Virus record (IMG/VR): IMGVR_UViG_3300017705_000602
DNA: 64,000 nt
Source: a virus
Taxonomy: Duplodnaviria > Heunggongvirae > Uroviricota > Caudoviricetes
Strand: one strand, 5' to 3'
Part shown: one piece after another, positions 1-64,000 of the stretch
Position numbering within the stretch: position 1 is the stretch's first letter
Layout: each line of letters opens with the position of its first letter
The notes under the pieces: generated by a model
What the model was told of the DNA's origin: nothing
What the model saw: only the letters and a program-made list of their open reading frames with translations
Databases searched by the model: none
Position numbers and translations under genes: made by a program

Positions 1-7
1 ACCGAAC

Positions 8-457
8 GTGTCGACGAATGGCGAACATATCAGGCAATCAACAACCGCCCGAATCGCAAATCATTTGCAGTATGGATCGAACAAGCAGAAATCAAAAGGA
101 AAGAATATGAGCAGTCAAGGTGAAGTTGCACAAGCATGGGATGCACTGGTAGCGCGTATCGAAACACTGTTACGCAATCACAAAAAACGAAATTACAAAT
201 TGTCAAAAATAACAACCGAGCAAAAGCTTATCATTTTTGTTGATCGTGAAACTCAGCAGGTACTTGCTAAACTTTCCATTGACACTCGATATAAAAAAGT
301 TTTAGAAAAAGATGAGAAAATGGTTGACTTTTTTTCTCAAGATGCTAAAATAGAAGACATAGTTAAGCAGATAGATTGTTTTAAAACACTCGAAACTGCT
401 TTGCTATCTTACCGTAATGCAGAGCGAGGAAATGCTGTGTACAATCGGTTAAATTAA
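8..457 (+). CDS. hypothetical protein (may be 5'-extended beyond window)
   Basis: 149-aa ORF on the dominant + strand; basic N-terminus; no recognisable motif. Confidence 0.45.
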   Translation: MSTNGEHIRQSTTARIANHLQYGSNKQKSKGKNMSSQGEVAQAWDALVARIETLLRNHKKRNYKLSKITTEQKLIIFVDRETQQVLAKLSIDTRYKKVLEKDEKMVDFFSQDAKIEDIVKQIDCFKTLETALLSYRNAERGNAVYNRLN

Positions 458-738
458 AGAAAAATAAAATGATAAAGAAAAGTCAATTTTGTAGTTTAGG
501 ACAATACATTACACGAAATATAAGTATATAAATAGAGAATAGGCTAACACATTCTAGAACGTGAGGCCATGTTAGATTCCTAAAAATCGAAACTAAAAGT
601 GCTACGTACACTACATCACGGAAGATGTGCCACTAAACATTTGTTTATGCTGTACAAGGAAAGTAGCACGGGAGACAAAGGGCCACAAGGCCCTTTTCTT
701 TTGATAAATACACAAAACTATTATGGAATTGTGTATAA

Positions 739-1455
739 ATGACTTATAGAGCAAACGGAGTGTTATTCGACAACTTGTTCGAAGCAGGAACGTCGGGTAC
801 TATCAACTACTCAGAAACCGGGACAAATTTCTCGAATATCTATCGAGGTCTAGAAAAGGACCAGCGCATACCTGATATCGGATATCGTAACAACGGAACT
901 GATCTTGCCCGTTTACTTAAAGGGAATATTTCTCAATATGCAAATACCTTGGAATTAACAACTTCGAGAACCACTGCTTGGAACGGAGGCATATTTTACG
1001 ATGTTGATGTTTCTTTCCCATCAACTACTGCCATTAACAACTTTTTTATATTTGGTGGACGTATTATAATGTCTGCATCAAGAACCGGTGGTTCGTCAAC
1101 TGCAAAAAATGCCGAATGGACCAGCCTGTTAAACGATGCAGGGAACATTGAACTGGCACGATCAGCAACATACAAAAACACCGAAACACAAGTATCGGGC
1201 ATAGGATATCTTGACCTTACAGGTTCCTACCAGTTGTTATACACCGAAACAGGATCGTCACCGTACACAACTGCGTTATACAGAATTTATGCATACATGT
1301 TAACTACAACCACTGTTCGTATACGTGTAAGATTCGACGATGGCGCATCGGGTGTAATTGACGAAAACATCGACGGCACAATCACAAGCTTTATTAACGA
1401 ACGCCGCCATCCGACACAAACTGCCCCGTCGTATAGCAGAGTCGGAGGTCTATAA
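739..1455 (+). CDS. hypothetical protein, Gly/Thr/Ser/Asn-rich beta-type composition (possible fibre/adhesin-like)
   Basis: 238-aa ORF; composition typical of receptor-binding/fibre tips; no catalytic motif seen. Confidence 0.45.
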   Translation: MTYRANGVLFDNLFEAGTSGTINYSETGTNFSNIYRGLEKDQRIPDIGYRNNGTDLARLLKGNISQYANTLELTTSRTTAWNGGIFYDVDVSFPSTTAINNFFIFGGRIIMSASRTGGSSTAKNAEWTSLLNDAGNIELARSATYKNTETQVSGIGYLDLTGSYQLLYTETGSSPYTTALYRIYAYMLTTTTVRIRVRFDDGASGVIDENIDGTITSFINERRHPTQTAPSYSRVGGL

Positions 1456-1459
1456 CAGT

Positions 1460-2296
1460 ATGTACCAGCTCGATCTAGACAAGTACAATCGTATCTTTAC
1501 TTTCGGATGCAGTTATACTAACTTTGCATGGGACACATGGGCAAACCTATTAGCAAGCCAATTTCCTGACAAAGAGTTTTATAACTTTGGTAAATCTGGC
1601 GTTGGCAATTACTATATTGCTAACATGCTGATGCAAGTAGACGAACACTACAACTTTACTTCGTCGGATTTAGTATTGATATGTTGGTCATTTCCAGAAA
1701 GAGAAGACCGCATTATCGATGAGTACAAAGGAAACCGCATTGTGTGGACCAATTCCGGCAGTGTGTACTCGAGCGTTTTCTTAGATGAAAATTTTATAAA
1801 CAAGTATGCTAATCCAGTGCATTACCAAATGCAGTCATTGACTGTCATGAAGTTAGTAGAAAATTTCTTCAAAAGTAAACAGCTAGATTATGCTCCGTTT
1901 ATAACAAACAGCTTACATGATAAAAAACTATCACTAGATCAGCCATACGACCACCCGTACGTGCTATCAAGACATTCGTTCAAAGACATGATACATAAAG
2001 TACAAGCATATCCGAGCATGCACGAAATACTCTGGAACGATGACATCACAGTAAAAGAACGTGCAATGGCAAAACAGTACAAAGATTTTCGTGATACACA
2101 CCCCTCTCCACAAGAGCATGCAGATGTATTAAAAGCAGTGTTTGATTATCAGTGGAACGAGCCAGCATTAACTGAGCGTGTACAACAATCAACTGACGCC
2201 ATGAACGAAGGAATAGCCAGCGGCGATATATACACAAAAAGGTGGAGAAAAGTCACATACGAATCGATGCCCACTATCAAACGTATTATTCGTTGA
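1460..2296 (+). CDS. hypothetical protein (possible SGNH/GDSL-like or sulfotransferase-like fold)
   Basis: ATG at 1460 after GGAGG (1444-1448); motifs FGCSYT and FGKSGVG resemble SGNH block I/II variants. The track ORF 1358.. would overlap the upstream gene by 98 nt. Confidence 0.4.
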   Translation: MYQLDLDKYNRIFTFGCSYTNFAWDTWANLLASQFPDKEFYNFGKSGVGNYYIANMLMQVDEHYNFTSSDLVLICWSFPEREDRIIDEYKGNRIVWTNSGSVYSSVFLDENFINKYANPVHYQMQSLTVMKLVENFFKSKQLDYAPFITNSLHDKKLSLDQPYDHPYVLSRHSFKDMIHKVQAYPSMHEILWNDDITVKERAMAKQYKDFRDTHPSPQEHADVLKAVFDYQWNEPALTERVQQSTDAMNEGIASGDIYTKRWRKVTYESMPTIKRIIR

Positions 2297-2473
2297 CTTT
2301 TCCAGAAAACCATGTATAATAGATTCAAGATAGATAAATAAAACTAAACAAAAGGACTAGTTTATGTTTAACGAACACGATAGAGATGGTCTAGTAGGAC
2401 AAGAACAAGACCACGGATTTATTACCGCCCAAGAAGAACTTTGGGATTAATTTTAAAAAGATTAAAAAAACGG

Positions 2474-2502
2474 TTGACATTCGTATAAAGTTGTCATATA
2501 AT
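2474..2502 (+). promoter_or_regulatory. sigma70-type promoter TTGACA-17-TATAAT
   Basis: TTGACA at 2474-2479, TATAAT at 2497-2502, 17-nt spacer. Confidence 0.5.
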
Positions 2503-2568
2503 AGCACCATAACGTTAGAGTTTAGATAAATAAAACTGTAACAAAAACTAATAACCGAAGAGAGAAAT

Positions 2569-2721
2569 ATGTTTTCAATAATAAATCAATTACCAACTAC
2601 AATGCAACAGTCGATTGAATCGATTGCGGGTACTGTGCTGGCGAACGATTTTAGTCGAGAGCATAATAAGCCGTATACGGCATCCGGTTGTTTTATAAAT
2701 GATGATTGGCCTAGCGTTTAA
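2569..2721 (+). CDS. small hypothetical protein (50 aa)
   Basis: ATG with GAGAG upstream, between the promoter at 2474 and the terminator at 2744. Confidence 0.25.
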   Translation: MFSIINQLPTTMQQSIESIAGTVLANDFSREHNKPYTASGCFINDDWPSV

Positions 2722-2743
2722 CTAGAGTCAGTAGATTTACAAA

Positions 2744-2771
2744 ACAACCGCTTATAACAAGCGGTTTTTTT
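2744..2771 (+). terminator. rho-independent terminator
   Basis: hairpin aaccgc-ttataaca-agcggtt followed by T7. Confidence 0.7.
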
Positions 2772-2912
2772 ATGTCTGTATAACCAGACCTTTGCGACAA
2801 TACTGCAAAGTACGTTCATTAACAATTTGGAATATTACCTTAAAAATTGAAAGTGCCGAAAGCATTTGCCTAGGCACTATCAATTCTTAACTATTCGAAA
2901 GAATACTTAGGT

Positions 2913-2985
2913 GTGACTGTAGCTCAATTGGCAGAGCCCCTGGATGTGACCTAGGAAGACGCGGGATCGTTGCCCGTCAGTCACC
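2913..2985 (+). tRNA. tRNA-His (anticodon GTG)
   Basis: acceptor gtgactg/cagtcac, D-arm gctc..gagc, anticodon loop atGTGac, T-arm gcggg..cccgt; flanked by inverted repeat atacttagg/cctaagtat. Confidence 0.7.
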
Positions 2986-3000
2986 CCTAAGTATTTTTAC

Positions 3001-3076
3001 GTTCCGTTCATCTAGCGGTTTAGGATATTGCCCTTTCAAGGCAAGTACACGGGTTCGAATCCCGTACGGAACACCA
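3001..3076 (+). tRNA. tRNA-Glu (anticodon TTC)
   Basis: acceptor gttccgt/acggaac, anticodon stem ttgcc/ggcaa with loop ctTTCaa, T-loop ttcgaat, encoded CCA. Confidence 0.8.
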
Positions 3077-3086
3077 TTTTTCAATC

Positions 3087-3159
3087 GCGGGGTGGACTGG
3101 AGTTGGTTCCAGCTCAGGCTCATAACCTGAACGACGGGGGTTCGAATCCCTCCTCCGCA
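3087..3159 (+). tRNA. tRNA with CAT anticodon (Met or Ile-lysidine type), copy 1
   Basis: anticodon stem tcagg/cctga, loop ctCATaa, T-loop ttcgaat, acceptor gcggggt/cctccgc with one mismatch. Confidence 0.65.
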
Positions 3160-3214
3160 TCCAAATTTATTGTTTTGTGATAAATACAAATAAATTATTT
3201 ACAAGGCAGTACAA

Positions 3215-3697
3215 ATGAGATTAAGCGAAATATTAACAGAAGCACCCGATCAAGGTTGGTTAACCGGCCCAGATATCGAAGTCGAAGTTATCGACTACAG
3301 TACAAGTGAAGTAAAACTTGTTTTGGGCATAGGCGAAGATGCTGACATTGTTGTTGATGCATATATTGATGTTGATGCAAGAGTCGAAGATCATAGCTTT
3401 GGATACGAATACGGATCGATATCAGGAACACATGAAGATTATTCACACGAAGGCGAAATATCTGTAAAGGACATTGATTTAGATATCGATGATCGCAGTA
3501 CTACTAAAAAAGCCGCACAGCTTTTGCGTGTGCCAGGCAGACAATCGTTAAATCCTGTTGTGTTACAAAAATATTTGTATCATGCATTCAAGGGTGGCGA
3601 GAAGGCTTTTACTAGTTTTATTGAAACGTATATCGATGAAACATTAGGTGAAGATTTAATTAACAGCGAAATCGAAAGTCGCAAAGACGACTATTAA
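3215..3697 (+). CDS. hypothetical acidic protein
   Basis: 160-aa ORF rich in Asp/Glu; no motif recognised. Confidence 0.5.
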   Translation: MRLSEILTEAPDQGWLTGPDIEVEVIDYSTSEVKLVLGIGEDADIVVDAYIDVDARVEDHSFGYEYGSISGTHEDYSHEGEISVKDIDLDIDDRSTTKKAAQLLRVPGRQSLNPVVLQKYLYHAFKGGEKAFTSFIETYIDETLGEDLINSEIESRKDDY

Positions 3698-3698
3698 C

Positions 3699-3989
3699 AT
3701 GAACGTTAATGTAAAAAAGACTCTAACTACACTGATAACCATTCTGCCATTGTTGGCTTTGCTTGGAACAGGCGCTATGTGGGTTGATACACGTTATATG
3801 CATAAGCAAATATCCGATACAAGATATATTGATTTGCAAATAAAAATAGTTCAAGGGCACATTAGAGAGTACGAAAGATTAAAAACTTCGGATGCTCCGT
3901 TGACAATGTCAGACGAAAGCAACTACAACACCGACTTGCGACAACTTGATAATTTGCTAAGTGAACGTAACAAGTTGTTGGGTATATGA
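3699..3989 (+). CDS. hypothetical membrane-anchored protein
   Basis: N-terminal hydrophobic segment LTTLITILPLLALLGTGAMW; start overlaps upstream stop. Confidence 0.5.
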   Translation: MNVNVKKTLTTLITILPLLALLGTGAMWVDTRYMHKQISDTRYIDLQIKIVQGHIREYERLKTSDAPLTMSDESNYNTDLRQLDNLLSERNKLLGI

Positions 3990-4234
3990 AAACATTATTA
4001 ATCGCAGTATTTTTATTTTTTGCATTAACTGCTAGTGCAAACACACCACCTGTTTACCAGGAAAACGCAATCGCAAATAACGGTGTTAGTGTAATACGTC
4101 TAGTGAACACTACACCTTATGCAGTCAGTTGTTGGTTAAGAGACGAATATACATTCACTTCGTTTGTTGTGCCCGGTCAGCGTGTAAGTTTATGGTATCC
4201 AATTTACGGATACTACGAATGGTACTGCGAATAA
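3986..4234 (+). CDS. small secreted protein
   Basis: signal-peptide-like N-terminus MKTLLIAVFLFFALTASA; ATGA overlap with upstream gene. Confidence 0.5.
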   Translation: MKTLLIAVFLFFALTASANTPPVYQENAIANNGVSVIRLVNTTPYAVSCWLRDEYTFTSFVVPGQRVSLWYPIYGYYEWYCE

Positions 4235-4241
4235 CTTCTTT

Positions 4242-4318
4242 AGTGGTATAGCTCAGTTGGTCAGAGCGTTCCCCTGATAAGGGAAAGGTCGCTGGTTCGA
4301 TTCCAGCTATCACTACCA
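4242..4318 (+). tRNA. tRNA-Ile (anticodon GAT)
   Basis: anticodon stem ttccc/gggaa, loop ctGATaa, T-arm gctgg ttcgatt ccagc, CCA encoded. Confidence 0.8.
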
Positions 4319-4434
4319 ATTAATCATTGACATGATAAAATGCATTGTATATACTTACTGTGCAATATATCACTGTAAGTGATATAAAAAAAGAACTGCG
4401 ATGTATAGAAAGCAGTTACAAGAGTAAGAAATTT

Positions 4435-4511
4435 CGGGATTTAGCACAGTCTGGTAGTGCGCACCGTTTGGGACGGTGAGGTCGCAGGTTCGAGCCCTGC
4501 AATCCCGACCA
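4435..4511 (+). tRNA. tRNA-Pro (anticodon TGG)
   Basis: acceptor cgggatt/aatcccg, anticodon stem caccg/cggtg, loop ttTGGga, CCA encoded. Confidence 0.8.
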
Positions 4512-4516
4512 GTTTT

Positions 4517-4592
4517 GTCCCTATAGCTCAGCGTGCAGAGCGTTCGACTCATAATCGATTGGTCCCTGGTTCGAATCCAGGTGGGGGCACCA
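4517..4592 (+). tRNA. tRNA with CAT anticodon, copy 2
   Basis: D-arm gctc agcgtgca gagc, loop ctCATaa, T-arm cctgg ttcgaat ccagg, acceptor with two G-U pairs, CCA encoded. Confidence 0.7.
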
Positions 4593-4608
4593 TTTCAAGG
4601 AATGCACA

Positions 4609-4941
4609 ATGTGGGAACAAGGTAGACAAGGTACCGGGTATCTTAAACGCAAGATATTTCAGTTTGCAAACGGTTGGTTTGCACTAGATTGTTATATACT
4701 TAAATACCCTGAGAAATCTTATATACCACCGCATACTGATCCGATACCGGGTCACAAGCATTTTAGATTGAACATTGTCTTAAAGAAAGCAAAAGTCGGC
4801 GGCAACGTATATTATTTTAACACCCGCTGTTATAGAAGAATTATGTTGTTTAGACCAGATTATATTGAACACGAAGTAAGCCAAGTACAACGAGGCGAAA
4901 GAATTGTGTTATCGATAGGTCTAGCAACTAAAAAAGTTTAA
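4609..4941 (+). CDS. small 2OG-Fe(II) oxygenase-like protein (paralog of 18452..18808)
   Basis: HxD...H-type signature YIPPHTDPIPGHKHFRLNIVL; same pattern in the paralog (FIPKHKDPSKYGKHYRFNITL). Confidence 0.5.
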   Translation: MWEQGRQGTGYLKRKIFQFANGWFALDCYILKYPEKSYIPPHTDPIPGHKHFRLNIVLKKAKVGGNVYYFNTRCYRRIMLFRPDYIEHEVSQVQRGERIVLSIGLATKKV

Positions 4942-5025
4942 GGAGTGGCTGAGCATTGGCGAGCTCACTTGGTTGTAACCCAAACGCCCCTGGCTGTGTC
5001 CGTTCGACTCGGACCTGCTCCACCA
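4942..5025 (+). tRNA. tRNA-Tyr (anticodon GTA), class II long variable arm
   Basis: acceptor ggagtgg/ctgctcc, loop ttGTAac, long variable arm, T-arm gtccg ttcgact cggac, CCA. Confidence 0.7.
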
Positions 5026-5030
5026 TATAA

Positions 5031-5105
5031 GCCTCCAAAGCATTAGTGGCGATGCACCGGTTTTGTAATCCGGGGAATTCAGTTCGATTCTGGATGGAGG
5101 CACCA
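5031..5105 (+). tRNA. tRNA-Thr (anticodon TGT; Gln TTG not excluded)
   Basis: acceptor gcctcca/tggaggc perfect, loop tTTGTAa region, T-loop ttcgatt, CCA; anticodon register ambiguous by hand. Confidence 0.6.
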
Positions 5106-5122
5106 AATACAAAGGTAAGCAC

Positions 5123-5440
5123 ATGTCACTTTATGCAATTGTATACGACGATAACGGATCTAGAAAGTTTTGCCATGCAGACGGTACTGCGTACTTTGGG
5201 CTCGATCGCGCCGAGCTAACAAAAACATGCGCCGAAATAATAAAAAAAATGAAATGGCAGCTTGACTGTTCTCCGGTAACTATCCAAGGATTTTTGTCAT
5301 GTCGTGTTGAACGAACTGGCACCTTAACACCGGAGACACAAGCAAGATATAGCACGATGTTAGAAAGCATCCGTGTTGTAAAAGTTACCGAAATGTCATT
5401 TGACGATGGTGTAGAATTACCAGAGAAAACAAATGAATGA
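5123..5440 (+). CDS. hypothetical protein
   Basis: 105-aa ORF with AAAGG RBS; preferred over the antisense ORF 5131..5562 by strand consistency. Confidence 0.45.
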   Translation: MSLYAIVYDDNGSRKFCHADGTAYFGLDRAELTKTCAEIIKKMKWQLDCSPVTIQGFLSCRVERTGTLTPETQARYSTMLESIRVVKVTEMSFDDGVELPEKTNE

Positions 5441-5597
5441 TAAACTAATAAAGGCGTTGCACGAATACAAGCCAACGCAACAAGACGTTCGTGAATTTGC
5501 AAAAAGTGTTCGAGAGCAAGAAGAGCAGTATTGTAAAACGACACGAAAATTAACTCCGACACAAGCAGATCGCAATCGATACTACAACATGTAAAGG
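5433..5597 (+). CDS. small hypothetical protein (54 aa)
   Basis: ATG overlapping upstream stop, GAGAAAA upstream; below the ORF-track cutoff. Confidence 0.3.
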
Positions 5598-5604
5598 TAA
5601 TGAA

Positions 5605-5793
5605 ATGCGAAAGCAGTCAGTGCGCAATAAAAGAAAGCAGTCGATAGCATTTAAAGAATACCGACTATGGTATAAAAGTTTAGGCATCGACCTTGAAAAT
5701 ACTTCGCTTGTACAAGGCAGAGCGCTTACTAAAACCGAAACTGACGACGGTGAAATAATTCATCCGTTTACATACATTTACGAAAAGAATTAA
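5605..5793 (+). CDS. small hypothetical basic protein
   Basis: 62-aa ORF, AAAGG RBS 7 nt upstream. Confidence 0.35.
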   Translation: MRKQSVRNKRKQSIAFKEYRLWYKSLGIDLENTSLVQGRALTKTETDDGEIIHPFTYIYEKN

Positions 5794-5794
5794 A

Positions 5795-5865
5795 GGGGCG
5801 CGTCATGGATGCGGATGATCGTTTGCAACGATTAGAGCGGGGTTCGATTCCCCGGTGCTCCACCA
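5795..5865 (+). tRNA. tRNA-Ala (anticodon TGC)
   Basis: anticodon stem gatcg/cgatt, loop ttTGCaa, T-arm cgggg ttcgatt ccccg, acceptor ggggcgc/gtgctcc with G-U pairs, CCA; D-arm irregular. Confidence 0.55.
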
Positions 5866-5932
5866 CATAAAGGAATGCTATGTTTTATTTTGAACTAGAT
5901 ATCCGATCATGTATTAACATGAGGATATCAAA

Positions 5933-6142
5933 ATGCACAGAAAAGGTCATAGCAACAGCGGATGGGTTCGCTTACTAAAACAAGTTAGCCAATCCGATTT
6001 TGAATATCGCGAATACTGCGTAAAACGTATTCGCTACAAATCATATTATGATACAGTTTACGATGGTGTACAGTGGGATCACCCTTACCGCACCAAGCCA
6101 CAACGTTCGTGGAAAACGTACCGTAAAGCACAGTTTAAGTAG
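5933..6142 (+). CDS. small hypothetical protein
   Basis: 69-aa ORF; 3' end abuts tRNA-Val. Confidence 0.35.
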   Translation: MHRKGHSNSGWVRLLKQVSQSDFEYREYCVKRIRYKSYYDTVYDGVQWDHPYRTKPQRSWKTYRKAQFK

Positions 6143-6215
6143 TCCGGTAACTCAGAGGCAGAGTGTCGTCTTTACACGGCGAAGGTCGGGATTTCGAAAT
6201 TCCCCCGGACTACCA
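6141..6215 (+). tRNA. tRNA-Val (anticodon TAC)
   Basis: acceptor agtccgg/ccggact, D-arm actc..gagt, loop ttTACac, CCA. Confidence 0.7.
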
Positions 6216-6258
6216 AAGTATTTTGTAGTAACTTTGATAACTTAACTAATGGACTAGA

Positions 6259-6513
6259 ATGAAACTAGAATTAAACAGAGTTACTTCGCATTTAAGAATC
6301 TTTATCGACGACAACAAGTCAACAGACAATAGAGATCCTTACGACACTATAATTACTGTTCAGCACATAAGTGATACAGAAGTACACTTGTCTGGACTTA
6401 AAGGTGTCATGAATAGAGAAATACTTAAAGAGATTGAACAGTTCTTTCGTGAACAAGGTGTTACCACTGTAACATTCGAAAGGCACGGAAAACAGCAATC
6501 TCGTAAAGATTAA
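6259..6513 (+). CDS. small hypothetical protein
   Basis: 84-aa ORF between tRNAs. Confidence 0.4.
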   Translation: MKLELNRVTSHLRIFIDDNKSTDNRDPYDTIITVQHISDTEVHLSGLKGVMNREILKEIEQFFREQGVTTVTFERHGKQQSRKD

Positions 6514-6514
6514 T

Positions 6515-6608
6515 GGAAGGTGACACGCCGAGATGGTCGGTGTCCTGGTCTTGAAAACCAGTGGAACCCTTGACGGGGTTTGGGGATCGTGCCCTCCGCC
6601 TTCCGCCA
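6515..6608 (+). tRNA. tRNA-Ser (anticodon TGA), class II
   Basis: anticodon stem ctggt/accag, loop ctTGAaa, long variable arm, acceptor ggaaggt/gccttcc, CCA; 94 nt. Confidence 0.65.
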
Positions 6609-6625
6609 TATAAAAGGTAGACAAA

Positions 6626-6892
6626 ATGACAATGAATGCGTATTATTGTTTAAGATGCGAACATCCTAACAATTGCAAGTGCGAAGACAAATCGAAAACA
6701 TTTCGGTATTCGCACAAGTTAAGAGTTCCTACATCGACCAAGAACAAAGTTAAGTTTAGAAAGTTCTTGGATGATTGTCCGATATTTGCTAATTGTGTAC
6801 CAGACGAGTTACAAGAAGATTTTCGTAACTTGTTAAGAAAAGTCAAGTACACCGGCCGTGAAATAAACGGTCACAAGTGGACAAAAGTTTAA
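6626..6892 (+). CDS. small Cys-rich (zinc-finger-like) protein
   Basis: 88 aa with CLRCEH..CKCED and C..C pairs. Confidence 0.45.
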   Translation: MTMNAYYCLRCEHPNNCKCEDKSKTFRYSHKLRVPTSTKNKVKFRKFLDDCPIFANCVPDELQEDFRNLLRKVKYTGREINGHKWTKV

Positions 6893-6893
6893 T

Positions 6894-6952
6894 GCCCTGG
6901 TAGCTCAGTTGGATTAGAGCATGCCGCTACGAACGGTAAGGCCGCAGGTTCA
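6894..6952 (+). pseudogene. tRNA-Arg (anticodon ACG) 5' fragment, truncated inside the T-loop at the HNH gene boundary
   Basis: intact acceptor 5' strand, D-arm, anticodon arm tgccg-ctACGaa-cggta and T-stem 5' strand gcagg-ttca; sequence then runs into tgataaatatatgcATG; no matching 3' acceptor found. Confidence 0.55.
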
Positions 6953-6966
6953 TGATAAATATATGC

Positions 6967-7644
6967 ATGGACTATACAAAACATTATGACGCCCTTATCG
7001 AACGTGCAAAACAGCGTGTGTTAACATGCTATACAGAAAACCATCATGTGATACCGAAATGCTTAGGTGGCAACGATACCAAAGAAAACATCGTGATGTT
7101 ACTACCGGAAGAACACTATGTAGCGCATCAGCTATTGGTAAAAATTTATCCTGGTAGTAAACAGCTTTTGTATGCGGCACTAATGATGACAGTTTCATCG
7201 GCAAGTGTTAAGCGTAAAAATAAAGCTTATAAATGGTTAAAAGAAAAATACCACTTGGTGTGCAAAGAAAGAACCGGTGTAAAAAATCCATCGTATGGTA
7301 AACCTTGGTATCACAATCCAGAAAATGGCGAATCGGGTAAATTTGAAGAAGATCAGCAACCCGTTGGATGGGTTAGAGGTCGAGTAAAGAAACCTAAAAG
7401 ATATTGCATTAAATGCAACACAGAAATTAATACATCTGTTGCTAAATGGTGCAACGAATGTAGACCAAAGAAAACTAAGAGTGTAATACGATCGGCTAAA
7501 CAAAAAGAAAAGTATTCTGAAGCTGATAAAATTAAAGCACTTAAAGAAAATAACGGTAATATAAGGCAGGCACTTTATAGCTTAGGTTTAAACGACAGCG
7601 GCTGGCATTATCGTAAAATGAAAGATTTATTAAGTAAGATTTGA
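6967..7644 (+). CDS. HNH homing endonuclease (paralog of 19865..20563)
   Basis: HHVIPKCLGGNDTKENIVML..EEHYVAH HNH motif, C-terminal CxxC..CxxC; start chosen by alignment with the paralog (MDYTKHYD / MDYKKLYY). Confidence 0.8.
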   Translation: MDYTKHYDALIERAKQRVLTCYTENHHVIPKCLGGNDTKENIVMLLPEEHYVAHQLLVKIYPGSKQLLYAALMMTVSSASVKRKNKAYKWLKEKYHLVCKERTGVKNPSYGKPWYHNPENGESGKFEEDQQPVGWVRGRVKKPKRYCIKCNTEINTSVAKWCNECRPKKTKSVIRSAKQKEKYSEADKIKALKENNGNIRQALYSLGLNDSGWHYRKMKDLLSKI

Positions 7645-7724
7645 GCGGTTGTATTCCCTCTGGCTACGAACCAGTTGAAAGGATAATTGGACACATGTAG
7701 GTTCGACTCCTACCTGCCGCGCCA
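7645..7724 (+). other. tRNA-like element immediately after the HNH stop codon (irregular; probable tRNA remnant or atypical tRNA)
   Basis: perfect T-arm gtagg ttcgact cctac, 3' acceptor ctgccgc + g + CCA, and a hairpin ctgg-ctACGaa-ccag carrying the same Arg-ACG anticodon loop as 6894 fragment; no room for a normal D-arm. Confidence 0.35.
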
Positions 7725-7732
7725 CTAACAAT

Positions 7733-7808
7733 GCGTCTGTAACTCAGTTGGTAGAGTGATGGTTTGAAGTACCATTGGTCGCTGGTTCGAACCCAGCCGG
7801 GCGCACCA
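7733..7808 (+). tRNA. tRNA-Phe (anticodon GAA)
   Basis: D-arm actc agttggta gagt, anticodon stem atggt/accat, loop ttGAAgt, T-arm gctgg ttcgaac ccagc, CCA. Confidence 0.8.
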
Positions 7809-7822
7809 TATTTAGGATAGAC

Positions 7823-8038
7823 ATGGATATCGAAGAGAAAACATTACTCAAGCTGTTTGAAATGAGGCACGGAGTATTAGCAAACAATTTTCACACTGAT
7901 ATCGAATATAACGACCCGACCATGATGGACCGTGCAGTAGGCGTAAATGTTTACAAAAACGGTGATTTTGTTTGGTCAGAGTCGGCAGTCAGTTTGTTGC
8001 TTTGGCACACTGGTAAACAATTAGGTATAAAAGAATGA
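7823..8038 (+). CDS. small hypothetical protein
   Basis: start moved to first ATG after tRNA-Phe; stop overlaps downstream start. Confidence 0.4.
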   Translation: MDIEEKTLLKLFEMRHGVLANNFHTDIEYNDPTMMDRAVGVNVYKNGDFVWSESAVSLLLWHTGKQLGIKE

Positions 8039-8481
8039 AACTGAGTTATAAAGATTGCGGCGTTATCGGATTTACTTGTAGTACATTTGATTTATTGCAT
8101 GCAGGTCATGTAGCAATGTTAGAAGAAGCAAAACGACAATGCGACTTCTTGATCGTAGGATTACAAAATGATCCGACTTTAGACAGACCAGTGCAAAAGA
8201 ATCCTCCTGTCCAAAGCTTAGTTGAACGCCAGATACAGTTAAGCGCAGTCAAGTTTGTTGACGATCTAGTGGTCTATAACACCGAAAAGGATCTTGAAGA
8301 TCTGTTGCTAACATTGCCAATTGCGGTTAGAATACTAGGTGTCGAATACGAGGACAAAGAATTCACTGGTAGAAAAATATGCCAGGACAAAGGAATCAAG
8401 TTGTTCTTTAACACACGAGATCACAGCTTTAGTAGCACCAGTTTAAGACAACGTGTAGCAGACTCGCAAAACGCAAAATAA
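8035..8481 (+). CDS. cytidylyltransferase-fold nucleotidyltransferase, RfaE/HldE domain II-like (heptose-1-phosphate adenylyltransferase family)
   Basis: HIGH motif FTCSTFDLLHAGHV; downstream LIVGLQNDPTLDRPVQKNPPVQSLVERQ mirrors HldE-II LIVAVNSD...RPVNPLEQR. Confidence 0.7.
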   Translation: MKLSYKDCGVIGFTCSTFDLLHAGHVAMLEEAKRQCDFLIVGLQNDPTLDRPVQKNPPVQSLVERQIQLSAVKFVDDLVVYNTEKDLEDLLLTLPIAVRILGVEYEDKEFTGRKICQDKGIKLFFNTRDHSFSSTSLRQRVADSQNAK

Positions 8482-8547
8482 GGTTGTAATAACACCATAA
8501 AACGTGTAATATTACAACTCAATAACAGAAACGGTGTAACGACAGCT

Positions 8548-8814
8548 ATGCGAGTATTTACAGCAGTAATAGACGAATATATTGACGTATTTGGCGAATG
8601 CCATGCTGTTAGAAACATGGTCCCGAATCAAGAAAGCACAACTCAAGATTTAGAAACCAGCTATCGTGAAGTTGCACAGCGCATTGCTGATACCAATTCG
8701 CATCGTGAGTTGATCAGTGTTACTATTTCCGCATACCGAGATAACAGCCTGGGTTGCTTTACGTATTGGCAAGGTGCTATGAGAACATACAAAATAGAAG
8801 AATTAAAAGGTTGA
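8548..8814 (+). CDS. hypothetical protein
   Basis: 88-aa ORF. Confidence 0.4.
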   Translation: MRVFTAVIDEYIDVFGECHAVRNMVPNQESTTQDLETSYREVAQRIADTNSHRELISVTISAYRDNSLGCFTYWQGAMRTYKIEELKG

Positions 8815-9001
8815 CAATATAAACACATTCATGTATAGTGTGTTCATATTGTAAAGTTTTAAGACACAAATAGTTCCTATGAAAATTCACTTTTAAGATA
8901 AAATACTATTCGTCTTACCGTATCAAGCGCCAGTGGCACACCAAAGTTGTATACCACCTTTAATAGCAGGTATGTAATGCCACTGGTAGCAATAAAAATT
9001 T

Positions 9002-9078
9002 GGAGTTGAGGTGTACCAGGATTGCATACTCCCCTGTCACGGGAAAGGTAGCGGGTTCGATCCCCGTCAACTCCGCCA
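9002..9078 (+). tRNA. tRNA-Asp (anticodon GTC)
   Basis: acceptor ggagttg/caactcc perfect, loop ctGTCac, T-arm gcggg ttcgatc cccgt, CCA; D-arm irregular. Confidence 0.6.
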
Positions 9079-9108
9079 GTTTTGCAAATGCTCCGAGACG
9101 GGTGTTTG

Positions 9109-9176
9109 AGGAAGATAGCTTAATAGGAAAAGCATCCTTAGGGACGTTATGGACGGTTCGAATCCGGTCCTTCCAC
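9109..9176 (+). other. tRNA-like sequence (possible pseudo-tRNA; anticodon arm not resolvable)
   Basis: D-arm gctt aataggaa aagc and T-loop ggttcgaatcc present, but acceptor pairing and U33 anticodon loop could not be found. Confidence 0.3.
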
Positions 9177-9183
9177 ATTTTTT

Positions 9184-9261
9184 GGAGAGTAAGCATAAGC
9201 GGTATATGCGGTCGCCTGTTAAGCGAATGACAGTCGGGTTCGAATCCCACACTCTCCGCCA
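9184..9261 (+). tRNA. tRNA-Asn (anticodon GTT)
   Basis: acceptor ggagagt/actctcc perfect, D-arm gcat..atgc, loop ctGTTaa, CCA; weak 3-bp T-stem. Confidence 0.6.
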
Positions 9262-9266
9262 CATTT

Positions 9267-9344
9267 GGGTCGCTAGCTCAATTGGTTAGTAGCACCGGCC
9301 TTTTAAGCCGTAGGTTCCGAGTTCGAGTCTCGGGCGACCCACCA
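9267..9344 (+). tRNA. tRNA-Lys (anticodon TTT)
   Basis: acceptor gggtcgc/gcgaccc perfect, anticodon stem ccggc/gccgt, loop ctTTTaa, T-arm ccgag ttcgagt ctcgg, CCA. Confidence 0.8.
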
Positions 9345-9362
9345 CTTTTTAAGGAATGAATA

Positions 9363-9911
9363 ATGGGCTATCGTGTACGTCTTGGTCGCTTTCCGAAAGT
9401 TGATCGTAAACGTTATATGCACCTTAAATCAGAAGCAGAAGCTTACGAATGGTTTGAACAGCACGACACAGAACATGCACATTATCGTCCACGAGAACTG
9501 CAAGAGCTTGTTGAACTTGGCAAGTATGTCGACTATAAAAAGCAAGGTCTCGATGTAGAAAAGTTTTACGAGTTCGATCTTGAGGAAAACGATTTTATTA
9601 TTGTTAACCGAGAGTTTTTATTGCACATCATCGAAGAGTATCGAACAAATACAGTAGTCTGGTATACCGAACTGCTAGACGAAGTTGCAAGCGGCGACGT
9701 TGCACAAGTTAGTTTTCATCTCAAAAACAAAATAAATGAATGGGATAATAAGTATTACAGCAATTTAAAGACAGAAGAACACGACACAGGCAAGCACGAA
9801 GATGGTCGATTAACACGATCGTGGAAGTTTGAATATGCAGTGTTCAATTTACTGTTTATATTACACACATTCGACTGGGACAATGATTATTTAATCTACA
9901 GCGGATGGTAA
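9363..9911 (+). CDS. hypothetical protein
   Basis: 182-aa ORF with AAGGAATGAATAATG RBS context between tRNA-Lys and tRNA-Ser. Confidence 0.5.
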   Translation: MGYRVRLGRFPKVDRKRYMHLKSEAEAYEWFEQHDTEHAHYRPRELQELVELGKYVDYKKQGLDVEKFYEFDLEENDFIIVNREFLLHIIEEYRTNTVVWYTELLDEVASGDVAQVSFHLKNKINEWDNKYYSNLKTEEHDTGKHEDGRLTRSWKFEYAVFNLLFILHTFDWDNDYLIYSGW

Positions 9912-9917
9912 GAACAA

Positions 9918-10008
9918 GGTGAGTTGGCAGAGTTGGTCTATTGCGCTTGACTGCTAATCAAGAGTCCTGTAACCGGGGCACGTGGGTTCGAATCCCACAC
10001 TCACCGCC
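9918..10008 (+). tRNA. tRNA-Ser (anticodon GCT), class II
   Basis: acceptor ggtgagt/actcacc, anticodon stem cttga/tcaag, loop ctGCTaa, long variable arm, T-loop ttcgaat, CCA. Confidence 0.8.
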
Positions 10009-10026
10009 AAACACAAGGATTACAAC

Positions 10027-11160
10027 GTGTCAAAACGAATAGTAGTAAAAGTTGGCTCTACATTGTTAGCAAACGAAGAAACACTTAGAATGCGATTTGC
10101 ATTTATGTGGGGTTTGCTACGTGATATAGCCGATCTACAAAATCAAGGTTACGATGTAGTACTAATGAGTTCTGGTGCAGTTGCACTAGGTAGAGAAATA
10201 CTCAAAACAGATGACAACAGTATTGCAACCAAACAAGCCGCATCGGCTTGTGGGCAACCAGTATTACTGCATGCTTACAGATCGATTGCACAAGAAATGA
10301 GCAAAGATATTGCTCAAGTGTTGGTTACCATGAGCGAAATGGAATCGCAAGATCATTTTGATGATATCAGCAACACAATTGAACGTTTGTTTGATTATCC
10401 TGTTATTCCTATTGTTAACGAAAACGATACCACAGCAACAAAAGATTTGCGCGTTGGCGACAATGACAGGCTAGCGGCAAAAGTTGCCGAAATGATTGGT
10501 GCAGAACACTTGGTTATACTTACCAGTATTGACGGTTTATACGATCGAAATCCAAGTGATCCAGACGCACAGTTTATCGATGTGCTTGATGATGTTAGTC
10601 AGTATATTGACGGCACAGAAGAAACAAACGGCCTGGGCAGCGGTGGCATGAAAACTAAATTGCAAGCCGCAAACATGGCACAGCAATGCAATTGTACCAC
10701 ACATATTGCCGAAGGCATCATAGATGCACCGGTGTCAAGTGTTATTAATAATACACGAGTGCATACTAAATGTTTGCCGATTGACCAGACAGCATCCAGG
10801 CAAGAACTTTGGTTAAGTAACCGATTGCGAGTAGCATGTTCGATTATTGTTCCGAAACAAGTTGCACAATCTCTTGCAGACACAAAGCAAAATATCGTGT
10901 ATAATGATATTGCTTCACGCTTTGGCGCATTCAGCAGAGATGATATTTTACATGTGTTTAGCGAAGATGGTGTTGAATTAGCACGTGGGTATGCAGAATG
11001 TTCAAGTGATGATCTTGAACACTTGCAACACATGCGCAACCAGTTTGATTCAGAATACGGTGCAGACGCATTGATAATCAAACAAGACCGCATGATGCTA
11101 GTGGAGTCCAGTCAGTTAAGCTGGGACGCACCGGACATTGAAACAACACAATCTGTTTAA
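10027..11160 (+). CDS. glutamate 5-kinase (ProB)-like amino-acid-kinase-family protein with C-terminal PUA domain
   Basis: VVKVGSTLL, VLMSSGAVALGRE, PIVNENDTTATKDLRVGDNDRLAA, GSGGMKTKLQAAN match ProB blocks; C-terminal region matches the ProB PUA domain. GTG start at 10027 chosen (AAGGA 8 nt upstream) because the track start at 9982 lies inside tRNA-Ser. Confidence 0.75.
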   Translation: MSKRIVVKVGSTLLANEETLRMRFAFMWGLLRDIADLQNQGYDVVLMSSGAVALGREILKTDDNSIATKQAASACGQPVLLHAYRSIAQEMSKDIAQVLVTMSEMESQDHFDDISNTIERLFDYPVIPIVNENDTTATKDLRVGDNDRLAAKVAEMIGAEHLVILTSIDGLYDRNPSDPDAQFIDVLDDVSQYIDGTEETNGLGSGGMKTKLQAANMAQQCNCTTHIAEGIIDAPVSSVINNTRVHTKCLPIDQTASRQELWLSNRLRVACSIIVPKQVAQSLADTKQNIVYNDIASRFGAFSRDDILHVFSEDGVELARGYAECSSDDLEHLQHMRNQFDSEYGADALIIKQDRMMLVESSQLSWDAPDIETTQSV

Positions 11161-11170
11161 GGAAATAAAC

Positions 11171-11404
11171 ATGTGCGATAAAAAAATTACAATTTCGGTT
11201 TACCTTGACACAGGTGTAGTTAGAGAATACGATGTATCCAATCATGCAAGTGCTAGAGAGCACGTTGCAGAAATCGTAAAGACAGGTTACCGACATATTG
11301 ACGGAGACAAATTAACACACGTACCTCCGCATAAAATTAGTAAAGTTTGTGCTCAAGGCCCGGGTATTGATACTAAATATCCAGACCGTGTAAGAGGCAC
11401 GTAG
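11171..11404 (+). CDS. small hypothetical protein
   Basis: ATG at 11171 with AAGGA RBS; 77 aa. Confidence 0.45.
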   Translation: MCDKKITISVYLDTGVVREYDVSNHASAREHVAEIVKTGYRHIDGDKLTHVPPHKISKVCAQGPGIDTKYPDRVRGT

Positions 11405-11576
11405 ATTGTACTTGTCATTTTTTATTTACTACCTTGGATTAGTAATTGCATTTGCAATACAAGTAGTTCTATTTCCAAGCAGTAGAATAACGTTTACACA
11501 AGCGTTTGTACTATTATTTAAGTCGTTTGGCTCGTGGCTAACCATCGGTTGGTTATGGACAAAACGCAAACAGTTA

Positions 11577-11651
11577 TAGAGGTATAGCCAAGCGGTTACG
11601 GCATCGGACTTTGAATTCGACATCGCTGGTTCGAATCCAGCTACCTCTGCC
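11577..11651 (+). tRNA. tRNA-Gln (anticodon TTG)
   Basis: acceptor agaggta/tacctct perfect, anticodon stem tcgga/ttcga, loop ctTTGaa, T-arm gctgg ttcgaat ccagc, CCA. Confidence 0.7.
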
Positions 11652-11808
11652 ACATTTAAGCTGTAATTGTTAGCCGTCCAGAGAGGATAGGGGCAGGCAT
11701 CTGAACTTGTTTGATTGCGCATACACAAGAAGGAAGGATGTCGACGTTTATAAGCATTGGCCCGCTTTTAAACAACTTTACAGCTTAAACCTATTTTGAG
11801 GAAATGTT

Positions 11809-12291
11809 ATGTTTAGTGCTTTTGGTAGACTGGTTTACAAGTGCGTAAATGCAGCAGTCGGAGTTAATCTCACAGAGCAAGACAAGAAAAACATACAAGC
11901 ATTACAAAACAGAAAAGGTCCTGCAGAAGCAGTACGCGAATATTGGAAAAAAGCCGAGCAAGGCAAACAAAAAGTGCCTGGTGTTGCAAAAAATCTTAAA
12001 CCGGGCGACTTGTCTAACAATCAAGATTGGATGTACATACAAGATATCGGCCAGTATATTTCTCCGCGTGGCAACGATCGCAAACACACAGTGATTGTAC
12101 AAGAAGTGCGTAGGCACACTGCTGGTGTAGAAATTGCAAGGATTGAGTGTACTAACTCAATTTACAGCGAATGGATAGTAGCATGTTCAAACAGCATGTG
12201 GCATACACAAGCAAAGACAGCTCAGGACATTCATGGTAATTTTTACCACTTAGGGCAAATGTGCCAAACTAGATGTACAGTAACTTATTAA
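11809..12291 (+). CDS. hypothetical protein
   Basis: 160-aa ORF ending 1 nt before tRNA-Leu. Confidence 0.5.
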   Translation: MFSAFGRLVYKCVNAAVGVNLTEQDKKNIQALQNRKGPAEAVREYWKKAEQGKQKVPGVAKNLKPGDLSNNQDWMYIQDIGQYISPRGNDRKHTVIVQEVRRHTAGVEIARIECTNSIYSEWIVACSNSMWHTQAKTAQDIHGNFYHLGQMCQTRCTVTY

Positions 12292-12375
12292 GCGGGTATG
12301 GTGGAACGGTATACACAGAGTGCTTAAAACGCTCCGACTTCGGTCATGCAGGTTCGAATCTTGCTACCCGCACCA
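12292..12375 (+). tRNA. tRNA-Leu (anticodon TAA), class II
   Basis: acceptor gcgggta/tacccgc perfect, anticodon stem gagtg/cgctc, loop ctTAAaa, long variable arm, T-loop ttcgaat, CCA. Confidence 0.75.
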
Positions 12376-12382
12376 TTTTTAT

Positions 12383-12457
12383 GCAGTATTAGCTCAGTAG
12401 GTAGAGCGTTGGTCTGCCAGTCCAAAGGTCATCGGTTCGAACCCGATATACTGCTCC
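12383..12457 (+). tRNA. tRNA-Gly (anticodon GCC, tentative)
   Basis: acceptor gcagtat/atactgc perfect, D-arm gctc agtaggta gagc, loop ctGCCag with one stem mismatch, T-arm atcgg ttcgaac ccgat, CCA. Confidence 0.6.
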
Positions 12458-12467
12458 AAGGATACAC

Positions 12468-12773
12468 ATGATTGCATACAACTTTAAAAAAGTAAACAAC
12501 CAAGACCTTACTTATGCAATAGTAGGAAACATTGCAATCGATTTCGGGTACATAACCAGAAAAGAACGTTCTGATTTTAGGCAGTTTTTACAATCGCACA
12601 ACTTTATTAAAAAAGTCGACGGATGCATAAACTTTGAAATTGTATACCCTTTTGTGTATCGCACAGTAAAAAGTAACAAAACAGACGATGCGTTAATGAC
12701 GGTGCATTTATTCAAGCAAGGCGTTTACATCAACTACGATTTTGTTGAAGTTGAATTTCTTGAAGTTGAATAA
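12468..12773 (+). CDS. hypothetical protein
   Basis: 101-aa ORF with GGA RBS context. Confidence 0.45.
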   Translation: MIAYNFKKVNNQDLTYAIVGNIAIDFGYITRKERSDFRQFLQSHNFIKKVDGCINFEIVYPFVYRTVKSNKTDDALMTVHLFKQGVYINYDFVEVEFLEVE

Positions 12774-12800
12774 ATACATATATAACCATGAGGAAAAAAT

Positions 12801-13079
12801 ATGTTTTGTAAGAATTGTGCAACAGAAATAAGCGACCGAGCAAGGTCATGCCCTAAATGCGGACATCCAGTTTGCGAAGAAGGTGCCAAGTCAAAAGTTG
12901 CTTTTGTTATATTGGCGCTACTAGTAGGCGGCTTTGGCATTCACCGTATGTATATCGGTGATTGGTTGCTTGGTATTATATACCTTGTTTTTTGTTGGAC
13001 ATTTATTCCAGCTTTAGTTGCGTTAATAGAAGCTATAGTTATCGGATTTAGAAAAGACGATCCACGCTTCGAATATTAA
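12801..13079 (+). CDS. zinc-ribbon + TM2-domain membrane protein
   Basis: N-terminal CxxC..CxxC ribbon (CKNC..CPKC) followed by two hydrophobic helices with G..G.HRMYIGD pattern typical of TM2 domain. Confidence 0.6.
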   Translation: MFCKNCATEISDRARSCPKCGHPVCEEGAKSKVAFVILALLVGGFGIHRMYIGDWLLGIIYLVFCWTFIPALVALIEAIVIGFRKDDPRFEY

Positions 13080-13084
13080 ATAAT

Positions 13085-13170
13085 GCGGATGTGGTGAAAT
13101 GGGAGACACGCCAGGTTTAGGCCCTGGTGCTAGAAATAGCGTGAGAGTTCGAATCTCTCCATCCGTACCA
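13085..13170 (+). tRNA. tRNA-Leu (anticodon TAG), class II
   Basis: anticodon stem ccagg/cctgg perfect, loop ttTAGgc, long variable arm, T-loop ttcgaat, acceptor gcggatg/catccgt, CCA. Confidence 0.75.
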
Positions 13171-13177
13171 TTTTATA

Positions 13178-13774
13178 CTAGGCCCTTTTTATAATTATTG
13201 CTTGACGACCCATGAACACATTAAGATGTTCATTGTGAATCATGCAAAAGCGGTTTACTGCTTTATAAACACCGGGCCAGTTTTCTTCACTGTAATCATC
13301 GAAATATAAAACTCCTCCTTTCTTTATTTTAGGATACCATTGGTTTATATTTGATTTAGTTTGATCGTAAGTGTGTCCTGCATCGATGTAGATAAAGTCA
13401 ACACTTTCGTCTTCGAACGTCATTTCTTCAACTGCAAGCGGAAGCACAGCTTTTACAAGATGCAGATTTTTTACATCTTGTAAATTTTCTCGTACAGTTT
13501 CCACGCAGTATATTTGATCCGTATCGGCATTATGTAAAAGTGAGTCTTGTTGAAAACTAGCAAGCGTTCTTGGATTACACGGATCACCGAACCAATCGTA
13601 ACAGTACAGATGAACAGAATCTTTTTTATTCATGCCAAGTGCATACGCACTTCTGCCTGCAAACGTACCGAGTTCTACTATGGTGCCATTTTCGGGCACT
13701 TGCTTTGCATATTTTGCTAAGTTTACGAGTGAGCAAGTATTTCCCCAACCGCATATATTTTCATTTATGATCAT
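13178..13774 (-). CDS. class I SAM-dependent methyltransferase (Methyltransf_24 / TylF-MycF-like O-methyltransferase family)
   Basis: minus-strand ORF; SAM-binding motif I IVELGTFAGRSA and motif FIYIDAGHTY...KGGVLYFDDY typical of TylF-type sugar O-methyltransferases. Confidence 0.65.
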   Translation of the reverse strand: MIINENICGWGNTCSLVNLAKYAKQVPENGTIVELGTFAGRSAYALGMNKKDSVHLYCYDWFGDPCNPRTLASFQQDSLLHNADTDQIYCVETVRENLQDVKNLHLVKAVLPLAVEEMTFEDESVDFIYIDAGHTYDQTKSNINQWYPKIKKGGVLYFDDYSEENWPGVYKAVNRFCMIHNEHLNVFMGRQAIIIKRA

Positions 13775-13853
13775 AGCATTATTTATCGGGTACTACACCT
13801 CACTGTGATAAATATACGAAGCATATCGTTTAGGTCGGCAATATAGGAAAACA

Positions 13854-14447
13854 ATGTTAACTACAATTTTGTCAACGCCAAGAACAGGCAGTTCGACTTT
13901 TAGCAACGAAGTAGGTTTAAGTTGGTTTCCTTCTTGCCATCCAAACAAGAATAACCGAGAGTATTTTAATTTTTTACATTGCGACACACCTGAACAAGTG
14001 ACCGAATATTGCGATCGCTATATTGGGTTACTTGAAGAGAAAGTATTAAAAGACGACCAGGATATAGTAATCAAGATACTGATATCCCATCTAGAACATC
14101 AGCCACACATACTGGATCGTGTGTTAGCAATTAGCAGTAAAATTTATCACACTGTTCGTTACAACTACCAAGATCATTTAAAAAGTTATACATCATCAAG
14201 ATTGTCTGGCGAATGGGGAGCTTCTCGCAAGCGTGAGCAGATATCGGTGTGCAACAACACAGTGTCGTTATTCCATACGCACCTTACAGCTCAACTAAAA
14301 ATGCATTCGGATCTTTATCATTTGGTCGGCGGCGACCTTGTTGTACTTGAAGAAAGGACACAAAACAGATATCCGCAAGTACCAGTATTCAATAACAATA
14401 TTATCTGGCCGTCATTCGATACAGAGGCACAGTTTAAAAAACGATAA
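13854..14447 (+). CDS. sulfotransferase-like protein (tentative)
   Basis: N-terminal P-loop-like LSTPRTGSSTF resembling the 5'-PSB PAPS-binding motif; AGGAAAACAATG RBS; divergent from the methyltransferase gene. Confidence 0.4.
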   Translation: MLTTILSTPRTGSSTFSNEVGLSWFPSCHPNKNNREYFNFLHCDTPEQVTEYCDRYIGLLEEKVLKDDQDIVIKILISHLEHQPHILDRVLAISSKIYHTVRYNYQDHLKSYTSSRLSGEWGASRKREQISVCNNTVSLFHTHLTAQLKMHSDLYHLVGGDLVVLEERTQNRYPQVPVFNNNIIWPSFDTEAQFKKR

Positions 14448-14470
14448 ATAATGGTAGTATTCCAAATCAC

Positions 14471-14547
14471 GGTTGTGTAGTTCAGTCTGGTAGAACAGGA
14501 GACTCATATTCTCTATGTCGCAGGTTCAAATCCTGCCTCAACCACCA
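14471..14547 (+). tRNA. tRNA with CAT anticodon, copy 3
   Basis: D-arm gttc agtctggta gaac, anticodon stem ggaga/tctct, loop ctCATat, T-arm gcagg ttcaaat cctgc, CCA. Confidence 0.65.
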
Positions 14548-14566
14548 CTTTATAATAAATACACAC

Positions 14567-14806
14567 ATGACACAAAAATTTGAAATAATAGAAAAATCTT
14601 GGTTCAAGCGCAGAACACCGCGACCAGAACCAAAAGCAGTATCAGTAGACATCCCCGATTACAAACAAGAAAAAAATCACTTCTGTAAAATGCACGTAAC
14701 TTACGACGACGGGTCAACCAAGACCTTGTTGGCTCGCGTGGTACAAAATCATATCAAGAAGCATTGGATCGTTGACGGTATGGAAGTTTCTGTACTGGTA
14801 GTGTAA
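14567..14806 (+). CDS. small hypothetical protein
   Basis: 79-aa ORF. Confidence 0.45.
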   Translation: MTQKFEIIEKSWFKRRTPRPEPKAVSVDIPDYKQEKNHFCKMHVTYDDGSTKTLLARVVQNHIKKHWIVDGMEVSVLVV

Positions 14807-14919
14807 TAAATAATACATCAGAAAAAACATCGATTGACTTTTATAACAATGTATTATACTATATACGTGTCGTTAATCAGTTAACGATAAATTAATTAAT
14901 TTTTACCAAGGATCCACAT

Positions 14920-15654
14920 ATGAAATTTAAAAACATTTTGTTGGGCACAGTAATAGCACTTGGCTTTTCGTCAGTTGCTAATGCGGGCCTAATAACAACA
15001 ATAGATGACTTTTCCGATGACCAAGGTCCGCTAACTGTTATGGCAGGCGGTATGGACTGGAGCTCAGTACTCGGTGACATGATTGGCGGCGAACGTGATT
15101 TAATGATCACAAACATTGTCGATGATAATAACAGAGGGACAACTATCGAAATTACAAACGATAAGTTCTTCTTTAGTGCCGGTTCGGGTGCCGAGTCAAT
15201 GTTTACTATGCAATGGGACGGCATTGATAACTCAATGGACGTTAACACAACTGGGCTAGGCGGAATCAACTTTTTTGAATCTGGCAACTCGGTAGTTTCG
15301 TTTGTTACTGCAATCGTTGAGTCCGACTTAAATGCTTGGTTCGACATCACGTTTTGGTCTGGTGCTAACGGCACTGCTGAAACAGTAGAACTACCAATTC
15401 CAGGTGTTGCATTCCCAGGTCGCGATGCGTTCTTTACCACTAACGAATTTGCAAATACCGATTTTACAAATATCGGCGCAATACAAGTTCGCGGTAACAT
15501 TATATCTCCTGACACTGGGTTAATGGTTCGGTCGTACGACTTGCAACTAGATTCAGTAACAGCAGTACCAGAGCCAGCAATGGCAAGTTTGCTTGGTTTA
15601 GGTCTTGCAGGAATTGCATTAGCAGGTCGCAGAAGAAAAAAACTAGTAGGATAA
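14920..15654 (+). CDS. secreted protein with C-terminal PEP-CTERM sorting signal
   Basis: signal peptide MKFKNILLGTVIALGFSSVANA; C-terminus VPEPAMASLLGLGLAGIALAGRRRKK = VPEP + hydrophobic helix + Arg/Lys cluster; AAGGA RBS. Confidence 0.7.
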   Translation: MKFKNILLGTVIALGFSSVANAGLITTIDDFSDDQGPLTVMAGGMDWSSVLGDMIGGERDLMITNIVDDNNRGTTIEITNDKFFFSAGSGAESMFTMQWDGIDNSMDVNTTGLGGINFFESGNSVVSFVTAIVESDLNAWFDITFWSGANGTAETVELPIPGVAFPGRDAFFTTNEFANTDFTNIGAIQVRGNIISPDTGLMVRSYDLQLDSVTAVPEPAMASLLGLGLAGIALAGRRRKKLVG

Positions 15655-15675
15655 TTATGCGTCACAGCATACAGT

Positions 15676-15702
15676 AAAAAACGGTCGTAAGGCCGTTTTT
15701 TT
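15676..15702 (+). terminator. rho-independent terminator
   Basis: hairpin acggtc-gtaa-ggccgt followed by T7. Confidence 0.65.
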
Positions 15703-15891
15703 ACGATATCAAAAAAGTTGTATAAATACCAGCAGTGTGTATAATTATTATTGTATAGCGCACACCAAGGGTTAAGTGAGCATGCAACAACAGTAACCCC
15801 GAAAGACCCGAAAAACCACGGAAGGTGGCTAGTAAAGCTGGTAACTGTGTGCTATAATGCGCTATACACCCTACAATATATGGAGGTTGAC

Positions 15892-16701
15892 ATGAAAGTT
15901 AAAAAAGAATTACTTAGGGTATTTCTGTTAACGTTCTGTTTGGCCCCGACTTGCACATCCTACAATGATTTTAACACTTCGCTGATCAGATCTGTTTCCA
16001 CTGCGTCTAGTGAAATCGAAGACACCCAGGACCAAGAAAAAGACCGTGATTTGATTTCTGTTGCTCGCCAGGGCAAGCACAACGCAAATGATTCTGAACC
16101 GAACGACATATTAGAACACGATCCTGAGATTGCGGATGATACAGTCGAGGATGAGGATAAAGAAAACATAACACCAACCGTTGTGATACCACAAACAGGA
16201 TCGGACTCAATTAATCCGGATCTTTCGGACAGCACAATTAATCCCGAAAACTTGTTTTTACCTTTCGGGGTCAATCCGCTGTTCGGTGGTGGAACTGCAT
16301 TTGATTTTGATATTATTGGCACACCTGGCAACAGCAGAAGCAACCTAGGCACAAGATACCCAGTATTTAATTTTGGTAATTTCGGAATGTTACCAGGCGG
16401 GTTTTGGAATTTTAATCCCGGAACAGTTGATGTTGACCTAGACGACATGCTAGGCGATGCAGGCAATGATAACGACAACGGTAATGATAATGATAACGAC
16501 AGCGGTAACGACAATGACTTTGACTTCGGCAACCCCGGTGATGATTTTGTTATCGTAATTGAACCTATAGACCCAGGTTCAATTGATGTTGGTATTGGCA
16601 ATGGCAATGATGATATTGTTGACGTACCGGCACCACAAACTGCATTGCTATTATTTTTATCAATTGCTATACTACTTTACAATCGTAAATTTACACCATA
16701 A
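15892..16701 (+). CDS. secreted Asp/Asn/Gly-rich repeat protein with PEP-CTERM-like C-terminus
   Basis: GGAGG RBS then ATG at 15892; signal peptide MKVKKELLRVFLLTFCLAPTCTS; low-complexity GNDNDN repeats; C-terminus VPAPQTALLLFLSIAILLYNRKFTP (VPxP + helix + basic); extended -10 TGTGcTATAAT at 15848-15858. Confidence 0.55.
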   Translation: MKVKKELLRVFLLTFCLAPTCTSYNDFNTSLIRSVSTASSEIEDTQDQEKDRDLISVARQGKHNANDSEPNDILEHDPEIADDTVEDEDKENITPTVVIPQTGSDSINPDLSDSTINPENLFLPFGVNPLFGGGTAFDFDIIGTPGNSRSNLGTRYPVFNFGNFGMLPGGFWNFNPGTVDVDLDDMLGDAGNDNDNGNDNDNDSGNDNDFDFGNPGDDFVIVIEPIDPGSIDVGIGNGNDDIVDVPAPQTALLLFLSIAILLYNRKFTP

Positions 16702-16713
16702 TAAGGAATAATC

Positions 16714-17010
16714 ATGGACACACAAGACATCGCTCTTATGGCCGCTTTACAAAATAAATTCAAAGCAGGACATCTAAACCCTTTTACTAAATTCGTTTTA
16801 TCGGACGATAACACATATATTGTTTGCGGTGAATGCCACGGTGATCCACGATGGGCTGACGGCACTATTATTCGGACTTCAGTAGTGCTTTGTCATCACG
16901 AAGACGATGGTGTCATTGAAACCAGAAACAGTTATTACACTGTGGGCGAAGAAGTTCCGGACGACGACGAAAATAGAATTGAGCGTTTGCGTTTATTGTC
17001 AGTATTGTAA
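16714..17010 (+). CDS. hypothetical protein
   Basis: 98-aa ORF with AGGAATAATCATG context. Confidence 0.5.
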   Translation: MDTQDIALMAALQNKFKAGHLNPFTKFVLSDDNTYIVCGECHGDPRWADGTIIRTSVVLCHHEDDGVIETRNSYYTVGEEVPDDDENRIERLRLLSVL

Positions 17011-17390
17011 TGAAAGTGATTTATCGCCAGCTTGAAAGCATATACTCCACTAAACCGGATTCGCCGTGTTCGTTTGAACTATTGCTCGATGAAGGTTCGG
17101 AGTACTACTGCCAGCTAGTGTTAGCCCAAGGCGAAGATAACGTCACTTATACATTTAAAGGTAATGTGTCAATCGACATGACTGACTCGGTTATCAGTTT
17201 AAGCATACGCTACATGTTTTTTAAACCTATTTTCGAAGCATTGCTTGCAGGCGCACTAATTATCAGATACCACGGATACCAGATTATTCCTGATCTTAAA
17301 AGCATGACCTTGTCCGATCATCGAGACCATGGCAAGGATTATATATTCAATTGCGTTAAATTCAAAGCGGTGTTTGATTTCCAACAATAG
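17010..17390 (+). CDS. hypothetical protein
   Basis: 126-aa ORF, ATGA-overlap with upstream gene. Confidence 0.5.
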   Translation: MKVIYRQLESIYSTKPDSPCSFELLLDEGSEYYCQLVLAQGEDNVTYTFKGNVSIDMTDSVISLSIRYMFFKPIFEALLAGALIIRYHGYQIIPDLKSMTLSDHRDHGKDYIFNCVKFKAVFDFQQ

Positions 17391-17420
17391 ATAAATATGC
17401 TTATCAATCTGGAGATAAGC

Positions 17421-17801
17421 ATGTCTGTTCAAGTCCCTGCTATAAAAGCAATCATAATATTGCCATCGGAGCAAAACGAAAAAACACTTTATTTATTGCT
17501 TGAAGATTTCACTTTTAACGGCATCACTGTGCCAAAGGGCTTTGTGACCGACGGTGCCACAATTCCACGCATTTTTTGGCCGATTTTGCCGCCTGTAGAC
17601 AAGTATATGCCAGCGGCAATAGTACACGATTATATGCTAACACAGACAAGCAGACGCGAAGCAGACACCTTGTTTAACGACACGCTTAAACTGTTACGTA
17701 TCAAGCGATATCGTCGATGGTTAATGTATGGTGCAGTAAGGATTTTCGCACACTGGAAAAAACTTGTAACAAAGGTTAAAGGTCTGTATAGTAGCAAGTA
17801 A
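17421..17801 (+). CDS. DUF1353-family phage protein
   Basis: motif GFVTDGATIPRIFWPI and AAIVHDYM typical of DUF1353; start at ATG 17421 after GGAGATAAGC RBS. Confidence 0.6.
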   Translation: MSVQVPAIKAIIILPSEQNEKTLYLLLEDFTFNGITVPKGFVTDGATIPRIFWPILPPVDKYMPAAIVHDYMLTQTSRREADTLFNDTLKLLRIKRYRRWLMYGAVRIFAHWKKLVTKVKGLYSSK

Positions 17802-17814
17802 ACAACATAAAGGT

Positions 17815-18354
17815 TTGCTTATTATGAATTACAACAAAATCGTTTGCTTGGATTTAGAAATGACATGCTGGGACGATGGGCGTGAACCACGCACCGGCGA
17901 AATTATCGAAATAGGTCTAGCCAAGCTCGATCTTTCCACGCAAGAAATCGAAAAAACAGCTTCGTACATTGTTAAACCGGATCACGACGAAGTCAGTGAA
18001 TTCTGCACACAATTAACAGGGCATACCCAAAGCTCTGTGAATCGCCAAGGCCGCCCTTTTGCCGATGTGTTAGACACTGTAGTCAAGAACTTTGGCGGCG
18101 CCAGTGTAATATACGGCTCGTGGGGCAGAGATGACTTGGTCATGCGCAAAGAATGCGAAGCAAAAGGAATCGTTTATCCTTTTAAAGAATACATCAATCT
18201 AGCAACTGTATTTAGAATGCAACAGCGTGTCAAGAACAAACGTTTCGGGCACAAACGAGCAATGCAGATTGCAGGCTTGGAGTGGGAAGGACGCCAGCAT
18301 TCGGGTGTAGTAGATGCAACCAACCTAGCAAGATTAACAATGACCATGCTGTAA
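17815..18354 (+). CDS. DEDDh 3'-5' exonuclease (DnaQ/KapD-like)
   Basis: Exo I CLDLEMTCWDDG..EIIEIG (D-x-E), Exo III HSGVVDATNLARL (H-x4-D). Confidence 0.7.
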   Translation: MLIMNYNKIVCLDLEMTCWDDGREPRTGEIIEIGLAKLDLSTQEIEKTASYIVKPDHDEVSEFCTQLTGHTQSSVNRQGRPFADVLDTVVKNFGGASVIYGSWGRDDLVMRKECEAKGIVYPFKEYINLATVFRMQQRVKNKRFGHKRAMQIAGLEWEGRQHSGVVDATNLARLTMTML

Positions 18355-18355
18355 A

Positions 18356-18384
18356 GGTTGACAAAAGAAACGCATTCAGTTATA
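18356..18384 (+). promoter_or_regulatory. sigma70-type promoter TTGACA-17-TATAAT
   Basis: TTGACA 18356-18361, TATAAT 18379-18384. Confidence 0.55.
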
Positions 18385-18451
18385 ATGTAGACTACTAAAA
18401 CATAAATTAACAAAGGTACAAATTATGAAATAAACTAAAAATAAAGCAACT

Positions 18452-18808
18452 ATGCGTCTGTGGCGTTGGGGGTATGATCAGTTTAGAACTGGTTATAGAA
18501 TATTCACAATTGCTTATATAAAGGCGCTTAGATGGGATATATATTTGTTTCATTATCCCGAAGGGTCGTTTATACCTAAGCATAAAGATCCTTCAAAGTA
18601 CGGCAAGCATTACCGTTTTAATATAACTCTTAAACGACCTGAACAGGGCGGCGAGTTTATTTGCAACAATGTAGTGTTTAGATGGTGGAGATTTTGTTTG
18701 TTTAGAGCAGATGCAAATTACCACCGCGTAACTCGAATTGAAAAAGGTAGCCGTTGGATACTAAGCTTCGGTTTTACATTTAAGCATGACAAAAGTTCAA
18801 ATCGGTAA
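18452..18808 (+). CDS. small 2OG-Fe(II) oxygenase-like protein (paralog of 4609..4941)
   Basis: FIPKHKDPSKYGKHYRFNITLK HxD...H pattern shared with the 4609 paralog. Confidence 0.5.
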   Translation: MRLWRWGYDQFRTGYRIFTIAYIKALRWDIYLFHYPEGSFIPKHKDPSKYGKHYRFNITLKRPEQGGEFICNNVVFRWWRFCLFRADANYHRVTRIEKGSRWILSFGFTFKHDKSSNR

Positions 18809-19415
18809 TAACAGCATGGAACTTCCGGAAGGCCCAATTGGGCTTTCCTTTTCTACCGGTCTCGATAGTACAATTTTGTTGTACTTGCTTGCACAGCAAG
18901 TAAAGTCGGATTTACATTTGTTTACTATAAGTGTTCATTCTCGAGACCTACATGCAATCAAGTATTCGGCAGATATACTCAATTGGGTAATTGCACAAAC
19001 AGGTAAAACAAACATTTATCTGCATGTGACTGTAAAGCAAGATGCCGACGATGCATTAGGCAATGCAGGATTATACAAGACACCGGCTGAATATTTAGCA
19101 AGAGGCTTAATCAACTGCGTAGTAACTGGACATAACAGTTTACCGCCCGATGAAATCGATCTAGGATGGCCTGCAAAAGATTCGCACGATTACAAAATTC
19201 GAACTCCGCACGAACAGCGCGATATCGAATTTGCAACAAATTGGTTCAGTCCATTGACAAACTGCAACAAGAAACAGATTGCAGAACTTTTTTTAGAAAA
19301 TGGTGCATTAGCACTTGCGAAAAAGACTAATAGCTGTTATACTTCGTATAACGAAGAGCCATGTAAGCAGTGCTTTGCTTGTAAAGAAAAATTCTGGGGC
19401 TTTGGGTTTTACTAA
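18786..19415 (+). CDS. QueC-like PP-loop ATP pyrophosphatase, paralog 1 (degenerate PP-loop)
   Basis: N-terminal LSFSTGLDSTILLY (variant of SGGxDS) and C-terminal Zn-ribbon CYTSYNEEPCKQCFACKEKFWGFGF matching QueC TCY..GCGxCxxCxxRxxGF. Confidence 0.6.
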   Translation: MTKVQIGNNSMELPEGPIGLSFSTGLDSTILLYLLAQQVKSDLHLFTISVHSRDLHAIKYSADILNWVIAQTGKTNIYLHVTVKQDADDALGNAGLYKTPAEYLARGLINCVVTGHNSLPPDEIDLGWPAKDSHDYKIRTPHEQRDIEFATNWFSPLTNCNKKQIAELFLENGALALAKKTNSCYTSYNEEPCKQCFACKEKFWGFGFY

Positions 19416-19470
19416 GATAAATAGGTAGACAAATCTCACTTGATAAGTTACAATATGCACTTATTAGATA

Positions 19471-19668
19471 ATGAGTAAAAAAATGTCAGCACCAACAAAA
19501 GACGAAATGTTCAAGCGTTTATGCAATGCAGTCTTGTACTGGGATAAAATAGACCAGCAATTCTTTGCTGACAATCCGACATATTTTGTAACAGATATTA
19601 AAAACTTCGCTAATCAGATACGAGAGTATCAAACGGAGTACCCGGAATCACTCAACGAAGATAAATAA
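19471..19668 (+). CDS. small hypothetical protein
   Basis: 65-aa ORF. Confidence 0.4.
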   Translation: MSKKMSAPTKDEMFKRLCNAVLYWDKIDQQFFADNPTYFVTDIKNFANQIREYQTEYPESLNEDK

Positions 19669-19677
19669 ACATATAAT

Positions 19678-19808
19678 GCGGGCGTAGCTCAGTTGGATTA
19701 GAGCAACGGTTGTTTAAATGTCCCCTGTGCCGACACCGGTCTTCTAAACCGGAAGCATAAAAAACGTTGGGTTGGAGCTGGGAGGTTCGACTCCTCCAGG
19801 GGATGCCA
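19678..19808 (+). other. composite tRNA-like region upstream of HNH gene
   Basis: 19678-19710 = normal tRNA 5' part (acceptor gcgggcg, ta, D-arm gctc agttggatta gagc). Further on: perfect hairpin ccggt-ctTCTaa-accgg, perfect T-arm ggagg ttcgact cctcc, then aggggat-g-CCA (matches gtcccct at 19718). No canonical cloverleaf. Confidence 0.35.
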
Positions 19809-19864
19809 TTTTTAAAATCTGTGATAAATACTTTTACTTTAATGTTAGAAGTAGAAGAATTATC

Positions 19865-20563
19865 ATGGATTATAAGAAATTATACTATTCGATTATTGAA
19901 AAGCGACAAAGGTGTACACCTACTGGATATACTGAAAAACATCATATTGTCCCAAGGTCGTTAGGTGGTACTAATGACAAAGAAAATTTAGTTAAGTTAA
20001 CTGCTAGAGAGCATTTTCTTTGTCATTACTTGCTTGCAAAAATGTATAGCAAAGAATCAGTTGAATGGTATAAAATGAATCATGCATTTTTAATGATGAA
20101 GTCATCGTCGGCAACACAACAACGGTACTTTAATTCGAAACTGTATGAAAGCTTAAAAGTGAATATGTCGTTTGTGATGTCAGAATCACAAACGGGCAAC
20201 AGGAACTCTCAGTACGGAAAGCGATGGATACACTCTGTGGAGTTACAGAAATCTGTTAAAATTCCTAAGGATGATCCTTTACCTGACAACTGGAAAGAAG
20301 GCAGAAGAGTTAACTGGGATCTTGTTAAAACATGCCCACAATGCGGTACAGAGTTTTTAAAGAGTTTAAAGAAGTACTGTTCGGATGATTGCAAGGATAA
20401 GGCAACTAATCCTTTCCGTGGTAAAGAACAAGAGTTTTTAGAATTGTATGCGGAGTACCAGAGCATGAACAAAGCCTTAAAGGCAATGGGATACCCTGGT
20501 GCAATTAGTCATTATTACCGTTGGGCGAAATCGGTTATAGGTAATAACAATTCAAATGTTTGA
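19865..20563 (+). CDS. HNH homing endonuclease (paralog of 6967..7644)
   Basis: HHIVPRSLGGTNDKENLVKL..REHFLCH motif; C-terminal CPQCGT..C..C zinc finger. Confidence 0.8.
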   Translation: MDYKKLYYSIIEKRQRCTPTGYTEKHHIVPRSLGGTNDKENLVKLTAREHFLCHYLLAKMYSKESVEWYKMNHAFLMMKSSSATQQRYFNSKLYESLKVNMSFVMSESQTGNRNSQYGKRWIHSVELQKSVKIPKDDPLPDNWKEGRRVNWDLVKTCPQCGTEFLKSLKKYCSDDCKDKATNPFRGKEQEFLELYAEYQSMNKALKAMGYPGAISHYYRWAKSVIGNNNSNV

Positions 20564-20659
20564 TAAATAGTTTTAACAAAGAATTCGACCGACAAACGGA
20601 ATTTCGCTACCGAAAGTCAGGTGTCGAACCGCCCGGGGTAGTGCCCGGGCACTTACAAT

Positions 20660-20743
20660 GTGGGTGCGCATCGGCGAGCAAAGCGGTCTCCAAAACCGTG
20701 GCCTTAATCGGCCTTGAGGGTTCGAATCCTTCCACCCGCGCCA
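20660..20743 (+). tRNA. tRNA with CCA anticodon (Trp-type), atypical 84 nt with extra variable hairpin
   Basis: acceptor gtgggtg/cacccgc (G-U at pos 2), anticodon stem gcggt/accgt, loop ctCCAaa, variable hairpin ggcc-ttaatc-ggcc, T-arm gaggg ttcgaat ccttc, CCA; D-arm not canonical. Confidence 0.5.
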
Positions 20744-20749
20744 TTTTAT

Positions 20750-20825
20750 GCGTCTGTAGTTCAGTTGGTAGAACGTTGTCCTTCCAAGTCAAATGTCGCA
20801 GGTTCGAATCCTGTCAGACGCTCCA
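20750..20825 (+). tRNA. tRNA-Gly (anticodon TCC)
   Basis: acceptor gcgtctg/cagacgc perfect, D-arm gttc agttggta gaac, loop ctTCCaa (one internal stem mismatch), T-arm gcagg ttcgaat cctgt, CCA. Confidence 0.65.
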
Positions 20826-20917
20826 CTCTTTTTCCCACAAACCTCTTTACACTGCAATGTCATTCGTGTATTTTATTATTTAGAACTATAATAAATAAAC
20901 ATCTACAAGGATACAGT

Positions 20918-21325
20918 ATGTCTCTAATATCATGGACTGGCAATGTGAAAGTTTCATATCCAGACAAAGACGATGAACAACAAGCATTGCTATTGATGCT
21001 GACACGAGATCACTCAACTATTGAACTCTGGTCCGGTGAAATAAAAACACAAAAAGTTGTCGGTAGTAAACCAGTTAAGAGAGTTAAAGTACGCAAGCAA
21101 ATACACGGATCGAACGTGTTAATTGACATTGGTATCAAAGATTTTCATAACTATGCAACAAATGTATTCCGGCCGCATCCTTCGTCAGACACATTAATTT
21201 CAGTCAGTGCAAACGGCAAAATGAATTTCACGTTTGATCAGATAACTGAACTGAACTTGGTAATAAAAGAAGCGTACGGTGTGTACTTACAACAACTAAA
21301 GCAAGAGCAAGAAAATGATTCATAA
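20918..21325 (+). CDS. hypothetical protein
   Basis: ATG 20918 after AAGGAT; the track ORF start at 20714 lies inside tRNAs. Confidence 0.5.
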   Translation: MSLISWTGNVKVSYPDKDDEQQALLLMLTRDHSTIELWSGEIKTQKVVGSKPVKRVKVRKQIHGSNVLIDIGIKDFHNYATNVFRPHPSSDTLISVSANGKMNFTFDQITELNLVIKEAYGVYLQQLKQEQENDS

Positions 21326-21400
21326 CACAAACAGGCTACTCAAAATAATCTAGCCAGTGTAGAGTAATACTCAACTGCACTGGTATTATCAGGAGTAGTT

Positions 21401-21676
21401 ATGAAAGACAAACACCGTGCCGCTCGCAGAGCGCAACAGAAACGCATTATCAATAAAGCAAAACGCAAATATAAAGAATGGTGGTGGTTACAAGATCTTT
21501 CCAAAGAAGAGAATCATGTTGCATCGTCAAAGCTTGCAAACAATATGAAAAACTGTTCTTGTTGGATGTGTGGCAATCCACGCAAATTTAGTCAAGGACG
21601 AGCTGAGCTAACTCAACAAGAGTTACGATGCGAACGAAACTTAAGAGAAGGTTTAGATGAGTACTTCGAACAATAA
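21401..21676 (+). CDS. small basic Cys-containing protein
   Basis: Lys/Arg-rich N-terminus, CSCWMCGNPRK motif, AGGAG RBS. Confidence 0.5.
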   Translation: MKDKHRAARRAQQKRIINKAKRKYKEWWWLQDLSKEENHVASSKLANNMKNCSCWMCGNPRKFSQGRAELTQQELRCERNLREGLDEYFEQ

Positions 21677-22094
21677 AACACGCGACAACTATACACACGA
21701 ATTGCTCGATCATGTTCTTTACGGAGACAAAACACTATCCGAGATTAACTATCCGAATGTGACCATGCTCGACATTTCACTGGACATAAAGCGGTGCGAA
21801 GAAAGTGTTAGTTCAATGGGCTCGACATTAAAATTCGCATCGCCAGAAAACGTATGCGAAGAATGCGAAGAAGAACACGGTAACTTGATCAGTACCGTTG
21901 AAGATGCTCATTCGGATCTCGATTGTCACTTAGACACTATTATTACAAATTACCAGGCCTTGCTAGAACGCAATCAGCATTTAGAAAACATTATACATGA
22001 TTTAGTTGGCATGGCAGTCAAAGCAGTTGACGATGACGAAGTCGAACAGTTCGAAGAAAAATTAATACTTAGTAAACTAACCGGGGACAAATGA
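21657..22094 (+). CDS. hypothetical acidic protein
   Basis: 145-aa ORF; CEECEEEHG cluster. Confidence 0.5.
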   Translation: MSTSNNKTRDNYTHELLDHVLYGDKTLSEINYPNVTMLDISLDIKRCEESVSSMGSTLKFASPENVCEECEEEHGNLISTVEDAHSDLDCHLDTIITNYQALLERNQHLENIIHDLVGMAVKAVDDDEVEQFEEKLILSKLTGDK

Positions 22095-22342
22095 ATATCG
22101 TAGTAAAAGATAGCAGTTGGTTAGAGTCCGACATTGCAACATTGTACGGCGACCACAGTGGCAATGTTGAGCAAGTTACATTTGTCGACAACATGCCTAT
22201 TCCTAACTTGTTAGTTCAATTAGGTGTTTTTGCGTCAACATCAAAAGCAAGACAAGCAGGTCGCACAGGGGATATTCCTATCGGATGGTCCGAATACAAA
22301 GCAAGCAAAAAAAGGACGCTGTGGATATGGAACCCGAGATGA
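22091..22342 (+). CDS. hypothetical protein
   Basis: 83-aa ORF, ATGA overlap. Confidence 0.45.
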   Translation: MNIVVKDSSWLESDIATLYGDHSGNVEQVTFVDNMPIPNLLVQLGVFASTSKARQAGRTGDIPIGWSEYKASKKRTLWIWNPR

Positions 22343-23172
22343 AAACGATACCTGCAGACGAGCCGGTGCTGGTAGACGATATTGCAGTTATGACATACAA
22401 CGAATCTCGTGTTATGTCGCAGTATTGGCGTGCCGGTGAATCGTTATGGAAAGGTGTTATGCCATGTAACAGTTTCCAGCTTTTGCACGAAAACAGTATA
22501 CGCCAAACAGTATTCGGGTACTTTGTTAATCAGTGTTTTCGATGCTCAGTAGATGAAATTGCAGATGACGATATCACAGTTAACAATTATTGGCTTGAAA
22601 TACTACCTAAGATTTTGTGGTTATGCGAAGAATGGTTAACCAAAAAACAATTTGTTGAACCCCTTATGGCGCACTGGAATCCCCGAATACAAAAGAATGT
22701 GGTACATCCTGGAATGTCACGTGCAAGTGTGATGCATCTGTTTCCGCAAGGACTTACTGAATTCTCAGTGGTGTATTTTAATACCGGCGGTGGATACGAT
22801 CGCAACACAATGAACAAGCTGAGAAAAATTACAATAGACGATTTAATCGACGATGGCTGGAACACAATGACATTTGTCGCCGACCACGAATCTCTTATTC
22901 CGCATTTTTCAAAAAATATTGAAGCAAATGCAAACTACAAAAAAGATTACCATCGTAAGATAATCGAACGGCTATCGTCAATGTCGATAGAAACAAATAC
23001 TAAAGACACTATATTTACAGATCCGCTGTCAGCTTGGATTAAAAGAAACGGTAACGTACAAATTATTTTCACCGATCAAGAACCGGGTCCGTTAGCACAA
23101 GCAAGGGCATTGTTGTGTGCATTGTTAGGAAAAACGTACACAGACCATGAAGTAAAAGTATCATGCAATTAG
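22327..23172 (+). CDS. hypothetical protein
   Basis: 281-aa from ATG 22327 (AAGGACG RBS); immediately upstream of and overlapping the radical SAM gene. Confidence 0.5.
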   Translation: MEPEMKTIPADEPVLVDDIAVMTYNESRVMSQYWRAGESLWKGVMPCNSFQLLHENSIRQTVFGYFVNQCFRCSVDEIADDDITVNNYWLEILPKILWLCEEWLTKKQFVEPLMAHWNPRIQKNVVHPGMSRASVMHLFPQGLTEFSVVYFNTGGGYDRNTMNKLRKITIDDLIDDGWNTMTFVADHESLIPHFSKNIEANANYKKDYHRKIIERLSSMSIETNTKDTIFTDPLSAWIKRNGNVQIIFTDQEPGPLAQARALLCALLGKTYTDHEVKVSCN

Positions 23173-24128
23173 AGCGAGCAGTAATCGAAATTGCAGGAGG
23201 TTGCAATTACACCTGCGGAATGTGTCCTCAGAGCACAGGACGTGGCAAAGACTTTACCAAAAAGATGTCGGTATCTCATTTTGCTCAACTGCTCGACGAG
23301 ATTGTGGACAAGTATGGCAGCCCTCAGATTAATTTAGAAGGCTCAGGTGAGCCCACTATCAATCGAGATTTACCTTTGTATATACGAGAATGCACAAAGC
23401 GCAATCTTAAAAGTTTCATGTATACAAATGGTGCAAGGTTTAAAGGTAAACTGATGACCGATTCCATTGACGCCGGATTGTCTTTTGTTAGATTCAGTTG
23501 CATTGGCTACAATCGTGAGACTTATAAAAAATGGATGAGTCGTAACAACTTCGATTTGCTGATAAAAAATGCTATTGCTACACAGCAATACATACAGCAG
23601 ACTGAATCAAACTGCACAGTGAGCAGTTATCACCTAATACTAGACAACGCTAACATCGAGTACGAGATCGAGCAGTATCGGCGTAACTTTATTGAGCAAG
23701 TCGAATCAGTTGCGTATATCTGGAAAATGCACAACTGGAGCGGAAACATACAGCCAATATATCTGAGAGATACTTCCGATCGCAGAACATGCGGACGTCC
23801 ATTTGCACCCGAAATAACCATACGAGCCGGTGGCCTAGATGGTAAATACGGAGCAGTAACACCTTGTTGTCAAACTATGGGTCCACCGCACGAAGCCGAA
23901 AGCGTGCTAGGGCATACTTCTGTAAACACAATTGAAGAAATATTTACAGGAGAAAAATATGAGCAATTACGAAAAGCTCATAGACAACAAGACTTTGATA
24001 GTGTATCATATTGCAAAGATTGTGATTTCTTGTATGAAGACCCTGAGGTTCTAGTATGGAGTAACGATACTAGTGCAACAACAAATCACATGCTTGGAAC
24101 AAATTTTAATTTAGAAGATTACAAATAA
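23163..24128 (+). CDS. radical SAM enzyme with C-terminal SPASM/twitch-like Cys cluster
   Basis: N-terminal CNYTCGMC (Cx3Cx2C) in GGCNYTCGMCPQS; C-terminal Cys-rich region TCGRP...TPCCQTMG...SYCKDCDF. Confidence 0.7.
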   Translation: MQLERAVIEIAGGCNYTCGMCPQSTGRGKDFTKKMSVSHFAQLLDEIVDKYGSPQINLEGSGEPTINRDLPLYIRECTKRNLKSFMYTNGARFKGKLMTDSIDAGLSFVRFSCIGYNRETYKKWMSRNNFDLLIKNAIATQQYIQQTESNCTVSSYHLILDNANIEYEIEQYRRNFIEQVESVAYIWKMHNWSGNIQPIYLRDTSDRRTCGRPFAPEITIRAGGLDGKYGAVTPCCQTMGPPHEAESVLGHTSVNTIEEIFTGEKYEQLRKAHRQQDFDSVSYCKDCDFLYEDPEVLVWSNDTSATTNHMLGTNFNLEDYK

Positions 24129-24130
24129 AC

Positions 24131-24206
24131 GCACGGTTGTCTGAACGGTCTAGGTGCAGGATTGCAAATCCTTGTTATGCGAGTTCGAATCTCGCACCGT
24201 GCTCCA
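24131..24206 (+). tRNA. tRNA-Cys (anticodon GCA)
   Basis: acceptor gcacggt/accgtgc perfect, loop ttGCAaa, T-arm gcgag ttcgaat ctcgc, CCA. Confidence 0.65.
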
Positions 24207-24328
24207 AATCCCACTAATGGTAGTTATTTCTACCCAGTCCACTAGAGCTGATTGTAATGCTAGGAGGCCTAAACAGCCGAGGCGCCCAGTTTTACTGTTT
24301 GGTGCCTTTTTTTTGACTAAATATTCAC

Positions 24329-24994
24329 ATGCGAATTGAACTGCTCGGAAATGATTATATTGACATACCCAACGATACCAGTGTAGGTGTCGGATTTAGC
24401 GGTGGTGTTGATTCTACTTTGTTATTGTACATAATGTTGCTATACTCGCCGCATACTGTATTTCCGCTTACTATAACAGTTAACAATCGTTATCATCGCC
24501 ATAAGCAAGTGGCATCGGAAGTTCTTGAACTGTGCTGTAATGAAACAGGCAACCACGAAGTTATACATTCGGCAATACATTGCAACGATATTGATTTAGA
24601 AAATGGCACTAACCCTACTGCATTAAAACAAAACTGGTTTTTAAAGTCTGGCATGATCAGCACTTTGTTTCTTGGTACTAACCAGTTACCACCAGCTGGT
24701 CATATACACACTGAAGACTTTCGACACAATCACACTGACGAGTACTATCGGCGAGAACCCGGTGTGTTAAAAGCTACTAGTACCCACGGTGGTGCATTTC
24801 AGTTGCCACTCATTAATTATGACAAACGACAAATCTGCGAGCTGTACAGAAAGTTTGGTATATCAGATGAAATATACAAGCGCACATGGTCTTGCTCGAC
24901 TATACTCAGTGACAAGGATTGGAATGTAAATAGACATTGTGGGAAATGCGGCCCTTGTCACGAACGTATTTTTGGGTTTGGAAAAATAGAATAG
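24329..24994 (+). CDS. QueC-like 7-cyano-7-deazaguanine synthase family PP-loop ATPase, paralog 2
   Basis: canonical PP-loop VGFSGGVDSTLLLY; C-terminus WSCSTILSD..HCGKCGPCHERIFGFG matches QueC zinc motif. Confidence 0.7.
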   Translation: MRIELLGNDYIDIPNDTSVGVGFSGGVDSTLLLYIMLLYSPHTVFPLTITVNNRYHRHKQVASEVLELCCNETGNHEVIHSAIHCNDIDLENGTNPTALKQNWFLKSGMISTLFLGTNQLPPAGHIHTEDFRHNHTDEYYRREPGVLKATSTHGGAFQLPLINYDKRQICELYRKFGISDEIYKRTWSCSTILSDKDWNVNRHCGKCGPCHERIFGFGKIE

Positions 24995-25015
24995 CGGCCG
25001 AAGCCGCTATTTTTA
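24991..25015. terminator. bidirectional rho-independent terminator
   Basis: palindromic hairpin atagcggc-cgaa-gccgctat flanked by A-run upstream and T-run downstream. Confidence 0.65.
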
Positions 25016-25174
25016 TTTGATTTGAGTAGGTGGCTTAGGACCGCCAGGTCTTCCACCGCCGCCACCAGTTCCACCGTTGCCCGATGAACCCGAGTCTTTG
25101 TTTTTGATTTTGCGCCATATAAAATAGCCAAAACCGCCAACTACTACAACTAAAATTCCAATTTCTAATCCAGA
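25004..25174 (-). CDS. small Gly-rich membrane protein (56 aa), minus strand
   Basis: GGAGG 4 nt upstream of ATG on minus strand; one TM helix then Gly/Pro-rich tail; convergent on the bidirectional terminator. Confidence 0.3.
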
Positions 25175-25272
25175 CATAAAGCCTCCTTGTTATATACAAC
25201 TATTTATCCGGTTAATAATATGTATTGTAAACTACCATGGTTTTTCATGTAAATATAAGCAAGGAGGGAACC

Positions 25273-25659
25273 ATGGTAAAACGAGCAAAATTACTGTTTT
25301 CGGTGCTGTTAGCTGTACTAGTTGCACTGGTTTTTACGTTTGCATTTTCTTTGTCTTTATTGCTCACCGAAACCAAGTTGATTGGCGAACTCGATATAGT
25401 CAACAAATATCAACCTGCTCGAAATAACTTTTCGCTAGAGGTAAAGATATACGATTCCGAGAAAGCACTAACACGGGCCATCAATCGGTATTTGTCACAA
25501 GATGACATGCGTTTGAGATCTGGATTCTCAGTGTGGAAATTTGACGGATCGGAATGTACTATATTTGTAACTGAGCCAATGGTAGAAAAAGACTTTGACA
25601 GTTGGGGACACGAATTGGGTCATTGCGTGTACGGCAATTGGCACCCGCAGAAAAATTGA
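25273..25659 (+). CDS. membrane-anchored HExxH zinc-metallopeptidase-like protein
   Basis: AAGGAGGG RBS, N-terminal TM, C-terminal SWGHELGHCVYGNWH (HExxH). Confidence 0.55.
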   Translation: MVKRAKLLFSVLLAVLVALVFTFAFSLSLLLTETKLIGELDIVNKYQPARNNFSLEVKIYDSEKALTRAINRYLSQDDMRLRSGFSVWKFDGSECTIFVTEPMVEKDFDSWGHELGHCVYGNWHPQKN

Positions 25660-25684
25660 CATAAAACGCACCATGTGTTATATT
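25656..25684 (+). promoter_or_regulatory. sigma70-type promoter TTGACA-17-TATATT
   Basis: TTGACA 25656-25661, TATATT 25679-25684. Confidence 0.5.
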
Positions 25685-25714
25685 ACTAGTTGTTAAACGG
25701 CTAAGGGATATAGC

Positions 25715-25993
25715 ATGTCAGAAATACTAGGTGTTCTAGGCGCAATCTGTGTTGTGCTTGCATATACACTACTTCAATTGGGTAAAACCAACCCAAGAAC
25801 ATACACATACAATTTAATAAACCTAGCAGGGGCCGTTCTACTTCTTTGGTCCCTGCTAATTAACTTCAACCTTGGCAGTTTCATAATCGAAATTGTATGG
25901 ATTGCGATTTCGTTATACGGTTTGTATCAGACACACAAAGGTAAACATGAGAAAAAGAATACAAGTGGATTTGCAAATAGCGCAAGCAAATAA
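25715..25993 (+). CDS. small three-helix membrane protein (possible holin-like)
   Basis: three hydrophobic segments, charged C-terminal tail. Confidence 0.45.
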   Translation: MSEILGVLGAICVVLAYTLLQLGKTNPRTYTYNLINLAGAVLLLWSLLINFNLGSFIIEIVWIAISLYGLYQTHKGKHEKKNTSGFANSASK

Positions 25994-26186
25994 CTATATA
26001 ACTGTACAGGACGCGCTCACCGATCTAACACATCGACTAGACGCAAATAAAGAAAAAGAAACAGTTGACGTATGCGAAGATCTTCTGTTATACTACAAGT
26101 CACAAATAGAAAAAGGCAAATGTGCTACAACAAGTTTAACATATTCGTTAAAGCACAATGTAATTGTACGATATTTAAAGGAATAG
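25947..26186 (+). CDS. hypothetical protein
   Basis: ATG 25947 with AAAGG RBS, overlapping 3' end of upstream gene. Confidence 0.3.
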   Translation: MRKRIQVDLQIAQANNYITVQDALTDLTHRLDANKEKETVDVCEDLLLYYKSQIEKGKCATTSLTYSLKHNVIVRYLKE

Positions 26187-26312
26187 ATATTGGAAAATTT
26201 TTTAATCAACGGATTGATGTTTGTGACATTTTACGTGCTGTGGTATATAGCTAGCGTAAAAATCACAAAAGCAATACAACTTAAAACACATGGATTTTGG
26301 ATAGACTAACAC

Positions 26313-26543
26313 ATGGATAAAACAGCCACTTTTACCAGGTGGCTTTGTTTTTCGGTAACCAAGGATGGTTTTAGAACAGGCAGCGGATTTACAAAAGATC
26401 CTAACCGTGCTAAAGTCTACTTGCGTAAACCGAGCGCAAAGTCTTATTCTCGCTCATTAGCAGTAGTACCAGTTAAAATTGAATGTACTATTGATCTAGA
26501 AGCATTAACATACACAAAAATTTCAGGGACCGAATATGAGTAA
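26313..26543 (+). CDS. hypothetical protein
   Basis: 76-aa ORF. Confidence 0.4.
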   Translation: MDKTATFTRWLCFSVTKDGFRTGSGFTKDPNRAKVYLRKPSAKSYSRSLAVVPVKIECTIDLEALTYTKISGTEYE

Positions 26544-26850
26544 GAAAAAATACATTATTGCCGCTGTAACCAGTCCACAGCAAAGATTAGATCGGCATGG
26601 CAAAACCTACAGCATGCCAGACACTTACCTGGTTACTGTTTCTCCTACCCTTGCCGAAGCCAAAGACTACATCGACGAAGGCAAAGTACGCGATGCAAGT
26701 GCATTTGAATATCTTGTCATTGAAGAAAGCACTGAGCTTGCCACAAAAACACAGATACTGCGATGGTACATTTCTAAAGACAAAGAAATAACTCAGCTGG
26801 CCTGCGCACCCGACGAATATAAAAATTATAAGAGTATGATATCAATGTAA
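26536..26850 (+). CDS. hypothetical protein
   Basis: 104-aa ORF overlapping upstream stop. Confidence 0.45.
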   Translation: MSKKKYIIAAVTSPQQRLDRHGKTYSMPDTYLVTVSPTLAEAKDYIDEGKVRDASAFEYLVIEESTELATKTQILRWYISKDKEITQLACAPDEYKNYKSMISM

Positions 26851-26893
26851 ATGATAAATACTCGAAACAAATCAAGTATTGTAAAGGTGTAGT

Positions 26894-27136
26894 ATGTTGT
26901 TATCTCAGTTATTAGTCGAAAAAGAAGTTGACTCTTCGTGGATTATCGATATTTCATATAATCGACAAAAGAAAATTGCAAGGCTAGTAACTTCATACAA
27001 AGGTAATCAAACCACGTACTACATATTAGGTATGTCGAGACGAGAGTTCGACAAGTGGCATACTGCACCTTCGCAAGGTAAATTCTTTCACAAGTTTGTC
27101 AAGGGATTTTATGACATAAAAAGAGAAGAACAATGA
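26894..27136 (+). CDS. hypothetical protein
   Basis: 80-aa ORF. Confidence 0.45.
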   Translation: MLLSQLLVEKEVDSSWIIDISYNRQKKIARLVTSYKGNQTTYYILGMSRREFDKWHTAPSQGKFFHKFVKGFYDIKREEQ

Positions 27137-27459
27137 GTCCGAAAACTTTATGCATTATTGATAAGCTTCTCTTTATATGCTATGTATTTGTAATATTGTA
27201 TTGTTTGAATCCGATTATGTTAGGGCTGTGTGCATTACTTGTACTCGGTGCAGTACTTTCAGCACTGTCTTCGCAAATTCTTACCGCGGTAGTAGTTGTG
27301 TTAATAGCATTGGCGTACCATTTTCTTATATGGATACCATTTAGAAGAATTTTTATGAGATACGAATGCATGTATTTTAATATTTTTGCTCCGCACTTGC
27401 CCGACCGTAGGATAAACAACGTCCCAGTTAAGAACGACAAACGCAAACCTATAAAGTAA
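27133..27459 (+). CDS. membrane protein
   Basis: three hydrophobic helices; ATGA overlap. Confidence 0.45.
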
Positions 27460-27466
27460 CCTTTCG

Positions 27467-27634
27467 ATGAAAACCAAACGATACAAATGTATTATATGCG
27501 AATATATCTACGACGAATCAATCGGTATACCCGATGAGGGCATTCCGCCCGGCACAAGATTTGAAGATATTCCTGATGATTGGTCATGCCCGCTGTGCGG
27601 AATTGATAAAACTTACTTCGAGGAAATAACATGA
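27467..27634 (+). CDS. rubredoxin (55 aa)
   Basis: CxxC...CPxCG pairs in [40 protein letters not shown] with conserved Tyr/Asp/Trp aromatic core; ATGA-coupled to DHFR. Confidence 0.75.
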
Positions 27635-28143
27635 TCACGCTTATAGCCGCTATAGGTACCAATGGCGAAATCGGTAAAGATAACAGTTTACTTTGGGACA
27701 TACCCGAAGAAATGAAAGTGTTTATCAAGCACACTAAAGGTAAAACTGTGTTAATGGGCCGCAAGACATTCGAATCAATTGGTAGTAAGCCTTTGCCAAA
27801 TCGAACAAACATTGTGATTTCAAGAACTATGCCCGAAACCAACGGTGTACATGTTTATAGCAATATTGCAGATGCAATTAAAGATCACCCGGATGTAGTG
27901 GTCATGGGCGGAGAACAAATATACCGCGAGTGCTTACCGATAGCCGATCAAATGATCATATCGCATGTGTGCATGAGCTTTCCTGATGCCGATTCTCATT
28001 TTCCTGTATGTAATCAGTTGCTTGAAAAATCAGGTGAATTGTTGCACGATGGATCACCTTTTTTCTCAACGTATAAATATACGAAAGGAAAAGGAGAAAA
28101 CTCATGGGATTCAGATTCAGCAGACGAAGCGAAGAAAGACTAG
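27631..28143 (+). CDS. frd: dihydrofolate reductase
   Basis: [51 protein letters not shown] matches DHFR N-terminal blocks. Confidence 0.85.
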
Positions 28144-28502
28144 AAGGTGTTCACCCCGATCTAGTTGATGTTGCACATCGCGCAATCGAACTAACACCGT
28201 ATGACTTTGGTATTACCCAAGGCGTAAGAACAATAGAAGAACAAAGACGTTTTGTCGAAGAAGGCAAGTCTACTACAATGAACAGCAGGCACCTGATACA
28301 AGACGACGGATACAGCCATGCAATTGATATTGCAGTATATGTAGACGGTTCGATAACGTGGGAAGTGCCTTACTACAGAAAAGTTGTACAAGCATTTTTT
28401 ACTGCCGCTATTGAAAAGAATGTACAAATCAATTCGGGTGTGCTGTGGCGTACATTTGTCGACGGTCCGCACATTGAACTAAACTACAGGTACTATGAAT
28501 AA
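28104..28502 (+). CDS. peptidase M15-family L-alanyl-D-glutamate peptidase-type endolysin
   Basis: NSRHLIQDDGYSHAIDIAV (SxHxxGxAxD) and DGPHIEL second His motif. Confidence 0.65.
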   Translation: MGFRFSRRSEERLEGVHPDLVDVAHRAIELTPYDFGITQGVRTIEEQRRFVEEGKSTTMNSRHLIQDDGYSHAIDIAVYVDGSITWEVPYYRKVVQAFFTAAIEKNVQINSGVLWRTFVDGPHIELNYRYYE

Positions 28503-29103
28503 TATATACACCTGTAAGCTATTCGAGCCGCACGAAGCACAACGACTGTTAGACGATATTACATCGGAGTTTTACGGCAAATTTGTAAGATCAAGACTGT
28601 ACGACACATCTTCAGGCAACATGCATTTTAAAGAGATTGCCGATGCCCGAAGATCGTGGGAGCAAGTGTATCATAACCATACTCGGTTTGCTTGGATAAA
28701 AGCTAGACTAAACAATCATGTAAGAACTGCGCTTGATCAGTTCGGTCTTACTATGCCTGCTATACACTATCCGCAAGGTCTTCGATTTTTAAAATACGAC
28801 TCGGCAGAAACGGGCTTTCAGAATTGGCACACGGACAAGTCTAAACAATCGCGTATTCTTACTTGTGTTGTACAATTAACAGACCCTGACGAATATCAAG
28901 GTGCAAGACTCGAATTTCAATCTCCGATACTGTCGAGGCAGGTGCCAGTTCAGCAAGGCAGTTTAATTATATTTCCATCGGAGCAGATTCATCGTGTGTC
29001 TGAATGCATATCGGGAATTAGATACTCGTTGATTGTTTGGGCCGAGACAGAAGATACAGCATTACCTCCAGGGTACACAGATGACACTACTGAAAAGAAC
29101 TGA
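28495..29103 (+). CDS. 2OG-Fe(II) oxygenase, prolyl-4-hydroxylase-like
   Basis: HxD in FQNWHTDKS, distal His IHRVSE and 2OG-binding RYSL. Confidence 0.65.
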   Translation: MNNIYTCKLFEPHEAQRLLDDITSEFYGKFVRSRLYDTSSGNMHFKEIADARRSWEQVYHNHTRFAWIKARLNNHVRTALDQFGLTMPAIHYPQGLRFLKYDSAETGFQNWHTDKSKQSRILTCVVQLTDPDEYQGARLEFQSPILSRQVPVQQGSLIIFPSEQIHRVSECISGIRYSLIVWAETEDTALPPGYTDDTTEKN

Positions 29104-29611
29104 TTGGGAATTTCTAGCACCGCTTGCATTAAAAGAAGCAATGTCTATTATCAACAAGCACGGTGCGTTTAACGGGCAGATTGGACTTACACATCGTCCT
29201 GGAACACCCGAAGGCGATAAACTGATTGATGCAACAGGCTCGTTGTATGATTACGACTCGGGTCAGTTTGTTGCAAAGGAATCAGACTTTACTGAATTCA
29301 ATAGTGCTTTTGTAGGTACTTACTTGCACGAAATTTACAGCACTATCGGAAACATCGGTCGTATGAGAATCATGATCATGGATGGCCCTACTGCATACAC
29401 CATTCATCGCGATGTGACTACTCGTTACCACTTAGCTCTCAAAACCAATCCGTTTTGTTTTTTTGTGTTCCCTAACCAAAACGAACAAATACACATTCCG
29501 CAGGACAATAACATATACGAAGTTGACACACGAGAATATCACACGTTCTTGAATGGCACTAGAGCAACACGTATTCATTTAGTAATGGATAATTTGTTGT
29601 CGTATGAGTAA
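29081..29611 (+). CDS. cupin-type aspartyl/asparaginyl beta-hydroxylase-like protein
   Basis: TAYTIHRDVTTRYHLALKTNP resembles the AspH-family His-x-Asp...His core; start uncertain (29033 or 29081). Confidence 0.45.
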   Translation: MTLLKRTDWEFLAPLALKEAMSIINKHGAFNGQIGLTHRPGTPEGDKLIDATGSLYDYDSGQFVAKESDFTEFNSAFVGTYLHEIYSTIGNIGRMRIMIMDGPTAYTIHRDVTTRYHLALKTNPFCFFVFPNQNEQIHIPQDNNIYEVDTREYHTFLNGTRATRIHLVMDNLLSYE

Positions 29612-30107
29612 TATTATAATCACAGGACACACTTGCGGACTAGGAAAAGAGCTTGCATGTATATACCCTGACTACACTGGGTTTTCAAGAAGCAACGGAT
29701 ACGACATAAACAATCATGGTATTCGAACTAAGATAGTACAGGCAAGTGCCAACGCAGACATAATTTTTAACAATGCCCACGCAGGATTTAGTCAAATTGA
29801 ATTATTGTATCTTTTGTTTGATGCGTACAAACACACTAACAAAACGATAGTGAACATCTCGTCGATATCCCCGGAAACTTCAATACATCGTCCTCACAAG
29901 TATGCAGTTGAAAAGCTAGCACTTGATGCAGCCTCCAAGCAATTGGATATAAATTCAGACTGCCGCATAGTGCTAGTCAAACCAGGTTTGTTTATCAGTA
30001 ACAGAAGCAAAAACATTCCCGGAACTAAAATGCCCGCCAAGTACATTGCACAAGAAATCAAAGTTGCACTGTTACAGTCTGAGTCGAACATAATTAATAT
30101 ACAGTGA
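29604..30107 (+). CDS. short-chain dehydrogenase/reductase (SDR)-like protein
   Basis: IIITGHTCGLGKELA (TGxxxGxG) and YAVEK (YxxxK). Confidence 0.55.
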   Translation: MSNIIITGHTCGLGKELACIYPDYTGFSRSNGYDINNHGIRTKIVQASANADIIFNNAHAGFSQIELLYLLFDAYKHTNKTIVNISSISPETSIHRPHKYAVEKLALDAASKQLDINSDCRIVLVKPGLFISNRSKNIPGTKMPAKYIAQEIKVALLQSESNIINIQ

Positions 30108-30138
30108 TAATGATAAATATCTCTACTAGGAGATATTA

Positions 30139-30417
30139 ATGAATAACGAAAGACAAACAGAGAATAATGCGGAAGTTCCTGTGAGCACTGATAATCCTGA
30201 CCAAGGCAAAAGGTGGCAGTTTCGTAGAACAGTCATTGTGATGTCTTTGGTGTTTTGTGCAACTATAATAACGTTCATGACATTGTACGGCGAAGATACC
30301 CGACTGAATGAAACAATTGCAATGGGCACATTTGGGTTAGCAATATCAATAATTGGGTCCGCAGTATTTGGAGCAGTATGGGATGATAAGAACTCTAATA
30401 AACAGCGCAACCGGTAA
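30139..30417 (+). CDS. small membrane protein
   Basis: two hydrophobic helices. Confidence 0.45.
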   Translation: MNNERQTENNAEVPVSTDNPDQGKRWQFRRTVIVMSLVFCATIITFMTLYGEDTRLNETIAMGTFGLAISIIGSAVFGAVWDDKNSNKQRNR

Positions 30418-30859
30418 TATCGGTGTTTACATTGTGGGAGCCGCCGTTATCGCTATCGGTGTTTACATATACTTGCAAGATGCGCAGATCAAGGCATTGT
30501 CTAAAAATCTTAAAACTGCAAATCAGCAAGTGGCTGTACTTGGTACACAAGTCGAACAACAAAAAGCAACAATAGGAACTATTCAAAGACAGTACAACGA
30601 AACCGTTGCTGGCACACAAAAGTTAAATTCCGAAGTTGCTCAACTACGAGAAGAACAAAATGAAATTGAAGCACAATACAATGAATATCGTGGAAGGCTC
30701 GCAAAGCTTTCTGCAAAAAAGCCTGGGCTTGTTGAGCGTCTTGCTAATAACGCTTTCAGTGACATCATGCAGTCTTTTACCGAAGCCACCGATCGAAGTG
30801 AAAACAACTCAAGTGAACAGTCCGATACTGATACAGGAAAGACCAGCCAAGCTAACTAA
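30353..30859 (+). CDS. i-spanin candidate (N-terminal TM + periplasmic coiled coil)
   Basis: TM VYIVGAAVIAIGVYIYL followed by heptad-rich sequence; embeds start of the lipoprotein ORF in another frame. Confidence 0.5.
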   Translation: MGPQYLEQYGMIRTLINSATGNIGVYIVGAAVIAIGVYIYLQDAQIKALSKNLKTANQQVAVLGTQVEQQKATIGTIQRQYNETVAGTQKLNSEVAQLREEQNEIEAQYNEYRGRLAKLSAKKPGLVERLANNAFSDIMQSFTEATDRSENNSSEQSDTDTGKTSQAN

Positions 30860-31220
30860 TCCCAAGATCGAAAAAGCAATCAACATTCTGACGTTTGAGA
30901 CTATATATAACGAATTTTACCGAAGTGTGTTGCTTGATCAAATTGAACATATTCTAAGACTAGAGGGTGTGTCAGTTGAACAAGCCAGCGCACGAGCGCA
31001 AGTGTTTGTTAAAGAAATGGACGCCTACGTCAAAAACAACCAAGGTGTATTTGTGTACTTTGCGTTCGAAGAAGATAACTACTTGACATTTGCACAATGG
31101 CTCGAACAGAATCTTAGCTATATCAAAGAGCAAAACGCAATTATACGCTATTACGAAACTGTCGCAAAACAGCGAAACGAACAAAACGAAAAAAACAAGG
31201 ACAAAGAAAACAATGATTGA
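30660..31220 (+). CDS. lipoprotein, o-spanin candidate (overlapped architecture)
   Basis: signal sequence ending in lipobox-like LSVTSC, then Pro-rich LLPKPPIEV; starts inside the i-spanin candidate in a different frame; longer than typical o-spanins. Confidence 0.4.
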   Translation: MKLKHNTMNIVEGSQSFLQKSLGLLSVLLITLSVTSCSLLPKPPIEVKTTQVNSPILIQERPAKLTNPKIEKAINILTFETIYNEFYRSVLLDQIEHILRLEGVSVEQASARAQVFVKEMDAYVKNNQGVFVYFAFEEDNYLTFAQWLEQNLSYIKEQNAIIRYYETVAKQRNEQNEKNKDKENND

Positions 31221-31449
31221 AATTTACGGAGCAACATGGTGTGGTTATTGTCGCAAAGCCAAGAGCTTGTGCGAATCTAACGAAGTTGAATTTGAATACT
31301 ACGATGTCGATCAAGCAAATCATAAGCAAGAACTTTTTGATCGCATGGACGAAAAGCCCGAGACCATTCCGCAAATATTCGTAGACAACAAACTTCTACC
31401 GGGCGGGTTTACTGCACTGAAAGAACACTTAACACAAAAAGCTGCCTAA
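31213..31449 (+). CDS. glutaredoxin (NrdC-like)
   Basis: MIEIYGATWCGYCRKAK (CGYC active site) and glutaredoxin C-terminal FVDNKLLPGGF. Confidence 0.8.
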   Translation: MIEIYGATWCGYCRKAKSLCESNEVEFEYYDVDQANHKQELFDRMDEKPETIPQIFVDNKLLPGGFTALKEHLTQKAA

Positions 31450-31462
31450 AGGCAGCTTTTTA
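31437..31462 (+). terminator. rho-independent terminator
   Basis: hairpin agctgcc-taaa-ggcagct + T5. Confidence 0.65.
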
Positions 31463-31489
31463 TTGACACGCGAATGATATCTGTATAAT
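31463..31489 (+). promoter_or_regulatory. sigma70-like promoter TTGACA-15-TATAAT
   Basis: TTGACA 31463-31468, TATAAT 31484-31489; short spacer. Confidence 0.35.
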
Positions 31490-31525
31490 ATGCAATGGCA
31501 ATTATGCATAACAAAGGAAAATCGC

Positions 31526-32527
31526 ATGTCATCGAAAGAAATTACTCCAGGTCGCATTATAAAATGGATCGTGTGGGCAATACTAGCTATTATTGCTTTT
31601 AGTGCTCTAATGGGATCGTTTTATATTAACTCAGAATACGAGCGCACAGTTGAAACACGCTTAGGCGAAATCAACGGTGATGTAACCGGTCCTGGGTTAC
31701 AGTTTAAAGCACCGTTTATCGATTCTGCTCACACAGCAGACATTCGCATAGACGAAATCAACTACCCGGGCGAAGTAACTGCATCGTACGATGGTCAGAC
31801 AATCAACATTGATATTACTATTAACCACCAGATACTTGAAGCGTCTGTGCAAAAGTTATATTCGGACTTTGGTTCAAACTATAACTACAGCGATCGTATC
31901 TTGCGCAAGATGGCAATTGATCGTATTAAAGGACTGATCGGTACATACAAAATTGAAGAGTTCATGCCTAATCGTGAACAGATTAGACAAGAAGCACTAA
32001 CAGTTGTTAAAGCAGAAGCCAACAAGTACGGTGTTAACATACTGGACATTCAGTTATCGAACTTTGAATTTGACCCACGCTTTAAAACACGTTTACAAGA
32101 AGTTGCTGATGCAAGAGCGCGAGCGTCAAAAGAAGAACAGCGAGCACGTGAAGCCGGCTTTGCTGCCGAGAAGCGTATCGAAGTCGAACGTGGTGAAGCA
32201 GAATCTAAAAAGCTTGCTGCCGATGCAAACGCTCACAAAATTCGTGTAGAGTCGGAACAAAAAGCGGCAGCTATACAGCGCGAAGGTGAAGCACAAGCGG
32301 CATCTGAACTTGCTAAAGGTACTGCAAAAGCCGAAGCAATTAAAGCACAGCTTGAAGCACTTGAACGAGGCGGGCAGAATTTGGTTGAGTTAACCAAAGC
32401 CGAAGCAATGAAAAATTGGGACGGTGTATACAGCCCGGACACAGTTATCAGTTCAGGCGGTACAGGCCAGCCAGGTTTTATACCTTTCATGAACTACAAT
32501 GAACTGTTGAAGCCAAAGAAAAACTAA
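31526..32527 (+). CDS. SPFH/band-7 (prohibitin/HflKC-like) membrane protein
   Basis: N-terminal TM then band-7 core (GLQFKAPFIDS...) and long Ala/Glu/Lys-rich coiled coil; AAAGGAAAATCGCATG RBS. Confidence 0.7.
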   Translation: MSSKEITPGRIIKWIVWAILAIIAFSALMGSFYINSEYERTVETRLGEINGDVTGPGLQFKAPFIDSAHTADIRIDEINYPGEVTASYDGQTINIDITINHQILEASVQKLYSDFGSNYNYSDRILRKMAIDRIKGLIGTYKIEEFMPNREQIRQEALTVVKAEANKYGVNILDIQLSNFEFDPRFKTRLQEVADARARASKEEQRAREAGFAAEKRIEVERGEAESKKLAADANAHKIRVESEQKAAAIQREGEAQAASELAKGTAKAEAIKAQLEALERGGQNLVELTKAEAMKNWDGVYSPDTVISSGGTGQPGFIPFMNYNELLKPKKN

Positions 32528-32553
32528 CACAGCCTGCAAGCGTGTAACTGAAT

Positions 32554-32580
32554 AAAAGCCCGCCTTGTGCGGGCTTTTTA
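32554..32580 (+). terminator. rho-independent terminator
   Basis: hairpin aaaagcccgc-cttgt-gcgggctttt. Confidence 0.7.
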
Positions 32581-32595
32581 TTAAAGGAATAAAAT

Positions 32596-32775
32596 ATGAA
32601 TGCACTGATTGATCTCAAGAACCTGTTTGAAAAACACAATATCAAAGTAACGTACTTTGATGGATATCAACTGCTAACTAAAAAGCACGGCAAATGGGGC
32701 CTGTCACTCGGCGAGTATCGTTGCAATGGCGAGATAGTTTCTCGCAAGGAAATTAACGATTTGGTCAAGAAATGA
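32596..32775 (+). CDS. small hypothetical protein (59 aa)
   Basis: AAAGGAATAAAATATG RBS; ATGA overlap with downstream gene. Confidence 0.4.
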   Translation: MNALIDLKNLFEKHNIKVTYFDGYQLLTKKHGKWGLSLGEYRCNGEIVSRKEINDLVKK

Positions 32776-33155
32776 AAAAAGAAATAATATTCGTGTCCAA
32801 GATATATTCGCAGGAATTGTATAAAAGTCCTAAAGCGCACATTGACAATAACCCACTTATCATAACCAGATTCAATCCGCGTTCTGGCAAGCGCATTGCT
32901 ACTGCCACAGGCAACAATTTAAGTAAGGTAGTATCAGCAGAGCATGCAGACTATTACTACATTATAGATCTCAGCGTACACGAGCATACACAGCTTGACC
33001 CTGCAGACATAACTGCATTTGTACTAGCTAACTCGCACAAGTGCCTAAATCGAATAATCGAAGACCACAACTGGAATATCGGATACATCCTGTTTGACTT
33101 TATCATGGATGGTGTATCGGACAACCAAGATAAAAAAATTAAAAGTTTTTTTTAA
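32772..33155 (+). CDS. hypothetical protein
   Basis: 127-aa ORF. Confidence 0.5.
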   Translation: MKKEIIFVSKIYSQELYKSPKAHIDNNPLIITRFNPRSGKRIATATGNNLSKVVSAEHADYYYIIDLSVHEHTQLDPADITAFVLANSHKCLNRIIEDHNWNIGYILFDFIMDGVSDNQDKKIKSFF

Positions 33156-33161
33156 AATAGG

Positions 33162-33189
33162 TTGACGTATTCAAAAACTAGTGTATAAT
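33162..33189 (+). promoter_or_regulatory. sigma70-type promoter TTGACG-16-TATAAT
   Basis: TTGACG 33162-33167, TATAAT 33184-33189. Confidence 0.55.
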
Positions 33190-33245
33190 GTGTAACATAC
33201 TTTAGCAAAGCAGAAACATGTTTTGCAAAATAAATTAAAAAAGAT

Positions 33246-33274
33246 GTTGACAAACACACATAACAGTGTATAAT
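33246..33274 (+). promoter_or_regulatory. sigma70-type promoter TTGACA-17-TATAAT
   Basis: TTGACA 33246-33251, TATAAT 33269-33274. Confidence 0.6.
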
Positions 33275-33372
33275 GTACAGCAACTTAGTTAGACAACTTG
33301 TTTGTTTAACAGCTCTTTAACAGAATTAGATTTATGATTTGGGCATGATAGAGTCATCGTAAGGTGGCCTAA

Positions 33373-33597
33373 ATGGCAAAGTCCATCACTTTGTCTACTG
33401 CAATTTCGATTGCAGTCAACCCAAGAAAGCCGAGGCCTCGTAAAGACTTCATTCCGGTGGAGTTCGTGCAGGACGTTAAGGTAACGAAAAGACAAATGCT
33501 GGCCAACGGTGACCATTTGTCGAGAGACCGCAAATCTCTAGTTGCAACGCAAAACTTAACTAATGTGCAAGGTCAAAGGGTATATTGTTTGGTGTGA
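33373..33597 (+). CDS. small basic hypothetical protein
   Basis: strong RBS AAGGTGG 6 nt upstream; 74 aa; lies in otherwise ORF-poor region. Confidence 0.35.
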   Translation: MAKSITLSTAISIAVNPRKPRPRKDFIPVEFVQDVKVTKRQMLANGDHLSRDRKSLVATQNLTNVQGQRVYCLV

Positions 33598-33762
33598 GTC
33601 TTAGCGGGCAAATGCTGTACAGTTGTTTAAAAGGTTGTGGTTAAACACATTCTTGAAAGACGGTCGAAAAGTAGTCTTAGCAGACGAAACGGCAGGTAGC
33701 GTAGTGCATTTGGTACCTCAAAAGGGTATCGACCATTTCTAGGGCGCACGTTACAGATGGTT

Positions 33763-33836
33763 ATTCAAGTTAGCTCAGTTTGGTAGAGCAAATGACTCTT
33801 AATCATTCGGTCGCAGGTTCAATTCCTGTATTTGAA
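33763..33836 (+). tRNA. tRNA-Lys (anticodon CTT), isolated from main array
   Basis: acceptor ttcaagt/atttgaa (U1-A72), D-arm gctc agtttggta gagc, anticodon stem aatga/tcatt, loop ctCTTaa, T-arm gcagg ttcaatt cctgt; no encoded CCA. Confidence 0.55.
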
Positions 33837-33839
33837 ATC

Positions 33840-34318
33840 AAAAAAGCAAAGACGCCCTGGGATAGTAAGAAAGAGTAAATGGCTTAATTGTCCTAACCCG
33901 CAAGGGAATTAGGAATGTACGAAGCTCGCAAGGCAGAATACATTTTGTTGGAAGTTGCACGTTGTAGTCGAATACTTAACAGCTCGCAAGGCTGGCGGTA
34001 AACCAATAGCAGAAACGCTTACTATCAAGAACTTCGGTTCGACATGAAACGCCACATGTAAAAAGGCAGCCATGCTTGGAGACGATTGCGTGTCGAAAGA
34101 CAGCAAAAGTGGATGAGAAGTAAATCCGTAGGGTCGCACCGAAGGAGTAACACTTCAAACGTCCGAGTGTATTAGCTGTAATTCTCAAGCTAATAAACCT
34201 TGCTTATATCAATACAGAATATATCGGATATAAGTAATGTACTGGGTATCATACGAAACTACCACTAATATATAGAATACATATACGTAGAAAAGTCGCT
34301 GATATCGCGAGTACCAAA
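33840..34318 (+). ncRNA. candidate structured non-coding RNA region (uncharacterised)
   Basis: ~480 nt without credible ORF downstream of two strong promoters and a tRNA; duplicated 12-mer agctcgcaaggc (33925, 33978); ends at terminator 34319-34347. Confidence 0.3.
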
Positions 34319-34347
34319 CAGCACCTAAAAAGGTGCTTTTTTTATGG
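34319..34347 (+). terminator. rho-independent terminator
   Basis: hairpin agcacc-taaaaa-ggtgct + T7. Confidence 0.7.
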
Positions 34348-34359
34348 CCGCAAAACCGG

Positions 34360-34388
34360 TAGACAATGATACTTCTGTGTCGTACAAT
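34360..34388 (+). promoter_or_regulatory. sigma70-like promoter TAGACA-17-TACAAT
   Basis: TAGACA 34360-34365, TACAAT 34383-34388. Confidence 0.4.
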
Positions 34389-34420
34389 TAGTTTATCAAC
34401 AACAACATGTAGAGATTATT

Positions 34421-35506
34421 GTGGAATTTATACTTGCTTTAATTGGGCCTGCCGCAGTTGCCGTATTTGCAAAACTGTACTTCAAACAGGAAATCAGCAA
34501 ACGTGAAACGCTAGCACAGATTGCAATCGGTATAGGATTCGGGTTTATGGTGTCTGTATTGATTGCAATGGGTCAGCTACATGATAACGAATATGTTACA
34601 GGCCAAGTGATCAACAAGCATCGCGACAACGACAGCTACGAAGAAAGCTACGATTGCAATTGTCGCACAGTAACATCGGGTTCCGGAGATAGCAAAACCA
34701 CTTCAACGGTGTGCGACACTTGTTGGAAAACAATCTACACAGTGGACTGGTATTTAAGTTCTACAGTTGGGCGCATCGCAATCAACAGCCGTGAATCTGA
34801 AAGCCAACAAGTGTGGATTGCACCCAATCCACAAGCCTGGATCGACGCTAAAATCGGCGAAGCATGTACTACAGCTCGATCGTACCAAAACTATATTTTA
34901 GCGTCACCGGACAGTTTGTTTAATTCGTCGGAGTATGGCAATAACGAATTTGCTGTGCCAGGGTATCCGCGCATGCATTCCATATACAAAATGAAACATG
35001 CACTCACAGTAGACGGAGCAATACCTAACTCGGCTGAATGGACAGAACAAATTCGAGAACATTTAAAAATTCGCAATGCTAATAGCAGTCCAAATGTGTT
35101 GTTTGTGTTTACTAAATCAACCGACAGAACTTTTAAATATGCGCTAGAGCGTAATTGGACAGGCGGCAAAAAGAATGACTTGATTGTTGTTATCGGCACA
35201 GCCAACTATCCAAACGCAAACTGGACAGAAGTTATAACACTTGGTAAGACTTCCGGCAACGAACTAACGGCAGTAAAAATAAGAGACATAGTCGAAGATC
35301 ATCATCTAGATCCACAAGTAACAGTTAAAAATGTGTTTAGCATGATTGACAAGCACTTTGATATGAAACCGATAAGCGACTTTGAATATCTCAAAGACGA
35401 ACAACAAATGACATTATGGCAAGCATTAGCAGTTGTATTTGCTTCGATAATTGTTAGTATTATAGTAAGTTATATATTTTCACGCAACGCTTTAAGGAGC
35501 AAATAA
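34421..35506 (+). CDS. membrane protein with N- and C-terminal TM helices (DUF2207-like partner of LemA, tentative)
   Basis: GTG start; two N-terminal TM helices, large soluble domain, C-terminal TM; directly upstream of LemA-like gene as in bacterial LemA/DUF2207 pairs. Confidence 0.5.
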   Translation: MEFILALIGPAAVAVFAKLYFKQEISKRETLAQIAIGIGFGFMVSVLIAMGQLHDNEYVTGQVINKHRDNDSYEESYDCNCRTVTSGSGDSKTTSTVCDTCWKTIYTVDWYLSSTVGRIAINSRESESQQVWIAPNPQAWIDAKIGEACTTARSYQNYILASPDSLFNSSEYGNNEFAVPGYPRMHSIYKMKHALTVDGAIPNSAEWTEQIREHLKIRNANSSPNVLFVFTKSTDRTFKYALERNWTGGKKNDLIVVIGTANYPNANWTEVITLGKTSGNELTAVKIRDIVEDHHLDPQVTVKNVFSMIDKHFDMKPISDFEYLKDEQQMTLWQALAVVFASIIVSIIVSYIFSRNALRSK

Positions 35507-35507
35507 C

Positions 35508-36050
35508 ATGAAACCATGGCACATCGTTTTACTGGTAATCGGGCTAATTGTAGTCGGGTTAGTAGGTTCTTTTATTAGTACATACAATTACGGAGTACGA
35601 GCAGAACAAGGCATCAAGTCCGCCTGGGAAAACAACGAAAACATTTTGGGTCAGTATTCACTCAAGGTAAAAGAAACTGCAAAAGTTTCTGACAAGTACA
35701 GTGGTGCAATTTCTCAATATGTAAGAGACACCATGACAGGTCGTTATGGCGAAAGTGGCTCGCAAGCACAAATGCAATGGATACAAGAAAACATTCCGGA
35801 TTTTGATGCAAGCATGTACAAACAAATACAGCAAATTATCGAAGCCGGACGTACCAAGTTCGAAAATGCTCAAACAGAACTAGTCGATCGCAAGCGTGCT
35901 TACGAAATTGAACTGAACAGTTTGTGGAGCGGTGCAATGCTTGGGTTAGCAGGTTATCCGAAAATCAACTTAGACGATTATAAAATTATAACATCCGAGC
36001 ATGCTAAAGAAACATTCGAATCCGGTGTTGACAAAGGTGTAGAATTTTAA
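35508..36050 (+). CDS. LemA-family protein
   Basis: N-terminal TM MKPWHIVLLVIGLIVVGLVGSF then helical domain of LemA-like size; AAGGAGC RBS. Confidence 0.5.
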   Translation: MKPWHIVLLVIGLIVVGLVGSFISTYNYGVRAEQGIKSAWENNENILGQYSLKVKETAKVSDKYSGAISQYVRDTMTGRYGESGSQAQMQWIQENIPDFDASMYKQIQQIIEAGRTKFENAQTELVDRKRAYEIELNSLWSGAMLGLAGYPKINLDDYKIITSEHAKETFESGVDKGVEF

Positions 36051-36062
36051 TTTAACAGTTTC

Positions 36063-36090
36063 AAAAAGCCCGCAGTGTGCGGGCTTTTTT
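36063..36090 (+). terminator. rho-independent terminator
   Basis: hairpin aaaaagcccgc-agtgt-gcgggctttttt. Confidence 0.75.
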
Positions 36091-36140
36091 GTGAGCATAT
36101 ACCCACGAATAAATAGTAAAATACATAATCGGAAGGGTAT

Positions 36141-36764
36141 ATGAAAGTTTTACACAAGCAAGACATTTTTGATAGTAATCCATATTTAACTGAATCGGTA
36201 GCTGACGATTTTTACAACAACACGTTTGAATACTTTGATAAAGACGGGTTTGACCTAAACCATTTTGAAGCAGGTTTATACAAGCACAACAATGTATTAG
36301 TTCAGCCTTTGCTGAATCGTAATGCAAATCACTATAAATGGTTTGAGCATAAATTTACCGGAAAAGGCATACATTTAGACCATTCTTTGCTGATGTGTCG
36401 TAGAGCTTACTCAGATACATTAGCTGAGCAAATCCGCCATAAATCGCAGGAAAATCCACTGTTAAACAAGCTTTTAATGCTACGACCAAAGTGGGGCATA
36501 GACGTAAACATTGAGTTTGTGTTTGATGACGACACCATAATCGAAGTATTTCATCACGAGTCAGATTACTTTGAGTACGAAGAATACCTCAACAATAAGC
36601 ATAAACTTGAACAGTTTGTTGCGGACACAGATTTTGCAGATGCCGCCCACAATTTACTTCGAGACTCACACTTGTGGAGAAACATGTGCGGCGACGATCA
36701 GACCGACTACAAGGCTAGATACTTTGGGTTCAACCGTGCATATACTACACAAAAAGTTATTTGA
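36141..36764 (+). CDS. hypothetical protein
   Basis: 207-aa ORF with GGAAGGGTATATG RBS. Confidence 0.5.
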   Translation: MKVLHKQDIFDSNPYLTESVADDFYNNTFEYFDKDGFDLNHFEAGLYKHNNVLVQPLLNRNANHYKWFEHKFTGKGIHLDHSLLMCRRAYSDTLAEQIRHKSQENPLLNKLLMLRPKWGIDVNIEFVFDDDTIIEVFHHESDYFEYEEYLNNKHKLEQFVADTDFADAAHNLLRDSHLWRNMCGDDQTDYKARYFGFNRAYTTQKVI

Positions 36765-36820
36765 TAAAGCTGTTATCTGTGCTACAATAACATGTGATCA
36801 ACTATTATAAGGCGCACACT

Positions 36821-37834
36821 ATGTACCGTATCGGCTTTGCATGCAAATTTACGCATCACGACCAGAGTTTAAAAAAGAAGAAACTCGAAGAAATCGAACG
36901 TCCGTATCGTCCTCGCATAACCACAGCACGCTGGCTCGATCAGCAAGATCAGCATGTGGCTGAACAGCGACTTAAAGATTTGATTACTCACAACGTCGAA
37001 GCAACTGCGCGACTGGTTGCATGGGTCGGTCAGTACGAACGCGAGCTTCGTATGTTGCGTATTGGTAGCGACTTATTGCCCATGTACACACATCCAAAGT
37101 GGAAGAATTTCTACACCGACAACCCATCTTTTATGGCCGGCATACAAGAACAGTTTAGACGCATCGGCATTGTTGCTCGCGAAAAAGATGTGCGCCTTTC
37201 GTTTCATCCGGGTCAGTTTACTGTGCTTGCTAGCGACAGACCAGAAGTTGTTGAGAACTCAATTGAAGAATTCGAGTACCATGCAGACATGCTACGCTGG
37301 ATGGGGTACGGTCGTACATTCCAAGATGCCAAGTGCAACGTACACATCAGCGGCAAGCTAGGTCCACAAGGCATTATCGATATACTGCCGCGTCTCAGCG
37401 AAGTTGCTCGCAATGTGATCACAATCGAGAATGACGAAATGTCATACGGTCTTGATGCATCGCTTGAGCTAGCTGATCATCTAGCTCTTGTCATAGATTG
37501 CCATCATCACTGGGTACGCACAGGCGAATACTTACAGCCCGACGACGAGCGTGTTAAGGCAGTTATTGCGTCATGGCGCGGCAAGCGACCGACTATGCAC
37601 TATTCATTATCACGCGAGGACTTGCTGGTCGATCATTGCCGTGATACTAAACCCGACATGGATAAATTACTCGAGCAAGGTTACAAAAAACAAAAGTTGC
37701 GTGCTCACTCCGACTACATGTGGAATCGAGAATGCAACAAGTGGGCAGCCGGCTTCTTAGGTAACTTCGATATCATGGTCGAGTCCAAGGCTAAGAATTT
37801 GGCATCGTTTAAGTTGTACAACGAGATTAAATGA
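36821..37834 (+). CDS. UV DNA damage endonuclease (UvdE/UVDE family)
   Basis: MYRIGFACKF, RMLRIGSDLLP, ITIENDE, IDCHHH match UVDE conserved blocks. Confidence 0.75.
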   Translation: MYRIGFACKFTHHDQSLKKKKLEEIERPYRPRITTARWLDQQDQHVAEQRLKDLITHNVEATARLVAWVGQYERELRMLRIGSDLLPMYTHPKWKNFYTDNPSFMAGIQEQFRRIGIVAREKDVRLSFHPGQFTVLASDRPEVVENSIEEFEYHADMLRWMGYGRTFQDAKCNVHISGKLGPQGIIDILPRLSEVARNVITIENDEMSYGLDASLELADHLALVIDCHHHWVRTGEYLQPDDERVKAVIASWRGKRPTMHYSLSREDLLVDHCRDTKPDMDKLLEQGYKKQKLRAHSDYMWNRECNKWAAGFLGNFDIMVESKAKNLASFKLYNEIK

Positions 37835-38688
37835 TTACAGAAAAACACTTTTGGGTCTCCGACTTTAACCGTGCGTCGAATTATGCAAAGCAATATCCTG
37901 ACATTAGCAAGATATTCGATTACCCAAGCGCAACATGGTTAACCGGTAGATCCAAATACAAAAAAATTATCGATAGATCTATTAAGCGTACTTTACGTAG
38001 AGCCGCTCCTTATTTGCCTACGTTTGTGCTTTATGCAATACCAAATAGAGATCTGGGGCATCATTCTGCAGGCGGTCTTGCATCTGACGAAGAATACTTT
38101 CAGTTTGTTAAACGTATTGCACAAGGCATCGGGAATAAAAGTCCTGTGGTGATCGTTGAACCGGATGCATTACCACATTCAACATTGCTTGACAACAAGC
38201 AACAAAAGCACAGAATTTCGCTTATTAAAAAAGCTGTAAAAATTCTAGCTAACAATTGTGATGCAATTGTTTACATTGACATTGGTCATTCCAATTGGTT
38301 ATCACCATCGGATTCGTACGACTTGTTAATGCAAGCAGGAATTGCACAAGCAAGAGGATTTTCAGTTAACGTGTCCAATTATCAATCAACGCACGATTCG
38401 TTGTTGTGGGGCACCAGAATTGCAAGCGGGTTCGAAGACGAAAAATACTTTATTGTTGACACCAGCCGAAACGGACAAGGTCCGCTTGACGACTGCTGGT
38501 GCAATCCGCCAGGCAGAGGCTTAGGTGAAACACCAACGCATGAAACACCTAGTCGCTTTTGTGATGCGTACATGTGGATTAAAGTTCCGGGTGAGTCAGA
38601 CGGCAAATGCAACGGTGGACCTCATGCAGGGAAATTTTGGCCTGAGCAAGCAGTTGAACTTGTGCAGAACTCTCCGTTTATTCGATAA
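37831..38688 (+). CDS. glycoside hydrolase family 6-like protein (cellulase/cellobiohydrolase fold), no signal peptide
   Basis: GH6 blocks VLYAIPNRDLGHHSAGG, VIVEPDAL, IDIGHSNWL, NVSNY, VDTSRNG, CDAYMWIKVPGESDG; ATGA-coupled to uvdE. Confidence 0.7.
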   Translation: MITEKHFWVSDFNRASNYAKQYPDISKIFDYPSATWLTGRSKYKKIIDRSIKRTLRRAAPYLPTFVLYAIPNRDLGHHSAGGLASDEEYFQFVKRIAQGIGNKSPVVIVEPDALPHSTLLDNKQQKHRISLIKKAVKILANNCDAIVYIDIGHSNWLSPSDSYDLLMQAGIAQARGFSVNVSNYQSTHDSLLWGTRIASGFEDEKYFIVDTSRNGQGPLDDCWCNPPGRGLGETPTHETPSRFCDAYMWIKVPGESDGKCNGGPHAGKFWPEQAVELVQNSPFIR

Positions 38689-38722
38689 ACACAGCACTTG
38701 AATTAAAAAAGGAAGATTCGTT

Positions 38723-38884
38723 ATGCAATGCCCTGAGTGCAATAGCAACCTAGAAGAAGATGACGAAATCGATACTTCGGTCATTGACGCTGATAGCTGC
38801 CAGATAAACTTTAAGTGTATCAACGAAGATTGTGCAAAACATTTTTGTGTTGAATTCTCTCCTATTGATATAACCGAAATTTAA
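38723..38884 (+). CDS. small zinc-ribbon protein (53 aa)
   Basis: AAGGAAG RBS; CPEC...C..C..C pattern. Confidence 0.4.
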   Translation: MQCPECNSNLEEDDEIDTSVIDADSCQINFKCINEDCAKHFCVEFSPIDITEI

Positions 38885-38955
38885 TCTGCTAGACTAGACA
38901 AAATATTTCTTTTGTTGTATACTGTGTACATGTTAAACGTGTAAGGCAGTAAAAC

Positions 38956-39141
38956 ATGAGCGAAACATGTAAAGTGTGTAAATTTCATCACACGCACACC
39001 ACTGAGCAAATATCAGGGCATTGTACTAAATGGCAAGAGTGGAAAGAATACCACCCGTGCTCACAGTATTGGCCTCGCCCTGTTGAAGACACTGCTGAAG
39101 AAAATTTATTAGACAATCAGACTCATCGGTTTCGGTGTTAG
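38956..39141 (+). CDS. small Cys/His-rich protein
   Basis: 61-aa ORF CKVCKFHHTH...C..C. Confidence 0.4.
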   Translation: MSETCKVCKFHHTHTTEQISGHCTKWQEWKEYHPCSQYWPRPVEDTAEENLLDNQTHRFRC

Positions 39142-39150
39142 GAGTTTATT

Positions 39151-39531
39151 ATGTCCTTTATACAAGGTGACAACAAATATCGTCCGCGATCTAAAAAAGA
39201 GAAACTGCGCCTGCAAGAACAGCGCAAACGAGAACTGGCTGCCAAACGAGAGCGGCAACAACATTCGCAACAAGCAGGTTCAAGTTTTACACCGAACTAC
39301 GATTATCCTCGGCGTAATCAGCATGTGACCATTTCAAGTCGCAGTACACAGTCGACACCTGCACCACAAGCGCAACCACAGCCAGAGTATTCCGAAGAAA
39401 TGCTCGAGCGTGAGCGTTTAGCACAAGCAGAAGCCAATCGTCGCAAAAACTGTATTGCACCGGCATTCAACAAGGGTCCGTACCAGTATGTCGGTTCCGT
39501 CGAAGAGGCAAAGTTAATTGGACGCAGTTAA
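39151..39531 (+). CDS. hypothetical basic Gln-rich protein
   Basis: 126-aa ORF, GGAG RBS. Confidence 0.5.
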   Translation: MSFIQGDNKYRPRSKKEKLRLQEQRKRELAAKRERQQHSQQAGSSFTPNYDYPRRNQHVTISSRSTQSTPAPQAQPQPEYSEEMLERERLAQAEANRRKNCIAPAFNKGPYQYVGSVEEAKLIGRS

Positions 39532-39647
39532 ATCGCAAAGCTTGTATGTTAAAACTCTCAAGTGGCTAAGTAATGTTGAGCTACACGAAATTATACAGTC
39601 GGGCAAGTATTGCTCGGCTACCAAAAAGCGTGCAAGCAGTATTTTGC

Positions 39648-39917
39648 ATGAACGAGGAGTTTATGGGTAGAGCGAAACGTGGAAAGAACATTGGGTTTGT
39701 TAAAGAAGTTGCAAAAAAGAAACCTGCGTTACAACATGTTCTTGACAACCTTGATTTGCTTTCGTTAGAAGAAATTCGAGCAAGTAAGATTCCCGGATGG
39801 ACCAAACAAGTTCTTGAACAAGAAAAAGACTTGCTAGAAAAAAGAAGAGGATGCATTTCTGTAGAAGAAATTGCAAAGCGAATGAACGAATATTCGCAAA
39901 ATAAAACAAAGGAATGA
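39648..39917 (+). CDS. hypothetical protein
   Basis: ORF in frame with 39573; start at ATG 39648 (GAGGAG upstream) preferred; antisense 39581..40090 judged spurious. Confidence 0.4.
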   Translation: MNEEFMGRAKRGKNIGFVKEVAKKKPALQHVLDNLDLLSLEEIRASKIPGWTKQVLEQEKDLLEKRRGCISVEEIAKRMNEYSQNKTKE

Positions 39918-39920
39918 ATT

Positions 39921-40304
39921 ATGTCAGGATTATTTTCTGTACCTATCGACTTGCGCGTTAGCATGTCAAATATCGAAACCTTGCAAATATTAACCGACAT
40001 GTACTTTAAAGGTGTGCTTGAAGGAAAAGCAACAATTGCAATCACTGCTAGTGGTGCATGTCTGTTGTTTACTGACCCTAAAGACGTCACTTATGTCGAG
40101 CTCGATAATGCTATAATTAATGAATATTGTCAGTCTGTAACTGCATTGCAACGCCAGCTATCCGCTGTAAGTTTTACATCGCAAGACCACACTCATACAT
40201 TAAACGGTTATTTTCACAACGGCACCAGCATTGCAACAAACTCGATAAGCAATGCCACTATAGCACCAGGTTCTTGGTCAAACAATTCGTCGGGTACTGC
40301 TTAG
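39921..40304 (+). CDS. hypothetical protein
   Basis: 127-aa ORF, AAGGAATGAATTATG context. Confidence 0.5.
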   Translation: MSGLFSVPIDLRVSMSNIETLQILTDMYFKGVLEGKATIAITASGACLLFTDPKDVTYVELDNAIINEYCQSVTALQRQLSAVSFTSQDHTHTLNGYFHNGTSIATNSISNATIAPGSWSNNSSGTA

Positions 40305-40313
40305 GAGCATAAC

Positions 40314-41036
40314 ATGCAAGTCGGCGATACTAGGTCGTTGATTTTTGACCTTGACGGTACTTTGTGCGAAAGCACAAAATGTTTGCTCCCCGAAATGCAA
40401 CACATGCTAAAGTTGTTATCTCAGGATTATGATATCTGGGTAACAACCGGAACATCGCATCAAAAGCTGTTAACGCAAATTCCAGCTGATGTATTGTCCT
40501 GTTTAACTGGTGTGTATTGCAGTTTAGGAACCGAGTACTACAACAACGGACAGCTGGTGTCAAGATTGGATGCTGAGTTTTCACAAAGTCTCCTACTTGA
40601 ACTCCAAGCTGTGTTTGAAGCATGCGAGTTTGCACACAAACACGAGTGCGCAATAACGTATAGGAATGCCATGATAAACTTCTCGGTGTTAACTCCGGGT
40701 TCATCGGACACATTGAGAAAACAGTTTGCAACGTGGGACCACGAAACCAACTTTAGGAATCGTATTGTGATGCATTTAAAAAACATGTATCCGCAGTACA
40801 ACTTTGCGGCAGGCGGCATGGTCAGCATTGATATTACACAGACCGGAGTTGACAAATCTGTTATTGTTGATAACGAAAAGTTAAAAACGGACGTGATATT
40901 CTTTGGTGATAAAGCCGAACCGTTGGGTAATGATTATCCGGTTGCTCAAGCAATAGTTGAGCGCAAGATAGGCAAGTACTACTGTGTTGAATCTCCTGAG
41001 CATACATTAAGTTTACTCAAAAAAATACGCGCCTAG
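40314..41036 (+). CDS. eukaryotic-type phosphomannomutase (HAD superfamily, PMM family)
   Basis: DxDGT motif LIFDLDGTL; YRNAMINFSVLTPGSS, VSIDITQTGVDKS and IFFGDKAEPLGNDYP align with PMM blocks FRNGMLNVSPIGRS / ISFDVFPEGWDK / IHFFGNETSPGGNDF. Confidence 0.75.
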   Translation: MQVGDTRSLIFDLDGTLCESTKCLLPEMQHMLKLLSQDYDIWVTTGTSHQKLLTQIPADVLSCLTGVYCSLGTEYYNNGQLVSRLDAEFSQSLLLELQAVFEACEFAHKHECAITYRNAMINFSVLTPGSSDTLRKQFATWDHETNFRNRIVMHLKNMYPQYNFAAGGMVSIDITQTGVDKSVIVDNEKLKTDVIFFGDKAEPLGNDYPVAQAIVERKIGKYYCVESPEHTLSLLKKIRA

Positions 41037-41047
41037 TGCGCGTATTT
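41027..41047. terminator. bidirectional terminator between convergent genes
   Basis: palindrome tacgcgc-ctagt-gcgcgta flanked by A- and T-runs. Confidence 0.55.
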
Positions 41048-41071
41048 TTGTTTGTGCAAAACCTAAAAGGT

Positions 41072-41701
41072 TTAAGCGTTTGCGTCTTCTGGAGACTCAA
41101 TTGTAACAGTTGGTGCAGTAGTGTAACCTGTACCGCCTGTGTCAACAGTGATTGCAGTTACGGCACCGCCACTAACTGTAGCAGTAGCAGTTGCACCGGT
41201 TCCGTTGCCATCAATAGTAACAGTTGGTACGCCAATATAACCTTCACCAGCCACATCTACTGTGATTGCATCGACTGCGCCAGTATCAATTGTGGCTGTA
41301 GCGGTAGCAGTTACAAACGATACGTTAGCATCGTCGATTACATCGGCTTGCCCGGCTTCACTAGCCGCGTCAGCACTCCATGAATACGATGAATACTCTG
41401 TTGCAGAATCAAACACTGAAACTCGATACTGAGTAAGCTTGTAAACAGGTTGTGCAGAACCATTGAATGGTGTTGCTAGTATAAATGCTTCACCTTCTGC
41501 TAGGTCTCCCGCAGTATCTTTGTTTACTAAGAAAACATCGCCGATTGTGCCGTTAATGTTTACTTTGTATTTGCGAGTACCTGTTTGTTCAGTTATAAAG
41601 CCTTCGGCCACTGCTTCGCCAGGTAATTTTGCTGTAATTTTTAATTGTGAACCTACGCTAAGTGGATCCCCGAAAAACTTTTGCTTGATCGGTCTTCCCA
41701 T
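41072..41701 (-). CDS. repeat-containing putative structural protein (minus strand)
   Basis: 209 aa; tandem repeats G-A-V-x-A-I-T-V-D...G-Y-x-x-x-P-T-V-T-I; Gly/Thr/Ala/Val-rich. Confidence 0.55.
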
Positions 41702-41821
41702 TTTTATTCTCCTTAATAATGGCTAGTGGTCGCCCTTGCAGGCTTACTAGGCAAGTCTTTTGCTTGCAGAAGTATTTATCATATGTTACTATGTATACAG
41801 TATCATTTGTAGGAGTCAGTT

Positions 41822-42088
41822 ATGGAACAGCACGAAATAATTTCTGAGATTACCAAGTCCGTTACCGAGGGCATAGAGAGACGCCGCCGCAATGCAGGTT
41901 TTTCAGGCATGCATGGCGACAACGGTGCGTCACAATCCGAACGTGAACTAAATTGCTGGCTAGACGGCATACAATTTGCAAAAACTGGTAAAACTGAAAC
42001 TTACAAAGATCTGTTGCAAAAATTAGAAAACGAACGCGACCCTGATTATCAAGAGTATCAACGTCTCAAACAAAAATTTGAAAAATAG
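41822..42088 (+). CDS. hypothetical protein
   Basis: 88-aa ORF, GGAG RBS. Confidence 0.5.
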   Translation: MEQHEIISEITKSVTEGIERRRRNAGFSGMHGDNGASQSERELNCWLDGIQFAKTGKTETYKDLLQKLENERDPDYQEYQRLKQKFEK

Positions 42089-42147
42089 TTTGACATTTGT
42101 GCCATTCAGTCATAAGCTGAGTACATCGTTAAAAACAAGGAACAGCA

Positions 42148-44577
42148 ATGAAGCTAAAGCATACCACTGCCGCAGTTGAAACAAACAACGTAACCGAAGG
42201 CAACACGTTCGGCATTAAAAGCTCACCAAAAACATTTGCAATATTGTCAAGCGGTTTGTACTCAGACAAGATTCTTGCAGTGGTACGTGAACTGTCATGT
42301 AATGCATACGATTCCCACACTGAACGCAACAATGCAATAGACGCCGGCAAAGCATCTAAATTTACAGCACCGCGTGACAAAAACATAGTTGTACATTTTC
42401 CAACTGCGTTTGACCCGTTTTTTAGTGTTCGTGATTTTGGCATTGGCTTAACGCCCGAAGAAGTTGAAAATGTTTACACTGTTTACTTTGAGTCAACCAA
42501 ACAAGATTCAAACGATTATGTTGGCGCACTAGGGCTTGGCTCTAAGTCTCCATTTTCGTATGCAAAATCATTTAACGTGATTGCAACCAAGCACGGGCAT
42601 CGTGTAATTTACACCATGTTCATAAACTCAAACGGCATTCCACAACCTGCTATTCTTGACCAAGGTCCAGTTGAAAGTTTTTACATGGACGACGAAGAAA
42701 TTCCCGAAGAAGAGTTTTATGATGGTGTTGAAGTTAAAGTGCCAGCCGAAGCAAATGACGCTTATTCTTTTTGCGATGCAGCCGAAAGCATTTACCGATA
42801 CTTTGCGCAGTGTCCCGAGTTAAAAAATTACACAGGCAACACAATCAAGTATTACAAAGACAATGTTGAAGAATTTGTTAGCGGAATATACATTGCTGAT
42901 CGAGGGTATAACAGAAATCAATATGCTGTTCAGGGCAATGTTGCTTATCCAATTGCACTCAAGGAAAATGACTTTAAACGTGCAGTCAAAGATATCGAAA
43001 AGTTCGATGATCAAGACCGTCCGAGCGAAACACTGTCCGAAGAGACCATCGACGAACTGTGGAATTTTTATCGTAATGTGTTTGTCAACTACATGTTTTA
43101 TGTGCATTTTGAAATAGGCGAGCTTGATGTTGCCGCTAGCCGCGAAGAACTGAGCTATGATGCTAGTACCATCATGGCAATAATTGTACAAATAAAGCGA
43201 ATATACGATTGCATCGAAAGCAAGTTTGACGAACACATGGAAAAGCTCGAAAGCAAATGGGACAAGGCACACGAGCTGTATCGCATTGGCAGTTATCATC
43301 ACACATACGATATGTCAGCAACCGACAAGCTGTTTCGAAACACGAAGTCGTATAAACCATACATAAAAGGTAATCATATACCGCAAATACAGTTGTCAGC
43401 CAACGACAGTCATGTACAATATAATCGCGATTATGTTACATTCGAGATACCAAAAGATGCCGATTTTAACATACGTGTGTGCGGAAGGTCTTCGTTCAAG
43501 CGATTCTCGCGTGTGTGGCACAACGAAACCAACCCTATGAAGATTTCAGGGCTGGTACAAGACAATCGTGTAGAAGCAATGAGCAACTTAGTACAGATCA
43601 TAGTAAATGATACTGCGCGAGGCGGTGCAACATTTGCTAAAGCGTACTTTAGTGATATATCTACAAAAAATCAGTGCGTGTTCATTGAGCCTGACAAGTT
43701 AGGCAATACTGCTGAGATATCAGCATTTGTTGACAAAATAAATGCTAAGATGGACAACCCAGGTCTTAGCATTGTGTACTTGTCCAAAGTAAAAGAAGAA
43801 CACCCTGATCTTACCAAGCGCACAGTAAGACCGAAATCCAATATCGGGTACTATGAAATTGGCGATGGATTTTCTGCAGTGTATGCAATTCGTAATTCGA
43901 TACCGGAGCGGTTCGAAACCGACACAATTGTATATATTCCGTTTAAGCAACAAAAGCCAACTTCGGATAACAACGACTTTTCAAATTTAAGTTCGTTAGG
44001 AGACCGCCCAGATTCGTTCGCAAACATACATCAGGTTACGCTGGCATTGCAGAAAATTGCCCATTACACAGGCGAAAAAATGCCAACTGTAGTCGGGCTC
44101 AATCAAAACATGCTTAGACAAGTCGGCGATTACGATAATTGGATACCGGCTAACGAATATATCGAACAGCAATTTCACAAGCAGTTTGGTAAGCAGTCAC
44201 AGCGAGACAAGATTGTCAAGCAGTTAACTGGCAAGCTGAGAACAAACGCAATTGTCGATAATGTTGAATGGCCTTTTTGTACTGACACTACAAGAAAAAT
44301 AGCCGAGCAGTTATCACAAACACCCGAGCTTGCTGAAGTTTGTGACATAATTAACTTACTAATCAGCGGCAACGTAACTACTACACATCTCGAAGACTTA
44401 TACTCTATGTTTTACGAAGTCCCTGGTGTTGATTATGATGCCGAATGGTTTAATAGTAAATTTTCAATACTGTCACTGGTCGAAAATGAACGATCGTGGT
44501 GCAAAATTGATAACGAAGACGTGACCAAGGTAGTAAACTACATTAAAACATGCACACTAAACGGAGAAAGCAAATGA
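42148..44577 (+). CDS. rIIA: rIIA protector-from-prophage-exclusion protein (GHKL ATPase-like N-terminus)
   Basis: N-terminal AILSSGLYSDKILAVVRELSCNAYDS matches T4 rIIA FQILSENLYKDKHGSIVREVVANAVDAS; 809 aa; followed by rIIB. Confidence 0.8.
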   Translation: MKLKHTTAAVETNNVTEGNTFGIKSSPKTFAILSSGLYSDKILAVVRELSCNAYDSHTERNNAIDAGKASKFTAPRDKNIVVHFPTAFDPFFSVRDFGIGLTPEEVENVYTVYFESTKQDSNDYVGALGLGSKSPFSYAKSFNVIATKHGHRVIYTMFINSNGIPQPAILDQGPVESFYMDDEEIPEEEFYDGVEVKVPAEANDAYSFCDAAESIYRYFAQCPELKNYTGNTIKYYKDNVEEFVSGIYIADRGYNRNQYAVQGNVAYPIALKENDFKRAVKDIEKFDDQDRPSETLSEETIDELWNFYRNVFVNYMFYVHFEIGELDVAASREELSYDASTIMAIIVQIKRIYDCIESKFDEHMEKLESKWDKAHELYRIGSYHHTYDMSATDKLFRNTKSYKPYIKGNHIPQIQLSANDSHVQYNRDYVTFEIPKDADFNIRVCGRSSFKRFSRVWHNETNPMKISGLVQDNRVEAMSNLVQIIVNDTARGGATFAKAYFSDISTKNQCVFIEPDKLGNTAEISAFVDKINAKMDNPGLSIVYLSKVKEEHPDLTKRTVRPKSNIGYYEIGDGFSAVYAIRNSIPERFETDTIVYIPFKQQKPTSDNNDFSNLSSLGDRPDSFANIHQVTLALQKIAHYTGEKMPTVVGLNQNMLRQVGDYDNWIPANEYIEQQFHKQFGKQSQRDKIVKQLTGKLRTNAIVDNVEWPFCTDTTRKIAEQLSQTPELAEVCDIINLLISGNVTTTHLEDLYSMFYEVPGVDYDAEWFNSKFSILSLVENERSWCKIDNEDVTKVVNYIKTCTLNGESK

Positions 44578-45629
44578 GCTTACCATACATAGTTCAAGAT
44601 GATGGAATAACAGTCTTTGTTGACAAAAAGCCACATCATGTAAAATCAAGCAGTAAGAATTACACCAAGCTAAAACAAGCTTTAAAAAACAAAGAATGGG
44701 ACAAAGTCGAAAGTCTAGTGTCGTACGGTACTGCAATCAAGACATTCTCTCAAGGCAAAATGAAACTTGATCGCGGCGTAGTCACATACAACAACAAAGA
44801 GTTGCCGACTGAGCTTGCCAAGCGCATTATCAAAATGATCGACGAAGAAATGGACCTTGAGCCTTTGATCAAGTTTATTGAGCGATTGCACATGAACCCG
44901 AGTTTTAATTCGGTTCAGCAAACATACGCTTTTCTTGAAACTAACATGCTGCCTATCACTGACGAAGGGTACATACTAGCTTACAAAGTGGTAAAATTTG
45001 CCAACCAAAACAGCGACGAGCACGGATTCAAGCGCGGTGATTTGGTAGATTGTTACACAGGAACCGTTCGCAACAACATCGGCGACGTTGTTGAAATGGA
45101 TCGAAATCAAGTCGACGATGATCCTAATCGTTTGTGTTCGTTTGGTCTACATGGTGGCAGCGAAGGCTATTACAACTCGTTAAGACAAAGCCCTAACAAT
45201 GTCATGTTAGTGATCAAGATCGATCCAGTCGATATGGTAGCAGTACCCAAGTATCACCACGAAAGCAAGTTCCGATGCTGTAAGTACGAAGTTATTTCGT
45301 ACTTTGGTAACGATGGCGACAAAAAGCTCGAAGATGAGATTGTAGTAAACGAAAAGCAAGGTGCAAAGTCTTTTGATTCGAAAGTTGATACTCGTGCTCA
45401 AGTGCAACAAGCACTTGACATTGCAAAGGGCATGATCGACTCGTACAAACGACAGCGTCTAAGCAAGCAATCTGGTCACTGGGCATCTGTTGCAGGTCTA
45501 GTAGGATACTTGCAAGGTGCAGAACTTGGATCAGTTGACATCAACGATATTGCAAGAAAAATCACAGACGAGCTAGGCTTTATGTCAGCAGAAGTCAAAG
45601 ACAACAACTTGTATATAACTCGTGCATGA
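44574..45629 (+). CDS. rIIB: rIIB protein
   Basis: DEGYILAYKVVK, RNQVDDDPNRLCSFGLH, FRCCKYEVI match T4 rIIB blocks; ATGA overlap with rIIA. Confidence 0.8.
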   Translation: MSLPYIVQDDGITVFVDKKPHHVKSSSKNYTKLKQALKNKEWDKVESLVSYGTAIKTFSQGKMKLDRGVVTYNNKELPTELAKRIIKMIDEEMDLEPLIKFIERLHMNPSFNSVQQTYAFLETNMLPITDEGYILAYKVVKFANQNSDEHGFKRGDLVDCYTGTVRNNIGDVVEMDRNQVDDDPNRLCSFGLHGGSEGYYNSLRQSPNNVMLVIKIDPVDMVAVPKYHHESKFRCCKYEVISYFGNDGDKKLEDEIVVNEKQGAKSFDSKVDTRAQVQQALDIAKGMIDSYKRQRLSKQSGHWASVAGLVGYLQGAELGSVDINDIARKITDELGFMSAEVKDNNLYITRA

Positions 45630-45862
45630 TCATTTGTGTTTGCAATGCAATTAACGAGCGTACAATTGCAAAATGTGTAGTGGAGCATTCGTGCTCCACT
45701 GTTCGCGACTTACAACAGCATTTAAAACTTTGCGATCAATGCTGTTTGTGCAATCCTGAGATTAAAAGGATAATAAAAGAAAATGGCACACTACATACCG
45801 TACGAAAAGGCCAAGAACTTTGCAAATCATCGATGTCACAGTGCGACCATCACAGTCACTAA
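45626..45862 (+). CDS. BFD-like [2Fe-2S]-binding domain protein (bacterioferritin-associated ferredoxin-like)
   Basis: MIICVCNAINERTI...CSTVRDLQQHLKLCDQCCLC matches Bfd CxC..C..C spacing; ATGA overlap with rIIB. Confidence 0.6.
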   Translation: MIICVCNAINERTIAKCVVEHSCSTVRDLQQHLKLCDQCCLCNPEIKRIIKENGTLHTVRKGQELCKSSMSQCDHHSH

Positions 45863-46004
45863 CTTAGACCATAGCGCAATCGACGATCACATGTCTCACA
45901 GCAACGGTGGATGGACATATAGTTGGAACAATCACAAATCAGAACTAACTGTTTTTTCAACGGACCAGGAAGCATTGACTTACGTTTCGATGCTAGCGGA
46001 ATAA
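45783..46004 (+). CDS. small hypothetical protein (start uncertain)
   Basis: overlaps Bfd-like ORF by 80 nt in another frame; may start at a later ATG. Confidence 0.3.
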   Translation: MAHYIPYEKAKNFANHRCHSATITVTNLDHSAIDDHMSHSNGGWTYSWNNHKSELTVFSTDQEALTYVSMLAE

Positions 46005-46008
46005 AAAT

Positions 46009-46797
46009 ATGAAAGTAGGAATCATAGGACACGGATATGTTGGCAAATCAATCAGTTTGCTATATTGCATACACGAACAAATCATAGTAGACGTCGATAC
46101 AGCGCACACAGTTAACGACATTGACACTTGTGATGTAGTGTTTGTCTGCTTACCCACTCCCACTAAAAACAGCGTGTGCGACTATACAGTGCTTTTAAAC
46201 GAGGTATCTAAGCTGGTACATCTAGATGTACCTGTTGTTATCAAGTCAACTGTTACACCTGACTTCTTTGAACATGAGTCAGTAAAGCAAATAAAGCACC
46301 TGGTGTACTATCCAGAGTTTTTGCGCGAAGCACATTACGAATACGATGCACAGAATCCAACATACATGATACTTGCAGGCAGCAAACAAGATTGTCTTGC
46401 CATGAAGCACATAATCAGCACGGCAGTTTTGCATACAGTGCCGGTGTGTTATCAAACAGAAAGTTACCGAGCCGCATCATTGGCAAAATATGCTATTAAT
46501 TCGTTTCTTGCAACTAAAGTAGTGTTCATGAATGAACTAGAAAGTCTAGCAGGAGCAGATTTTGAACAAGTTGCGCACATGATGTCACTGGACTGTAGAA
46601 TCGGAAACACTCACTTGGATGTGCCAGGCCCAGATGGCCAGTATGGGTTCGGTGGTTCGTGTTTTCCAAAAGACACAAAAGCGTTGACATCATACGCCGA
46701 AGAAAGTAACATAGCGTTATCAGTACTAAAACAGGCATGCGAAACAAATGACAGCTATCGGCACAAAAATCGAATTCGACCTAACCACAAAAACTGA
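46009..46797 (+). CDS. UDP-glucose/GDP-mannose 6-dehydrogenase-family protein lacking the C-terminal UDP-binding domain
   Basis: GxGxxG in MKVGIIGHGYVG; catalytic-Cys block FGGSCFPKDTKAL; 262 aa covers NAD-binding and central domains only. Confidence 0.65.
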   Translation: MKVGIIGHGYVGKSISLLYCIHEQIIVDVDTAHTVNDIDTCDVVFVCLPTPTKNSVCDYTVLLNEVSKLVHLDVPVVIKSTVTPDFFEHESVKQIKHLVYYPEFLREAHYEYDAQNPTYMILAGSKQDCLAMKHIISTAVLHTVPVCYQTESYRAASLAKYAINSFLATKVVFMNELESLAGADFEQVAHMMSLDCRIGNTHLDVPGPDGQYGFGGSCFPKDTKALTSYAEESNIALSVLKQACETNDSYRHKNRIRPNHKN

Positions 46798-47269
46798 TCT
46801 CGAACGACTGCGTCGTCTCCAAGAAGATCATCGATGCACTAAATCTGACTCCGTTGAATATATGTGTCAGCAACTTGAAATTGATAATCTTGTTAAAACT
46901 TTGGATATTGATAATCGACGGTCCCGAAACTTACAGGCGTTTAATGCAGAGCTGTACAGTCACGGAGTAAGACAGTGGGCCTATCGTAAAAGCTTTATGG
47001 TTTCGATGCCAGCAGTACACAAGAAACGCGAAAAAGAATTCGGCATATATGTTCCGATGTGGGCAGTGTCTAGTCATTTCAGAATGCCATGTGCATGCGG
47101 AAACACTGACCAGCGTCAACTTGGGTGTAATATCGAATTATTTTTTCCGCCGGCACACGAAGGCAAAGTGATCGAAATCAATCATGAAAATGGCGCATAC
47201 AGTGCATATCTGTTTCATGAAGCACCATTTACGCCATCGAGCAACATGAAATACTGGTTATCAAAATGA
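46748..47269 (+). CDS. hypothetical protein
   Basis: 173-aa ORF overlapping upstream gene by 50 nt; no UDPGDH C-domain motifs. Confidence 0.45.
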   Translation: MTAIGTKIEFDLTTKTDLERLRRLQEDHRCTKSDSVEYMCQQLEIDNLVKTLDIDNRRSRNLQAFNAELYSHGVRQWAYRKSFMVSMPAVHKKREKEFGIYVPMWAVSSHFRMPCACGNTDQRQLGCNIELFFPPAHEGKVIEINHENGAYSAYLFHEAPFTPSSNMKYWLSK

Positions 47270-47592
47270 TAAAACTTTACATCGACGACCTGAGACAACC
47301 GCCCGACAACACCTGGGTGGTTACTCGGTCATATCAAGAGACTGTTGACTATATCGAAACAAATGGACTGCCTGCAACAATATCGTTTGATCACGATTTA
47401 GGTCTTGAAGAATCTGGTTATGATATTGCTAAATGGATAGTGGAGCAAATGCTTGATAAAAAACTTGACTTTCCCGAAGGCTTTAGTTATCATGTACACA
47501 GTGCAAATCCAGTTGGCAAGCAAAATATCGAATGTTTGCTAGACAACTTTGCTAAATACCATACAGAAAACAAAGGAGATAGTCATGTCTAA
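47266..47592 (+). CDS. hypothetical protein (CheY-like/receiver-like fold suspected)
   Basis: MIKLYIDDLRQPP...ISFDHDLG pattern; ATGA overlap. Confidence 0.35.
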   Translation: MIKLYIDDLRQPPDNTWVVTRSYQETVDYIETNGLPATISFDHDLGLEESGYDIAKWIVEQMLDKKLDFPEGFSYHVHSANPVGKQNIECLLDNFAKYHTENKGDSHV

Positions 47593-47761
47593 GAAAAAGG
47601 GCGTGAAGCAACAAAACTTTGTTGCCAAGTACGCCAGACAGTTCAACAAAGCCGCAGTACACCAAGATCAAACAAAATACAACAGAAAAAGAAAGCATCG
47701 TAATCATACAGACTACGATGCTTTTTTTATGCTTGACAAATCGGTAATGTTCAGTTTATAA
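47585..47761 (+). CDS. small basic protein with ArfA-like (alternative ribosome-rescue factor) sequence pattern
   Basis: AAGGAG RBS; KGVKQQNFVAKYARQFNKAAVHQDQTKYNRKRKHR resembles ArfA core; terminator hairpin overlaps 3' end. Confidence 0.4.
   Translation: MSKKKGVKQQNFVAKYARQFNKAAVHQDQTKYNRKRKHRNHTDYDAFFMLDKSVMFSL
47694..47727 (+). terminator. rho-independent terminator
   Basis: hairpin gcatcgta-...-tacgatgc followed by T7. Confidence 0.6.
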
Positions 47762-47827
47762 TCGATTCTACTGTGGTTTAGAGTTCGCTTTGATAAATTA
47801 ACAGTGAACAAATTGTAAGGAAGCACA

Positions 47828-48958
47828 ATGGCAAAGAAAGGATCAATCTCGACATCTTCGGGATTAACAAGACCAGATTATAAGAATATCAATCGTGAGA
47901 AAAAAACATTCACGAATGACTTTAGACGAGCGATGTATTATGTTCACTACGAAATCGCTGTCAAGAAACTAAAAGCCGAATCAATCAAGTATGCTAAAAA
48001 GCATCACCCTGAGCTAACTGAGTTAGACTCACTTGAAAATTATTACTATAGCGTTGTCGGTAAGCCTTGCTTGATCATAAACGCAGGTGGTCATATACCA
48101 GAGCGTTGGCAAGAGTACATAGACACTGAGCTTGTCGAATTGCATAAAAAAGCAATTGAAGTAAAAGCTGCCAAAGAAAAAGAAAAGCAAGAAACGCAAC
48201 CGGACAAAAAACCCGCACAGCAATACACTATACAAGATCGCCTGCGTGACCAAGCCGCAGAGGTTGCATCAATATTCGACGGATGGGTTGATGATTTCAT
48301 TATAGATCCGCGCAAGTTCAAAGCAGACAACTACGATCCGTATAAAGAAATGCAATTAGCCGATCTTAAAGCACAACATGTTAGGCACATTATAAACTTT
48401 TACGACACCGACGTAAAAGAGCTTGAATTAGTGCTTAAAAGCACAGATGCCGACCTTAACGAGGCCTACGATACATATACTAAGCCTCAGGTCAAAAAAC
48501 TGCTAAAATTGTACGAAAAAATTAACGATGCCGCTAATGTAATCATCGAGTCGAGCATGTCAAAACGCAAGCCTCGCAAAAAAGCAGTAAGCGCCGAGAA
48601 AAAAGTGTCCAAGTTAAAATACTTAGAGTCGTTTCCGAAACTTGCACTGGTTAGTAAAAACCCTATTGATATTGTCGGTGCAAAAGAAGTTTGGATTTAT
48701 AATACCAAAACCCGCAAGATCGGAAAGTATGTTGCTTTAGATGAAGCAGGGCTCGATGTAAAAGGTACTTCGATATTAAACTTTATAGAAAAGGATAGTA
48801 TCGAAAAGACACTGAGAAAGCCAGAAGTACAACTTAAAGAATTCAAGTCTGCAGGCAAAGTGGCACTTCGTAAGTTCTTGGATGGCATTAATGCAGTTGA
48901 TGTTAAGCTCAAGGGCAGAATGAACGACAACATTATCATATTAAAGATACAGGCATAA
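47828..48958 (+). CDS. hypothetical Lys-rich protein
   Basis: 376-aa ORF, AAGGAAGCACAATG RBS. Confidence 0.55.
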   Translation: MAKKGSISTSSGLTRPDYKNINREKKTFTNDFRRAMYYVHYEIAVKKLKAESIKYAKKHHPELTELDSLENYYYSVVGKPCLIINAGGHIPERWQEYIDTELVELHKKAIEVKAAKEKEKQETQPDKKPAQQYTIQDRLRDQAAEVASIFDGWVDDFIIDPRKFKADNYDPYKEMQLADLKAQHVRHIINFYDTDVKELELVLKSTDADLNEAYDTYTKPQVKKLLKLYEKINDAANVIIESSMSKRKPRKKAVSAEKKVSKLKYLESFPKLALVSKNPIDIVGAKEVWIYNTKTRKIGKYVALDEAGLDVKGTSILNFIEKDSIEKTLRKPEVQLKEFKSAGKVALRKFLDGINAVDVKLKGRMNDNIIILKIQA

Positions 48959-48959
48959 C

Positions 48960-49295
48960 ATGCATTACCCAAGTGGCAATATACATTCGTGTGTCAGCGA
49001 ACAGGATATAAAAAGTATATCGTGGCAACCTCACTTTTGCTTTCTGCCCAGGCGTCTTGAGAACGGTCGCCTGGCATGGCTTGAAACAGTTTATAAACGA
49101 AAGTCTAAAATGCACCTGTCTCGCTATCCCGACCATTCGCCGGGTGTGTTTCGTAGTATAGTAAAATTTAAAAAGTACGTGTTTATCGATCGGTACGAAT
49201 TCATGATTGAGAAATTAAAAGGTGACGACGAACCGTTTGCGAAAGTACAACATCTTTTTAGAAAACACAGAACAGGACATTTTAGAATATGGTAG
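48960..49295 (+). CDS. hypothetical protein
   Basis: 111-aa ORF. Confidence 0.45.
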   Translation: MHYPSGNIHSCVSEQDIKSISWQPHFCFLPRRLENGRLAWLETVYKRKSKMHLSRYPDHSPGVFRSIVKFKKYVFIDRYEFMIEKLKGDDEPFAKVQHLFRKHRTGHFRIW

Positions 49296-49744
49296 CCGGT
49301 CTCATGAATTATCTTAGACGTTATTCAAAAACATCAAGGGCAGAGTATCGTCGCACTATGCAAGCTCATGGTGCTAGCGGTACAACATCGTTTGAAATAA
49401 AAATTGATGTAATCGATGGCATCCAGTATGTTAACTGGCAGTCATGGTTTGCATGGAGACCTGTAAAAACAGTTGCGGGAGATTGGGTATGGTTAGACAA
49501 AATTTATCGCAGAAAGAATCACTTGGTGTTCAGTGAAATTGTTTCACGAAGTGCTCCTGTGAAATTTAAAACAGAACTGTGTAACTTTGTATATGCAGAC
49601 CAAGAATTGGTCACCATGGACTGCATTTGTGAGCCGGACAAGACCAGACAAATACCTGTTTTGCTAGCAAGCCCTAGCATGAATCGAGTTCAAATTAAAG
49701 TAAAACCCAACCGATCCTACAGTAACATACAACTCATAGAATAA
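49289..49744 (+). CDS. hypothetical protein
   Basis: 151-aa ORF overlapping upstream stop. Confidence 0.5.
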   Translation: MVAGLMNYLRRYSKTSRAEYRRTMQAHGASGTTSFEIKIDVIDGIQYVNWQSWFAWRPVKTVAGDWVWLDKIYRRKNHLVFSEIVSRSAPVKFKTELCNFVYADQELVTMDCICEPDKTRQIPVLLASPSMNRVQIKVKPNRSYSNIQLIE

Positions 49745-49794
49745 CACAACTTCTCTTTTACGATAAATAAAGTAAAAGATTAAAGGAGTTGTTC

Positions 49795-50547
49795 GTGTCA
49801 GAACAAATAAGTTATCGCAATCGGTTAGTAAACGAACTACGTTTGTTACTGGGCGATCAAATGATCGATGTCGAACTCGATCCTGAGCATTACGATCTTG
49901 CAATTACCATGTCGCTTGATCGTATTCGACAACGCAGTGACGGTGCGCTTGAAGAAGAAGACATATTCTTAACAGTGCAACCGTCAGAACAAGAGTACAC
50001 TTTACCCGAAGAAGTACAAGAAGTACGTAGACTTTATAGACGCGGCGTCGGCGCATACACATCAGGCGGTATCAACTTTGATCCTGTGGACGGTGCATTC
50101 TTCAATATTTATTTGTTGCAACCACAACGATCTGGCGGCCTTGCTAGCTGGGATTTTTATAACCAGTATCTTGAAACCACAGAACGTTTGTTTGCGTCAC
50201 AATACAACTTTGTGTGGTACAACAGTACTAAAACACTAAGACTTATTAGAAAGCCAACTGCAACCGAAGATGTCATGGTTCGAGTGTGGACTCGCAAGAG
50301 CGAAGATACACTATTTGTCGATCCTTACACAGGTCCGTGGATACGTTCGTACAGTATTGCACAATGTAAAGGCATGTTAGGACAAGCACGAAGCAAGTAT
50401 GCAAACGGCATACCGGGACCTCAAGGAAATGTAACACTTAACGGTGAAGCACTTATTCAGCAAGCCCAGCAAGAAATCGAACGTCTTGACATTGAGCTAG
50501 ACAATATATATACCGGTGGCGATGGCTACTCATTTATTATAGGATAA
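49795..50547 (+). CDS. hypothetical protein (possible tail/neck structural component)
   Basis: GTG start after AAGGAG; position just upstream of dNMP kinase and sheath genes. Confidence 0.45.
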   Translation: MSEQISYRNRLVNELRLLLGDQMIDVELDPEHYDLAITMSLDRIRQRSDGALEEEDIFLTVQPSEQEYTLPEEVQEVRRLYRRGVGAYTSGGINFDPVDGAFFNIYLLQPQRSGGLASWDFYNQYLETTERLFASQYNFVWYNSTKTLRLIRKPTATEDVMVRVWTRKSEDTLFVDPYTGPWIRSYSIAQCKGMLGQARSKYANGIPGPQGNVTLNGEALIQQAQQEIERLDIELDNIYTGGDGYSFIIG

Positions 50548-50550
50548 TGT

Positions 50551-50946
50551 ATGAGACTGAACGACTTATTTGAAAATCAGGCACCAAAATTAACAACTGC
50601 CGATCTCGACAAGCTCGAAAAGTACCTTGATGCACTGTATGCACAAGACAACATCGACTTCGAGTTTACCAGACACTTTCTTGATCGTGTTAACGATGCT
50701 CGCAATCGCAGACAAATAACATTTAACGAACTGCTAAAAATGTTCGGTAAAGCTGAACAAAAATACGGCAAGCAAATAGCCGGACTCGGAAATCGAGCAC
50801 AAGCAGTGATTACAGATGTAAATACACACATTAACAGTCCGTTTGTGTTAGAGTGGAATCCACGTAAGAAAATGTTTGATCTAATTGCAAAAACAGTAAT
50901 GCGCAAGCCAAACTTTAAAACCTCTAACCAAGTGCTAAAAGTCTAA
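50551..50946 (+). CDS. hypothetical protein
   Basis: 131-aa ORF. Confidence 0.5.
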   Translation: MRLNDLFENQAPKLTTADLDKLEKYLDALYAQDNIDFEFTRHFLDRVNDARNRRQITFNELLKMFGKAEQKYGKQIAGLGNRAQAVITDVNTHINSPFVLEWNPRKKMFDLIAKTVMRKPNFKTSNQVLKV

Positions 50947-50965
50947 TCACTAAAAAGAGAGTAAG

Positions 50966-51589
50966 TTGAAAAATATTGCAATAACTGGCCTTAAGGGTTC
51001 TGGCAAAGGAACCCTTGCTACCTACCTTGTTAAAACACATCGATACCAAGAATTAAGTTTTGCTTATGCACTCAAAGACACGTTGTCAGTTGTGTTTGGG
51101 TGGCCCCGTGATATGTTAGAAGGTAATACACCCGAATCAAGAAAGTTTAGAGAAACTGTCGATCCTTGGTGGAGCCGCGAACTCGGCATTGAAAATTTCA
51201 CGCCGAGATTTGCAATGGAGCATGTCGGTACTGAATTATTCCGAGATCGTTTTCATCCTCGTATCTGGGCACTAACAGTAAAAAACAAAATACAATCCAC
51301 TCACACTGTTATATCTGATTTAAGGTTTGTAAACGAATTTAAAACCATTAACGACAGCGTCGACTTAATAGTAAAAGTGTTGCCGAAGAAAACACCAGTG
51401 TGGTATTATATTGCCAAGCAAGCATTGCAAGGCGATGAAGATGCATATCGAGACATGCTCGAATCATTCCCGGAAGTACACAAAAGTGAATGGGAAACAA
51501 CTATTATACCTGCTGATATCGAAATAAGAAACGATTCGACAATCGAACACCTTGTACATAAATTCAACACTGCCATCAATATAGACTAA
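50966..51589 (+). CDS. deoxynucleoside monophosphate kinase (T4 gp1-like)
   Basis: TTG start; Walker A GLKGSGKGT; IAITGLKGSGKGTLATYLV...FAYALKDTL aligns with T4 gp1 IFLSGVKRSGKDTTADFIM...LAGPIKDAL. Confidence 0.7.
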   Translation: MKNIAITGLKGSGKGTLATYLVKTHRYQELSFAYALKDTLSVVFGWPRDMLEGNTPESRKFRETVDPWWSRELGIENFTPRFAMEHVGTELFRDRFHPRIWALTVKNKIQSTHTVISDLRFVNEFKTINDSVDLIVKVLPKKTPVWYYIAKQALQGDEDAYRDMLESFPEVHKSEWETTIIPADIEIRNDSTIEHLVHKFNTAINID

Positions 51590-51669
51590 TAAATAACCCG
51601 CCTATAAACACCTATTTTTTATTGAATGCGATAAATATTAGCAAAGATATAATCAAATAGGAGATTAGA

Positions 51670-54273
51670 ATGGCAACATTGACCAGTCCAGGCGTAAGCG
51701 TAAGCGTTATAGACGAGAGCGCATACGCAGGCAGCGGCGAAGGTACAGTACCTTTCATTTTAATTGCGACAGCAGAAGACAAAACGACACCTGACGGTGC
51801 AAGTGTTGCTGAAGGTACAACCGCTCAAAATGCCGGTGTGCTGTACAGAATAACCAGTCAGCGAGAGCTTATACAAACTTTCGGTGATCCAATTTTCCAA
51901 AGTGTTGGCGGCACAGTTTTAAACGGTAGTCCAATTAATGAATATGGTCTATTAGCGGCTCAGTCGTTTTTAGGCATTTCAAACAGTGCGTATGTGATGC
52001 GTGCTGATATCAACATGGGTCAACTAGAAGCATCGACACTGGTACCAACCAGTCCTGCTACAACTGGCACATATTGGATTGATACAGATGAGTCAGAGTT
52101 CGGGCTACATACATTAATACAAGATCCAGCTGACCCATCCGGTGTTATTTGGAATTCAGTTGACATTGACTATGTGTTTGTTGGTACAGCTGATAATGCA
52201 ATTGGTCTAGCAGGCGACTTCGCAGTAACAATCGACGAAACATCCGGCGAAATGATTTACCAGACAAATACCGGTGGCGCTTGGACAGGACTTGAAGTTA
52301 TTGATAACCCGAATAACTCAAACGAACCTGCAAAATTAATAGCAGGCGATATTTACCCTGTTAATGATGCAACTGGTAGTCCATTAGCGACTAGTGATAT
52401 CGATTACGCATTCTGGATAAAAACATCTGCCAATAACGGTGGCATTGACATTTCAGTAAAATTAAAATCGTCAATACAGTTCGAAACAATAAATGCACCA
52501 GCAGTTGCATTCGACACTGATTCAACTGTAACTGAAACAGCGGCAGTTGCGAAACTTGGCGGTTCAGTTACTGACGGCGATCATTATGTACGTGTTACAG
52601 CAACTACATCATCAACTGGTACAGACGACGGATTCATGAAAGCGGAAGTGTATACTTACGGTAACTTTACATGGTCACTACTATCTGGCTTTGAGGCACA
52701 AGCCGATGCGCCAAACGGACCGATTCCAGAAAATGCTTATTGGTACAATGCTGATGTCGGTTTAGATGCAGACGGTGAGTCTACAGTAGATTTACTAATC
52801 AACAACGGCACTGGTTCGTGGGAAAACGTAAAATTACCTGGAATTGACACCGCTGAACAAAACGGTGATTCAAGTACAGTTGAGCTTTATGCACAAACAC
52901 TTGATCCACTTGACGACTCAGGTGCAAATCCAGTTGCAGGTGATTTATGGCTTGATACAGCTGACATCGATAACTACCCGGCTCTTTACCGTTTAGTTGC
53001 AGGACGTTGGAATCGTGTTGATACTACGGATCAAACTACACCAAACGGCATTGTGTTTGCTGATGCTCGTCCATTTCCACGCGCTGATATTAACGGCGAT
53101 GGAACAGCAGGCTCAGGTATTAACAACGGCGCTGGCACTGCACCGAATCTTGATATTGATGTACCTGATCCGGATTTATACCCTGCAGGTGTATTGCTGT
53201 GGAACACAAGATATTCAACTCTTAACGTTAAACAACGTGAATACAACCGTTTAATTTATGTCGACGGTGGACAAGAGTTCTTCGGAGATCGTTGGGTATC
53301 AGTATCAGGAACTAATGCAGACGGTTCGTTGCGTGCAGGAGCAGACGCTCAGCGTGCAGTAGTAACACAAAAGTTTGCCGAGATACTTGTATCAAATGAA
53401 GAAATTCGCTCAGATGCAATTTCGTTTAACTTGATTGCTACACCTGGTTATCCAGAAGTAATCGACGAAATGGTTACACTTAATGTAGATCGTAAAGAAA
53501 CTGCATTTATTGTTGGTGACACACCGTTTGATTTACGCAACAACGGCACAGTTTTACAAAACTGGGCAACAAACGCAAATGGCGCGGCATCAAACGGACA
53601 AGACGGTCTTATTACAGCTGATCCGTACTTAGGTGTTTACTACCCATCGGGTCTTGCAACAAACACTGACGGAACAGAAGTTGTTGTACCGGCATCGCAC
53701 ATGGTGTTAAGAACAATGGCATTTAACGATCAGGTTGGTTACCCTTGGTTTGCGCCAGCAGGACTAAACAGAGGCCGCGTAACAAACGCAGTTTCAGTTG
53801 GTTATGTTGACGGCGAAGGCGAATATGTTCCAGTTACGTTAAACGAAGGTATTCGTGATACACTGTACCAAAACAATGTTAACCCGATTACATTTATTCC
53901 GGGCACAGGTATTGTAGTTTACGGACAGAAAACAAGAAACCCGTTTGCTAGTGCATTAGATCGTGTAAACGTTGCACGCCTAATTAACTACATACGAGAT
54001 CGTTCAGACGAAATTGCTCGTCCGTACTTGTTTGAGCCAAACGACAAGCAAACTAGAGATAGTATTCTTGACTCGTTTAACAGATTCTTTGCAGAGCTTG
54101 TAACACTACGCGGTGTTCAAGACTTCTTGGTAGTTTGTGATAGTTCAAACAACACACCAGCAAGAATCGATCGTAACGAACTTTGGGTAGATATTGCTAT
54201 ACAGCCTACTAAAGCTGTTGAGTTTATTTACATTCCGATCCGTATACGTAACACAGGCGAAAGCTTAGCCTAA
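51670..54273 (+). CDS. contractile tail sheath protein (gp18-like)
   Basis: N-terminal MATLTSPGVSVSVIDESAYA matches the sheath signature (xSPGVYxxEID.S); 867 aa; followed by tail tube gene. Confidence 0.75.
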   Translation: MATLTSPGVSVSVIDESAYAGSGEGTVPFILIATAEDKTTPDGASVAEGTTAQNAGVLYRITSQRELIQTFGDPIFQSVGGTVLNGSPINEYGLLAAQSFLGISNSAYVMRADINMGQLEASTLVPTSPATTGTYWIDTDESEFGLHTLIQDPADPSGVIWNSVDIDYVFVGTADNAIGLAGDFAVTIDETSGEMIYQTNTGGAWTGLEVIDNPNNSNEPAKLIAGDIYPVNDATGSPLATSDIDYAFWIKTSANNGGIDISVKLKSSIQFETINAPAVAFDTDSTVTETAAVAKLGGSVTDGDHYVRVTATTSSTGTDDGFMKAEVYTYGNFTWSLLSGFEAQADAPNGPIPENAYWYNADVGLDADGESTVDLLINNGTGSWENVKLPGIDTAEQNGDSSTVELYAQTLDPLDDSGANPVAGDLWLDTADIDNYPALYRLVAGRWNRVDTTDQTTPNGIVFADARPFPRADINGDGTAGSGINNGAGTAPNLDIDVPDPDLYPAGVLLWNTRYSTLNVKQREYNRLIYVDGGQEFFGDRWVSVSGTNADGSLRAGADAQRAVVTQKFAEILVSNEEIRSDAISFNLIATPGYPEVIDEMVTLNVDRKETAFIVGDTPFDLRNNGTVLQNWATNANGAASNGQDGLITADPYLGVYYPSGLATNTDGTEVVVPASHMVLRTMAFNDQVGYPWFAPAGLNRGRVTNAVSVGYVDGEGEYVPVTLNEGIRDTLYQNNVNPITFIPGTGIVVYGQKTRNPFASALDRVNVARLINYIRDRSDEIARPYLFEPNDKQTRDSILDSFNRFFAELVTLRGVQDFLVVCDSSNNTPARIDRNELWVDIAIQPTKAVEFIYIPIRIRNTGESLA

Positions 54274-54290
54274 TACGATAACTTAAAATT

Positions 54291-54319
54291 AAAAAGCAGG
54301 CGTTTGCCTGCTTTTTTTA
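54291..54319 (+). terminator. rho-independent terminator after sheath gene
   Basis: hairpin aaaaagcaggc-gttt-gcctgcttttttt. Confidence 0.75.
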
Positions 54320-55000
54320 TGGCCAGAAAATCAGTCAAGATGCTTGCGGTCTCACTAAATATCTTAGTAAAAATATGCAATCATTAGCACGAAGGTTGTA
54401 TATCCTGATATAAATCCCAAAGGAAGAACAGTCATTTATGACACCTGACGGTCGTAGTTAGGAGCATTCGTGCAGGCTTAAAACCGAAACCCTCGCTTCA
54501 GAGTTGTCACAAATCAGACAACATAATTCTGGCCGCAACACACTGTACCAGAATTCGGCGTCATGCTTAATAGCAGAGAACACTAACCGGGTCAATGCTG
54601 ACCGCCCGGAGGGGTTGTAAAATATACTAGTGGTGTGTTTTTATTTTCTCGTTGCGACAGCGAGATTCTGAAGATAATTTCATATATAAAAGAATACAAG
54701 AAGTGTATGAGTGAGTGAGTTTACGAACGAATACACTGAATTGTTTTGGAGTCGTGTTAACGACGACAACATGCAATCACTTGCGCTTAACATAGCTCTG
54801 AGTACATCAGTTGGTATTGCTTGCGCAACACCAATGAAATTTTAGTTCACTTCGTGTTCTCTAAAGAGAAACTCAGTAATCTAAAATTCGTTTTTCTTCT
54901 TTTATTCGTGTTTTCTTCATTTTGTCTTTGCTTTTGTCAGTGTAACTAGCCGGGAAAAATTTTCGAGACAGTTTTGATAAATATATGCAAATACAAGGAA
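54320..55000 (+). other. ~680-bp ORF-free, structure-rich intergenic region between sheath and tube genes
   Basis: no ORF >=60 aa on either strand; nested palindrome ccggGTCAatgcTGACcgcccgg, inverted repeat agtgtat...atacact, gagtgagtgagt repeat. Confidence 0.4.
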
Positions 55001-55008
55001 TATAAATC
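55001..55008 (+). promoter_or_regulatory. T4-type late promoter-like element TATAAATC
   Basis: TATAAAT 14 nt upstream of tail-tube ATG, preceded by tgataaatatatgca motif also found at 6953. Confidence 0.4.
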
Positions 55009-55021
55009 CTAGGAGAAAAAT

Positions 55022-55636
55022 ATGGCAGATTTATCAAAATTCGGTGTTCCGCTAGATGGGCAAAAGCTTGGTATTTTGCACCCGAAGCAACAATATCGAT
55101 TCCGTGTTAGATTTAACAACTTTGGTCTTAATACCCAAATGCGTGAATTAACACAAAACGTTGTAAGTGTAACTAGACCATCAGTTAGTTACGAACCAGT
55201 TGAATTGCATTCGTACAATTCGCGTGGTTATATTGCAGGCAAGCACGAATGGGAAACTGTTGAAATTACTTTGCGTGATGACATCAATAACTCAGTTATT
55301 GCTGAAGTTGGCGCTCAAGTACAAAAGCAAGTTAACCATTACGAACAAACCTCAGCAGTTGCAGGTATCAACTACAAGTTTACTTGTTTTATCGACTCGC
55401 TTGACGGTACTAACAACGAAGAGCTTGAAGCTTGGGAATTAAATGGATGTTTCTTATCTAACGTAGCATACCCAGAAGGTAACTACGAAAACTCTGAAGC
55501 AAACATTGTAACACTTACTGTTCGTTATGACGTTGCAACTAACATTGCCGGTCCTAACACTAACGGTGGCGCTACTACAGGTGATGATCCAATGATCAAT
55601 CTACCTAGCTTAACTGGCGGAAGTTTGTTCGGTTAA
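55022..55636 (+). CDS. tail tube protein (gp19-like)
   Basis: 204 aa immediately after sheath; KQQYRFRVRFNNFG and C-terminal beta-rich pattern typical of myovirus tube proteins. Confidence 0.6.
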   Translation: MADLSKFGVPLDGQKLGILHPKQQYRFRVRFNNFGLNTQMRELTQNVVSVTRPSVSYEPVELHSYNSRGYIAGKHEWETVEITLRDDINNSVIAEVGAQVQKQVNHYEQTSAVAGINYKFTCFIDSLDGTNNEELEAWELNGCFLSNVAYPEGNYENSEANIVTLTVRYDVATNIAGPNTNGGATTGDDPMINLPSLTGGSLFG

Positions 55637-55639
55637 TAG

Positions 55640-56863
55640 ATGCCTCAAGTTAAATCGGACGGAGCACAACAGAATCCTACTGGCGATCAAGCTGGTGGGT
55701 TTCTGGCTGGTACACGAGAAGTATTCGAGGGCGTAACAGGCGGCATTCGCGACACACAAGAAGAGATTAACGAAGCTCTTGGCGTAGGTAGCGGTCGTGT
55801 TGACCCTTCGAGTACACCTATACTCCGCACTAGTGATTTAGCGCGACGAACATTTGGTGTTGACAAGGATTTGTATAACAAGTCCACTCCTTTATTAGGG
55901 TTTCAATACTTTGTGCGTGTTAACTATAACGGTGCATTAAAGGAGTTCGTTGAAGCATACTTTAAAGAGCAAGGCGGTTTCGAAAGCAATAACACATTAG
56001 TTAAATCTGTTACTATGCCTTCGATTGGTGTCGAGTCTGAAATCTTTAACGAATATAACCGTAAAAGAATTAGCCAAACAAAACTAAAGTTTGATCCAAT
56101 TGACATGGTGTTTCATGATGTTTCGAATGGTAACACTTTAAAACTTTGGCAGATGTACTATCAGTATTATTTTGCTGATGGTAGATACAGTACAAAAAGT
56201 CAGGCAGTCAAAGACGCACCTGTTAATCCAGTTGATTTTGAACATCGTAACTATGGTTACGATATCGGTACTGAGGCCGGTAGAGTCAACGATGTAAGAT
56301 ACTTGTATAAATCCATCGAGATATTTCAAGTTTCTGCAGGATCGTTTAACAAAGTTACATTGTACAATCCGCGCATAGTCGATTTTAAGCATGACACTTT
56401 AGACTATTCTAAAAACGATTTAGTTGAAGTTAGCTATACAATTGATTACGAATGGGCTGAGTACGAGTTTAAGTCTCGCAACAGTACTAATACCCCACAA
56501 GAAATAAGCGAAGAAGCCGATATTGAATCATATTTTGCAAACAGCAATGTGTTTGAATATCAGTCTTTTGATCCAGCACCAGCACCTAACGAACCGTATC
56601 CAGATGGCTTGTTAGGCGATATAGCTGAGATAGTCGACACTGTACAAACAGGAATCGAGACAGTCGAAGCCGCTAAAGGCTTTGCAAGAAACATAGCCGG
56701 CAAAGTACAAAGTGTCAGCGCACTAGGAAATCAAATTCAAAAAGAAGTACTTGGCGTTGACGAACCACCATTTCCGTTACCTAGCGTTAGAGGGTTCACG
56801 TCACGCATAGACGACATACCTACTAACTATCCAGATGTTAGAAGGGTTAGGAAAGGTGGATAA
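55640..56863 (+). CDS. hypothetical structural protein (possible tube-like paralog)
   Basis: 407 aa after tube gene; C-terminal YTIDYEWAEYEF resembles tube-fold terminal strand. Confidence 0.4.
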   Translation: MPQVKSDGAQQNPTGDQAGGFLAGTREVFEGVTGGIRDTQEEINEALGVGSGRVDPSSTPILRTSDLARRTFGVDKDLYNKSTPLLGFQYFVRVNYNGALKEFVEAYFKEQGGFESNNTLVKSVTMPSIGVESEIFNEYNRKRISQTKLKFDPIDMVFHDVSNGNTLKLWQMYYQYYFADGRYSTKSQAVKDAPVNPVDFEHRNYGYDIGTEAGRVNDVRYLYKSIEIFQVSAGSFNKVTLYNPRIVDFKHDTLDYSKNDLVEVSYTIDYEWAEYEFKSRNSTNTPQEISEEADIESYFANSNVFEYQSFDPAPAPNEPYPDGLLGDIAEIVDTVQTGIETVEAAKGFARNIAGKVQSVSALGNQIQKEVLGVDEPPFPLPSVRGFTSRIDDIPTNYPDVRRVRKGG

Positions 56864-57339
56864 TGGCAAGCAGACAAACAATTAAAAACTCCCAGCTCGG
56901 GAGATTCAGTACTCAAATACTTGAACAAAAAGGCGCAGAAAGAACTGTTCGGAATGTTAACGGTGCTCGTGCCAATGTATACTCAGGTGCAACAGGCGGC
57001 GAAACATTCTTATCACCTGACGCAATACGACTTGCTTTTACTAACACTACAGGCGGCAGCGTTAACGACGACTTGTTTAATGTAGTGTTCTGTTACTTTG
57101 AGAAAATAAGTAAGTCGAAACAAACTGCGTCAACGCTTGCGGTTATTTTAATCGATGCCGCCAAAATACAAGGCGTCTCACCTCTTAATTTAATACAAGC
57201 AGCCAATCAAGGTAAAGTTAATTTAGTAGAATCAATCTATCCTTATATAAACTTACTTCGCGGTGCAGGCGATCAACACGAAAGAGTTCGTAGCATTAAC
57301 AACAATGCAAGTCCTAAAAGCAGAGGTGTTCAACCTTGA
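56863..57339 (+). CDS. hypothetical protein
   Basis: 158-aa ORF, ATGG overlap. Confidence 0.5.
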   Translation: MASRQTIKNSQLGRFSTQILEQKGAERTVRNVNGARANVYSGATGGETFLSPDAIRLAFTNTTGGSVNDDLFNVVFCYFEKISKSKQTASTLAVILIDAAKIQGVSPLNLIQAANQGKVNLVESIYPYINLLRGAGDQHERVRSINNNASPKSRGVQP

Positions 57340-57767
57340 GCAATTTTCATCAGAACTATTATAAAGTAAAAAACCCGGACAAGTATTCGGGTAAAACTGC
57401 ACCTTACTATAGATCGTCTTGGGAACTAGCAGTCTGCAGAATGTGCGATAATCACCCTAACATTTTAGAATGGTCTTCGGAATCTATAAAAATTCCGTAT
57501 AAGCATCCGCTCAAAGGGACAATGACTGTGTATGTACCCGACTTTGTTGTGTTATTCGAAGACAAAGATGGTAATCGTAGACTTGAAGTATGGGAAATAA
57601 AACCATCATCGCAAACATTTGTAGAACAAGCCAAGAAAGAAAAGGATAAATTAGCATTAGCAGTAAATGCGGCAAAGTGGCAAGCGGCACAACAATGGTG
57701 CTCAAGGCGCGGTGCAGTATTTAAAGTAATTAATGAAGATAGTATCTTTTCAAAGAAAAGGAAATAA
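57336..57767 (+). CDS. PD-(D/E)xK nuclease-like protein
   Basis: VYVPDFVVLFEDKDGNRRLEVWEIK gives PD...E.K catalytic triad spacing. Confidence 0.4.
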   Translation: MSNFHQNYYKVKNPDKYSGKTAPYYRSSWELAVCRMCDNHPNILEWSSESIKIPYKHPLKGTMTVYVPDFVVLFEDKDGNRRLEVWEIKPSSQTFVEQAKKEKDKLALAVNAAKWQAAQQWCSRRGAVFKVINEDSIFSKKRK

Positions 57768-57770
57768 CAC

Positions 57771-58256
57771 ATGACAAGACAGCTCGAAGAAGAACTTGGA
57801 TTACCACCGTACGAAGAAGATAACACTGCCGACATCGAAGAGCACGAAGAGCAGTCTGCTACCATGTTAGAATCTTTGTCAACTGCTGAAAAGCTTGACA
57901 ATGCATTGGCCGCAGTTACAGGTGTTGATAAACACGATAAAGAAATGGAAGAAATATCCGGACACGCATTATCGTCATACAAGGACTTAGTTGAACTCGG
58001 CAAGAATTCGCCACTAGGACAGTCGGGTAGAATTTACGAAGTTGCTGGACAAATGCTCAAACATGCACTTGATGCCCGCAATTCTAAAGCAGATAGAAAA
58101 ATAAAACTGCTAGAACTGCAAATGAAAAAATTAAAGATTGAACAGGACAGCGGCGAAGGCGAAGGCGCACGCAAAGGCGAAGAACTTGATCGTAATGAGC
58201 TATTAAGTCTCATACGTTCGAATGCGCAGCCAAGCGAGCAGTCCGACGATAAATAG
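57771..58256 (+). CDS. acidic coiled-coil protein (small terminase candidate by size/composition only)
   Basis: 161 aa, acidic N-terminus, heptad region RKIKLLELQMKKLKIEQ; two genes upstream of large terminase. Confidence 0.3.
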   Translation: MTRQLEEELGLPPYEEDNTADIEEHEEQSATMLESLSTAEKLDNALAAVTGVDKHDKEMEEISGHALSSYKDLVELGKNSPLGQSGRIYEVAGQMLKHALDARNSKADRKIKLLELQMKKLKIEQDSGEGEGARKGEELDRNELLSLIRSNAQPSEQSDDK

Positions 58257-58284
58257 TGGTAATAAAAGAATTCCGGAGATAAAG

Positions 58285-58899
58285 ATGCACATGGGTTTAA
58301 AAGATTATTTAAGTAGTTCGTACCCAGAGTACAAATATACTATTAAATTGGCAGTTGATGCCGTAACAGATGACATGCTTGATTGCATGGAAAACTGTTT
58401 TGCTAAGTACGACTTGAAAACAGCAAGTAAATTCCGTGAAACTCCAATACAGGAAAGTCCGTTAGATTTCCCGCAAGTGAAAAATACACCAGTGTTTATT
58501 TCCGAGATTGTATTGCAGTATCCGGCAAGTAGAGATTATCTAAATACAAAACTTGCCGACATGCTTGGTGTTTCAAAACAACGAATAGTTGTTTACAGTG
58601 AAAACGATCCGCGATTTGCCGAAACAGATTTGTACATTTCAAGAATGATAAATCATGATAACAAAGGCGAAGCTAAGTTAGGTAAAGATGATTACAAAGG
58701 CGAAGAAGCCGAAGATCCAAAAGGCACTGAAGATCAACGCCTGGATTTACTTAAAGACTTAGAAAAAGCGCGTAAAGAAAGAGAAACCAACGAAGCGCAT
58801 GCTGAATCGGACAATGTTCTACCAGCTGATTACGATTCGTTTGACAAAACTAAAGAAGAAAGTTCACCGGGTTTATTCGGCAGAATGAAAGAAAAATAA
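58285..58899 (+). CDS. hypothetical protein
   Basis: ATG 58285 after GGAGATAAAG; Lys/Glu-rich C-terminus. Confidence 0.5.
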   Translation: MHMGLKDYLSSSYPEYKYTIKLAVDAVTDDMLDCMENCFAKYDLKTASKFRETPIQESPLDFPQVKNTPVFISEIVLQYPASRDYLNTKLADMLGVSKQRIVVYSENDPRFAETDLYISRMINHDNKGEAKLGKDDYKGEEAEDPKGTEDQRLDLLKDLEKARKERETNEAHAESDNVLPADYDSFDKTKEESSPGLFGRMKEK

Positions 58900-58909
58900 A
58901 GGACTAGTT

Positions 58910-60097
58910 ATGAGTAATGAAATAAACAGACTACGAGAACTAGCCGGTATTAAGCAAGAACCGGTGAAAAGTAAAAGTAAAAAATTAGACGAAGGCGTTA
59001 TTGGCGGAATGCAAGAAGTCCGACACGTAAGCGAACGACAGGATATTGACTGGAACGATTATTTCGACAACGATCGCGAAGCCGGCCAAGAAGCAAGTTT
59101 ACCGGATTACGAAGAAGAAGATCCGATGGATATCTTTACCAAAGGCGCACGAGTCGATTACGAAGACGACGAAGTCGGAGACGAACATGATTCAGTTGAA
59201 ATGGTCGACCGTGCAAGATTCGACGACGAGCATTATAACGATTCACAACCTTCGACGTTAGACGATTATGAGCGCAAGTTAAGATATCGTGAGCTTACTG
59301 GCGAATCAATGAACGAAAGCCGCGAAGGCGTTTGTATGACCAAAGCAGGCCAAGGCAAATCTTGCACCACGCAAGATGTTTTAGCAGATCTTAAAAACGG
59401 TGACAGCACCGCACTGTACTTTGCCGATGAAACGCAAATACAACAGTTGATTGACAAGGGTCAAATCGACGAAGATTATTTTGCACAGTGGTTGGATGCC
59501 CAGGAAGAAATGGCGCATTTAAGACACGAAGCTAACCAAGAATTCGGCGGAATGCAAGAGTCAGATATTGATTCGTTAGCAAATGACATGGAAGAAGATG
59601 TTCTTGTTAACAAAGAAGATCGCATTGTCGACGATGCCCGAGAAATGATGAACCGTGGCATGGACCTTGATTCTGTTGTAATGGCACTTGCTGATGAATA
59701 CGGCTTAGGCACTGAAGAACAGTTTGGGCTATACAATGCTGTAATGAATCCAGTTGAAGAAGCAACCGACGATGACGTAAAGCCTGACTATATTGATTTA
59801 GATAACGATGGCGACACCGAAGAGCCAATGGCACAAGCGGCTGACGACAAGCGTTATGTCCAAAAAGACAACGATGAAAAAGTCGACGAAGATTACGACA
59901 ACGGTTACGACAAGCAAATTGAAGTTGATGTCGACGGTTATTTCCCTAATGGCGCGCATCACTCGGTTGCAAAAGACGCAGGGCCGAGTTCAGCCAAGCA
60001 AGGCGATAACCCGTTGCAAAAGAAAATGGATGTAACAGAAAGTAAATCTATACACAGAGACTTGGCGTCCAATTATAGGTTATTTAAAAAGTCATAA
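58910..60097 (+). CDS. highly acidic protein (scaffold/internal-protein-like composition)
   Basis: 395 aa, ~30% Asp+Glu; AAGGACTAGTTATG RBS. Confidence 0.5.
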   Translation: MSNEINRLRELAGIKQEPVKSKSKKLDEGVIGGMQEVRHVSERQDIDWNDYFDNDREAGQEASLPDYEEEDPMDIFTKGARVDYEDDEVGDEHDSVEMVDRARFDDEHYNDSQPSTLDDYERKLRYRELTGESMNESREGVCMTKAGQGKSCTTQDVLADLKNGDSTALYFADETQIQQLIDKGQIDEDYFAQWLDAQEEMAHLRHEANQEFGGMQESDIDSLANDMEEDVLVNKEDRIVDDAREMMNRGMDLDSVVMALADEYGLGTEEQFGLYNAVMNPVEEATDDDVKPDYIDLDNDGDTEEPMAQAADDKRYVQKDNDEKVDEDYDNGYDKQIEVDVDGYFPNGAHHSVAKDAGPSSAKQGDNPLQKKMDVTESKSIHRDLASNYRLFKKS

Positions 60098-60100
60098 TTT

Positions 60101-61663
60101 ATGATAGATGATAAGTTAGTTAAAAAGGCCTATTCTAGGGTACATTACACTGCGGAGCAAATTGAAGAGCTTCGCAAATGCATGCACCCTGAGACTGGCC
60201 CAATGTACTTTCTTGAAAACTTTATGTATATACAGCATCCTACACAAGGTAGGATGCTTTTTCAGCCTTATGAGTTTCAGAGAGGACTAGTTGATTCTTA
60301 CCATAATTATCGAAAATCAATAAACATGGTTTCGCGACAAATGGGTAAGTCAACTGTGGCAGCAGGATATCTGTTGTGGTATGCAATGTTCATATCAGAT
60401 TCTACTGTTCTTGTTGCATCTAACAAACATGACGGTGCATTGGAAATTATGCAACGTATTCGATATGCATACGAAAGTATACCAGATCATATTCGTGCAG
60501 GTGTTGTTGCATACAACAAAAAATCATTAGAATTTGATAACGGCTCACGTATTATTGCACAAACTACAACAGCAAACACTGGACGTGGTTTATCATTGTC
60601 ATTAATATACATGGATGAGCTCGCGTTCGTAGATCACGGCATCGCCAAAGAACTATGGACGTCACTGTCACCTACACTATCAACGGGTGGTAAATGTATT
60701 ATTACAAGTACGCCTAACATTGAAGATGATCAGTTTGCCGAAATATGGTTTAATGCTAACAAGCTAACTGACGAATACGGTAACGAAACTGAAATTGGTC
60801 CTAACGGATTTAAGCCATTCTTTGCTGACTGGAAATCGCATCCAGATCGAGATGACGACTGGGCTACTGCTGAACGTAATGCTGTGGGCGATGATAAATT
60901 CAAGCGTGAGCACGAATGTCAGTTTATAGCGTTTGAAGAAACATTAATAGCATCTGCTAAACTTGCACAGCTTGAAGGTGCCACACCTAAGCGTACTGAG
61001 CATCAAGTTAGATGGTACAAAGATATTGACCCGAATTGCACTTATGTAATCGGGCTAGATCCTTCGATGGGAACCGGCGGCGACAATGCCGCAATACAAG
61101 TGTGGGAATTACCAACACTGCGACAAGTTGCAGAATGGCAACACAACAAAACCCGCATAGAAGATCAAGTGGCGTTATTAAGAGACATAGGACGTCATAT
61201 ACAATCTAAAGGTGACCCAGAAGTTTATTGGTCAGTGGAAAATAATACACTAGGCGAAGCCGCTTTAGTTGTAATACGTGATACAGGCGAAGACCACTTT
61301 GCAGGTTCTATGTTGCACGATCCAGATACACGTGGTGCTCGTAAACGTAAAGGGTATACAACTACCCCGCGTTCGAAACAAGAAGCATGTGCTACATTAA
61401 AACGTCTAGTTGAAAACGGTCAGTTAGACATTAATTCGAAAGCGTTAATAAGTGAACTTAAAACATTCATATATCGTGGTGGTACTTATGCTGCCAGGAA
61501 TGGAACTACAGATGACTTGGTAATGGCATTGATACTTGTACTAAGAATGGCTGACTTTATTGCTAAGTGGGAAGACACTACCAGCGCGGCATTATCAAGT
61601 AACTTAGCATTCGGCGAAGATGAAGACGATGACGAATCACCAATGCCACTAGCATTTATATAA
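60101..61663 (+). CDS. terminase large subunit (T4 gp17-like)
   Basis: Walker A VSRQMGKST, Walker B LIYMDELAF, C-terminal nuclease region; 520 aa. Confidence 0.85.
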   Translation: MIDDKLVKKAYSRVHYTAEQIEELRKCMHPETGPMYFLENFMYIQHPTQGRMLFQPYEFQRGLVDSYHNYRKSINMVSRQMGKSTVAAGYLLWYAMFISDSTVLVASNKHDGALEIMQRIRYAYESIPDHIRAGVVAYNKKSLEFDNGSRIIAQTTTANTGRGLSLSLIYMDELAFVDHGIAKELWTSLSPTLSTGGKCIITSTPNIEDDQFAEIWFNANKLTDEYGNETEIGPNGFKPFFADWKSHPDRDDDWATAERNAVGDDKFKREHECQFIAFEETLIASAKLAQLEGATPKRTEHQVRWYKDIDPNCTYVIGLDPSMGTGGDNAAIQVWELPTLRQVAEWQHNKTRIEDQVALLRDIGRHIQSKGDPEVYWSVENNTLGEAALVVIRDTGEDHFAGSMLHDPDTRGARKRKGYTTTPRSKQEACATLKRLVENGQLDINSKALISELKTFIYRGGTYAARNGTTDDLVMALILVLRMADFIAKWEDTTSAALSSNLAFGEDEDDDESPMPLAFI

Positions 61664-61673
61664 AGGATAACTA

Positions 61674-62966
61674 ATGGTCAAGTTTGAGAGATTAGCAGAA
61701 AAGATTTTTGGTGTACTACGAAGCGCAAGCGACGAAGTGAAAATTTATACACCGGACGGTGATATCACAGTTGACCCTCAGTTAGGCACTCGGTTTTATG
61801 TACCTGAGCCAAGCATGATGGTTACTATTGATACAGACAACAACGAAATCGAGCTAAGTATAAACAAAGAAGAGTCTTTTGAAGCAACTGAAAAGATGCA
61901 ACGCAGACTAAAAAACTTAGCAAACGAGTTTCTAATTAATTATACAGTTAAGAACTATGGGAAGAGTATTCAACCGCGAGACTTCTCCTATAAAGCAAAA
62001 ATAAATAGGATGAGAAAAATGGCTGATCAACAAGTATCTGAATCGATGTCACGTATGTACGGTTCAAAAAAGACCAGTTACCAACAGGTCGAAAGCGTAA
62101 AGCTCTTGGTTAAACACAAAACCGCAGTAGACGAAGATGTTCGCGGTTCAAGAGCAAGAAACATCAAAGACATTTTTATTGAAATGGCTGGCGAACGTTT
62201 TAGGTTCCCGCACAAACACCTCGGTGGTGCTCGTGCTATGGCTCGTCACATGTCTTACGGTGGCGTAATGGAAGATGCTGTAGGCAACTACATTATCGAA
62301 AACACTGGCAGAATGCTAAAGCTCAAAGAGTTTGTTCAGTATGCTAAAACAAACAACTTGATCAACGAAAGCACTCAGCAAATATTAGAAACTGTTAACG
62401 AAAATCTAGCATCAATCAAGCATGATATTGCCAGACTGTCTGGTACTAACACTTATCATGTTATTGCCGAGCGTATCAAAGAAACAGAACCACTTGAACT
62501 GAGCGAAGATCAATACGGGTACACAGAAGACGATCTTAAAGATATGTTCACTGTTAAATCGTTTAGCGAAAAGTTCGAGTCTTTGTTACCAACTGTAAAC
62601 AAGATGGTAGCAGAAAAAGATCATTACTTGCGTAAAGTAGAAGAAAGCTCAAGTTCTACAATTTGGGTAAATGGAAATCTTGACTTAACTGAAGAAAAGA
62701 TGCTACAATTCGAATCTGAACAAGCAAGACTAGGATATCGCTTAGGCGCTATTGCTTCGCTTATTTCGGAAAACGAAACATTGTCTACATATATAAGTAA
62801 AGTATCTAAGCGCATGCAACAAGGTCAAGATATTAATGCCTTTGAACACAGCGTGATAAATAATGTACTTGAAAATCTTACTGTAAAAACAGAAGAAACT
62901 GTATCGGAAGATTTAAAAGAAAGCAAAGAATTCGAATTGTCACTGGAGAAATACACTAGAGTATAA
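61674..62966 (+). CDS. hypothetical protein
   Basis: 430-aa ORF, AAGGATAACTAATG RBS. Confidence 0.55.
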   Translation: MVKFERLAEKIFGVLRSASDEVKIYTPDGDITVDPQLGTRFYVPEPSMMVTIDTDNNEIELSINKEESFEATEKMQRRLKNLANEFLINYTVKNYGKSIQPRDFSYKAKINRMRKMADQQVSESMSRMYGSKKTSYQQVESVKLLVKHKTAVDEDVRGSRARNIKDIFIEMAGERFRFPHKHLGGARAMARHMSYGGVMEDAVGNYIIENTGRMLKLKEFVQYAKTNNLINESTQQILETVNENLASIKHDIARLSGTNTYHVIAERIKETEPLELSEDQYGYTEDDLKDMFTVKSFSEKFESLLPTVNKMVAEKDHYLRKVEESSSSTIWVNGNLDLTEEKMLQFESEQARLGYRLGAIASLISENETLSTYISKVSKRMQQGQDINAFEHSVINNVLENLTVKTEETVSEDLKESKEFELSLEKYTRV

Positions 62967-62971
62967 ACTGG

Positions 62972-63000
62972 TTGACAACCAGAATATGATTAAGTATAAT
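62972..63000 (+). promoter_or_regulatory. sigma70-type promoter TTGACA-17-TATAAT upstream of SSB gene
   Basis: TTGACA 62972-62977, TATAAT 62995-63000. Confidence 0.6.
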
Positions 63001-63129
63001 ACTTGAACATTAAGAGGGCTAGGCGACTAGCCCCTACACTACACATAATAGTTGGAACAGCATAACGCGACTCAGTACGGCTAACATAACAAATGGACAG
63101 CGTTTAGGATTATTAAAAGGAATTTAAAA

Positions 63130-64000
63130 ATGACATCTAAACTTGACGAAATTCGCAAGAAACTACAAGCCGCGGATTCCCGCAAACAGCCATCAACCTC
63201 TTCAGGTGAAACCTTTCCGTTTTGGAACTTAGACAATGATACATCAGCAAAAATTCGATTCTTACCTGACGGTAACGAAGACAATACATTTTTCTGGGTA
63301 GAGAAACAAGTTATTAAACTTCGTTTCCCTGGTATCAAAGGCGACGATGAGAACAAAGAAGTAATCATCCAAGTGCCGTGTATGGAAATGTATGGCGAGT
63401 CTTGCCCTGTTTTAGCAGAAGTACGCCCATGGTGGAATGATGACTCGTTAAAATCAACTGCATCGCAGTATTGGAAAAAGCGCAGTTACATTTTTCAGGG
63501 TTTTGTGCAAGATAGCGACTTTGCAGAAAAAGATTTGCCAGAAAATCCAATTCGCAAATTTGTTATTGGTCCACAAATTTTTACACTTATTAAAAGTTCA
63601 TTGCTTGACCCGGACTTAGAAGCATTGCCAACAGACTATTACAATGGTCTTGATTTTACAATCACAAAGACACAAAAAGGGCAATACGCTGATTATAGCA
63701 CTTCTAAATGGGCACGCCGTGAAACAGCATTAACTGATGAGCAAATCGGTGCAGTAAAAGAGCACGGGTTAAAGAACTTAAATGACTGGTTGCCAGAGAA
63801 GCCATCGGCTGAACAACTTGGCGCTATTTACGAAATGTTCGAAGCATCTGTTAATGGTGAGTTATACGATCCAGAGCGATTTGCAAAATTTTATCGCCCT
63901 TGGGGTTTTGAGTACTCAGGCCCTACTGCATCAAGTAACTCGGCTCCTCCAAAGACTGAGTCAGAACCAAAGACTGAGTCGGCACCTGCTCCTTCAGAAA
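63130..64000 (+). CDS. gp32-like single-stranded DNA-binding protein (3' partial at window end)
   Basis: IRFLPDGNEDNTFFWVEKQV resembles T4 gp32 IRFLPSKNDEQAPF; Zn-site-like VPCMEMYGESCPV; acidic Ser/Pro/Glu-rich C-terminal tail; AAAGGA RBS. Confidence 0.7.
   Translation, partial: MTSKLDEIRKKLQAADSRKQPSTSSGETFPFWNLDNDTSAKIRFLPDGNEDNTFFWVEKQVIKLRFPGIKGDDENKEVIIQVPCMEMYGESCPVLAEVRPWWNDDSLKSTASQYWKKRSYIFQGFVQDSDFAEKDLPENPIRKFVIGPQIFTLIKSSLLDPDLEALPTDYYNGLDFTITKTQKGQYADYSTSKWARRETALTDEQIGAVKEHGLKNLNDWLPEKPSAEQLGAIYEMFEASVNGELYDPERFAKFYRPWGFEYSGPTASSNSAPPKTESEPKTESAPAPSE

What the first reader, a model, noticed from the sequence alone, without database searches (positions are those of the whole stretch)
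19678..20743. Second HNH endonuclease flanked by tRNA halves; possible intron-containing or split tRNA
Upstream of HNH #2 lies a normal tRNA 5' part (acceptor gcgggcg, D-arm) that never completes. Next comes a perfect anticodon-type hairpin (ctTCTaa) and a perfect T-arm ending in CCA. Downstream at 20660-20743 is an 84-nt tRNA(CCA). Its 3' acceptor cacccgc pairs 6/7 with the upstream 5' acceptor, and its accgt strand complements the upstream acggt. The two halves could belong to one tRNA interrupted by a ~1-kb insertion carrying the HNH ORF, as in a group-I-intron/homing-endonuclease arrangement. Alternatively the region holds a pseudo-tRNA plus an atypical tRNA-Trp.
Basis: partly seen in the sequence, partly recalled or inferred. 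Interest (0 to 1): 0.6.

Follow-up and report, generated by a model that had tools for sequence, protein, structure and literature searches.

The report
Homing endonuclease cassette replacing a phage tRNA-Arg
The "tRNA halves" around this HNH gene are not one split tRNA: a mobile homing-endonuclease cassette destroyed the phage's normal tRNA-Arg(UCU) gene, leaving a 5' stump beside an odd replacement tRNA-like gene with the same anticodon and no D-arm, and the downstream 84-nt tRNA(CCA) is a separate conserved gene.

Summary
Its main reading, one tRNA split by an HNH-bearing intron, is refuted; its fallback (pseudo-tRNA plus atypical tRNA-Trp) is essentially right.

- **Relatives without the HNH.** They carry, at the same place, an intact 78-nt tRNA-Arg(TCT), then a conserved ~78-nt element, then the same 84-nt tRNA(CCA).
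- **The orphan 5' piece (19678-19705).** It matches 26/28 bases of that tRNA-Arg, so it is a relic.
- **No intron.** No group I intron core is detected.
- **The piece next to the relic (19720-19808).** It is a conserved tRNA-like gene with a 7-bp acceptor stem, a CUUCUAA anticodon arm, a T arm and an encoded CCA, but no D-arm.
- **The HNH.** It is a free-standing Mob-like homing endonuclease. The cassette is 87% identical between phages whose backbones are 68% identical, and one relative keeps only a deletion footprint of it.
- **The pattern recurs.** HNH #1 (6967-7644) follows a truncated tRNA-Arg(ACG) and is followed by a D-arm-less ACG tRNA-like gene. A cultured Vibrio phage has a tRNA-Thr stump, a homologous HNH, then a full tRNA-Thr.

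Best reading: homing endonucleases target phage tRNA genes and travel with divergent, probably cleavage-immune replacement alleles. Whether the D-arm-less RNAs work as tRNAs is inferred, not shown.

The parts
19678..19719 (+). Relic of the resident canonical tRNA-Arg(TCT) gene. It holds the acceptor 5' strand, D-arm, anticodon-stem 5' strand and a degenerate loop (TGTTTAA), then stops.
   Evidence: 26/28 identical to the first 28 nt of the intact 78-nt tRNA-Arg(TCT) of L008, which sits at the same genomic place. L004 and L012 carry different relics at the same place: 29/29 to L092 tRNA-Arg and 22/23 to L016 tRNA-Arg.
19720..19808 (+). S-TCT, an 89-nt D-arm-less tRNA-like gene. Order of parts: acceptor GTCCCCT/AGGGGAT; 9-nt linker; anticodon arm CCGGT-CTTCTAA-ACCGG (UCU = Arg); 28-nt extra region; T arm GGAGG-TTCGACT-CCTCC; G73; encoded CCA.
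   Evidence: Sequence read. Rfam gives only tRNA-Sec at 29.9 bits, below the gathering score of 47. ARAGORN calls it only at a relaxed threshold and with another fold. It is conserved in L004/L007 (identical), L089/L093 and L012-15, and every substitution that falls in a stem keeps the pairing, including one double change.
19823..19836 (+). GATAAATACTTTTA motif upstream of the HNH ORF. It is a near-copy of the motif at 20562-20575 and is probably a promoter-like element duplicated by the insertion.
   Evidence: the two best matches in the 64-kb window flank the HNH ORF. HNH-free L008 has a single copy between tRNA-Arg and element E.
19865..20563 (+). HNH #2, a free-standing Mob-like HNH homing endonuclease of 232 aa.
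   Evidence: phrog_655 E 4.7e-42 and Pfam HNH above its cut-off. The tblastn hits lie under features annotated as homing, Mob-like or MobE endonucleases in phage records. It is 87% aa identical to the L004 copy. It is absent from L008, L016, L092 and L095, and reduced to a footprint in L089.
20562..20575 (+). GATAAATAGTTTTA motif overlapping the HNH stop codon; right-hand junction of the insertion.
20582..20659 (+). Element E, a conserved non-coding element directly upstream of the tRNA(CCA). It belongs to the backbone and is not part of the HNH insertion.
   Evidence: Present in every relative, with or without the HNH. The 3' GC hairpin has three pairs with compensatory changes. No Rfam match.
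20660..20743 (+). Independent 84-nt tRNA(CCA) with a 3-bp mini D-arm and a long variable arm, G73 and encoded CCA.
   Evidence: ARAGORN call. The same gene is present in HNH-free relatives. Of 25 pairs, 97.3% of cells are paired and 5 pairs show double compensatory changes; slid controls give 41-59% and none.
20750..20825 (+). Canonical tRNA-Gly(TCC); backbone gene.
   Evidence: Rfam tRNA 70.8 bits and ARAGORN.
6894..6951 (+). Second example: relic of a canonical tRNA-Arg(ACG), complete up to the T loop (..GCAGG-TTC) and then cut.
   Evidence: Sequence. It is 81-84% identical to the first 63 nt of the intact 78-nt tRNA-Arg(ACG) at the same place in L100-L103.
6967..7644 (+). HNH #1, a paralogous Mob-like homing endonuclease (38% identical to HNH #2).
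   Evidence: phrog_655 E 3.4e-47; pairwise comparison. It is absent from L100-L103.
7645..7724 (+). S-ACG, an 80-nt D-arm-less tRNA-like gene with a CTACGAA anticodon loop (ACG = Arg), T arm GTAGG-TTCGACT-CCTAC, G73 and CCA. It starts directly after the HNH #1 stop codon.
   Evidence: Sequence. Rfam tRNA 25.1 bits, below the gathering score of 29. Constrained fold.

Best explanation
The window comes from a marine jumbo myophage with a large tRNA cluster. A free-standing Mob-like HNH homing-endonuclease cassette has invaded the tRNA-Arg(UCU)/tRNA-Trp interval at 19.7-20.6 kb.

The resident canonical tRNA-Arg(UCU) gene was destroyed and only its 5' third survives, as the orphan 'half'. In its place sits S-TCT, a sequence-unrelated tRNA-like gene with the same UCU anticodon loop, a 7-bp acceptor stem, a T arm and an encoded CCA, but no D-arm. 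The HNH gene lies immediately downstream of it. The 84-nt tRNA(CCA) further downstream is an independent backbone gene.

Proposed mechanism, inferred by analogy with T4 SegB. In mixed infections the endonuclease cuts the canonical tRNA gene of endonuclease-free relatives. Repair copies the endonuclease gene together with the neighbouring divergent tRNA allele. That allele escapes cleavage because its DNA no longer resembles the target. The 5' relic marks the left recombination junction inside the old gene. The replacement allele is proposed to serve as the phage's tRNA-Arg(UCU).

Shown here: the homology of the relic, presence/absence of the HNH, the jump in identity across the cassette, the deletion footprint, conservation of S-TCT, and recurrence of the arrangement.

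Inferred: the cleavage target, the immunity of the replacement allele, and its aminoacylation and decoding.
For: 1. **Empty sites.** L008/L010, L016, L092 and L095 have an intact tRNA-Arg(TCT), sometimes a small ORF, element E, then a tRNA(CCA), and no HNH.
2. **Relics.** Three different 5' relics each match a relative's canonical tRNA-Arg(TCT): 26/28, 29/29 and 22/23. They have different break points but the same S-TCT follows each.
3. **Mobility.** Window against L004 is 67.7-67.9% identical in the flanks and 87.3% across 19659-20832. The HNH is 87% aa identical, against 61% for the adjacent backbone protein. L089/L093 keep S-TCT, 53/56 nt of the HNH leader and the last ~42 nt of the ORF; the rest is deleted.
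4. **S-TCT conservation.** The CTTCTAA loop is invariant and 100% of cells are paired in 22 pairs. The anticodon-stem pair 21:29 changes U-A to C-G. One-sided changes at 1:85, 2:84 and 13:49 all keep pairing.
5. **Need for the gene.** No canonical tRNA-Arg exists in the window. ACG- and TCT-decoded codons make up 93% of Arg codons. Counting the atypical genes, the cluster covers all 20 amino acids.
6. **Recurrence.**
   - HNH #1 has a tRNA-Arg(ACG) relic before it and a D-arm-less ACG tRNA-like gene after it; relatives have the intact gene.
   - Vibrio phage VB_VaC_SRILMA has a tRNA-Thr(TGT) relic, a homologous HNH, then a complete divergent tRNA-Thr(TGT).
   - L104 and L100 show other endonuclease families next to replaced tRNA-Lys and tRNA-Asp/Asn alleles.
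7. **Precedent.** T4 SegB cuts tRNA genes and co-converts flanking tRNA genes (PMC2330249). E. coli HisRS, EF-Tu and the ribosome accept a D-arm-less tRNA (PMC11551756).
Against: - No endonuclease activity, target site or transcript is known for this cassette.
- S-TCT is known from only 3 distinct sequences. Its covariation measures are not separated from shuffles (182/500), and recent horizontal transfer alone could explain the high identity.
- Its minimum-free-energy fold is a different, non-tRNA fold, and the energy is no better than shuffles (z -0.67).
- S-ACG is a single sequence with a 4-bp anticodon stem and a U.U mismatch in the acceptor stem.
- In E. coli, ArgRS recognition depends on A20 in the D loop (from memory), which these RNAs lack.
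- L012-15 carry the relic and S-TCT without any HNH, so the S-TCT/HNH linkage is not absolute.
- In HNH #2 the replacement lies upstream of the endonuclease, whereas in HNH #1 and the Vibrio phage it lies downstream. The histories may therefore differ.
Confidence: 0.7

Rival explanations
1. The 5' piece at 19678-19710 and the 3' part of the 84-nt gene are exons of one tRNA interrupted by a ~1-kb group I intron, or a split-gene insertion, that carries the HNH ORF.
For: The complementarities exist in this window: acceptor 6/7 and anticodon stem 5/5. HNH ORFs are common in phage group I introns (general knowledge).
Against: - No intron family matches at E<=10.
- HNH-free relatives have two complete separate tRNAs, not one.
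- The 5' piece is homologous to tRNA-Arg(TCT).
- The 84-nt gene has its own paired 5' strand, with compensatory changes in L016.
- By my reading of the L004/L007 sequences, the complementarity disappears there.
- No junction gives a U-ending exon with a G-ending intron.
Confidence: 0.02
2. The D-arm-less units (S-TCT, S-ACG) are decaying pseudo-tRNAs or recombination debris with no function. The phage relies on host tRNA-Arg, and the region is simply scar tissue from endonuclease traffic.
For: - They fail Rfam tRNA and default ARAGORN.
- Folding energy is no better than shuffles.
- Relics show the region does accumulate debris.
- Few independent sequences are available.
Against: - The anticodon loops are perfect (CUUCUAA and CUACGAA, with U33 and A37), and the T loops, 7-bp acceptor stems, G73 and encoded CCA are intact, as in all other tRNAs of this phage.
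- All five stem substitutions among S-TCT variants preserve pairing.
- S-TCT persists after loss of the HNH (L089, L012).
- The two anticodons are exactly those needed for 93% of Arg codons.
- The true relics, by contrast, are truncated and their loops degenerate.
Confidence: 0.15
3. The tRNA-like units are not decoders. They are processing or regulatory signals for the endonuclease mRNA (RNase P/Z cleavage sites, as proposed for segB/tRNA-Arg in T4), or decoys for host tRNA-targeting defence nucleases.
For: - S-ACG begins at the base after the HNH #1 stop codon.
- The Vibrio tRNA-Thr overlaps the 3' end of the HNH ORF.
- The SegB paper proposes control of segB by tRNA processing (PMC2330249).
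- Phage tRNAs are known to counter anticodon nucleases (PMC10264068, PMC11464382).
Against: - A processing signal would not need an exact same-anticodon loop matching the destroyed gene.
- S-TCT lies upstream of HNH #2 and persists where the HNH is gone.
- These roles do not exclude a decoding role.
Confidence: 0.13

Closest known systems
Phage T4 SegB, a GIY-YIG homing endonuclease in the T4 tRNA gene cluster (PMC2330249). The same paper mentions the T5 endonucleases F-TflI and F-TflII, whose ORFs also lie in a tRNA gene cluster.
   Same: A free-standing endonuclease ORF embedded among phage tRNA genes. It is absent from close relatives. The targets are tRNA genes, and flanking tRNA genes are co-inherited. 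The endonuclease ORF abuts a tRNA, so tRNA processing can cut its mRNA.
   Different: The enzyme here is an HNH (phrog_655, Mob-like), not a GIY-YIG. The resident tRNA gene is left as a truncated 5' relic. The co-travelling allele is not a normal tRNA but a D-arm-less one with the same anticodon. Cleavage has not been tested here.
T4-type Mob HNH endonucleases (MobA-E). This includes Aeh1 MobE, whose insertion splits nrdA into two functional pieces (from memory; Aeh1 MobE is cited in PMC2330249).
   Same: Same protein family by similarity: the tblastn hits lie under features annotated as Mob-like or MobE endonucleases, and the ORF matches phrog_655. Homing is intron-less, and insertion can disrupt a gene while its function is preserved by another route.
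   Different: The target here is a tRNA gene. Function is apparently preserved by a non-homologous replacement gene rather than by a split product.
Group I introns in bacterial tRNA anticodon loops (for example cyanobacterial tRNA-Leu(UAA)) and HNH-bearing phage group I introns (from memory).
   Same: An HNH ORF lies between tRNA-looking sequences, and the break in relic #2 is at the anticodon loop.
   Different: There is no intron core, no exon continuity and no intron-less continuous allele in relatives. This locus is not a member of that class.
D-arm-lacking mitochondrial tRNAs (for example metazoan mt-tRNA-Ser(AGY) and nematode mt-tRNAs; PMC7609411) and the engineered 'mini HisT' accepted by E. 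coli translation (PMC11551756).
   Same: Acceptor, anticodon and T arms are retained, and a short linker replaces the D-arm. The proposed extension of the anticodon helix by pairing of the linker with the extra region (helix X) resembles the models for mt-tRNA-Ser (from memory).
   Different: The gene is encoded by a virus of bacteria, and PMC11551756 states that all known bacterial tRNAs are canonical. It has a 22-28-nt extra region containing a D-loop-like TTGGA. It is linked to homing endonucleases. Function is unproven.
Integrative elements that insert into tRNA genes and carry a replacement segment that restores the gene (general knowledge).
   Same: The mobile DNA disrupts a tRNA gene and supplies a substitute, leaving a partial duplicate.
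   Different: There is no integrase or att sites. The substitute is a whole, structurally different gene, and the leftover piece is the 5' part of the old gene.

Membership tests
   The Rfam scan of 19300-21100 on both strands, with E up to 10, found no intron family.
   HNH-free relatives have two separate complete genes, tRNA-Arg(TCT) and tRNA(CCA). The 5' piece is homologous to tRNA-Arg. By my reading of the L004/L007 sequences, the complementarity is lost there.
   Direct reading. Within the shared 'cggt' no junction gives a U-ending exon together with a G-ending intron.
Free-standing HNH homing endonuclease (T4 Mob-like, phrog_655) | HNH catalytic motif and family-level sequence similarity | tested here: met
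   Pfam HNH 22.3 bits (cut-off 21.4); phrog_655 E 4.7e-42. The tblastn hits lie under features annotated as homing, Mob-like or MobE endonucleases.
Free-standing HNH homing endonuclease (T4 Mob-like, phrog_655) | Presence/absence polymorphism at one locus among related genomes, with signs of the gain-decay-loss cycle | tested here: met
   Present in the window, L004/6 and L007. Absent in L008, L016, L092 and L095. Reduced to a deletion footprint in L089/L093.
Free-standing HNH homing endonuclease (T4 Mob-like, phrog_655) | The cassette is more similar between genomes than the flanking backbone (recent lateral spread) | tested here: met
   87.3% against 67.7-67.9% nucleotide identity. HNH 87% aa against 61% for the neighbouring protein. 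Part of the high-identity block is structural RNA, which is also conserved in HNH-free relatives.
Free-standing HNH homing endonuclease (T4 Mob-like, phrog_655) | Site-specific cleavage of the endonuclease-free allele and preferential inheritance in crosses | not testable with these tools
   This needs purified protein and phage crosses.
Canonical (cloverleaf) tRNA, applied to S-TCT 19720-19808 | 7-bp acceptor stem, discriminator base and CCA | tested here: met
   GTCCCCT/AGGGGAT, then G, then CCA. Pairing is kept in all variants.
Canonical (cloverleaf) tRNA, applied to S-TCT 19720-19808 | 5-bp anticodon stem with a 7-nt loop, U33 and a purine at 37 | tested here: met
   CCGGT-CTTCTAA-ACCGG. 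The closing pair covaries, U-A to C-G.
Canonical (cloverleaf) tRNA, applied to S-TCT 19720-19808 | T arm with a TTCRA loop | tested here: met
   GGAGG-TTCGACT-CCTCC, invariant across variants.
Canonical (cloverleaf) tRNA, applied to S-TCT 19720-19808 | D-arm (3-4-bp stem with a GG-containing loop) between the acceptor and anticodon stems | tested here: not met
   Only 9 nt (GTGCCGACA) lie between the two stems. The Rfam tRNA model does not match; tRNA-Sec scores 29.9, below 47. Default ARAGORN is silent.
Canonical (cloverleaf) tRNA, applied to S-TCT 19720-19808 | Aminoacylation and decoding | not testable with these tools
   This needs tRNA-seq, acid gels or in-vitro charging.

The most novel reading that the evidence does not exclude
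The D-arm-less RNAs S-TCT and S-ACG are working tRNA-Arg isoacceptors in a bacterial host. They would be the first natural non-cloverleaf elongator tRNAs used by bacterial translation. They would exist because homing endonucleases that recognise tRNA-gene DNA select for alleles that keep tRNA function while losing DNA resemblance to the target. In that case an endonuclease/target arms race is what drives the structural oddities seen across this phage group's tRNA cluster: loss or shrinkage of the D-arm, and extra variable arms in the tRNA(CCA) and tRNA-Asn.
Probability: 0.35. Interest if true: 0.85.

Novelty: new variant of a known kind. Interest (0 to 1): 0.62.

Why it matters
Homing endonucleases inside phage tRNA clusters are known from T4 SegB and T5. 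This locus adds a concrete picture of what such traffic does to the tRNA genes themselves. A canonical tRNA gene is left as a stump, and a same-anticodon gene of very different sequence and shape takes its place.

If the D-arm-less RNAs are charged and used, three things follow.
- They contradict the statement that all tRNAs used in bacteria are cloverleaves (PMC11551756).
- They give natural templates for minimal or orthogonal tRNAs.
- They suggest selfish endonucleases as a driver of tRNA structural evolution.

There is also a practical point. Standard tRNA finders miss at least five tRNA-like genes in this window: Arg twice, Tyr and Ala, with Trp only barely called. Phage tRNA repertoires may therefore be systematically under-counted.

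Tried and rejected
- **Nearest relatives.** Near and distant BLAST of the region against INPHARED phages found no relative of the locus, only HNH and tRNA-Gly similarities.
- **IMG/VR (viral contigs).** All of the following found nothing: exact or pattern scans for the relic, the S-TCT T-arm, S-TCT core and element E, and a related-locus search with the QueC-like neighbour. HNH #2 gave only two distant loci there.
- **Bacterial and archaeal genomes.** A scan of GTDB genomes for the S-TCT core found nothing.
- **15-mer scan for element E.** Hits in IMG/VR were mostly chance. Nine loci share the CGG-AAUUUCGCUA-CCG hairpin in another small element. I considered a link to the tmRNA tRNA-like domain, from remembered similarity to AUUCGAC and GGAAUUUCG. 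Rfam gives no tmRNA match on E or on that element; the permuted tmRNA in L030/L035 lies 1.4 kb away. I dropped the idea as untestable here.
- **Alternative fold of S-TCT.** A fold with a mini hairpin GCCG-ACAC-CGGU and a 5-nt-loop arm is the minimum-free-energy structure and resembles ARAGORN's relaxed call (tRNA-Val 'aac'). I set it aside because it gives a non-canonical anticodon loop and turns the 21:29 double change into two unrelated changes.
- **Relic as a D-arm donor for S-TCT.** Rejected because the L012 relic is cut inside the D loop and L089 has no relic at all.
- **Covariance model of S-TCT.** It found no further copies in 214 kb of held sequence. S-ACG and canonical tRNA-Arg genes score only 24-27 bits.
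- **Inner fold of element E.** It could not be settled. Three competing helices use GUCGAA, and only the 3' hairpin covaries.
- **Solved structures.** No solved structure is close to the HNH by sequence.
Full report
**1. Observation**

- 19678-19710 reads gcgggcg-ta-gctc-agttggatt-agagc-a-acggt, a normal acceptor 5' strand, D-arm and anticodon-stem 5' strand. No matching 3' half follows.
- Next come a hairpin ccggt-cttctaa-accgg and a T arm ggagg-ttcgact-cctcc, ending aggggat-g-cca.
- ORF 19865-20563 is an HNH protein: Pfam HNH 22.3 bits (cut-off 21.4) and phrog_655 'homing endonuclease' E 4.7e-42. Its tblastn hits lie under features annotated as homing, Mob-like or MobE endonucleases.
- ARAGORN calls an 84-nt tRNA(CCA) at 20660-20743 and a normal tRNA-Gly(TCC) at 20750-20825.

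The hairpin and T arm form a closed unit, 19720-19808, with its own 7-bp acceptor stem (gtcccct/aggggat). The 84-nt gene also has its own 5' acceptor strand (gtgggtg) and anticodon-stem strand (gcggt).

**2. Source and relatives**

The window is from a marine jumbo myophage. Its tail sheath is 50% identical to that of Pseudomonas phage PA5oct. There is no close relative among deposited phages.

Using the 135-aa protein encoded just downstream, I fetched syntenic metagenomic contigs from several diverged lineages. L001-L003 are identical to the window.

**3. Decisive comparison**

HNH-free relatives carry two separate, complete genes at the same place.
- L008/L010, L016 and L092: a normal 78-nt tRNA-Arg(TCT), in some a small ORF, a conserved ~78-100-nt element (E), then the same 84-nt tRNA(CCA).
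- L095/L096: a normal 77-nt tRNA-Arg(TCT), a small ORF, element E, then a different tRNA(CCA)-like gene.

The window's orphan piece 19678-19705 matches 26/28 bases of the first 28 nt of the L008 tRNA-Arg(TCT). It is therefore a relic of tRNA-Arg(UCU), not the missing 5' half of the tRNA(CCA).

L004/L007 carry the same cassette behind a different relic, which is 29/29 to the L092 tRNA-Arg. By my reading of the L004/L007 sequence, its acceptor strand (GCGCCGG) and anticodon strand (GCGCA) do not complement the 84-nt gene. The 6/7 and 5/5 pairing seen in this window is thus a coincidence.

No intron family is detected at E<=10. No junction satisfies the U/G rule for group I splice sites. The split-tRNA/intron reading is refuted.

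**4. The unit 19720-19808 (S-TCT)**

Anatomy, in order:
- acceptor stem, 7 bp
- linker GTGCCGACA, 9 nt, in place of a D-arm
- anticodon arm CCGGT-CUUCUAA-ACCGG; the loop is identical to that of the canonical tRNA-Arg(UCU) genes of relatives
- a 28-nt A-rich extra region ending in GTTGGGTTGGAGCTG
- T arm with loop TTCGACT
- G73 and encoded CCA, as in nearly every other tRNA of this phage

How tRNA finders treat it:
- The Rfam tRNA model does not match; tRNA-Sec scores 29.9 bits, below the gathering score of 47.
- ARAGORN finds it only at a relaxed threshold and with another fold.

The same gene is present in three other lineages:
- L004/L007, where it is identical
- L089/L093, 3 changes, with no relic in front
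- L012-15, 6 substitutions and one 1-nt gap, behind a third relic cut in the D loop that is 22/23 to the L016 tRNA-Arg

Nine alignment columns vary. Five lie in proposed helices and all five keep pairing:
- 21:29 changes U-A to C-G, a double change
- 1:85 changes G.U to G-C
- 2:84 changes U-A to U.G
- 13:49 changes G.U to G-C; this pair is in a proposed 'helix X' in which CCGAC of the linker pairs with GTTGG of the extra region and stacks on the anticodon stem

With only three distinct sequences the shuffle control is not significant (182/500). The fold energy is unremarkable (z -0.67). The structural evidence is therefore suggestive, not strong.

**5. The HNH is mobile**

- It is present in the window, L004/6 and L007, and absent in L008, L016, L092 and L095.
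- In L089/L093 it is reduced to a footprint: 53/56 nt of its 5' leader, an ATG, and the last ~42 nt of the ORF.
- Window against L004 is 67.7-67.9% identical in the backbone and 87.3% over 19659-20832.
- The HNH proteins are 87% identical, against 61% for the adjacent backbone protein.
- The ORF is flanked by near-copies of GATAAATA(C/G)TTTTA; HNH-free L008 has one copy.

These are the signatures of a free-standing homing endonuclease going through gain, decay and loss.

**6. The 84-nt tRNA(CCA)**

It is a real, independent gene. Across the window/L008, L004 and L016, 97.3% of cells in 25 pairs are paired. Five pairs show double compensatory changes: two in the acceptor stem, two in the variable arm and one in the T stem. 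Slid controls give 41-59% paired and no compensatory changes.

It has a 3-bp mini D-arm (CGC-AUCG-GCG), a 16-nt variable arm and G73. In other relatives, element E is followed by three other structural types of tRNA(CCA), two of which ARAGORN misses. Which amino acid the 84-nt RNA carries is unknown.

**7. The arrangement recurs**

- **HNH #1 in this window (6967-7644; 38% identical to HNH #2; phrog_655).**
  - At 6894-6951 it is preceded by a canonical tRNA-Arg(ACG) that is complete to the T loop and then cut.
  - Immediately after its stop codon, at 7645-7724, lies a D-arm-less tRNA-like gene with a CUACGAA loop, the same TTCGACT T loop, G73 and CCA.
  - Relatives L100-L103 have an intact 78-nt tRNA-Arg(ACG) and no HNH there.
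- **Vibrio phage VB_VaC_SRILMA (PP083314.1).** The annotated homing endonuclease, 55.7% identical to HNH #2, follows an unannotated 5' relic of tRNA-Thr(TGT) cut right after the anticodon loop. It overlaps a complete but divergent tRNA-Thr(TGT).
- **L104.** A different HNH (phrog_10822) plus an atypical 74-nt tRNA-Lys replace the canonical tRNA-Lys.
- **L100 against L101.** A phrog_314 endonuclease is flanked by replaced tRNA-Asp and tRNA-Asn alleles, the latter 90 nt with a long variable arm.

**8. Need for the Arg genes**

No canonical tRNA-Arg is found in the window. Codons read by ACG and TCT anticodons make up 93% of Arg codons in 46 window ORFs. Three further genes complete the set:
- a tRNA-Tyr at 4942-5025 (Rfam 34.1 bits for 4942-5022; read)
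- a reduced-D-arm tRNA-Ala-like gene at 5795-5865
- the 84-nt tRNA(CCA)

With these the cluster covers all 20 amino acids, and Arg is represented only by the two D-arm-less genes.

**9. Mechanism proposed**

Shown:
- resident tRNA-Arg genes were disrupted
- mobile HNH cassettes sit at the breaks
- a same-anticodon but unrelated gene sits beside each
- the cassette spreads between diverged phages and decays

Inferred, by analogy with T4 SegB (PMC2330249):
- The HNH cuts the canonical tRNA gene of endonuclease-free co-infecting relatives.
- Repair from the donor copies the HNH and the adjacent divergent allele. The 5' part of the old gene acts as the left homology arm, which explains the lineage-specific relics. 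The highly conserved block of E plus tRNA(CCA) acts as the right arm.
- The replacement allele is immune because its DNA no longer resembles the target.
- It supplies tRNA-Arg function. PMC11551756 shows that E. coli HisRS, EF-Tu and the ribosome accept a D-arm-less tRNA, so this is not implausible. The lack of a D loop, which holds A20, the main ArgRS determinant in E. coli (from memory), is a real difficulty.

**10. Known versus new**

Homing endonucleases inside phage tRNA clusters are known: SegB in T4, and the T5 endonucleases mentioned in PMC2330249. Full-text searches found no description of 5' tRNA relics paired with same-anticodon replacement alleles, nor of D-arm-less tRNAs in phages. 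PMC11551756 states that all known bacterial tRNAs are canonical. I class this as a new variant of a known kind.

**11. Limits**

- Only three distinct S-TCT sequences and one S-ACG sequence are available.
- There are no expression or activity data.
- L012-15 carry S-TCT without an HNH.
- The order of replacement gene and HNH differs between the two cassettes.

Noticed in passing
window 33696-34191 (+): Full-length match to GOLLD RNA (RF02032): 147.3 bits against a gathering score of 150, E 1.9e-39. The ARAGORN tRNA-Lys(CTT) at 33764-33837, which has no encoded CCA, lies inside it.
   Followed up: no
window 20582-20659 (+); also L004, L007, L008, L012, L016, L089, L092, L095, L098: Element E is a conserved non-coding element directly upstream of every tRNA(CCA) type in all relatives. 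Its core is the invariant stretch GGAATTTCGCTACC, and its GC-rich 3' hairpin shows compensatory changes. L016 and L012 have an extra inserted hairpin. It has no Rfam match, its inner fold is unresolved and its function is unknown.
   Followed up: partly
L023, L028, L030, L031, L035, L069, L071, L072, L084 (IMG/VR contigs): An unrelated ~85-nt element (GGGGACGGTGCAAGCG...) ends in the same CGG-AAUUUCGCUA-CCG hairpin as element E and is followed by a terminator-like hairpin. It has no Rfam match. L030 and L035 also carry a permuted tmRNA (RF04321) 1.4 kb away.
   Followed up: partly
window 20660-20743; L012:5344-5417; L095:~2281-2362; L098:~141-222: The tRNA(CCA) after element E exists in at least four very different structural types among close relatives. 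The 84-nt type has a long variable arm plus G73, so whether it is a TrpRS or a SerRS substrate is an open question. ARAGORN misses two of the types.
   Followed up: partly
window 4942-5025 and 5795-5865 (+): Two tRNA genes missed by ARAGORN. One is a type-II tRNA-Tyr(GTA) (Rfam 34.1 bits for 4942-5022). The other is a 71-nt tRNA-Ala(TGC)-like gene with G3.U70 and a reduced D-arm. In relatives the tRNA-Ala is called with its anticodon at position 30-31.
   Followed up: partly
L100:4569-5472 versus L101:4563-4738: In two near-identical backbones, a phrog_314 homing endonuclease is flanked by replaced tRNA-Asp (81 nt) and tRNA-Asn(GTT) alleles. The tRNA-Asn allele is 90 nt with a long variable arm.
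   Followed up: partly
L104:1957-2619 versus L102:4976-5053: An HNH of another family (phrog_10822) plus an atypical 74-nt tRNA-Lys(TTT) replace the canonical tRNA-Lys. The replacement has T loop GTCAGTA and D-arm GCATTAAGGTGATGC, the same D-arm as the L012 tRNA-Trp. No relic is left.
   Followed up: partly
L108 (Vibrio phage VB_VaC_SRILMA, PP083314.1) 2434-2473 and ~2167-2238: There is an unannotated 5' relic of tRNA-Thr(TGT) just upstream of the annotated homing endonuclease. Further upstream lies an unannotated tRNA-like sequence ending in ACCA with a reduced D region.
   Followed up: partly
window 18786-19415, 23163-24128 and 24329-24994: QueC-like PP-loop proteins and a radical-SAM/SPASM protein are interleaved with the tRNA genes. 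They may be nucleoside or tRNA/DNA modification genes. The 209-aa QueC-like gene is absent from L089.
   Followed up: no

Follow-up and report, generated by a model that had tools for sequence, protein, structure and literature searches.

Layout of the locus

The window analyzed here, meaning the whole 64,000-nt stretch of viral DNA, contains on its plus strand a compact unit that begins with tandem sigma70-type promoters and ends in an intrinsic terminator, with a tRNA-Lys(CUU) gene and a duplicated 12-mer in between (Table 1). No open reading frame longer than 76 aa was found between positions 33156 and 34420 on either strand, nor were internal promoters or terminators found within the unit, whose predicted size is ~1.07 kb from the downstream promoter, P2, and ~1.15 kb from the upstream promoter, P1. 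An earlier reading made from the letters alone (hereafter the sequence-only reading) had already pointed to two near-consensus sigma70 promoters and a strong terminator, and we recovered all three elements, with P2 beginning at 33247 rather than 33246.

Table 1. Coordinates of features at the locus, numbered along the 64,000-nt window
Feature	Position	Strand	Basis or remark
Promoter P1, TTGACG-16-TATAAT, 11/12 consensus positions	33162-33189	+	A/T-rich tract 5' of it
Small conserved hairpin GCAAA...TTTGC, between P1 and P2	33205-33226	+	Alignment columns ~97-125
Promoter P2, TTGACA-16-TATAAT, perfect 12/12	33247-33274	+	Predicted +1 at ~33280-33282
GOLLD RNA transcription unit (very probable extent)	33280-34344	+
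GOLLD 5' domain, about 416 nt, ~18 helices	33280-33695	+	Outside the Rfam model
74-aa ORF, inside the 5' domain	33373-33597	+	Spurious
Long hairpin opening the RF02032 model (model 1-63)	33696-33754	+	Rfam alignment
GOLLD linker, ~105 nt, ending in a conserved A-rich/GCAAAGACG motif	33755-33859	+	Linker definition from PMC12286853
tRNA-Lys(CUU), in linker	33764-33837	+	ARAGORN; Rfam tRNA 66.6 bits
GOLLD conserved 3' domain	33860-34191	+	RF02032 match and covariation
First 12-mer copy, tip of P20 hairpin (GCUCGCAAGGC)	33923-33934	+	Invariant in all relatives
P21a hairpin, helix 9	33964-33975	+	Alignment columns 889-905
Second 12-mer copy, tip of P21b hairpin	33981-33992	+	Helix 10
3' extension past the Rfam model, two long hairpins (~34199-34240 and 34239-34314)	34192-34318	+
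Intrinsic terminator, 7-bp stem, AAAA loop, T7	Stem 34320-34337, T7 34338-34344	+

Across the window, sites matching at least 11 of the 12 promoter consensus positions number 10 on the plus strand and 1 on the minus strand, compared with 1.2 +/- 1.2 expected from a first-order Markov simulation. The hexamers of P1 and P2 are invariant in all six of the relatives (described below) that cover them, with spacers that vary, and the terminator hairpin and its T-run are likewise kept in relatives, with a different stem sequence. Tandem consensus promoters preceded by A/T-rich tracts suggest that unmodified host RNA polymerase would express the unit very strongly. The small hairpin between the promoters, for which one compensatory variant occurs (in relative L048), would be present solely in P1-initiated transcripts, and the A-rich tract 3' of it probably serves P2 as an UP-like element.

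The locus was recovered with 100% identity over all 1351 bases in three assemblies (L033, L039 and L040; one from JGI and two from Logan), and four shorter contigs are 100% identical over the part they cover. This identity across independent assemblies indicates that the locus is not an assembly artefact.

The unit matches the GOLLD RNA family

Using a permissive Rfam scan, we found that the GOLLD model, RF02032, aligns to 33696-34191 over its entire length (model positions 1-416 of 416), with a score of 147.3 bits and E=1.4e-40 (E=3.5e-39 when the whole window was scanned). The curated gathering score of this family is 150 bits, leaving the locus 2.7 bits short, and it is because the score lies under this threshold that GOLLD is absent from the default annotation, in which an Rfam scan of the whole window returned tRNAs only. 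The window contains 23 tRNAs. An Infernal/Rfam scan was the check that the sequence-only reading had recommended, and it proved to be the right one. The model of ROOL, another giant phage RNA, gave no match at E<=10 in 32500-35000, nor at E<=0.01 across the window.

Within the GOLLD alignment, the tRNA falls in the unstructured linker of the model, and the two 12-mer copies align to two conserved GOLLD hairpins. Every defining feature of GOLLD that could be tested was found here, and the locus is a member of the family; that 33280-34344 forms one single ~1.07-kb GOLLD transcription unit, with the tRNA-Lys(CUU) in its linker, is very probable.

A clade of marine jumbo phages shares the locus

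To place the locus among related viruses, we searched a large protein database for orthologs of the downstream 361-aa gene, and through matches at 60-71% identity identified seven syntenic relatives that carry the same locus, on marine jumbo-phage contigs mostly of 200-335 kb. These relatives largely share a neighborhood composed of glutaredoxin, Band_7, a 127-138-aa gene, a gap at the locus, a 362-409-aa gene, a 180-aa gene, UvdE and GH6, in which the gap measures 1.15-1.3 kb and is gene-free. Every gap has a GOLLD match, at 152.1, 151.3, 148.8, 143.1, 139.9, 138.1, 105 and 88 bits, the last of these cut by a contig end, and the two highest scores (L046 and L047, respectively) exceed the RF02032 threshold. 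A whole marine jumbo-phage clade carries GOLLD at or just under the Rfam threshold and is missed by default annotation.

Genes of the window recur in marine metagenomes, on contigs as long as about 320 kb, and the contigs of the syntenic relatives, which reach 335 kb, bear phage genes; one ortholog-bearing contig has been deposited as a 'Rickettsiales bacterium' MAG. Megablast searches of 50,697 GenBank phages, made with the locus and with a 24-kb part of the window, gave no nucleotide relative, and a distant-mode search of GenBank phages returned only tRNA-level matches and the GOLLD core of Xanthomonas phage XacN1, a cultured phage whose 227-bit GOLLD is also unannotated. The match in Enterococcus phage EFC-1 consists of the tRNA alone, without an Rfam GOLLD match, and that in Mycobacterium phage CELFI is an annotated tRNA-Lys within a dense tRNA array; both were set aside. 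No GOLLD lies close to the downstream gene in IMG/VR relatives matching it at 32-36% identity, which confines the synteny to the closer clade.

Conserved structure of the 3' domain

Onto a MAFFT alignment of seven loci we projected the Rfam consensus structure, to which the sequences studied here had not contributed. We found that 85.7% of cells were paired, as opposed to 30-46% for slid partners, and that 24 consensus pairs had changed on both sides, as opposed to 0-3 after sliding; the observed values were reached by none of 500 shuffles. Helices 1-2 are 92-100% paired and include 4 compensatory pairs. Consensus helices 11 and 13 are imperfect in the clade (50-63% paired), and their weakness probably explains the borderline GOLLD score. 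Long-range helices in the unit span 150-170 nt, and the conserved structure is contiguous over ~1 kb. The 3' extension adds 29 pairs, 5 of them compensatory, in hairpins with conserved arms and variable AT-rich tips.

The 12-mer, AGCTCGCAAGGC, occurs exactly twice, and at no more than one mismatch three occurrences were observed where 0.15 were expected. The duplication recognized in the sequence-only reading thus stands, with both positions moved by 2-3 nt (33923 and 33981 in place of 33925 and 33978), and its copies turn out to be conserved GOLLD hairpins. We refer to these and the neighboring hairpin as P20, P21b and P21a, labels that reflect our own inferred mapping of the Rfam consensus onto the published helix names. 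The stem of P21a covaries (GUA/UAC, GGG/CCC, GUG/CAC and GGA/UCC), and its loop, GUCGAA, is invariant and contains the palindrome UCGA, making it a candidate self-kissing loop. The published L21a self-kissing loop shows GC<->CG variation (PMC12286853), to which the GUCGAA loop would correspond. For the L20 loop, whose partner would lie in the linker (bridge B7), we found no convincing complement by eye, and covariation is impossible there because the loop is invariant in the clade.

The 5' domain

Folding the aligned 5' domains with RNAalifold gave 122 pairs with 94.7% of cells paired, a percentage that is inflated because these sequences also supplied the structure; the informative figure is the count of pairs with changes on both sides, which was 37, versus 2-7 in slid controls. 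Covariation among relatives, by which the sequence-only reading had proposed to judge its case, is therefore present in both domains. Folded as a single sequence, the 5' domain has an unexceptional energy (z=-0.78, not significant).

A model of the proximal part of this domain (R1, 33582-33700) gave full-length matches in six other GOLLD viral contigs, at 28-46 bits and E-values from 8e-9 to 2e-4, each adjoining the 5' edge of a 185-198-bit GOLLD match. By these matches, six other GOLLDs have a 5' flank homologous to the proximal 5' domain. With models R2 and R3, built on the middle and distal parts, the matches in L007, L012 and L013 were marginal but collinear. Since the distal two thirds had no significant match in other GOLLDs, we do not claim homology for them, and by sequence comparison the distal 5' domain is clade-specific. 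The sequence profiles did not reach env-38, a GOLLD of solved structure, for which an approximate copy was used (816 nt vs 833).

A tRNA with a drifting anticodon occupies the linker

Two published accounts place tRNAs in the GOLLD linker, a variable segment, and the linker inside the cage (PMC12286853, PMC12990946), and the env-38 14-mer has its linker (nt 497-538) disordered in the cage interior (PMC12286853). The linker-tRNA architecture, like the family, was thus already known, and what is new here is an unannotated GOLLD member from a small clade. The sequence-only reading had described the tRNA-Lys(CTT) as isolated and far from the main array; it is indeed distant, the nearest other tRNA lying 9.5 kb off at 24131-24206, but it is embedded in a GOLLD linker rather than standing alone.

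The linker tRNA of the window has the features of a canonical elongator tRNA-Lys (cloverleaf, 7-nt anticodon loop, U33, NUU and A73) and a perfect 7-bp acceptor stem; CCA is not encoded (ATCA), and is encoded in the linker tRNAs of 4/7 relatives. Across 12 linker tRNAs, 95.2% of the cloverleaf is paired and 16/21 pairs are compensatory. Within the clade the cloverleaf is retained while the anticodon drifts, being CUU in the window and L051, UUU in L048 and L050, and AUU in L046 and L047 (two assemblies, the most widespread lineage). In L054, which has 3x coverage, an 8-nt loop carries the anticodon UUUU, perhaps through a sequencing error, and in L053 the acceptor stem is degenerate and the tRNA is no longer called by ARAGORN or Rfam.

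Outside the clade, linker tRNAs lie inside 185-198-bit GOLLD matches in L012, L013, L017, L025, L026 and L031. Lys(CUU) occurs again in four independent IMG/VR contigs (L017, L025, L026 and L028) and Leu(CAG) in another contig group; the anticodon loop has 8 nt in L012 and L031, and acceptor pairs 1-72 and 2-71 are broken in the L017 group. XacN1, L007 and env-38 carry GOLLDs without a linker tRNA. AAG accounts for one third of the Lys codons in the ORFs of the window, and the main array supplies Lys(UUU) only, which makes a decoding role plausible for the window copy, though GOLLDs in general do not require one.

Alternative explanations for the locus

The one candidate for a protein gene in the unit is the 74-aa ORF, which has a Shine-Dalgarno-like AAGGTGG 5 nt upstream of its start and was predicted by metagenome gene callers, so that the locus could be read as encoding a small protein (MAKSITLSTAISIAV...) with the remainder as UTR. 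This reading is next to impossible in our assessment: the ORF has no homolog but itself among 5.8e9 proteins, its frame is interrupted by in-frame stops and frameshifting indels in 6/6 relatives despite ~80-85% nucleotide conservation, and its start ATG is gone in two of them. Its variable columns are spread over the codon positions as 32/32/33, with no third-position bias, and the same nucleotides form covarying helices, the putative RBS itself belonging to a helix and loop of the 5' domain. The ORF is a chance reading frame and the region is non-coding, so the doubt that the sequence-only reading had cast on it was well placed, and the hypothetical protein called by several metagenome pipelines can be struck off. 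Together, the ORF tests and the covariation also bear out that reading's broader proposal of a promoter-to-terminator unit for a stable, structured non-coding RNA. It had further envisaged candidate small RNAs, in the manner of T4 stable RNAs C and D, and a tRNA gene set among several independent small RNAs would indeed fit a non-coding, promoter-driven region with a tRNA, in a phage that encodes a T4-type spanin (a weak Pfam match). We nonetheless regard several separate products as very improbable, given a contiguous structure with long-range helices and its own promoters, the lack of internal terminators or promoters, and the end-to-end match to a single 416-position family model, all of which point instead to one giant RNA. 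Equally improbable is that the locus is a GOLLD in decay that no longer functions, a view that would account for the sub-threshold score and the weakened consensus helices; against it, seven lineages whose flanking protein is just 60-71% identical keep the RNA at 77% mean column identity, together with compensatory changes, both promoters and the terminator, and two orthologs score above the RF02032 threshold.

With regard to function, a rival compatible with the GOLLD identity is that the unit is a tRNA precursor, whose real product would be mature tRNA-Lys(CUU) excised by RNase P and 3' processing, leaving pieces of ~480 nt on the 5' side and ~500 nt on the 3' side, with the scaffold mainly controlling the timing or protection of maturation. 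Excision of the embedded tRNA would also agree with the RNA-processing substrate that the sequence-only reading had named as a possibility. The intact acceptor stem and A73 of the clade's tRNA, the CCA encoded in several relatives, the strong structural selection on the cloverleaf of linker tRNAs and the AAG usage beside an array offering Lys(UUU) only all speak for this possibility. We consider it doubtful, however, since many GOLLDs have no linker tRNA, the acceptor stem is broken in L017-type GOLLDs and degenerate in L053, the anticodon is not conserved, the window copy does not encode CCA, and the pseudo-tRNA inside the GOLLD of M. aubagnense was undetectable as a separate RNA (PMC6582537).

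A model for the GOLLD unit

Known GOLLDs assemble as 10-, 12- or 14-mers, and structures have been solved for the env-38 14-mer (PDB 9MEE) and an S. agalactiae 12-mer (9L0R). By analogy with these structures, the RNA described here would self-assemble without protein into a closed dihedral nanocage of 10-14 subunits, in which the 5' domains would form the caps and the 3' domains the ring, the half-shells being joined via self-complementary loops, for which the GUCGAA loop of P21a and a CGCAA loop of P21b are candidates. By homology, the linker, and hence one tRNA per subunit, would face the cage interior.

With low certainty, we propose that the unit produces an abundant infection-stage phage RNA that sequesters a tRNA or tRNA-like module. 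Speculatively, the sequestered tRNA may be a protected reserve, freed by processing or by opening of the cage; alternatively, it may be bait for a tRNA-binding host factor, or the cage may be a timed-release device for the tRNA. A related proposal, 'inhibited storage', appears in a review that describes a Mycolicibacterium tRNA-Phe in a GOLLD linker (PMC12990946, citing Morgado 2020).

More specifically, the linker tRNA might serve primarily not as a decoder but as caged bait or reserve, its anticodon loop being under diversifying pressure. This we hold to be improbable, and it draws on the maintenance of the cloverleaf by compensatory changes while position 34 is C, U or A within the clade, on the AUU anticodon of the most abundant lineage, and on the 8-nt loops in two other lineages. 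Bacteria do not normally use an AUU anticodon, and PrrC-type anticodon nucleases classically target tRNA-Lys. If such a role were true, a cage with 12-14 tRNA-Lys-like modules could hold a protected reserve in the face of host defenses that target tRNAs, or divert those defenses as a decoy.

GOLLD belongs to the very small set of natural RNAs known to form nanocages without protein. The seven orthologs provide a natural experiment in which the same predicted cage scaffold holds an interior tRNA that varies in anticodon, CCA and acceptor integrity, making the purpose of the caged tRNA more directly testable. The locus deserves recording, both for annotation and as material for comparing linker tRNAs, and is unsurprising to a specialist.

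Comparison with known RNAs

The locus resembles GOLLD (originally described by Weinberg et al. 2009) in its full-length model match and in the covarying helices of its 3' domain. Like the family, it is large (>700-800 nt), lacks a conserved ORF, is borne by a phage in the company of tRNA genes, and has a sizeable, less conserved 5' domain that a linker connects to the 3' domain; its P21a and P21b loops are likewise self-complementary. It differs in its slightly sub-threshold score, in the two extra 3' hairpins before the terminator, in a P21b that, through the 12-mer, now duplicates P20, in an L21a loop of GUCGAA (the CG variant) and not CGCAA, and in a distal 5' domain that cannot be aligned to other GOLLDs. 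Among further traits of the family, protein-free cage assembly has sequence-level hints here in the P21a and P21b loops, and for expression that rises in lytic growth the sequence shows promoter and terminator anatomy.

ROOL RNA (RF03087) is an analogue in function and architecture, being a giant phage RNA that is found near tRNA islands, forms an RNA-only nanocage and has an internal linker, but it is unrelated in sequence and fold. Stable RNAs C and D of T4 (species 1 and 2) are ~120-140 nt long and are processed from a tRNA cluster transcript. They resemble the present RNA as stable non-coding phage RNAs linked with tRNA genes, and differ from it in that here a single ~1-kb RNA, with promoters of its own, is encoded at a distance of 9.5 kb from the array.

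Similar in architecture are the Mycolicibacterium tRNA-Phe and M. aubagnense pseudo-tRNA GOLLDs, which have a cloverleaf in the same single-stranded, interior-facing linker. Those GOLLDs belong to a mycobacterial tRNA array, whereas ours comes from an uncultured marine jumbo phage, with Lys(CUU) identity, an acceptor stem that is intact in the clade (L053 apart) and a variable wobble base.

Genes flanking the GOLLD RNA

The GOLLD gene of the window lies between a gene for a Band_7/SPFH protein and two genes for predicted membrane proteins; in one syntenic relative (L053), PAS-domain and GIY-YIG endonuclease genes are inserted on either side (Table). Orthologs of the 361-aa membrane protein occur on contigs of up to 335 kb, and one of them (P0004) is entered at NCBI as 'MAG: hypothetical protein [Rickettsiales bacterium]'. 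The neighbourhood of P0004 comprises a T4-type spanin, GOLLD, UvdE and GH6, which indicates that a jumbo-phage contig was placed in a bacterial bin. A promoter-like TAGACA-17-TACAAT sequence follows the GOLLD terminator, ahead of the 361-aa gene; it is probably the promoter of that gene, since its GGTAGAC and TA(C/T)AAT elements are kept in relatives.

GOLLD and tmRNA in other viruses

The cultured jumbo phage XacN1 (AP018399.1) carries an unannotated GOLLD RNA (227 bits) whose linker is without a tRNA, with tRNA-Gly, Leu and Glu immediately downstream. Several unrelated viral contigs carry a phage-encoded tmRNA gene no more than about 2-2.5 kb away from GOLLD, as XacN1 does; no tmRNA was called anywhere in the 64-kb window.

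Coordinates of features at GOLLD loci and of promoter-like sites in the window
Feature	Sequence	Position	Remark
Band_7/SPFH gene	window	31490-32527	upstream of GOLLD
Membrane protein genes	window	34421-35506; 35508-36050	downstream; first, 361 aa
PAS-domain gene	L053	1501-2187	inserted upstream
GIY-YIG gene	L053	6316-7005	inserted downstream
GOLLD	XacN1 (L001)	2357-2770	record about 38570-38983
tmRNA, permuted/beta-type	XacN1 (L001)	964-1383	unannotated; ~1 kb upstream of GOLLD
tmRNA near GOLLD	L013; L014; L018; L026	5476-5870; 539-933; 5754-6148; 11169-11698
Linker tRNA, AUU ('Asn', A34)	L046; L047	2968-3044; 2969-3045	two assemblies, most widespread lineage
Linker tRNA, 8-nt loop, UUUU	L054	310-385	3x coverage
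Linker tRNA, 8-nt loop, UGAU	L012; L031	2555-2626 (-); 5493-5564 (-)
Linker tRNA copy	L053	about 2838-2912	acceptor stem degenerate; no longer called
Sigma70-type promoter pair	window	2293-2320; 2474-2502	11/12 and 12/12; 181 bp apart
Other strong promoter sites	window	4327, 8811, 18358, 25656, 47733, 62972	+ strand
TAGACA-17-TACAAT	window	34360-34388	promoter-like

Linker tRNAs and the main tRNA array

In related GOLLDs, the anticodon loops of the linker tRNAs depart from the standard form, while the cloverleaf is otherwise kept by compensatory changes. Another near-consensus sigma70 promoter pair stands just 5' of the main tRNA array of the window, which starts at 2913. At 4942-5022, where ARAGORN called no tRNA, a permissive scan alone gave an Rfam tRNA match (34.1 bits; cut-off 29), and this segment, adjoining tRNA-Thr at 5031, may be an atypical 24th tRNA.

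What the first reader, a model, noticed from the sequence alone, without database searches (positions are those of the whole stretch)
36821..38688. UvdE UV-damage endonuclease translationally coupled to a GH6-family glycoside hydrolase
The UVDE blocks are clear. T4 uses the unrelated DenV, so UvdE here is a distinct repair solution. Its stop overlaps the start of a cytoplasmic-looking GH6 protein with most GH6 signature blocks (RD-L-G, EPD, DxGH, NVSNY, DTSRNG, W-K-PGESDG). GH6 enzymes are beta-1,4-glucanases. A phage copy suggests degradation of host cellulose/EPS, or a repurposed fold. Note the catalytic-acid position reads RDL rather than RDC.
Basis: partly seen in the sequence, partly recalled or inferred. 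Interest (0 to 1): 0.6.

Follow-up and report, generated by a model that had tools for sequence, protein, structure and literature searches.

The report
Phage UV-repair nuclease plus leaderless cellulase
An uncultured marine jumbo phage carries an ordinary UV-damage repair nuclease followed by an intact cellulase-type enzyme from a virus-only branch that has no secretion signal; both genes are real, but their overlap is routine phage gene packing, not a functional link.

Summary
ORF 36821-37834 is a UvdE UV-damage endonuclease (Pfam E 3e-45) with every His/Asp/Glu metal ligand of Thermus UVDE. ORF 37831-38688 is a GH6 glycoside hydrolase (Pfam E 5e-57). Its AlphaFold model matches M. tuberculosis endoglucanase Cel6 at TM 0.88. 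The two genes overlap by ATGA.

The window is an uncultured marine jumbo myophage, with a terminase 64% identical to Pseudomonas phage PA5oct.

The GH6 keeps all catalytic and sugar-subsite residues. The missing Cys is half of a disulfide whose partner is also missing.

The protein belongs to a monophyletic, virus-only clade (at least 193 IMG/VR contigs). None of 121 members has a leader peptide or that disulfide. Nearly all of the 80 closest cellular GH6 have both.

The UvdE-GH6 pairing holds only in the closest relatives. Elsewhere the upstream partner is usually peptide deformylase, and 4-nt overlaps are common in this genome.

UvdE in phages is already known (118 isolate records). The GH6 is most likely an active endo-beta-1,4-glucanase made in the cytoplasm. 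Its biological target is unresolved. Interest is modest.

The parts
36761..36788 (+). Sigma-70-like promoter with extended -10 (TTGATA-16 nt-TACAAT, TG at -15/-14), 33 nt upstream of the UvdE start codon
   Evidence: Consensus scan, 10 of 12 matches with TG. The -35 box, the TGnTAtAAT box and the AAGG Shine-Dalgarno are conserved in relatives L019 and L015 while the spacer differs. Promoter function is inferred, not shown; promoter-like hits in the region as a whole are not above chance.
36821..37834 (+). UvdE-family UV-damage endonuclease, 337 aa
   Evidence: Pfam PF03851 E 3.2e-45. PHROG 8420 'endonuclease' E 3.6e-83. Thermus thermophilus UVDE 2J6V E 1.8e-20, with equivalents of H101, H143, E175, D200, H203, H231, H244 and E269 all conserved. 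The ATG at 36821 agrees with the 337-aa orthologues in L015 and L019.
37831..37834 (+). ATGA start/stop overlap between UvdE and GH6
   Evidence: Read directly from the sequence. The same 4-nt overlap occurs in L015, L016, L017 and L019. A weak GAG(A) Shine-Dalgarno lies at -8 to -5. Ten of 81 same-strand neighbour pairs in the window have the same 4-nt overlap.
37831..38688 (+). Leaderless single-domain GH6 endo-beta-1,4-glucanase-type protein, 285 aa, member of a virus-specific clade
   Evidence: Pfam PF01341 E 4.8e-57. M. tuberculosis Cel6 1UP0 E 3.4e-58 and T. fusca Cel6A 1TML E 2.2e-43. AlphaFold2 pLDDT 89.5, pTM 0.90. Foldseek top hit 1UOZ, TM 0.88. Catalytic and subsite residues are invariant in 121 homologues.

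Best explanation
These are two independent, intact enzymes in one compact transcription unit of an uncultured marine jumbo myophage. The unit is probably host-RNA-polymerase (early) transcribed. Gene 1 is a UvdE endonuclease. It nicks DNA 5' of UV photoproducts, so that host or phage enzymes can finish repairing the sun-damaged phage genome. Gene 2 is a catalytically competent GH6 inverting endo-beta-1,4-glucanase consisting of the catalytic domain only. It belongs to a virus-specific GH6 clade that has lost the signal peptide and one of the two family disulfides, so it is made and folded in the host cytoplasm. It most likely cuts a host-made beta-1,4-glucan (cellulose-like exopolysaccharide or envelope glycan). 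It would reach that substrate when the envelope is breached at lysis, which would free progeny from the matrix. The ATGA overlap reflects the tight gene packing typical of this genome. It may equalise translation of the two genes, but it does not indicate a shared function. Shown here: family membership, residue conservation, fold, absence of a leader, clade structure and variable neighbours. Inferred: enzymatic activity, early expression, the substrate and the timing of action.
For: The family assignments are very strong.

GH6 residues: all residues that do the chemistry and bind sugar in T. fusca Cel6A are present. The mapping is W36=W41, Y68=Y73, D74=D79, D112=D117 (acid), D150=D156, H153=H159, W156=W162, N183=N190, W223=W231, K251=K259, E255=E263 and D257=D265. 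All are invariant across 121 homologues, which argues for purifying selection on activity.

GH6 fold: the model is confident and superposes on endoglucanase-type GH6 enzymes, with TM 0.88 to Mtb Cel6 and 0.85 to Tf Cel6A. It lacks the extra loops of cellobiohydrolases (TMt 0.5-0.65).

Viral versus cellular GH6: 0 of 121 viral proteins have a hydrophobic leader or the C80/C125 cysteines. Among the 80 closest cellular GH6, 74 have a leader and 79 and 78 have those cysteines. The viral clade is monophyletic in 100 of 100 NJ bootstraps. The best cellular relatives are only 37-50% identical over the best aligned segment, or at most 47% over the trimmed full-length alignment.

No functional link: the UvdE-GH6 adjacency is restricted to the nearest relatives. 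Other lineages pair GH6 with peptide deformylase or other genes. Overlaps are generic in this genome.

Expression and context: a conserved extended -10 promoter lies upstream of UvdE. Sugar-nucleotide genes lie nearby, namely PMM and UDP-glucose dehydrogenase, and the phage encodes a PEP-CTERM protein, which points to an EPS-producing host.

Precedents: M. tuberculosis Cel6 is a solved endoglucanase whose structures contain cello-oligosaccharides. Streptomyces phage Gilgamesh gp72 is a CBM4_9+GH6 protein in a tail module.

UvdE: the metal ligands are intact.
Against: No activity or substrate was tested. A leaderless enzyme cannot reach extracellular cellulose before lysis, so the benefit to the phage is indirect. 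The probable early promoter and the non-structural neighbourhood do not fit a lysis-time role especially well. The wider viral clade sits in contigs resembling pelagimyophage or Melnitz-type marine myophages, and their likely hosts are not known cellulose producers (my background knowledge, not tested). The second Cys pair (C224-C260) remains invariant, which could mean the protein works in an oxidising compartment. The host of this phage is unknown.
Confidence: 0.6

Rival explanations
1. The GH6 acts inside the infected cell as an auxiliary metabolic or host-takeover enzyme. It would cleave cytoplasm-facing beta-1,4-glucosyl intermediates (nascent glucan, or undecaprenyl-PP-linked cellobiosyl repeat units of EPS or O-antigen) or cellodextrins. 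The effect would be to shut down host envelope-glycan synthesis or to redirect sugar into the phage's own sugar-nucleotide pathway.
For: The clade has no leader and has lost one disulfide. A probable early promoter is present. Neighbours in two lineages are glycan or sugar-nucleotide genes. In this window they are PMM and UDP-glucose dehydrogenase. In other marine phage contigs they are a GT2-like protein, a cytidylyltransferase-like protein and a sulfotransferase.
Against: No cytoplasmic GH6 substrate is known. The multi-subsite aromatic platform (W36, W156, W223) is that of enzymes acting on long glucan chains. The gene neighbourhood is weak evidence in mosaic phage genomes.
Confidence: 0.15
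2. The GH6 is a virion-carried depolymerase that digests a cellulose-like surface layer during adsorption, as proposed for tail-module glycosidases.
For: Streptomyces phage Gilgamesh encodes a CBM4_9+GH6 protein directly after its minor tail proteins. The ORF two genes upstream (35508-36050) matches a PHROG annotated as 'virion structural protein'.
Against: The protein is a 285-aa catalytic domain with no virion-attachment or carbohydrate-binding module. It lies among DNA-repair, rII and metabolic genes, about 13 kb from the tail sheath. In 84 related loci its neighbours are metabolic or DNA genes, not tail genes.
Confidence: 0.1
3. The GH6 fold has been recruited as an endolysin-like peptidoglycan glycosidase. 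It would be leaderless, accumulate in the cytoplasm, and be released to the wall by a holin.
For: Being leaderless and phage-encoded is the canonical endolysin pattern. Peptidoglycan is also a beta-1,4-linked glycan. GH19 chitinase-like endolysins are a precedent for such recruitment (my background knowledge).
Against: All glucan-binding and catalytic residues are identical to bona fide cellulases. No holin or spanin adjacency was seen in any of 84 loci. No peptidoglycan-binding domain is present. No GH6 with muramidase activity is known (my background knowledge).
Confidence: 0.07
4. UvdE and GH6 form a functional pair, for example with the GH6-like protein acting on glycosylated DNA or a repair intermediate, which would explain the overlap.
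For: The ATGA overlap and synteny are conserved in the closest relatives. UvdE also lies 6-7 kb from GH6 in three more distant contigs, L025, L169 and L174.
Against: The adjacency is absent in all other loci examined, where the upstream partner varies. Isolate phages with UvdE have no GH6. The active site is that of a polysaccharide hydrolase.
Confidence: 0.03

Closest known systems
Mycobacterium tuberculosis endoglucanase Cel6 / CelA1 (Rv0062; PDB 1UP0, 1UOZ)
   Same: Closest solved relative: phmmer E 3.4e-58 and Foldseek TM 0.88 at 37% identity. It has the same length of catalytic domain, the same open-cleft endoglucanase type, the same catalytic Asp residues and aromatic subsites, and the same second Cys pair.
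   Different: The mycobacterial enzyme is cellular and secreted (my background knowledge). It keeps the first-disulfide cysteines (RDCG...ADCL), whereas the phage protein has Leu at both positions and no leader.
Thermobifida fusca Cel6A (endoglucanase E2; PDB 1TML, 2BOD)
   Same: It is the mechanistic reference for GH6 endoglucanases. Equivalents of D79, D117, D156, D265, Y73, H159, W41, W162, W231, K259 and E263 are all present. Foldseek TM is 0.85.
   Different: Tf Cel6A carries a CBM2 and linker and is secreted (my background knowledge). It has both disulfides. Identity to the phage protein is about 30%.
Streptomyces phage Gilgamesh gp72 'glycoside hydrolase'
   Same: It is the only cultured-phage GH6 in the isolate collection: 35% identity over 76% of the query.
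   Different: It is 444 aa with an N-terminal CBM_4_9 domain. It is encoded at the end of the tail module of an actinophage. It lies outside the marine viral clade.
Uncultured marine myophage GH6 clade (IMG/VR and TARA contigs, e.g. L025, L107-L186)
   Same: 50-57% identical to the query. All are about 280 aa, leaderless, lack the first disulfide and carry the virus-specific Cys244. They form one clade with the query.
   Different: The upstream neighbour is usually peptide deformylase rather than UvdE. The genomes are of a different type, pelagimyophage/Melnitz-like with S21 and PDF.
UvdE / Uve1 UV-damage endonucleases (T. thermophilus UVDE 2J6V; phage family PHROG 8420)
   Same: Pfam and PHROG membership, and all His/Asp/Glu metal ligands conserved. 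Homologues occur in 118 isolate phage records, mainly Erwinia, Dickeya, Aeromonas and Vibrio jumbo phages.
   Different: Identity to any isolate phage UvdE is at most 48%. The nearest relatives are marine metagenomic, at 58-95%. The carboxylated Lys229 of Thermus UVDE is Thr here, and that position is also not conserved in Sulfolobus UVDE. An insertion of about 28 aa precedes the last two ligands.
T4 endonuclease V (DenV)
   Same: Functional analogue: a phage-encoded first step of UV-photoproduct repair (my background knowledge).
   Different: Unrelated fold and chemistry. DenV is a pyrimidine-dimer glycosylase/AP lyase, whereas UvdE is a metal-dependent TIM-barrel endonuclease (my background knowledge).

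Membership tests
Glycoside hydrolase family 6 (Pfam PF01341) | Significant match to the family profile over the whole catalytic domain | tested here: met
   E 4.8e-57, 194.5 bits against a cutoff of 27, profile positions 13-300 of 305.
Glycoside hydrolase family 6 (Pfam PF01341) | Catalytic acid Asp in the E-P-D motif (TfCel6A D117 / TrCel6A D221) | tested here: met
   D112 in VVIVEPDALP. It matches the family signature 2 pattern, which I recalled from memory and tested by regex. It is invariant in 121 viral and 80 cellular sequences.
Glycoside hydrolase family 6 (Pfam PF01341) | Auxiliary and base-candidate Asp residues (TfD79 in R-D, TfD156 in D-x-G-H, TfD265 in E-[SA]-D-G) and the distorting Tyr (TfY73) | tested here: met
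   D74, D150, D257 and Y68 are all present and invariant.
Glycoside hydrolase family 6 (Pfam PF01341) | Signature 1, including the Cys after R-D (first family disulfide) | tested here: not met
   VLYAIPNRDLGHHSAGG fits the pattern except for Cys to Leu. The disulfide partner is also Leu. This is a structural feature of secreted members, not a catalytic one, and it is absent in all 121 viral-clade proteins.
Glycoside hydrolase family 6 (Pfam PF01341) | Distorted alpha/beta-barrel GH6 fold with an open cleft (endoglucanase type) | tested here: met
   AlphaFold2 pLDDT 89.5. The top 48 Foldseek PDB hits are all GH6 structures or GH6-derived scaffolds, and the best are endoglucanases at TM 0.84-0.88.
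Glycoside hydrolase family 6 (Pfam PF01341) | Inverting hydrolysis of beta-1,4-glucosidic bonds | not testable with these tools
   Requires an enzyme assay.
UvdE UV-damage endonuclease (Pfam PF03851) | Significant match to the family profile | tested here: met
   E 3.2e-45, 155 bits against a cutoff of 24. PHROG 8420 E 3.6e-83.
UvdE UV-damage endonuclease (Pfam PF03851) | Metal-binding His/Asp/Glu ligands of the TIM-barrel active site (Tth H101, H143, E175, D200, H203, H231, H244, E269) | tested here: met
   All are aligned to identical residues. The numbering offset was checked against the K229L, K229R and E175A mutant chains. The ligand list itself comes from my memory of the Thermus UVDE structure papers.
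UvdE UV-damage endonuclease (Pfam PF03851) | Incision 5' of CPD and 6-4 photoproducts | not testable with these tools
   Requires a nicking assay or a UV-survival experiment.
Phage endolysin (functional class) | Peptidoglycan-cleaving catalytic family and/or wall-binding domain, and linkage to a holin or spanin | tested here: not met
   Only a GH6 domain is present. No lysis-gene adjacency was seen in 84 related loci. Activity was not tested.
Virion-associated depolymerase (functional class) | Fusion to or adjacency with tail fibre, spike or baseplate genes | tested here: not met
   The protein is a standalone 285-aa domain among repair and metabolic genes. Contrast Gilgamesh gp72. The virion proteome is not testable here.

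The most novel reading that the evidence does not exclude
The virus-specific, leaderless GH6 clade that lacks disulfide 1 has a target other than extracellular cellulose. It would work from inside the infected cell, in one of two ways. It could dismantle cytoplasm-facing or lipid-linked beta-1,4-glucosyl intermediates of host envelope or EPS synthesis, as a host-takeover or superinfection-related function. Alternatively, it could act as a new class of holin-dependent wall or envelope glycosidase. Either would be the first non-secreted function for family GH6, and it would explain why abundant open-ocean myophages keep a 'cellulase'.
Probability: 0.15. Interest if true: 0.65.

Novelty: new member of a known kind. 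Interest (0 to 1): 0.3.

Why it matters
UvdE adds little. UV repair genes of this family are already annotated in many jumbo phages, although it makes sense for a surface-ocean virus.

The GH6 is more useful. Family GH6 is known from secreted bacterial and fungal cellulases. Here it appears as a tight, virus-only clade (at least 193 IMG/VR contigs, about 2,400 database proteins above threshold including cellular GH6). That clade has uniformly lost the secretion signal and one disulfide while keeping every catalytic residue. PHROGs v4 has no matching family, and no paper that my full-text searches returned discusses such a clade.

If the enzyme is active, marine phages release or use a beta-1,4-glucanase on a large scale. 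That bears on how phages cope with host exopolysaccharide and on the turnover of marine glucans. It also offers a naturally cytoplasm-foldable GH6 scaffold for enzyme engineering.

The biological target remains unknown, so the finding is a lead and not a discovery.

Tried and rejected
- DNA-level search of the region against isolate phages gave no match, so the context had to come from protein searches.
- Looking for UvdE next to GH6 in IMG/VR loci with tblastn gave nothing in L001-L014. This argues against a conserved module.
- Cluster-member look-up for names or accessions of marine homologues gave no informative names.
- Literature searches covered GH6 or cellulase in phages, pelagimyophages and marine virus-encoded GH6. 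Only generic lists of viral auxiliary metabolic genes mention GH6 (PMC8725595). The global-ocean AMG paper and the pelagimyophage paper do not mention it in their main text. One of these searches was too broad to be useful.
- Host or lineage assignment of the wider clade through a conserved neighbour protein and a DNA ligase gave only weak hits, to Melnitz (OM43) phages, cyanophages and SPO1-like phages. The hosts remain unknown.
- The first NJ-bootstrap script timed out. It was redone on a subsample with a faster distance routine.
- The first promoter pattern search used the wrong spacer range and missed the site. It was corrected.
- The PROSITE-style signatures, recalled from memory, proved too strict to be a useful clade discriminator. 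They match only a minority even of cellular GH6.
- I considered and rejected that the GH6 is a decayed or repurposed pseudo-enzyme, because all functional residues are invariant.
- I considered and rejected that the short length means truncation. 285 aa equals the full catalytic domain of endoglucanase-type GH6, for example T. fusca E2cd at 286 aa.
Full report
**What is in the sequence**

- ORF 36821-37834 (+, 337 aa) matches Pfam UvdE at E 3.2e-45.
- ORF 37831-38688 (+, 285 aa) matches Pfam Glyco_hydro_6 at E 4.8e-57, over profile positions 13-300 of 305.
- The UvdE stop and the GH6 start share the tetranucleotide ATGA at 37831-37834.

**Which genome this is**

The window is a tailed phage.
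- It encodes a T4-type large terminase (60101-61663), a tail sheath (51670-54273), rIIA- and rIIB-like proteins, and 23 tRNA genes.
- The terminase is 63.8% identical to that of Pseudomonas jumbo phage PA5oct and its relatives.
- There is no nucleotide-level match to any isolate phage.
- The closest relatives are marine metagenomic contigs of 219-332 kb (TARA and other ocean assemblies). They share the whole local gene order.
- So this is an uncultured marine jumbo myophage.

**UvdE**

- Besides Pfam, the protein matches PHROG 8420 at E 3.6e-83 and the solved Thermus thermophilus UVDE at E 1.8e-20.
- I read the alignment using the K229L, K229R and E175A mutant chains to fix the numbering. The equivalents of H101, H143, E175, D200, H203, H231, H244 and E269 are all identical. 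The ligand list is from my memory of the structure papers.
- The carboxylated Lys229 of the Thermus enzyme is Thr here. That position is not conserved in the Sulfolobus enzyme either.
- The protein therefore looks like a functional UV-damage endonuclease.
- It is not a new idea for phages. 118 isolate phage records encode a homologue, mostly Erwinia, Dickeya, Aeromonas and Vibrio jumbo phages, and many are annotated as such.

**GH6: family, residues and fold**

- The closest solved proteins are M. tuberculosis endoglucanase Cel6 (E 3.4e-58) and T. fusca Cel6A/E2 (E 2.2e-43).
- From the printed alignment, the functional residues of Tf Cel6A map one-to-one:
  - W36 = W41, Y68 = Y73, D74 = D79
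  - D112 = D117 (the catalytic acid, in EPD)
  - D150 = D156, H153 = H159, W156 = W162
  - S182/N183 = S189/N190, W223 = W231
  - K251 = K259, E255 = E263, D257 = D265
- The roles of these residues are established knowledge for Tf Cel6A and T. reesei Cel6A, which I recalled and did not test.
The Asp of 'RDL' is the conserved auxiliary Asp. The catalytic acid is the Asp of EPD. The residue that differs is the Cys of disulfide C80-C125, and its partner is also replaced (L75, L119).
- An AlphaFold2 model built on 42 homologues is confident (pLDDT 89.5, pTM 0.90).
- The model superposes best on endoglucanase-type GH6 structures (TM 0.88 to 1UOZ, 0.85 to 1TML). It covers only about 60% of the longer tunnel-forming cellobiohydrolases.
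- The 285 aa are thus a complete endoglucanase catalytic domain with no leader and no binding module.

**A virus-specific clade**

- A search of 5.8 billion proteins returned 2,390 hits. Four are 79-87% identical and come from the sister jumbo phages. More than a hundred proteins of about 280 aa, 49-57% identical, come from marine metagenomes.
- At least 193 IMG/VR viral contigs encode a relative.
- Across the query plus 120 homologues, every catalytic and subsite residue is invariant. None has a hydrophobic N-terminal stretch. None has either Cys of the first disulfide, where V/I/L and L appear instead. A new Cys (C244) is invariant.
- The 80 closest GH6 genes from 185,579 species-representative genomes are Actinobacteria, Polyangia/Myxococcota and CPR bacteria. 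Their best aligned segments are 37-50% identical to the query, and none exceeds 47% over the trimmed full-length alignment.
- Of those 80, 79 and 78 carry the two cysteines. 74 have a hydrophobic leader with a median 75-residue N-terminal extension. Only 2 have Cys at position 244.
- The viral sequences form one clade in 100 of 100 neighbour-joining bootstraps.
- In a library clustered at 50% identity, the whole marine clade collapses to one or two representatives among 3,265 GH6 clusters.
- PHROGs v4 has no family that matches it.
- Only one cultured phage in the isolate collection has a GH6: Streptomyces phage Gilgamesh gp72. That protein has a different architecture (CBM_4_9 + GH6) and sits at the end of a tail module.

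**Is the coupling meaningful?**

- The ATGA overlap and the UvdE-GH6 order are conserved in the closest relatives: L015-L017 and L019. In the truncated contigs L018, L020 and L021 the cut upstream ORF likewise ends 4 nt into GH6.
- In 84 related viral loci, the gene immediately upstream of GH6 varies. It is peptide deformylase in 42 and a glutaredoxin-like protein in 10 (that label comes from reading the sequence, not from a domain search). Other genes fill the remainder.
- In those loci the GH6 start again commonly overlaps the preceding stop, by 1, 4, 8, 11 or 14 nt.
- UvdE lies within 8 kb of GH6 only in L025, L169 and L174, where it is 6-7 kb away.
- Isolate phages that carry UvdE have no GH6.
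- Within this window, 29 of 81 same-strand neighbour pairs overlap, 10 of them by exactly 4 nt.
- The overlap is therefore the normal packing style of this genome. It may couple translation, but it says nothing about shared function.
- A sigma-70-like promoter with an extended -10 lies 33 nt upstream of UvdE (36761-36788). Its boxes are conserved in two relatives whose spacers have diverged.
- No terminator-like site separates the two genes on the coding strand; the scan's only hit inside the pair is a weak one on the opposite strand near 36900.
- I infer that the pair forms one unit transcribed by host polymerase, probably early. This is not shown.

**How it most likely works**

- Shown here: an intact GH6 endoglucanase active site under strong purifying selection, in a protein with no export signal.
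- Inferred: it is an active inverting beta-1,4-glucanase that folds in the cytoplasm. The coordinated loss of the leader and of one disulfide fits this.
- The most economical role is degradation of a host-made beta-1,4-glucan matrix once the envelope opens at lysis.
- Circumstantial support comes from nearby sugar-nucleotide genes (PMM 40314-41036, UDP-glucose dehydrogenase-like 46009-46797). The phage also encodes a secreted protein with a textbook PEP-CTERM sorting signal (14920-15654). To my knowledge, that signal is tied to exosortase/EPS systems.
- Several facts weaken this reading: the early-looking promoter, the metabolic rather than lysis or tail neighbourhood, the retained second Cys pair, and the occurrence of the clade in pelagimyophage/Melnitz-like contigs, whose likely hosts are not known cellulose producers.
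- The rival readings (intracellular action on glycan intermediates, virion depolymerase, endolysin-like use) remain open and are ranked in the rival section.
- A functional UvdE-GH6 module and a dead, repurposed fold are both effectively excluded.

**Comparison with what is known, and novelty**

- By every testable criterion the protein is a member of GH6 and of the endoglucanase structural type.
- The only signature feature not met is the first-disulfide Cys, which is structural rather than catalytic.
- UvdE is an ordinary member of a family already annotated in phages.
- What is not in the literature I could search is the existence of a large, virus-only, leaderless GH6 clade in marine myophages. 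Metagenome surveys only list GH6 among viral auxiliary genes (PMC8725595). The pelagimyophage comparative paper does not mention it in its main text (PMC7029224).
- I therefore file the finding as a new member of a known kind, with a modest lead attached.

**Verdict**

- The headline claim, UvdE translationally coupled to GH6, describes routine phage gene packing.
- The GH6 is worth an enzyme assay because of the clade-wide loss of secretion features. Without a substrate or a host, interest is moderate to low.

Noticed in passing
window 14920-15654 (+): A 244-aa ORF has a classic signal peptide (MKFKNILLGTVIALGFSSVANA) and a C-terminal PEP-CTERM sorting signal (VPEP, a hydrophobic helix, then RRRKK). 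Pfam PF07589 matches at E 2.7e-5, above its cutoff. A phage-encoded exosortase substrate is unusual, and it implies a host with an exosortase/EPS system.
   Followed up: partly
window 2913-33837 (+): 23 tRNA genes, all on the + strand, are interspersed with small ORFs. They include three tRNA-Met(CAT), two Ser, two Leu, two Gly and two Lys. This is a large tRNA island typical of jumbo phages.
   Followed up: no
window 18786-19415, 24329-24994 and 23163-24128 (+): Two paralogous QueC-like PP-loop ATPases and a radical SAM/SPASM protein are present. This could be a 7-deazaguanine-type or other nucleotide or peptide modification pathway.
   Followed up: no
window 10090-11160 (+): A glutamate-5-kinase-like protein (AA_kinase + PUA domains, E 4e-32) sits in the tRNA-rich region. 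This is an unusual auxiliary gene for a phage.
   Followed up: no
window 40314-41036 and 46009-46797 (+): A phosphomannomutase-type HAD protein and a UDP-glucose/GDP-mannose dehydrogenase-like protein flank the rIIA/rIIB pair (42148-45629). The dehydrogenase-like protein matches only positions 73-295 of 382 of its PHROG profile. These sugar-nucleotide genes lie within 8 kb of the GH6.
   Followed up: partly
window 28495-29103, 29081-29611 and 31490-32527 (+): A 2OG-Fe(II) oxygenase, an Asp/Asn beta-hydroxylase-like protein and an SPFH/Band-7 protein are present. Homologues of the hydroxylase-like gene also lie near GH6 in the pelagimyophage-like viral contigs.
   Followed up: partly
window 41072-41701 (-): This is one of the few likely minus-strand genes in this region. 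Its C-terminal half consists of GxGY...PTVTI-type repeats that hit many virion, baseplate and tail-fibre PHROGs (best E 7e-14).
   Followed up: no
window 34421-36050 (+): The two genes upstream of the pair are a 361-aa membrane-anchored protein (PHROG 2087, unknown function) and a 180-aa protein with an N-terminal transmembrane helix. The 180-aa protein matches PHROG 1383, annotated 'virion structural protein' (E 3e-59). Both are syntenic in the sister phages.
   Followed up: no
loci L001-L013, L025 and L107-L175 (IMG/VR and ENA marine viral contigs): In a different marine myophage lineage, GH6 is immediately preceded and overlapped by peptide deformylase (42 of 84 loci). Its other neighbours include a GT2-like protein, a cytidylyltransferase-like protein, a sulfotransferase, an Rv2179c-like exonuclease and a SprT-like protein.
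   Followed up: partly
GH6 residues 182 and 244 (window 38374-38376 and 38560-38562): There are virus-clade-specific cysteines. C244 is invariant in 121 viral proteins but is V/A/I in 76 of 80 cellular ones. The active-site Ser (TfS189) is Cys in 95 of 121 viral proteins, though it is Ser in this phage. Their significance is unknown.
   Followed up: no
locus L187 5362-6696 (Streptomyces phage Gilgamesh gp72): The only cultured-phage GH6 is a CBM_4_9 + GH6 protein placed right after the minor tail proteins and before a small membrane protein. It may be a virion depolymerase for the cellulose-like hyphal-tip glycan of Streptomyces, or part of the lysis cassette.
   Followed up: partly
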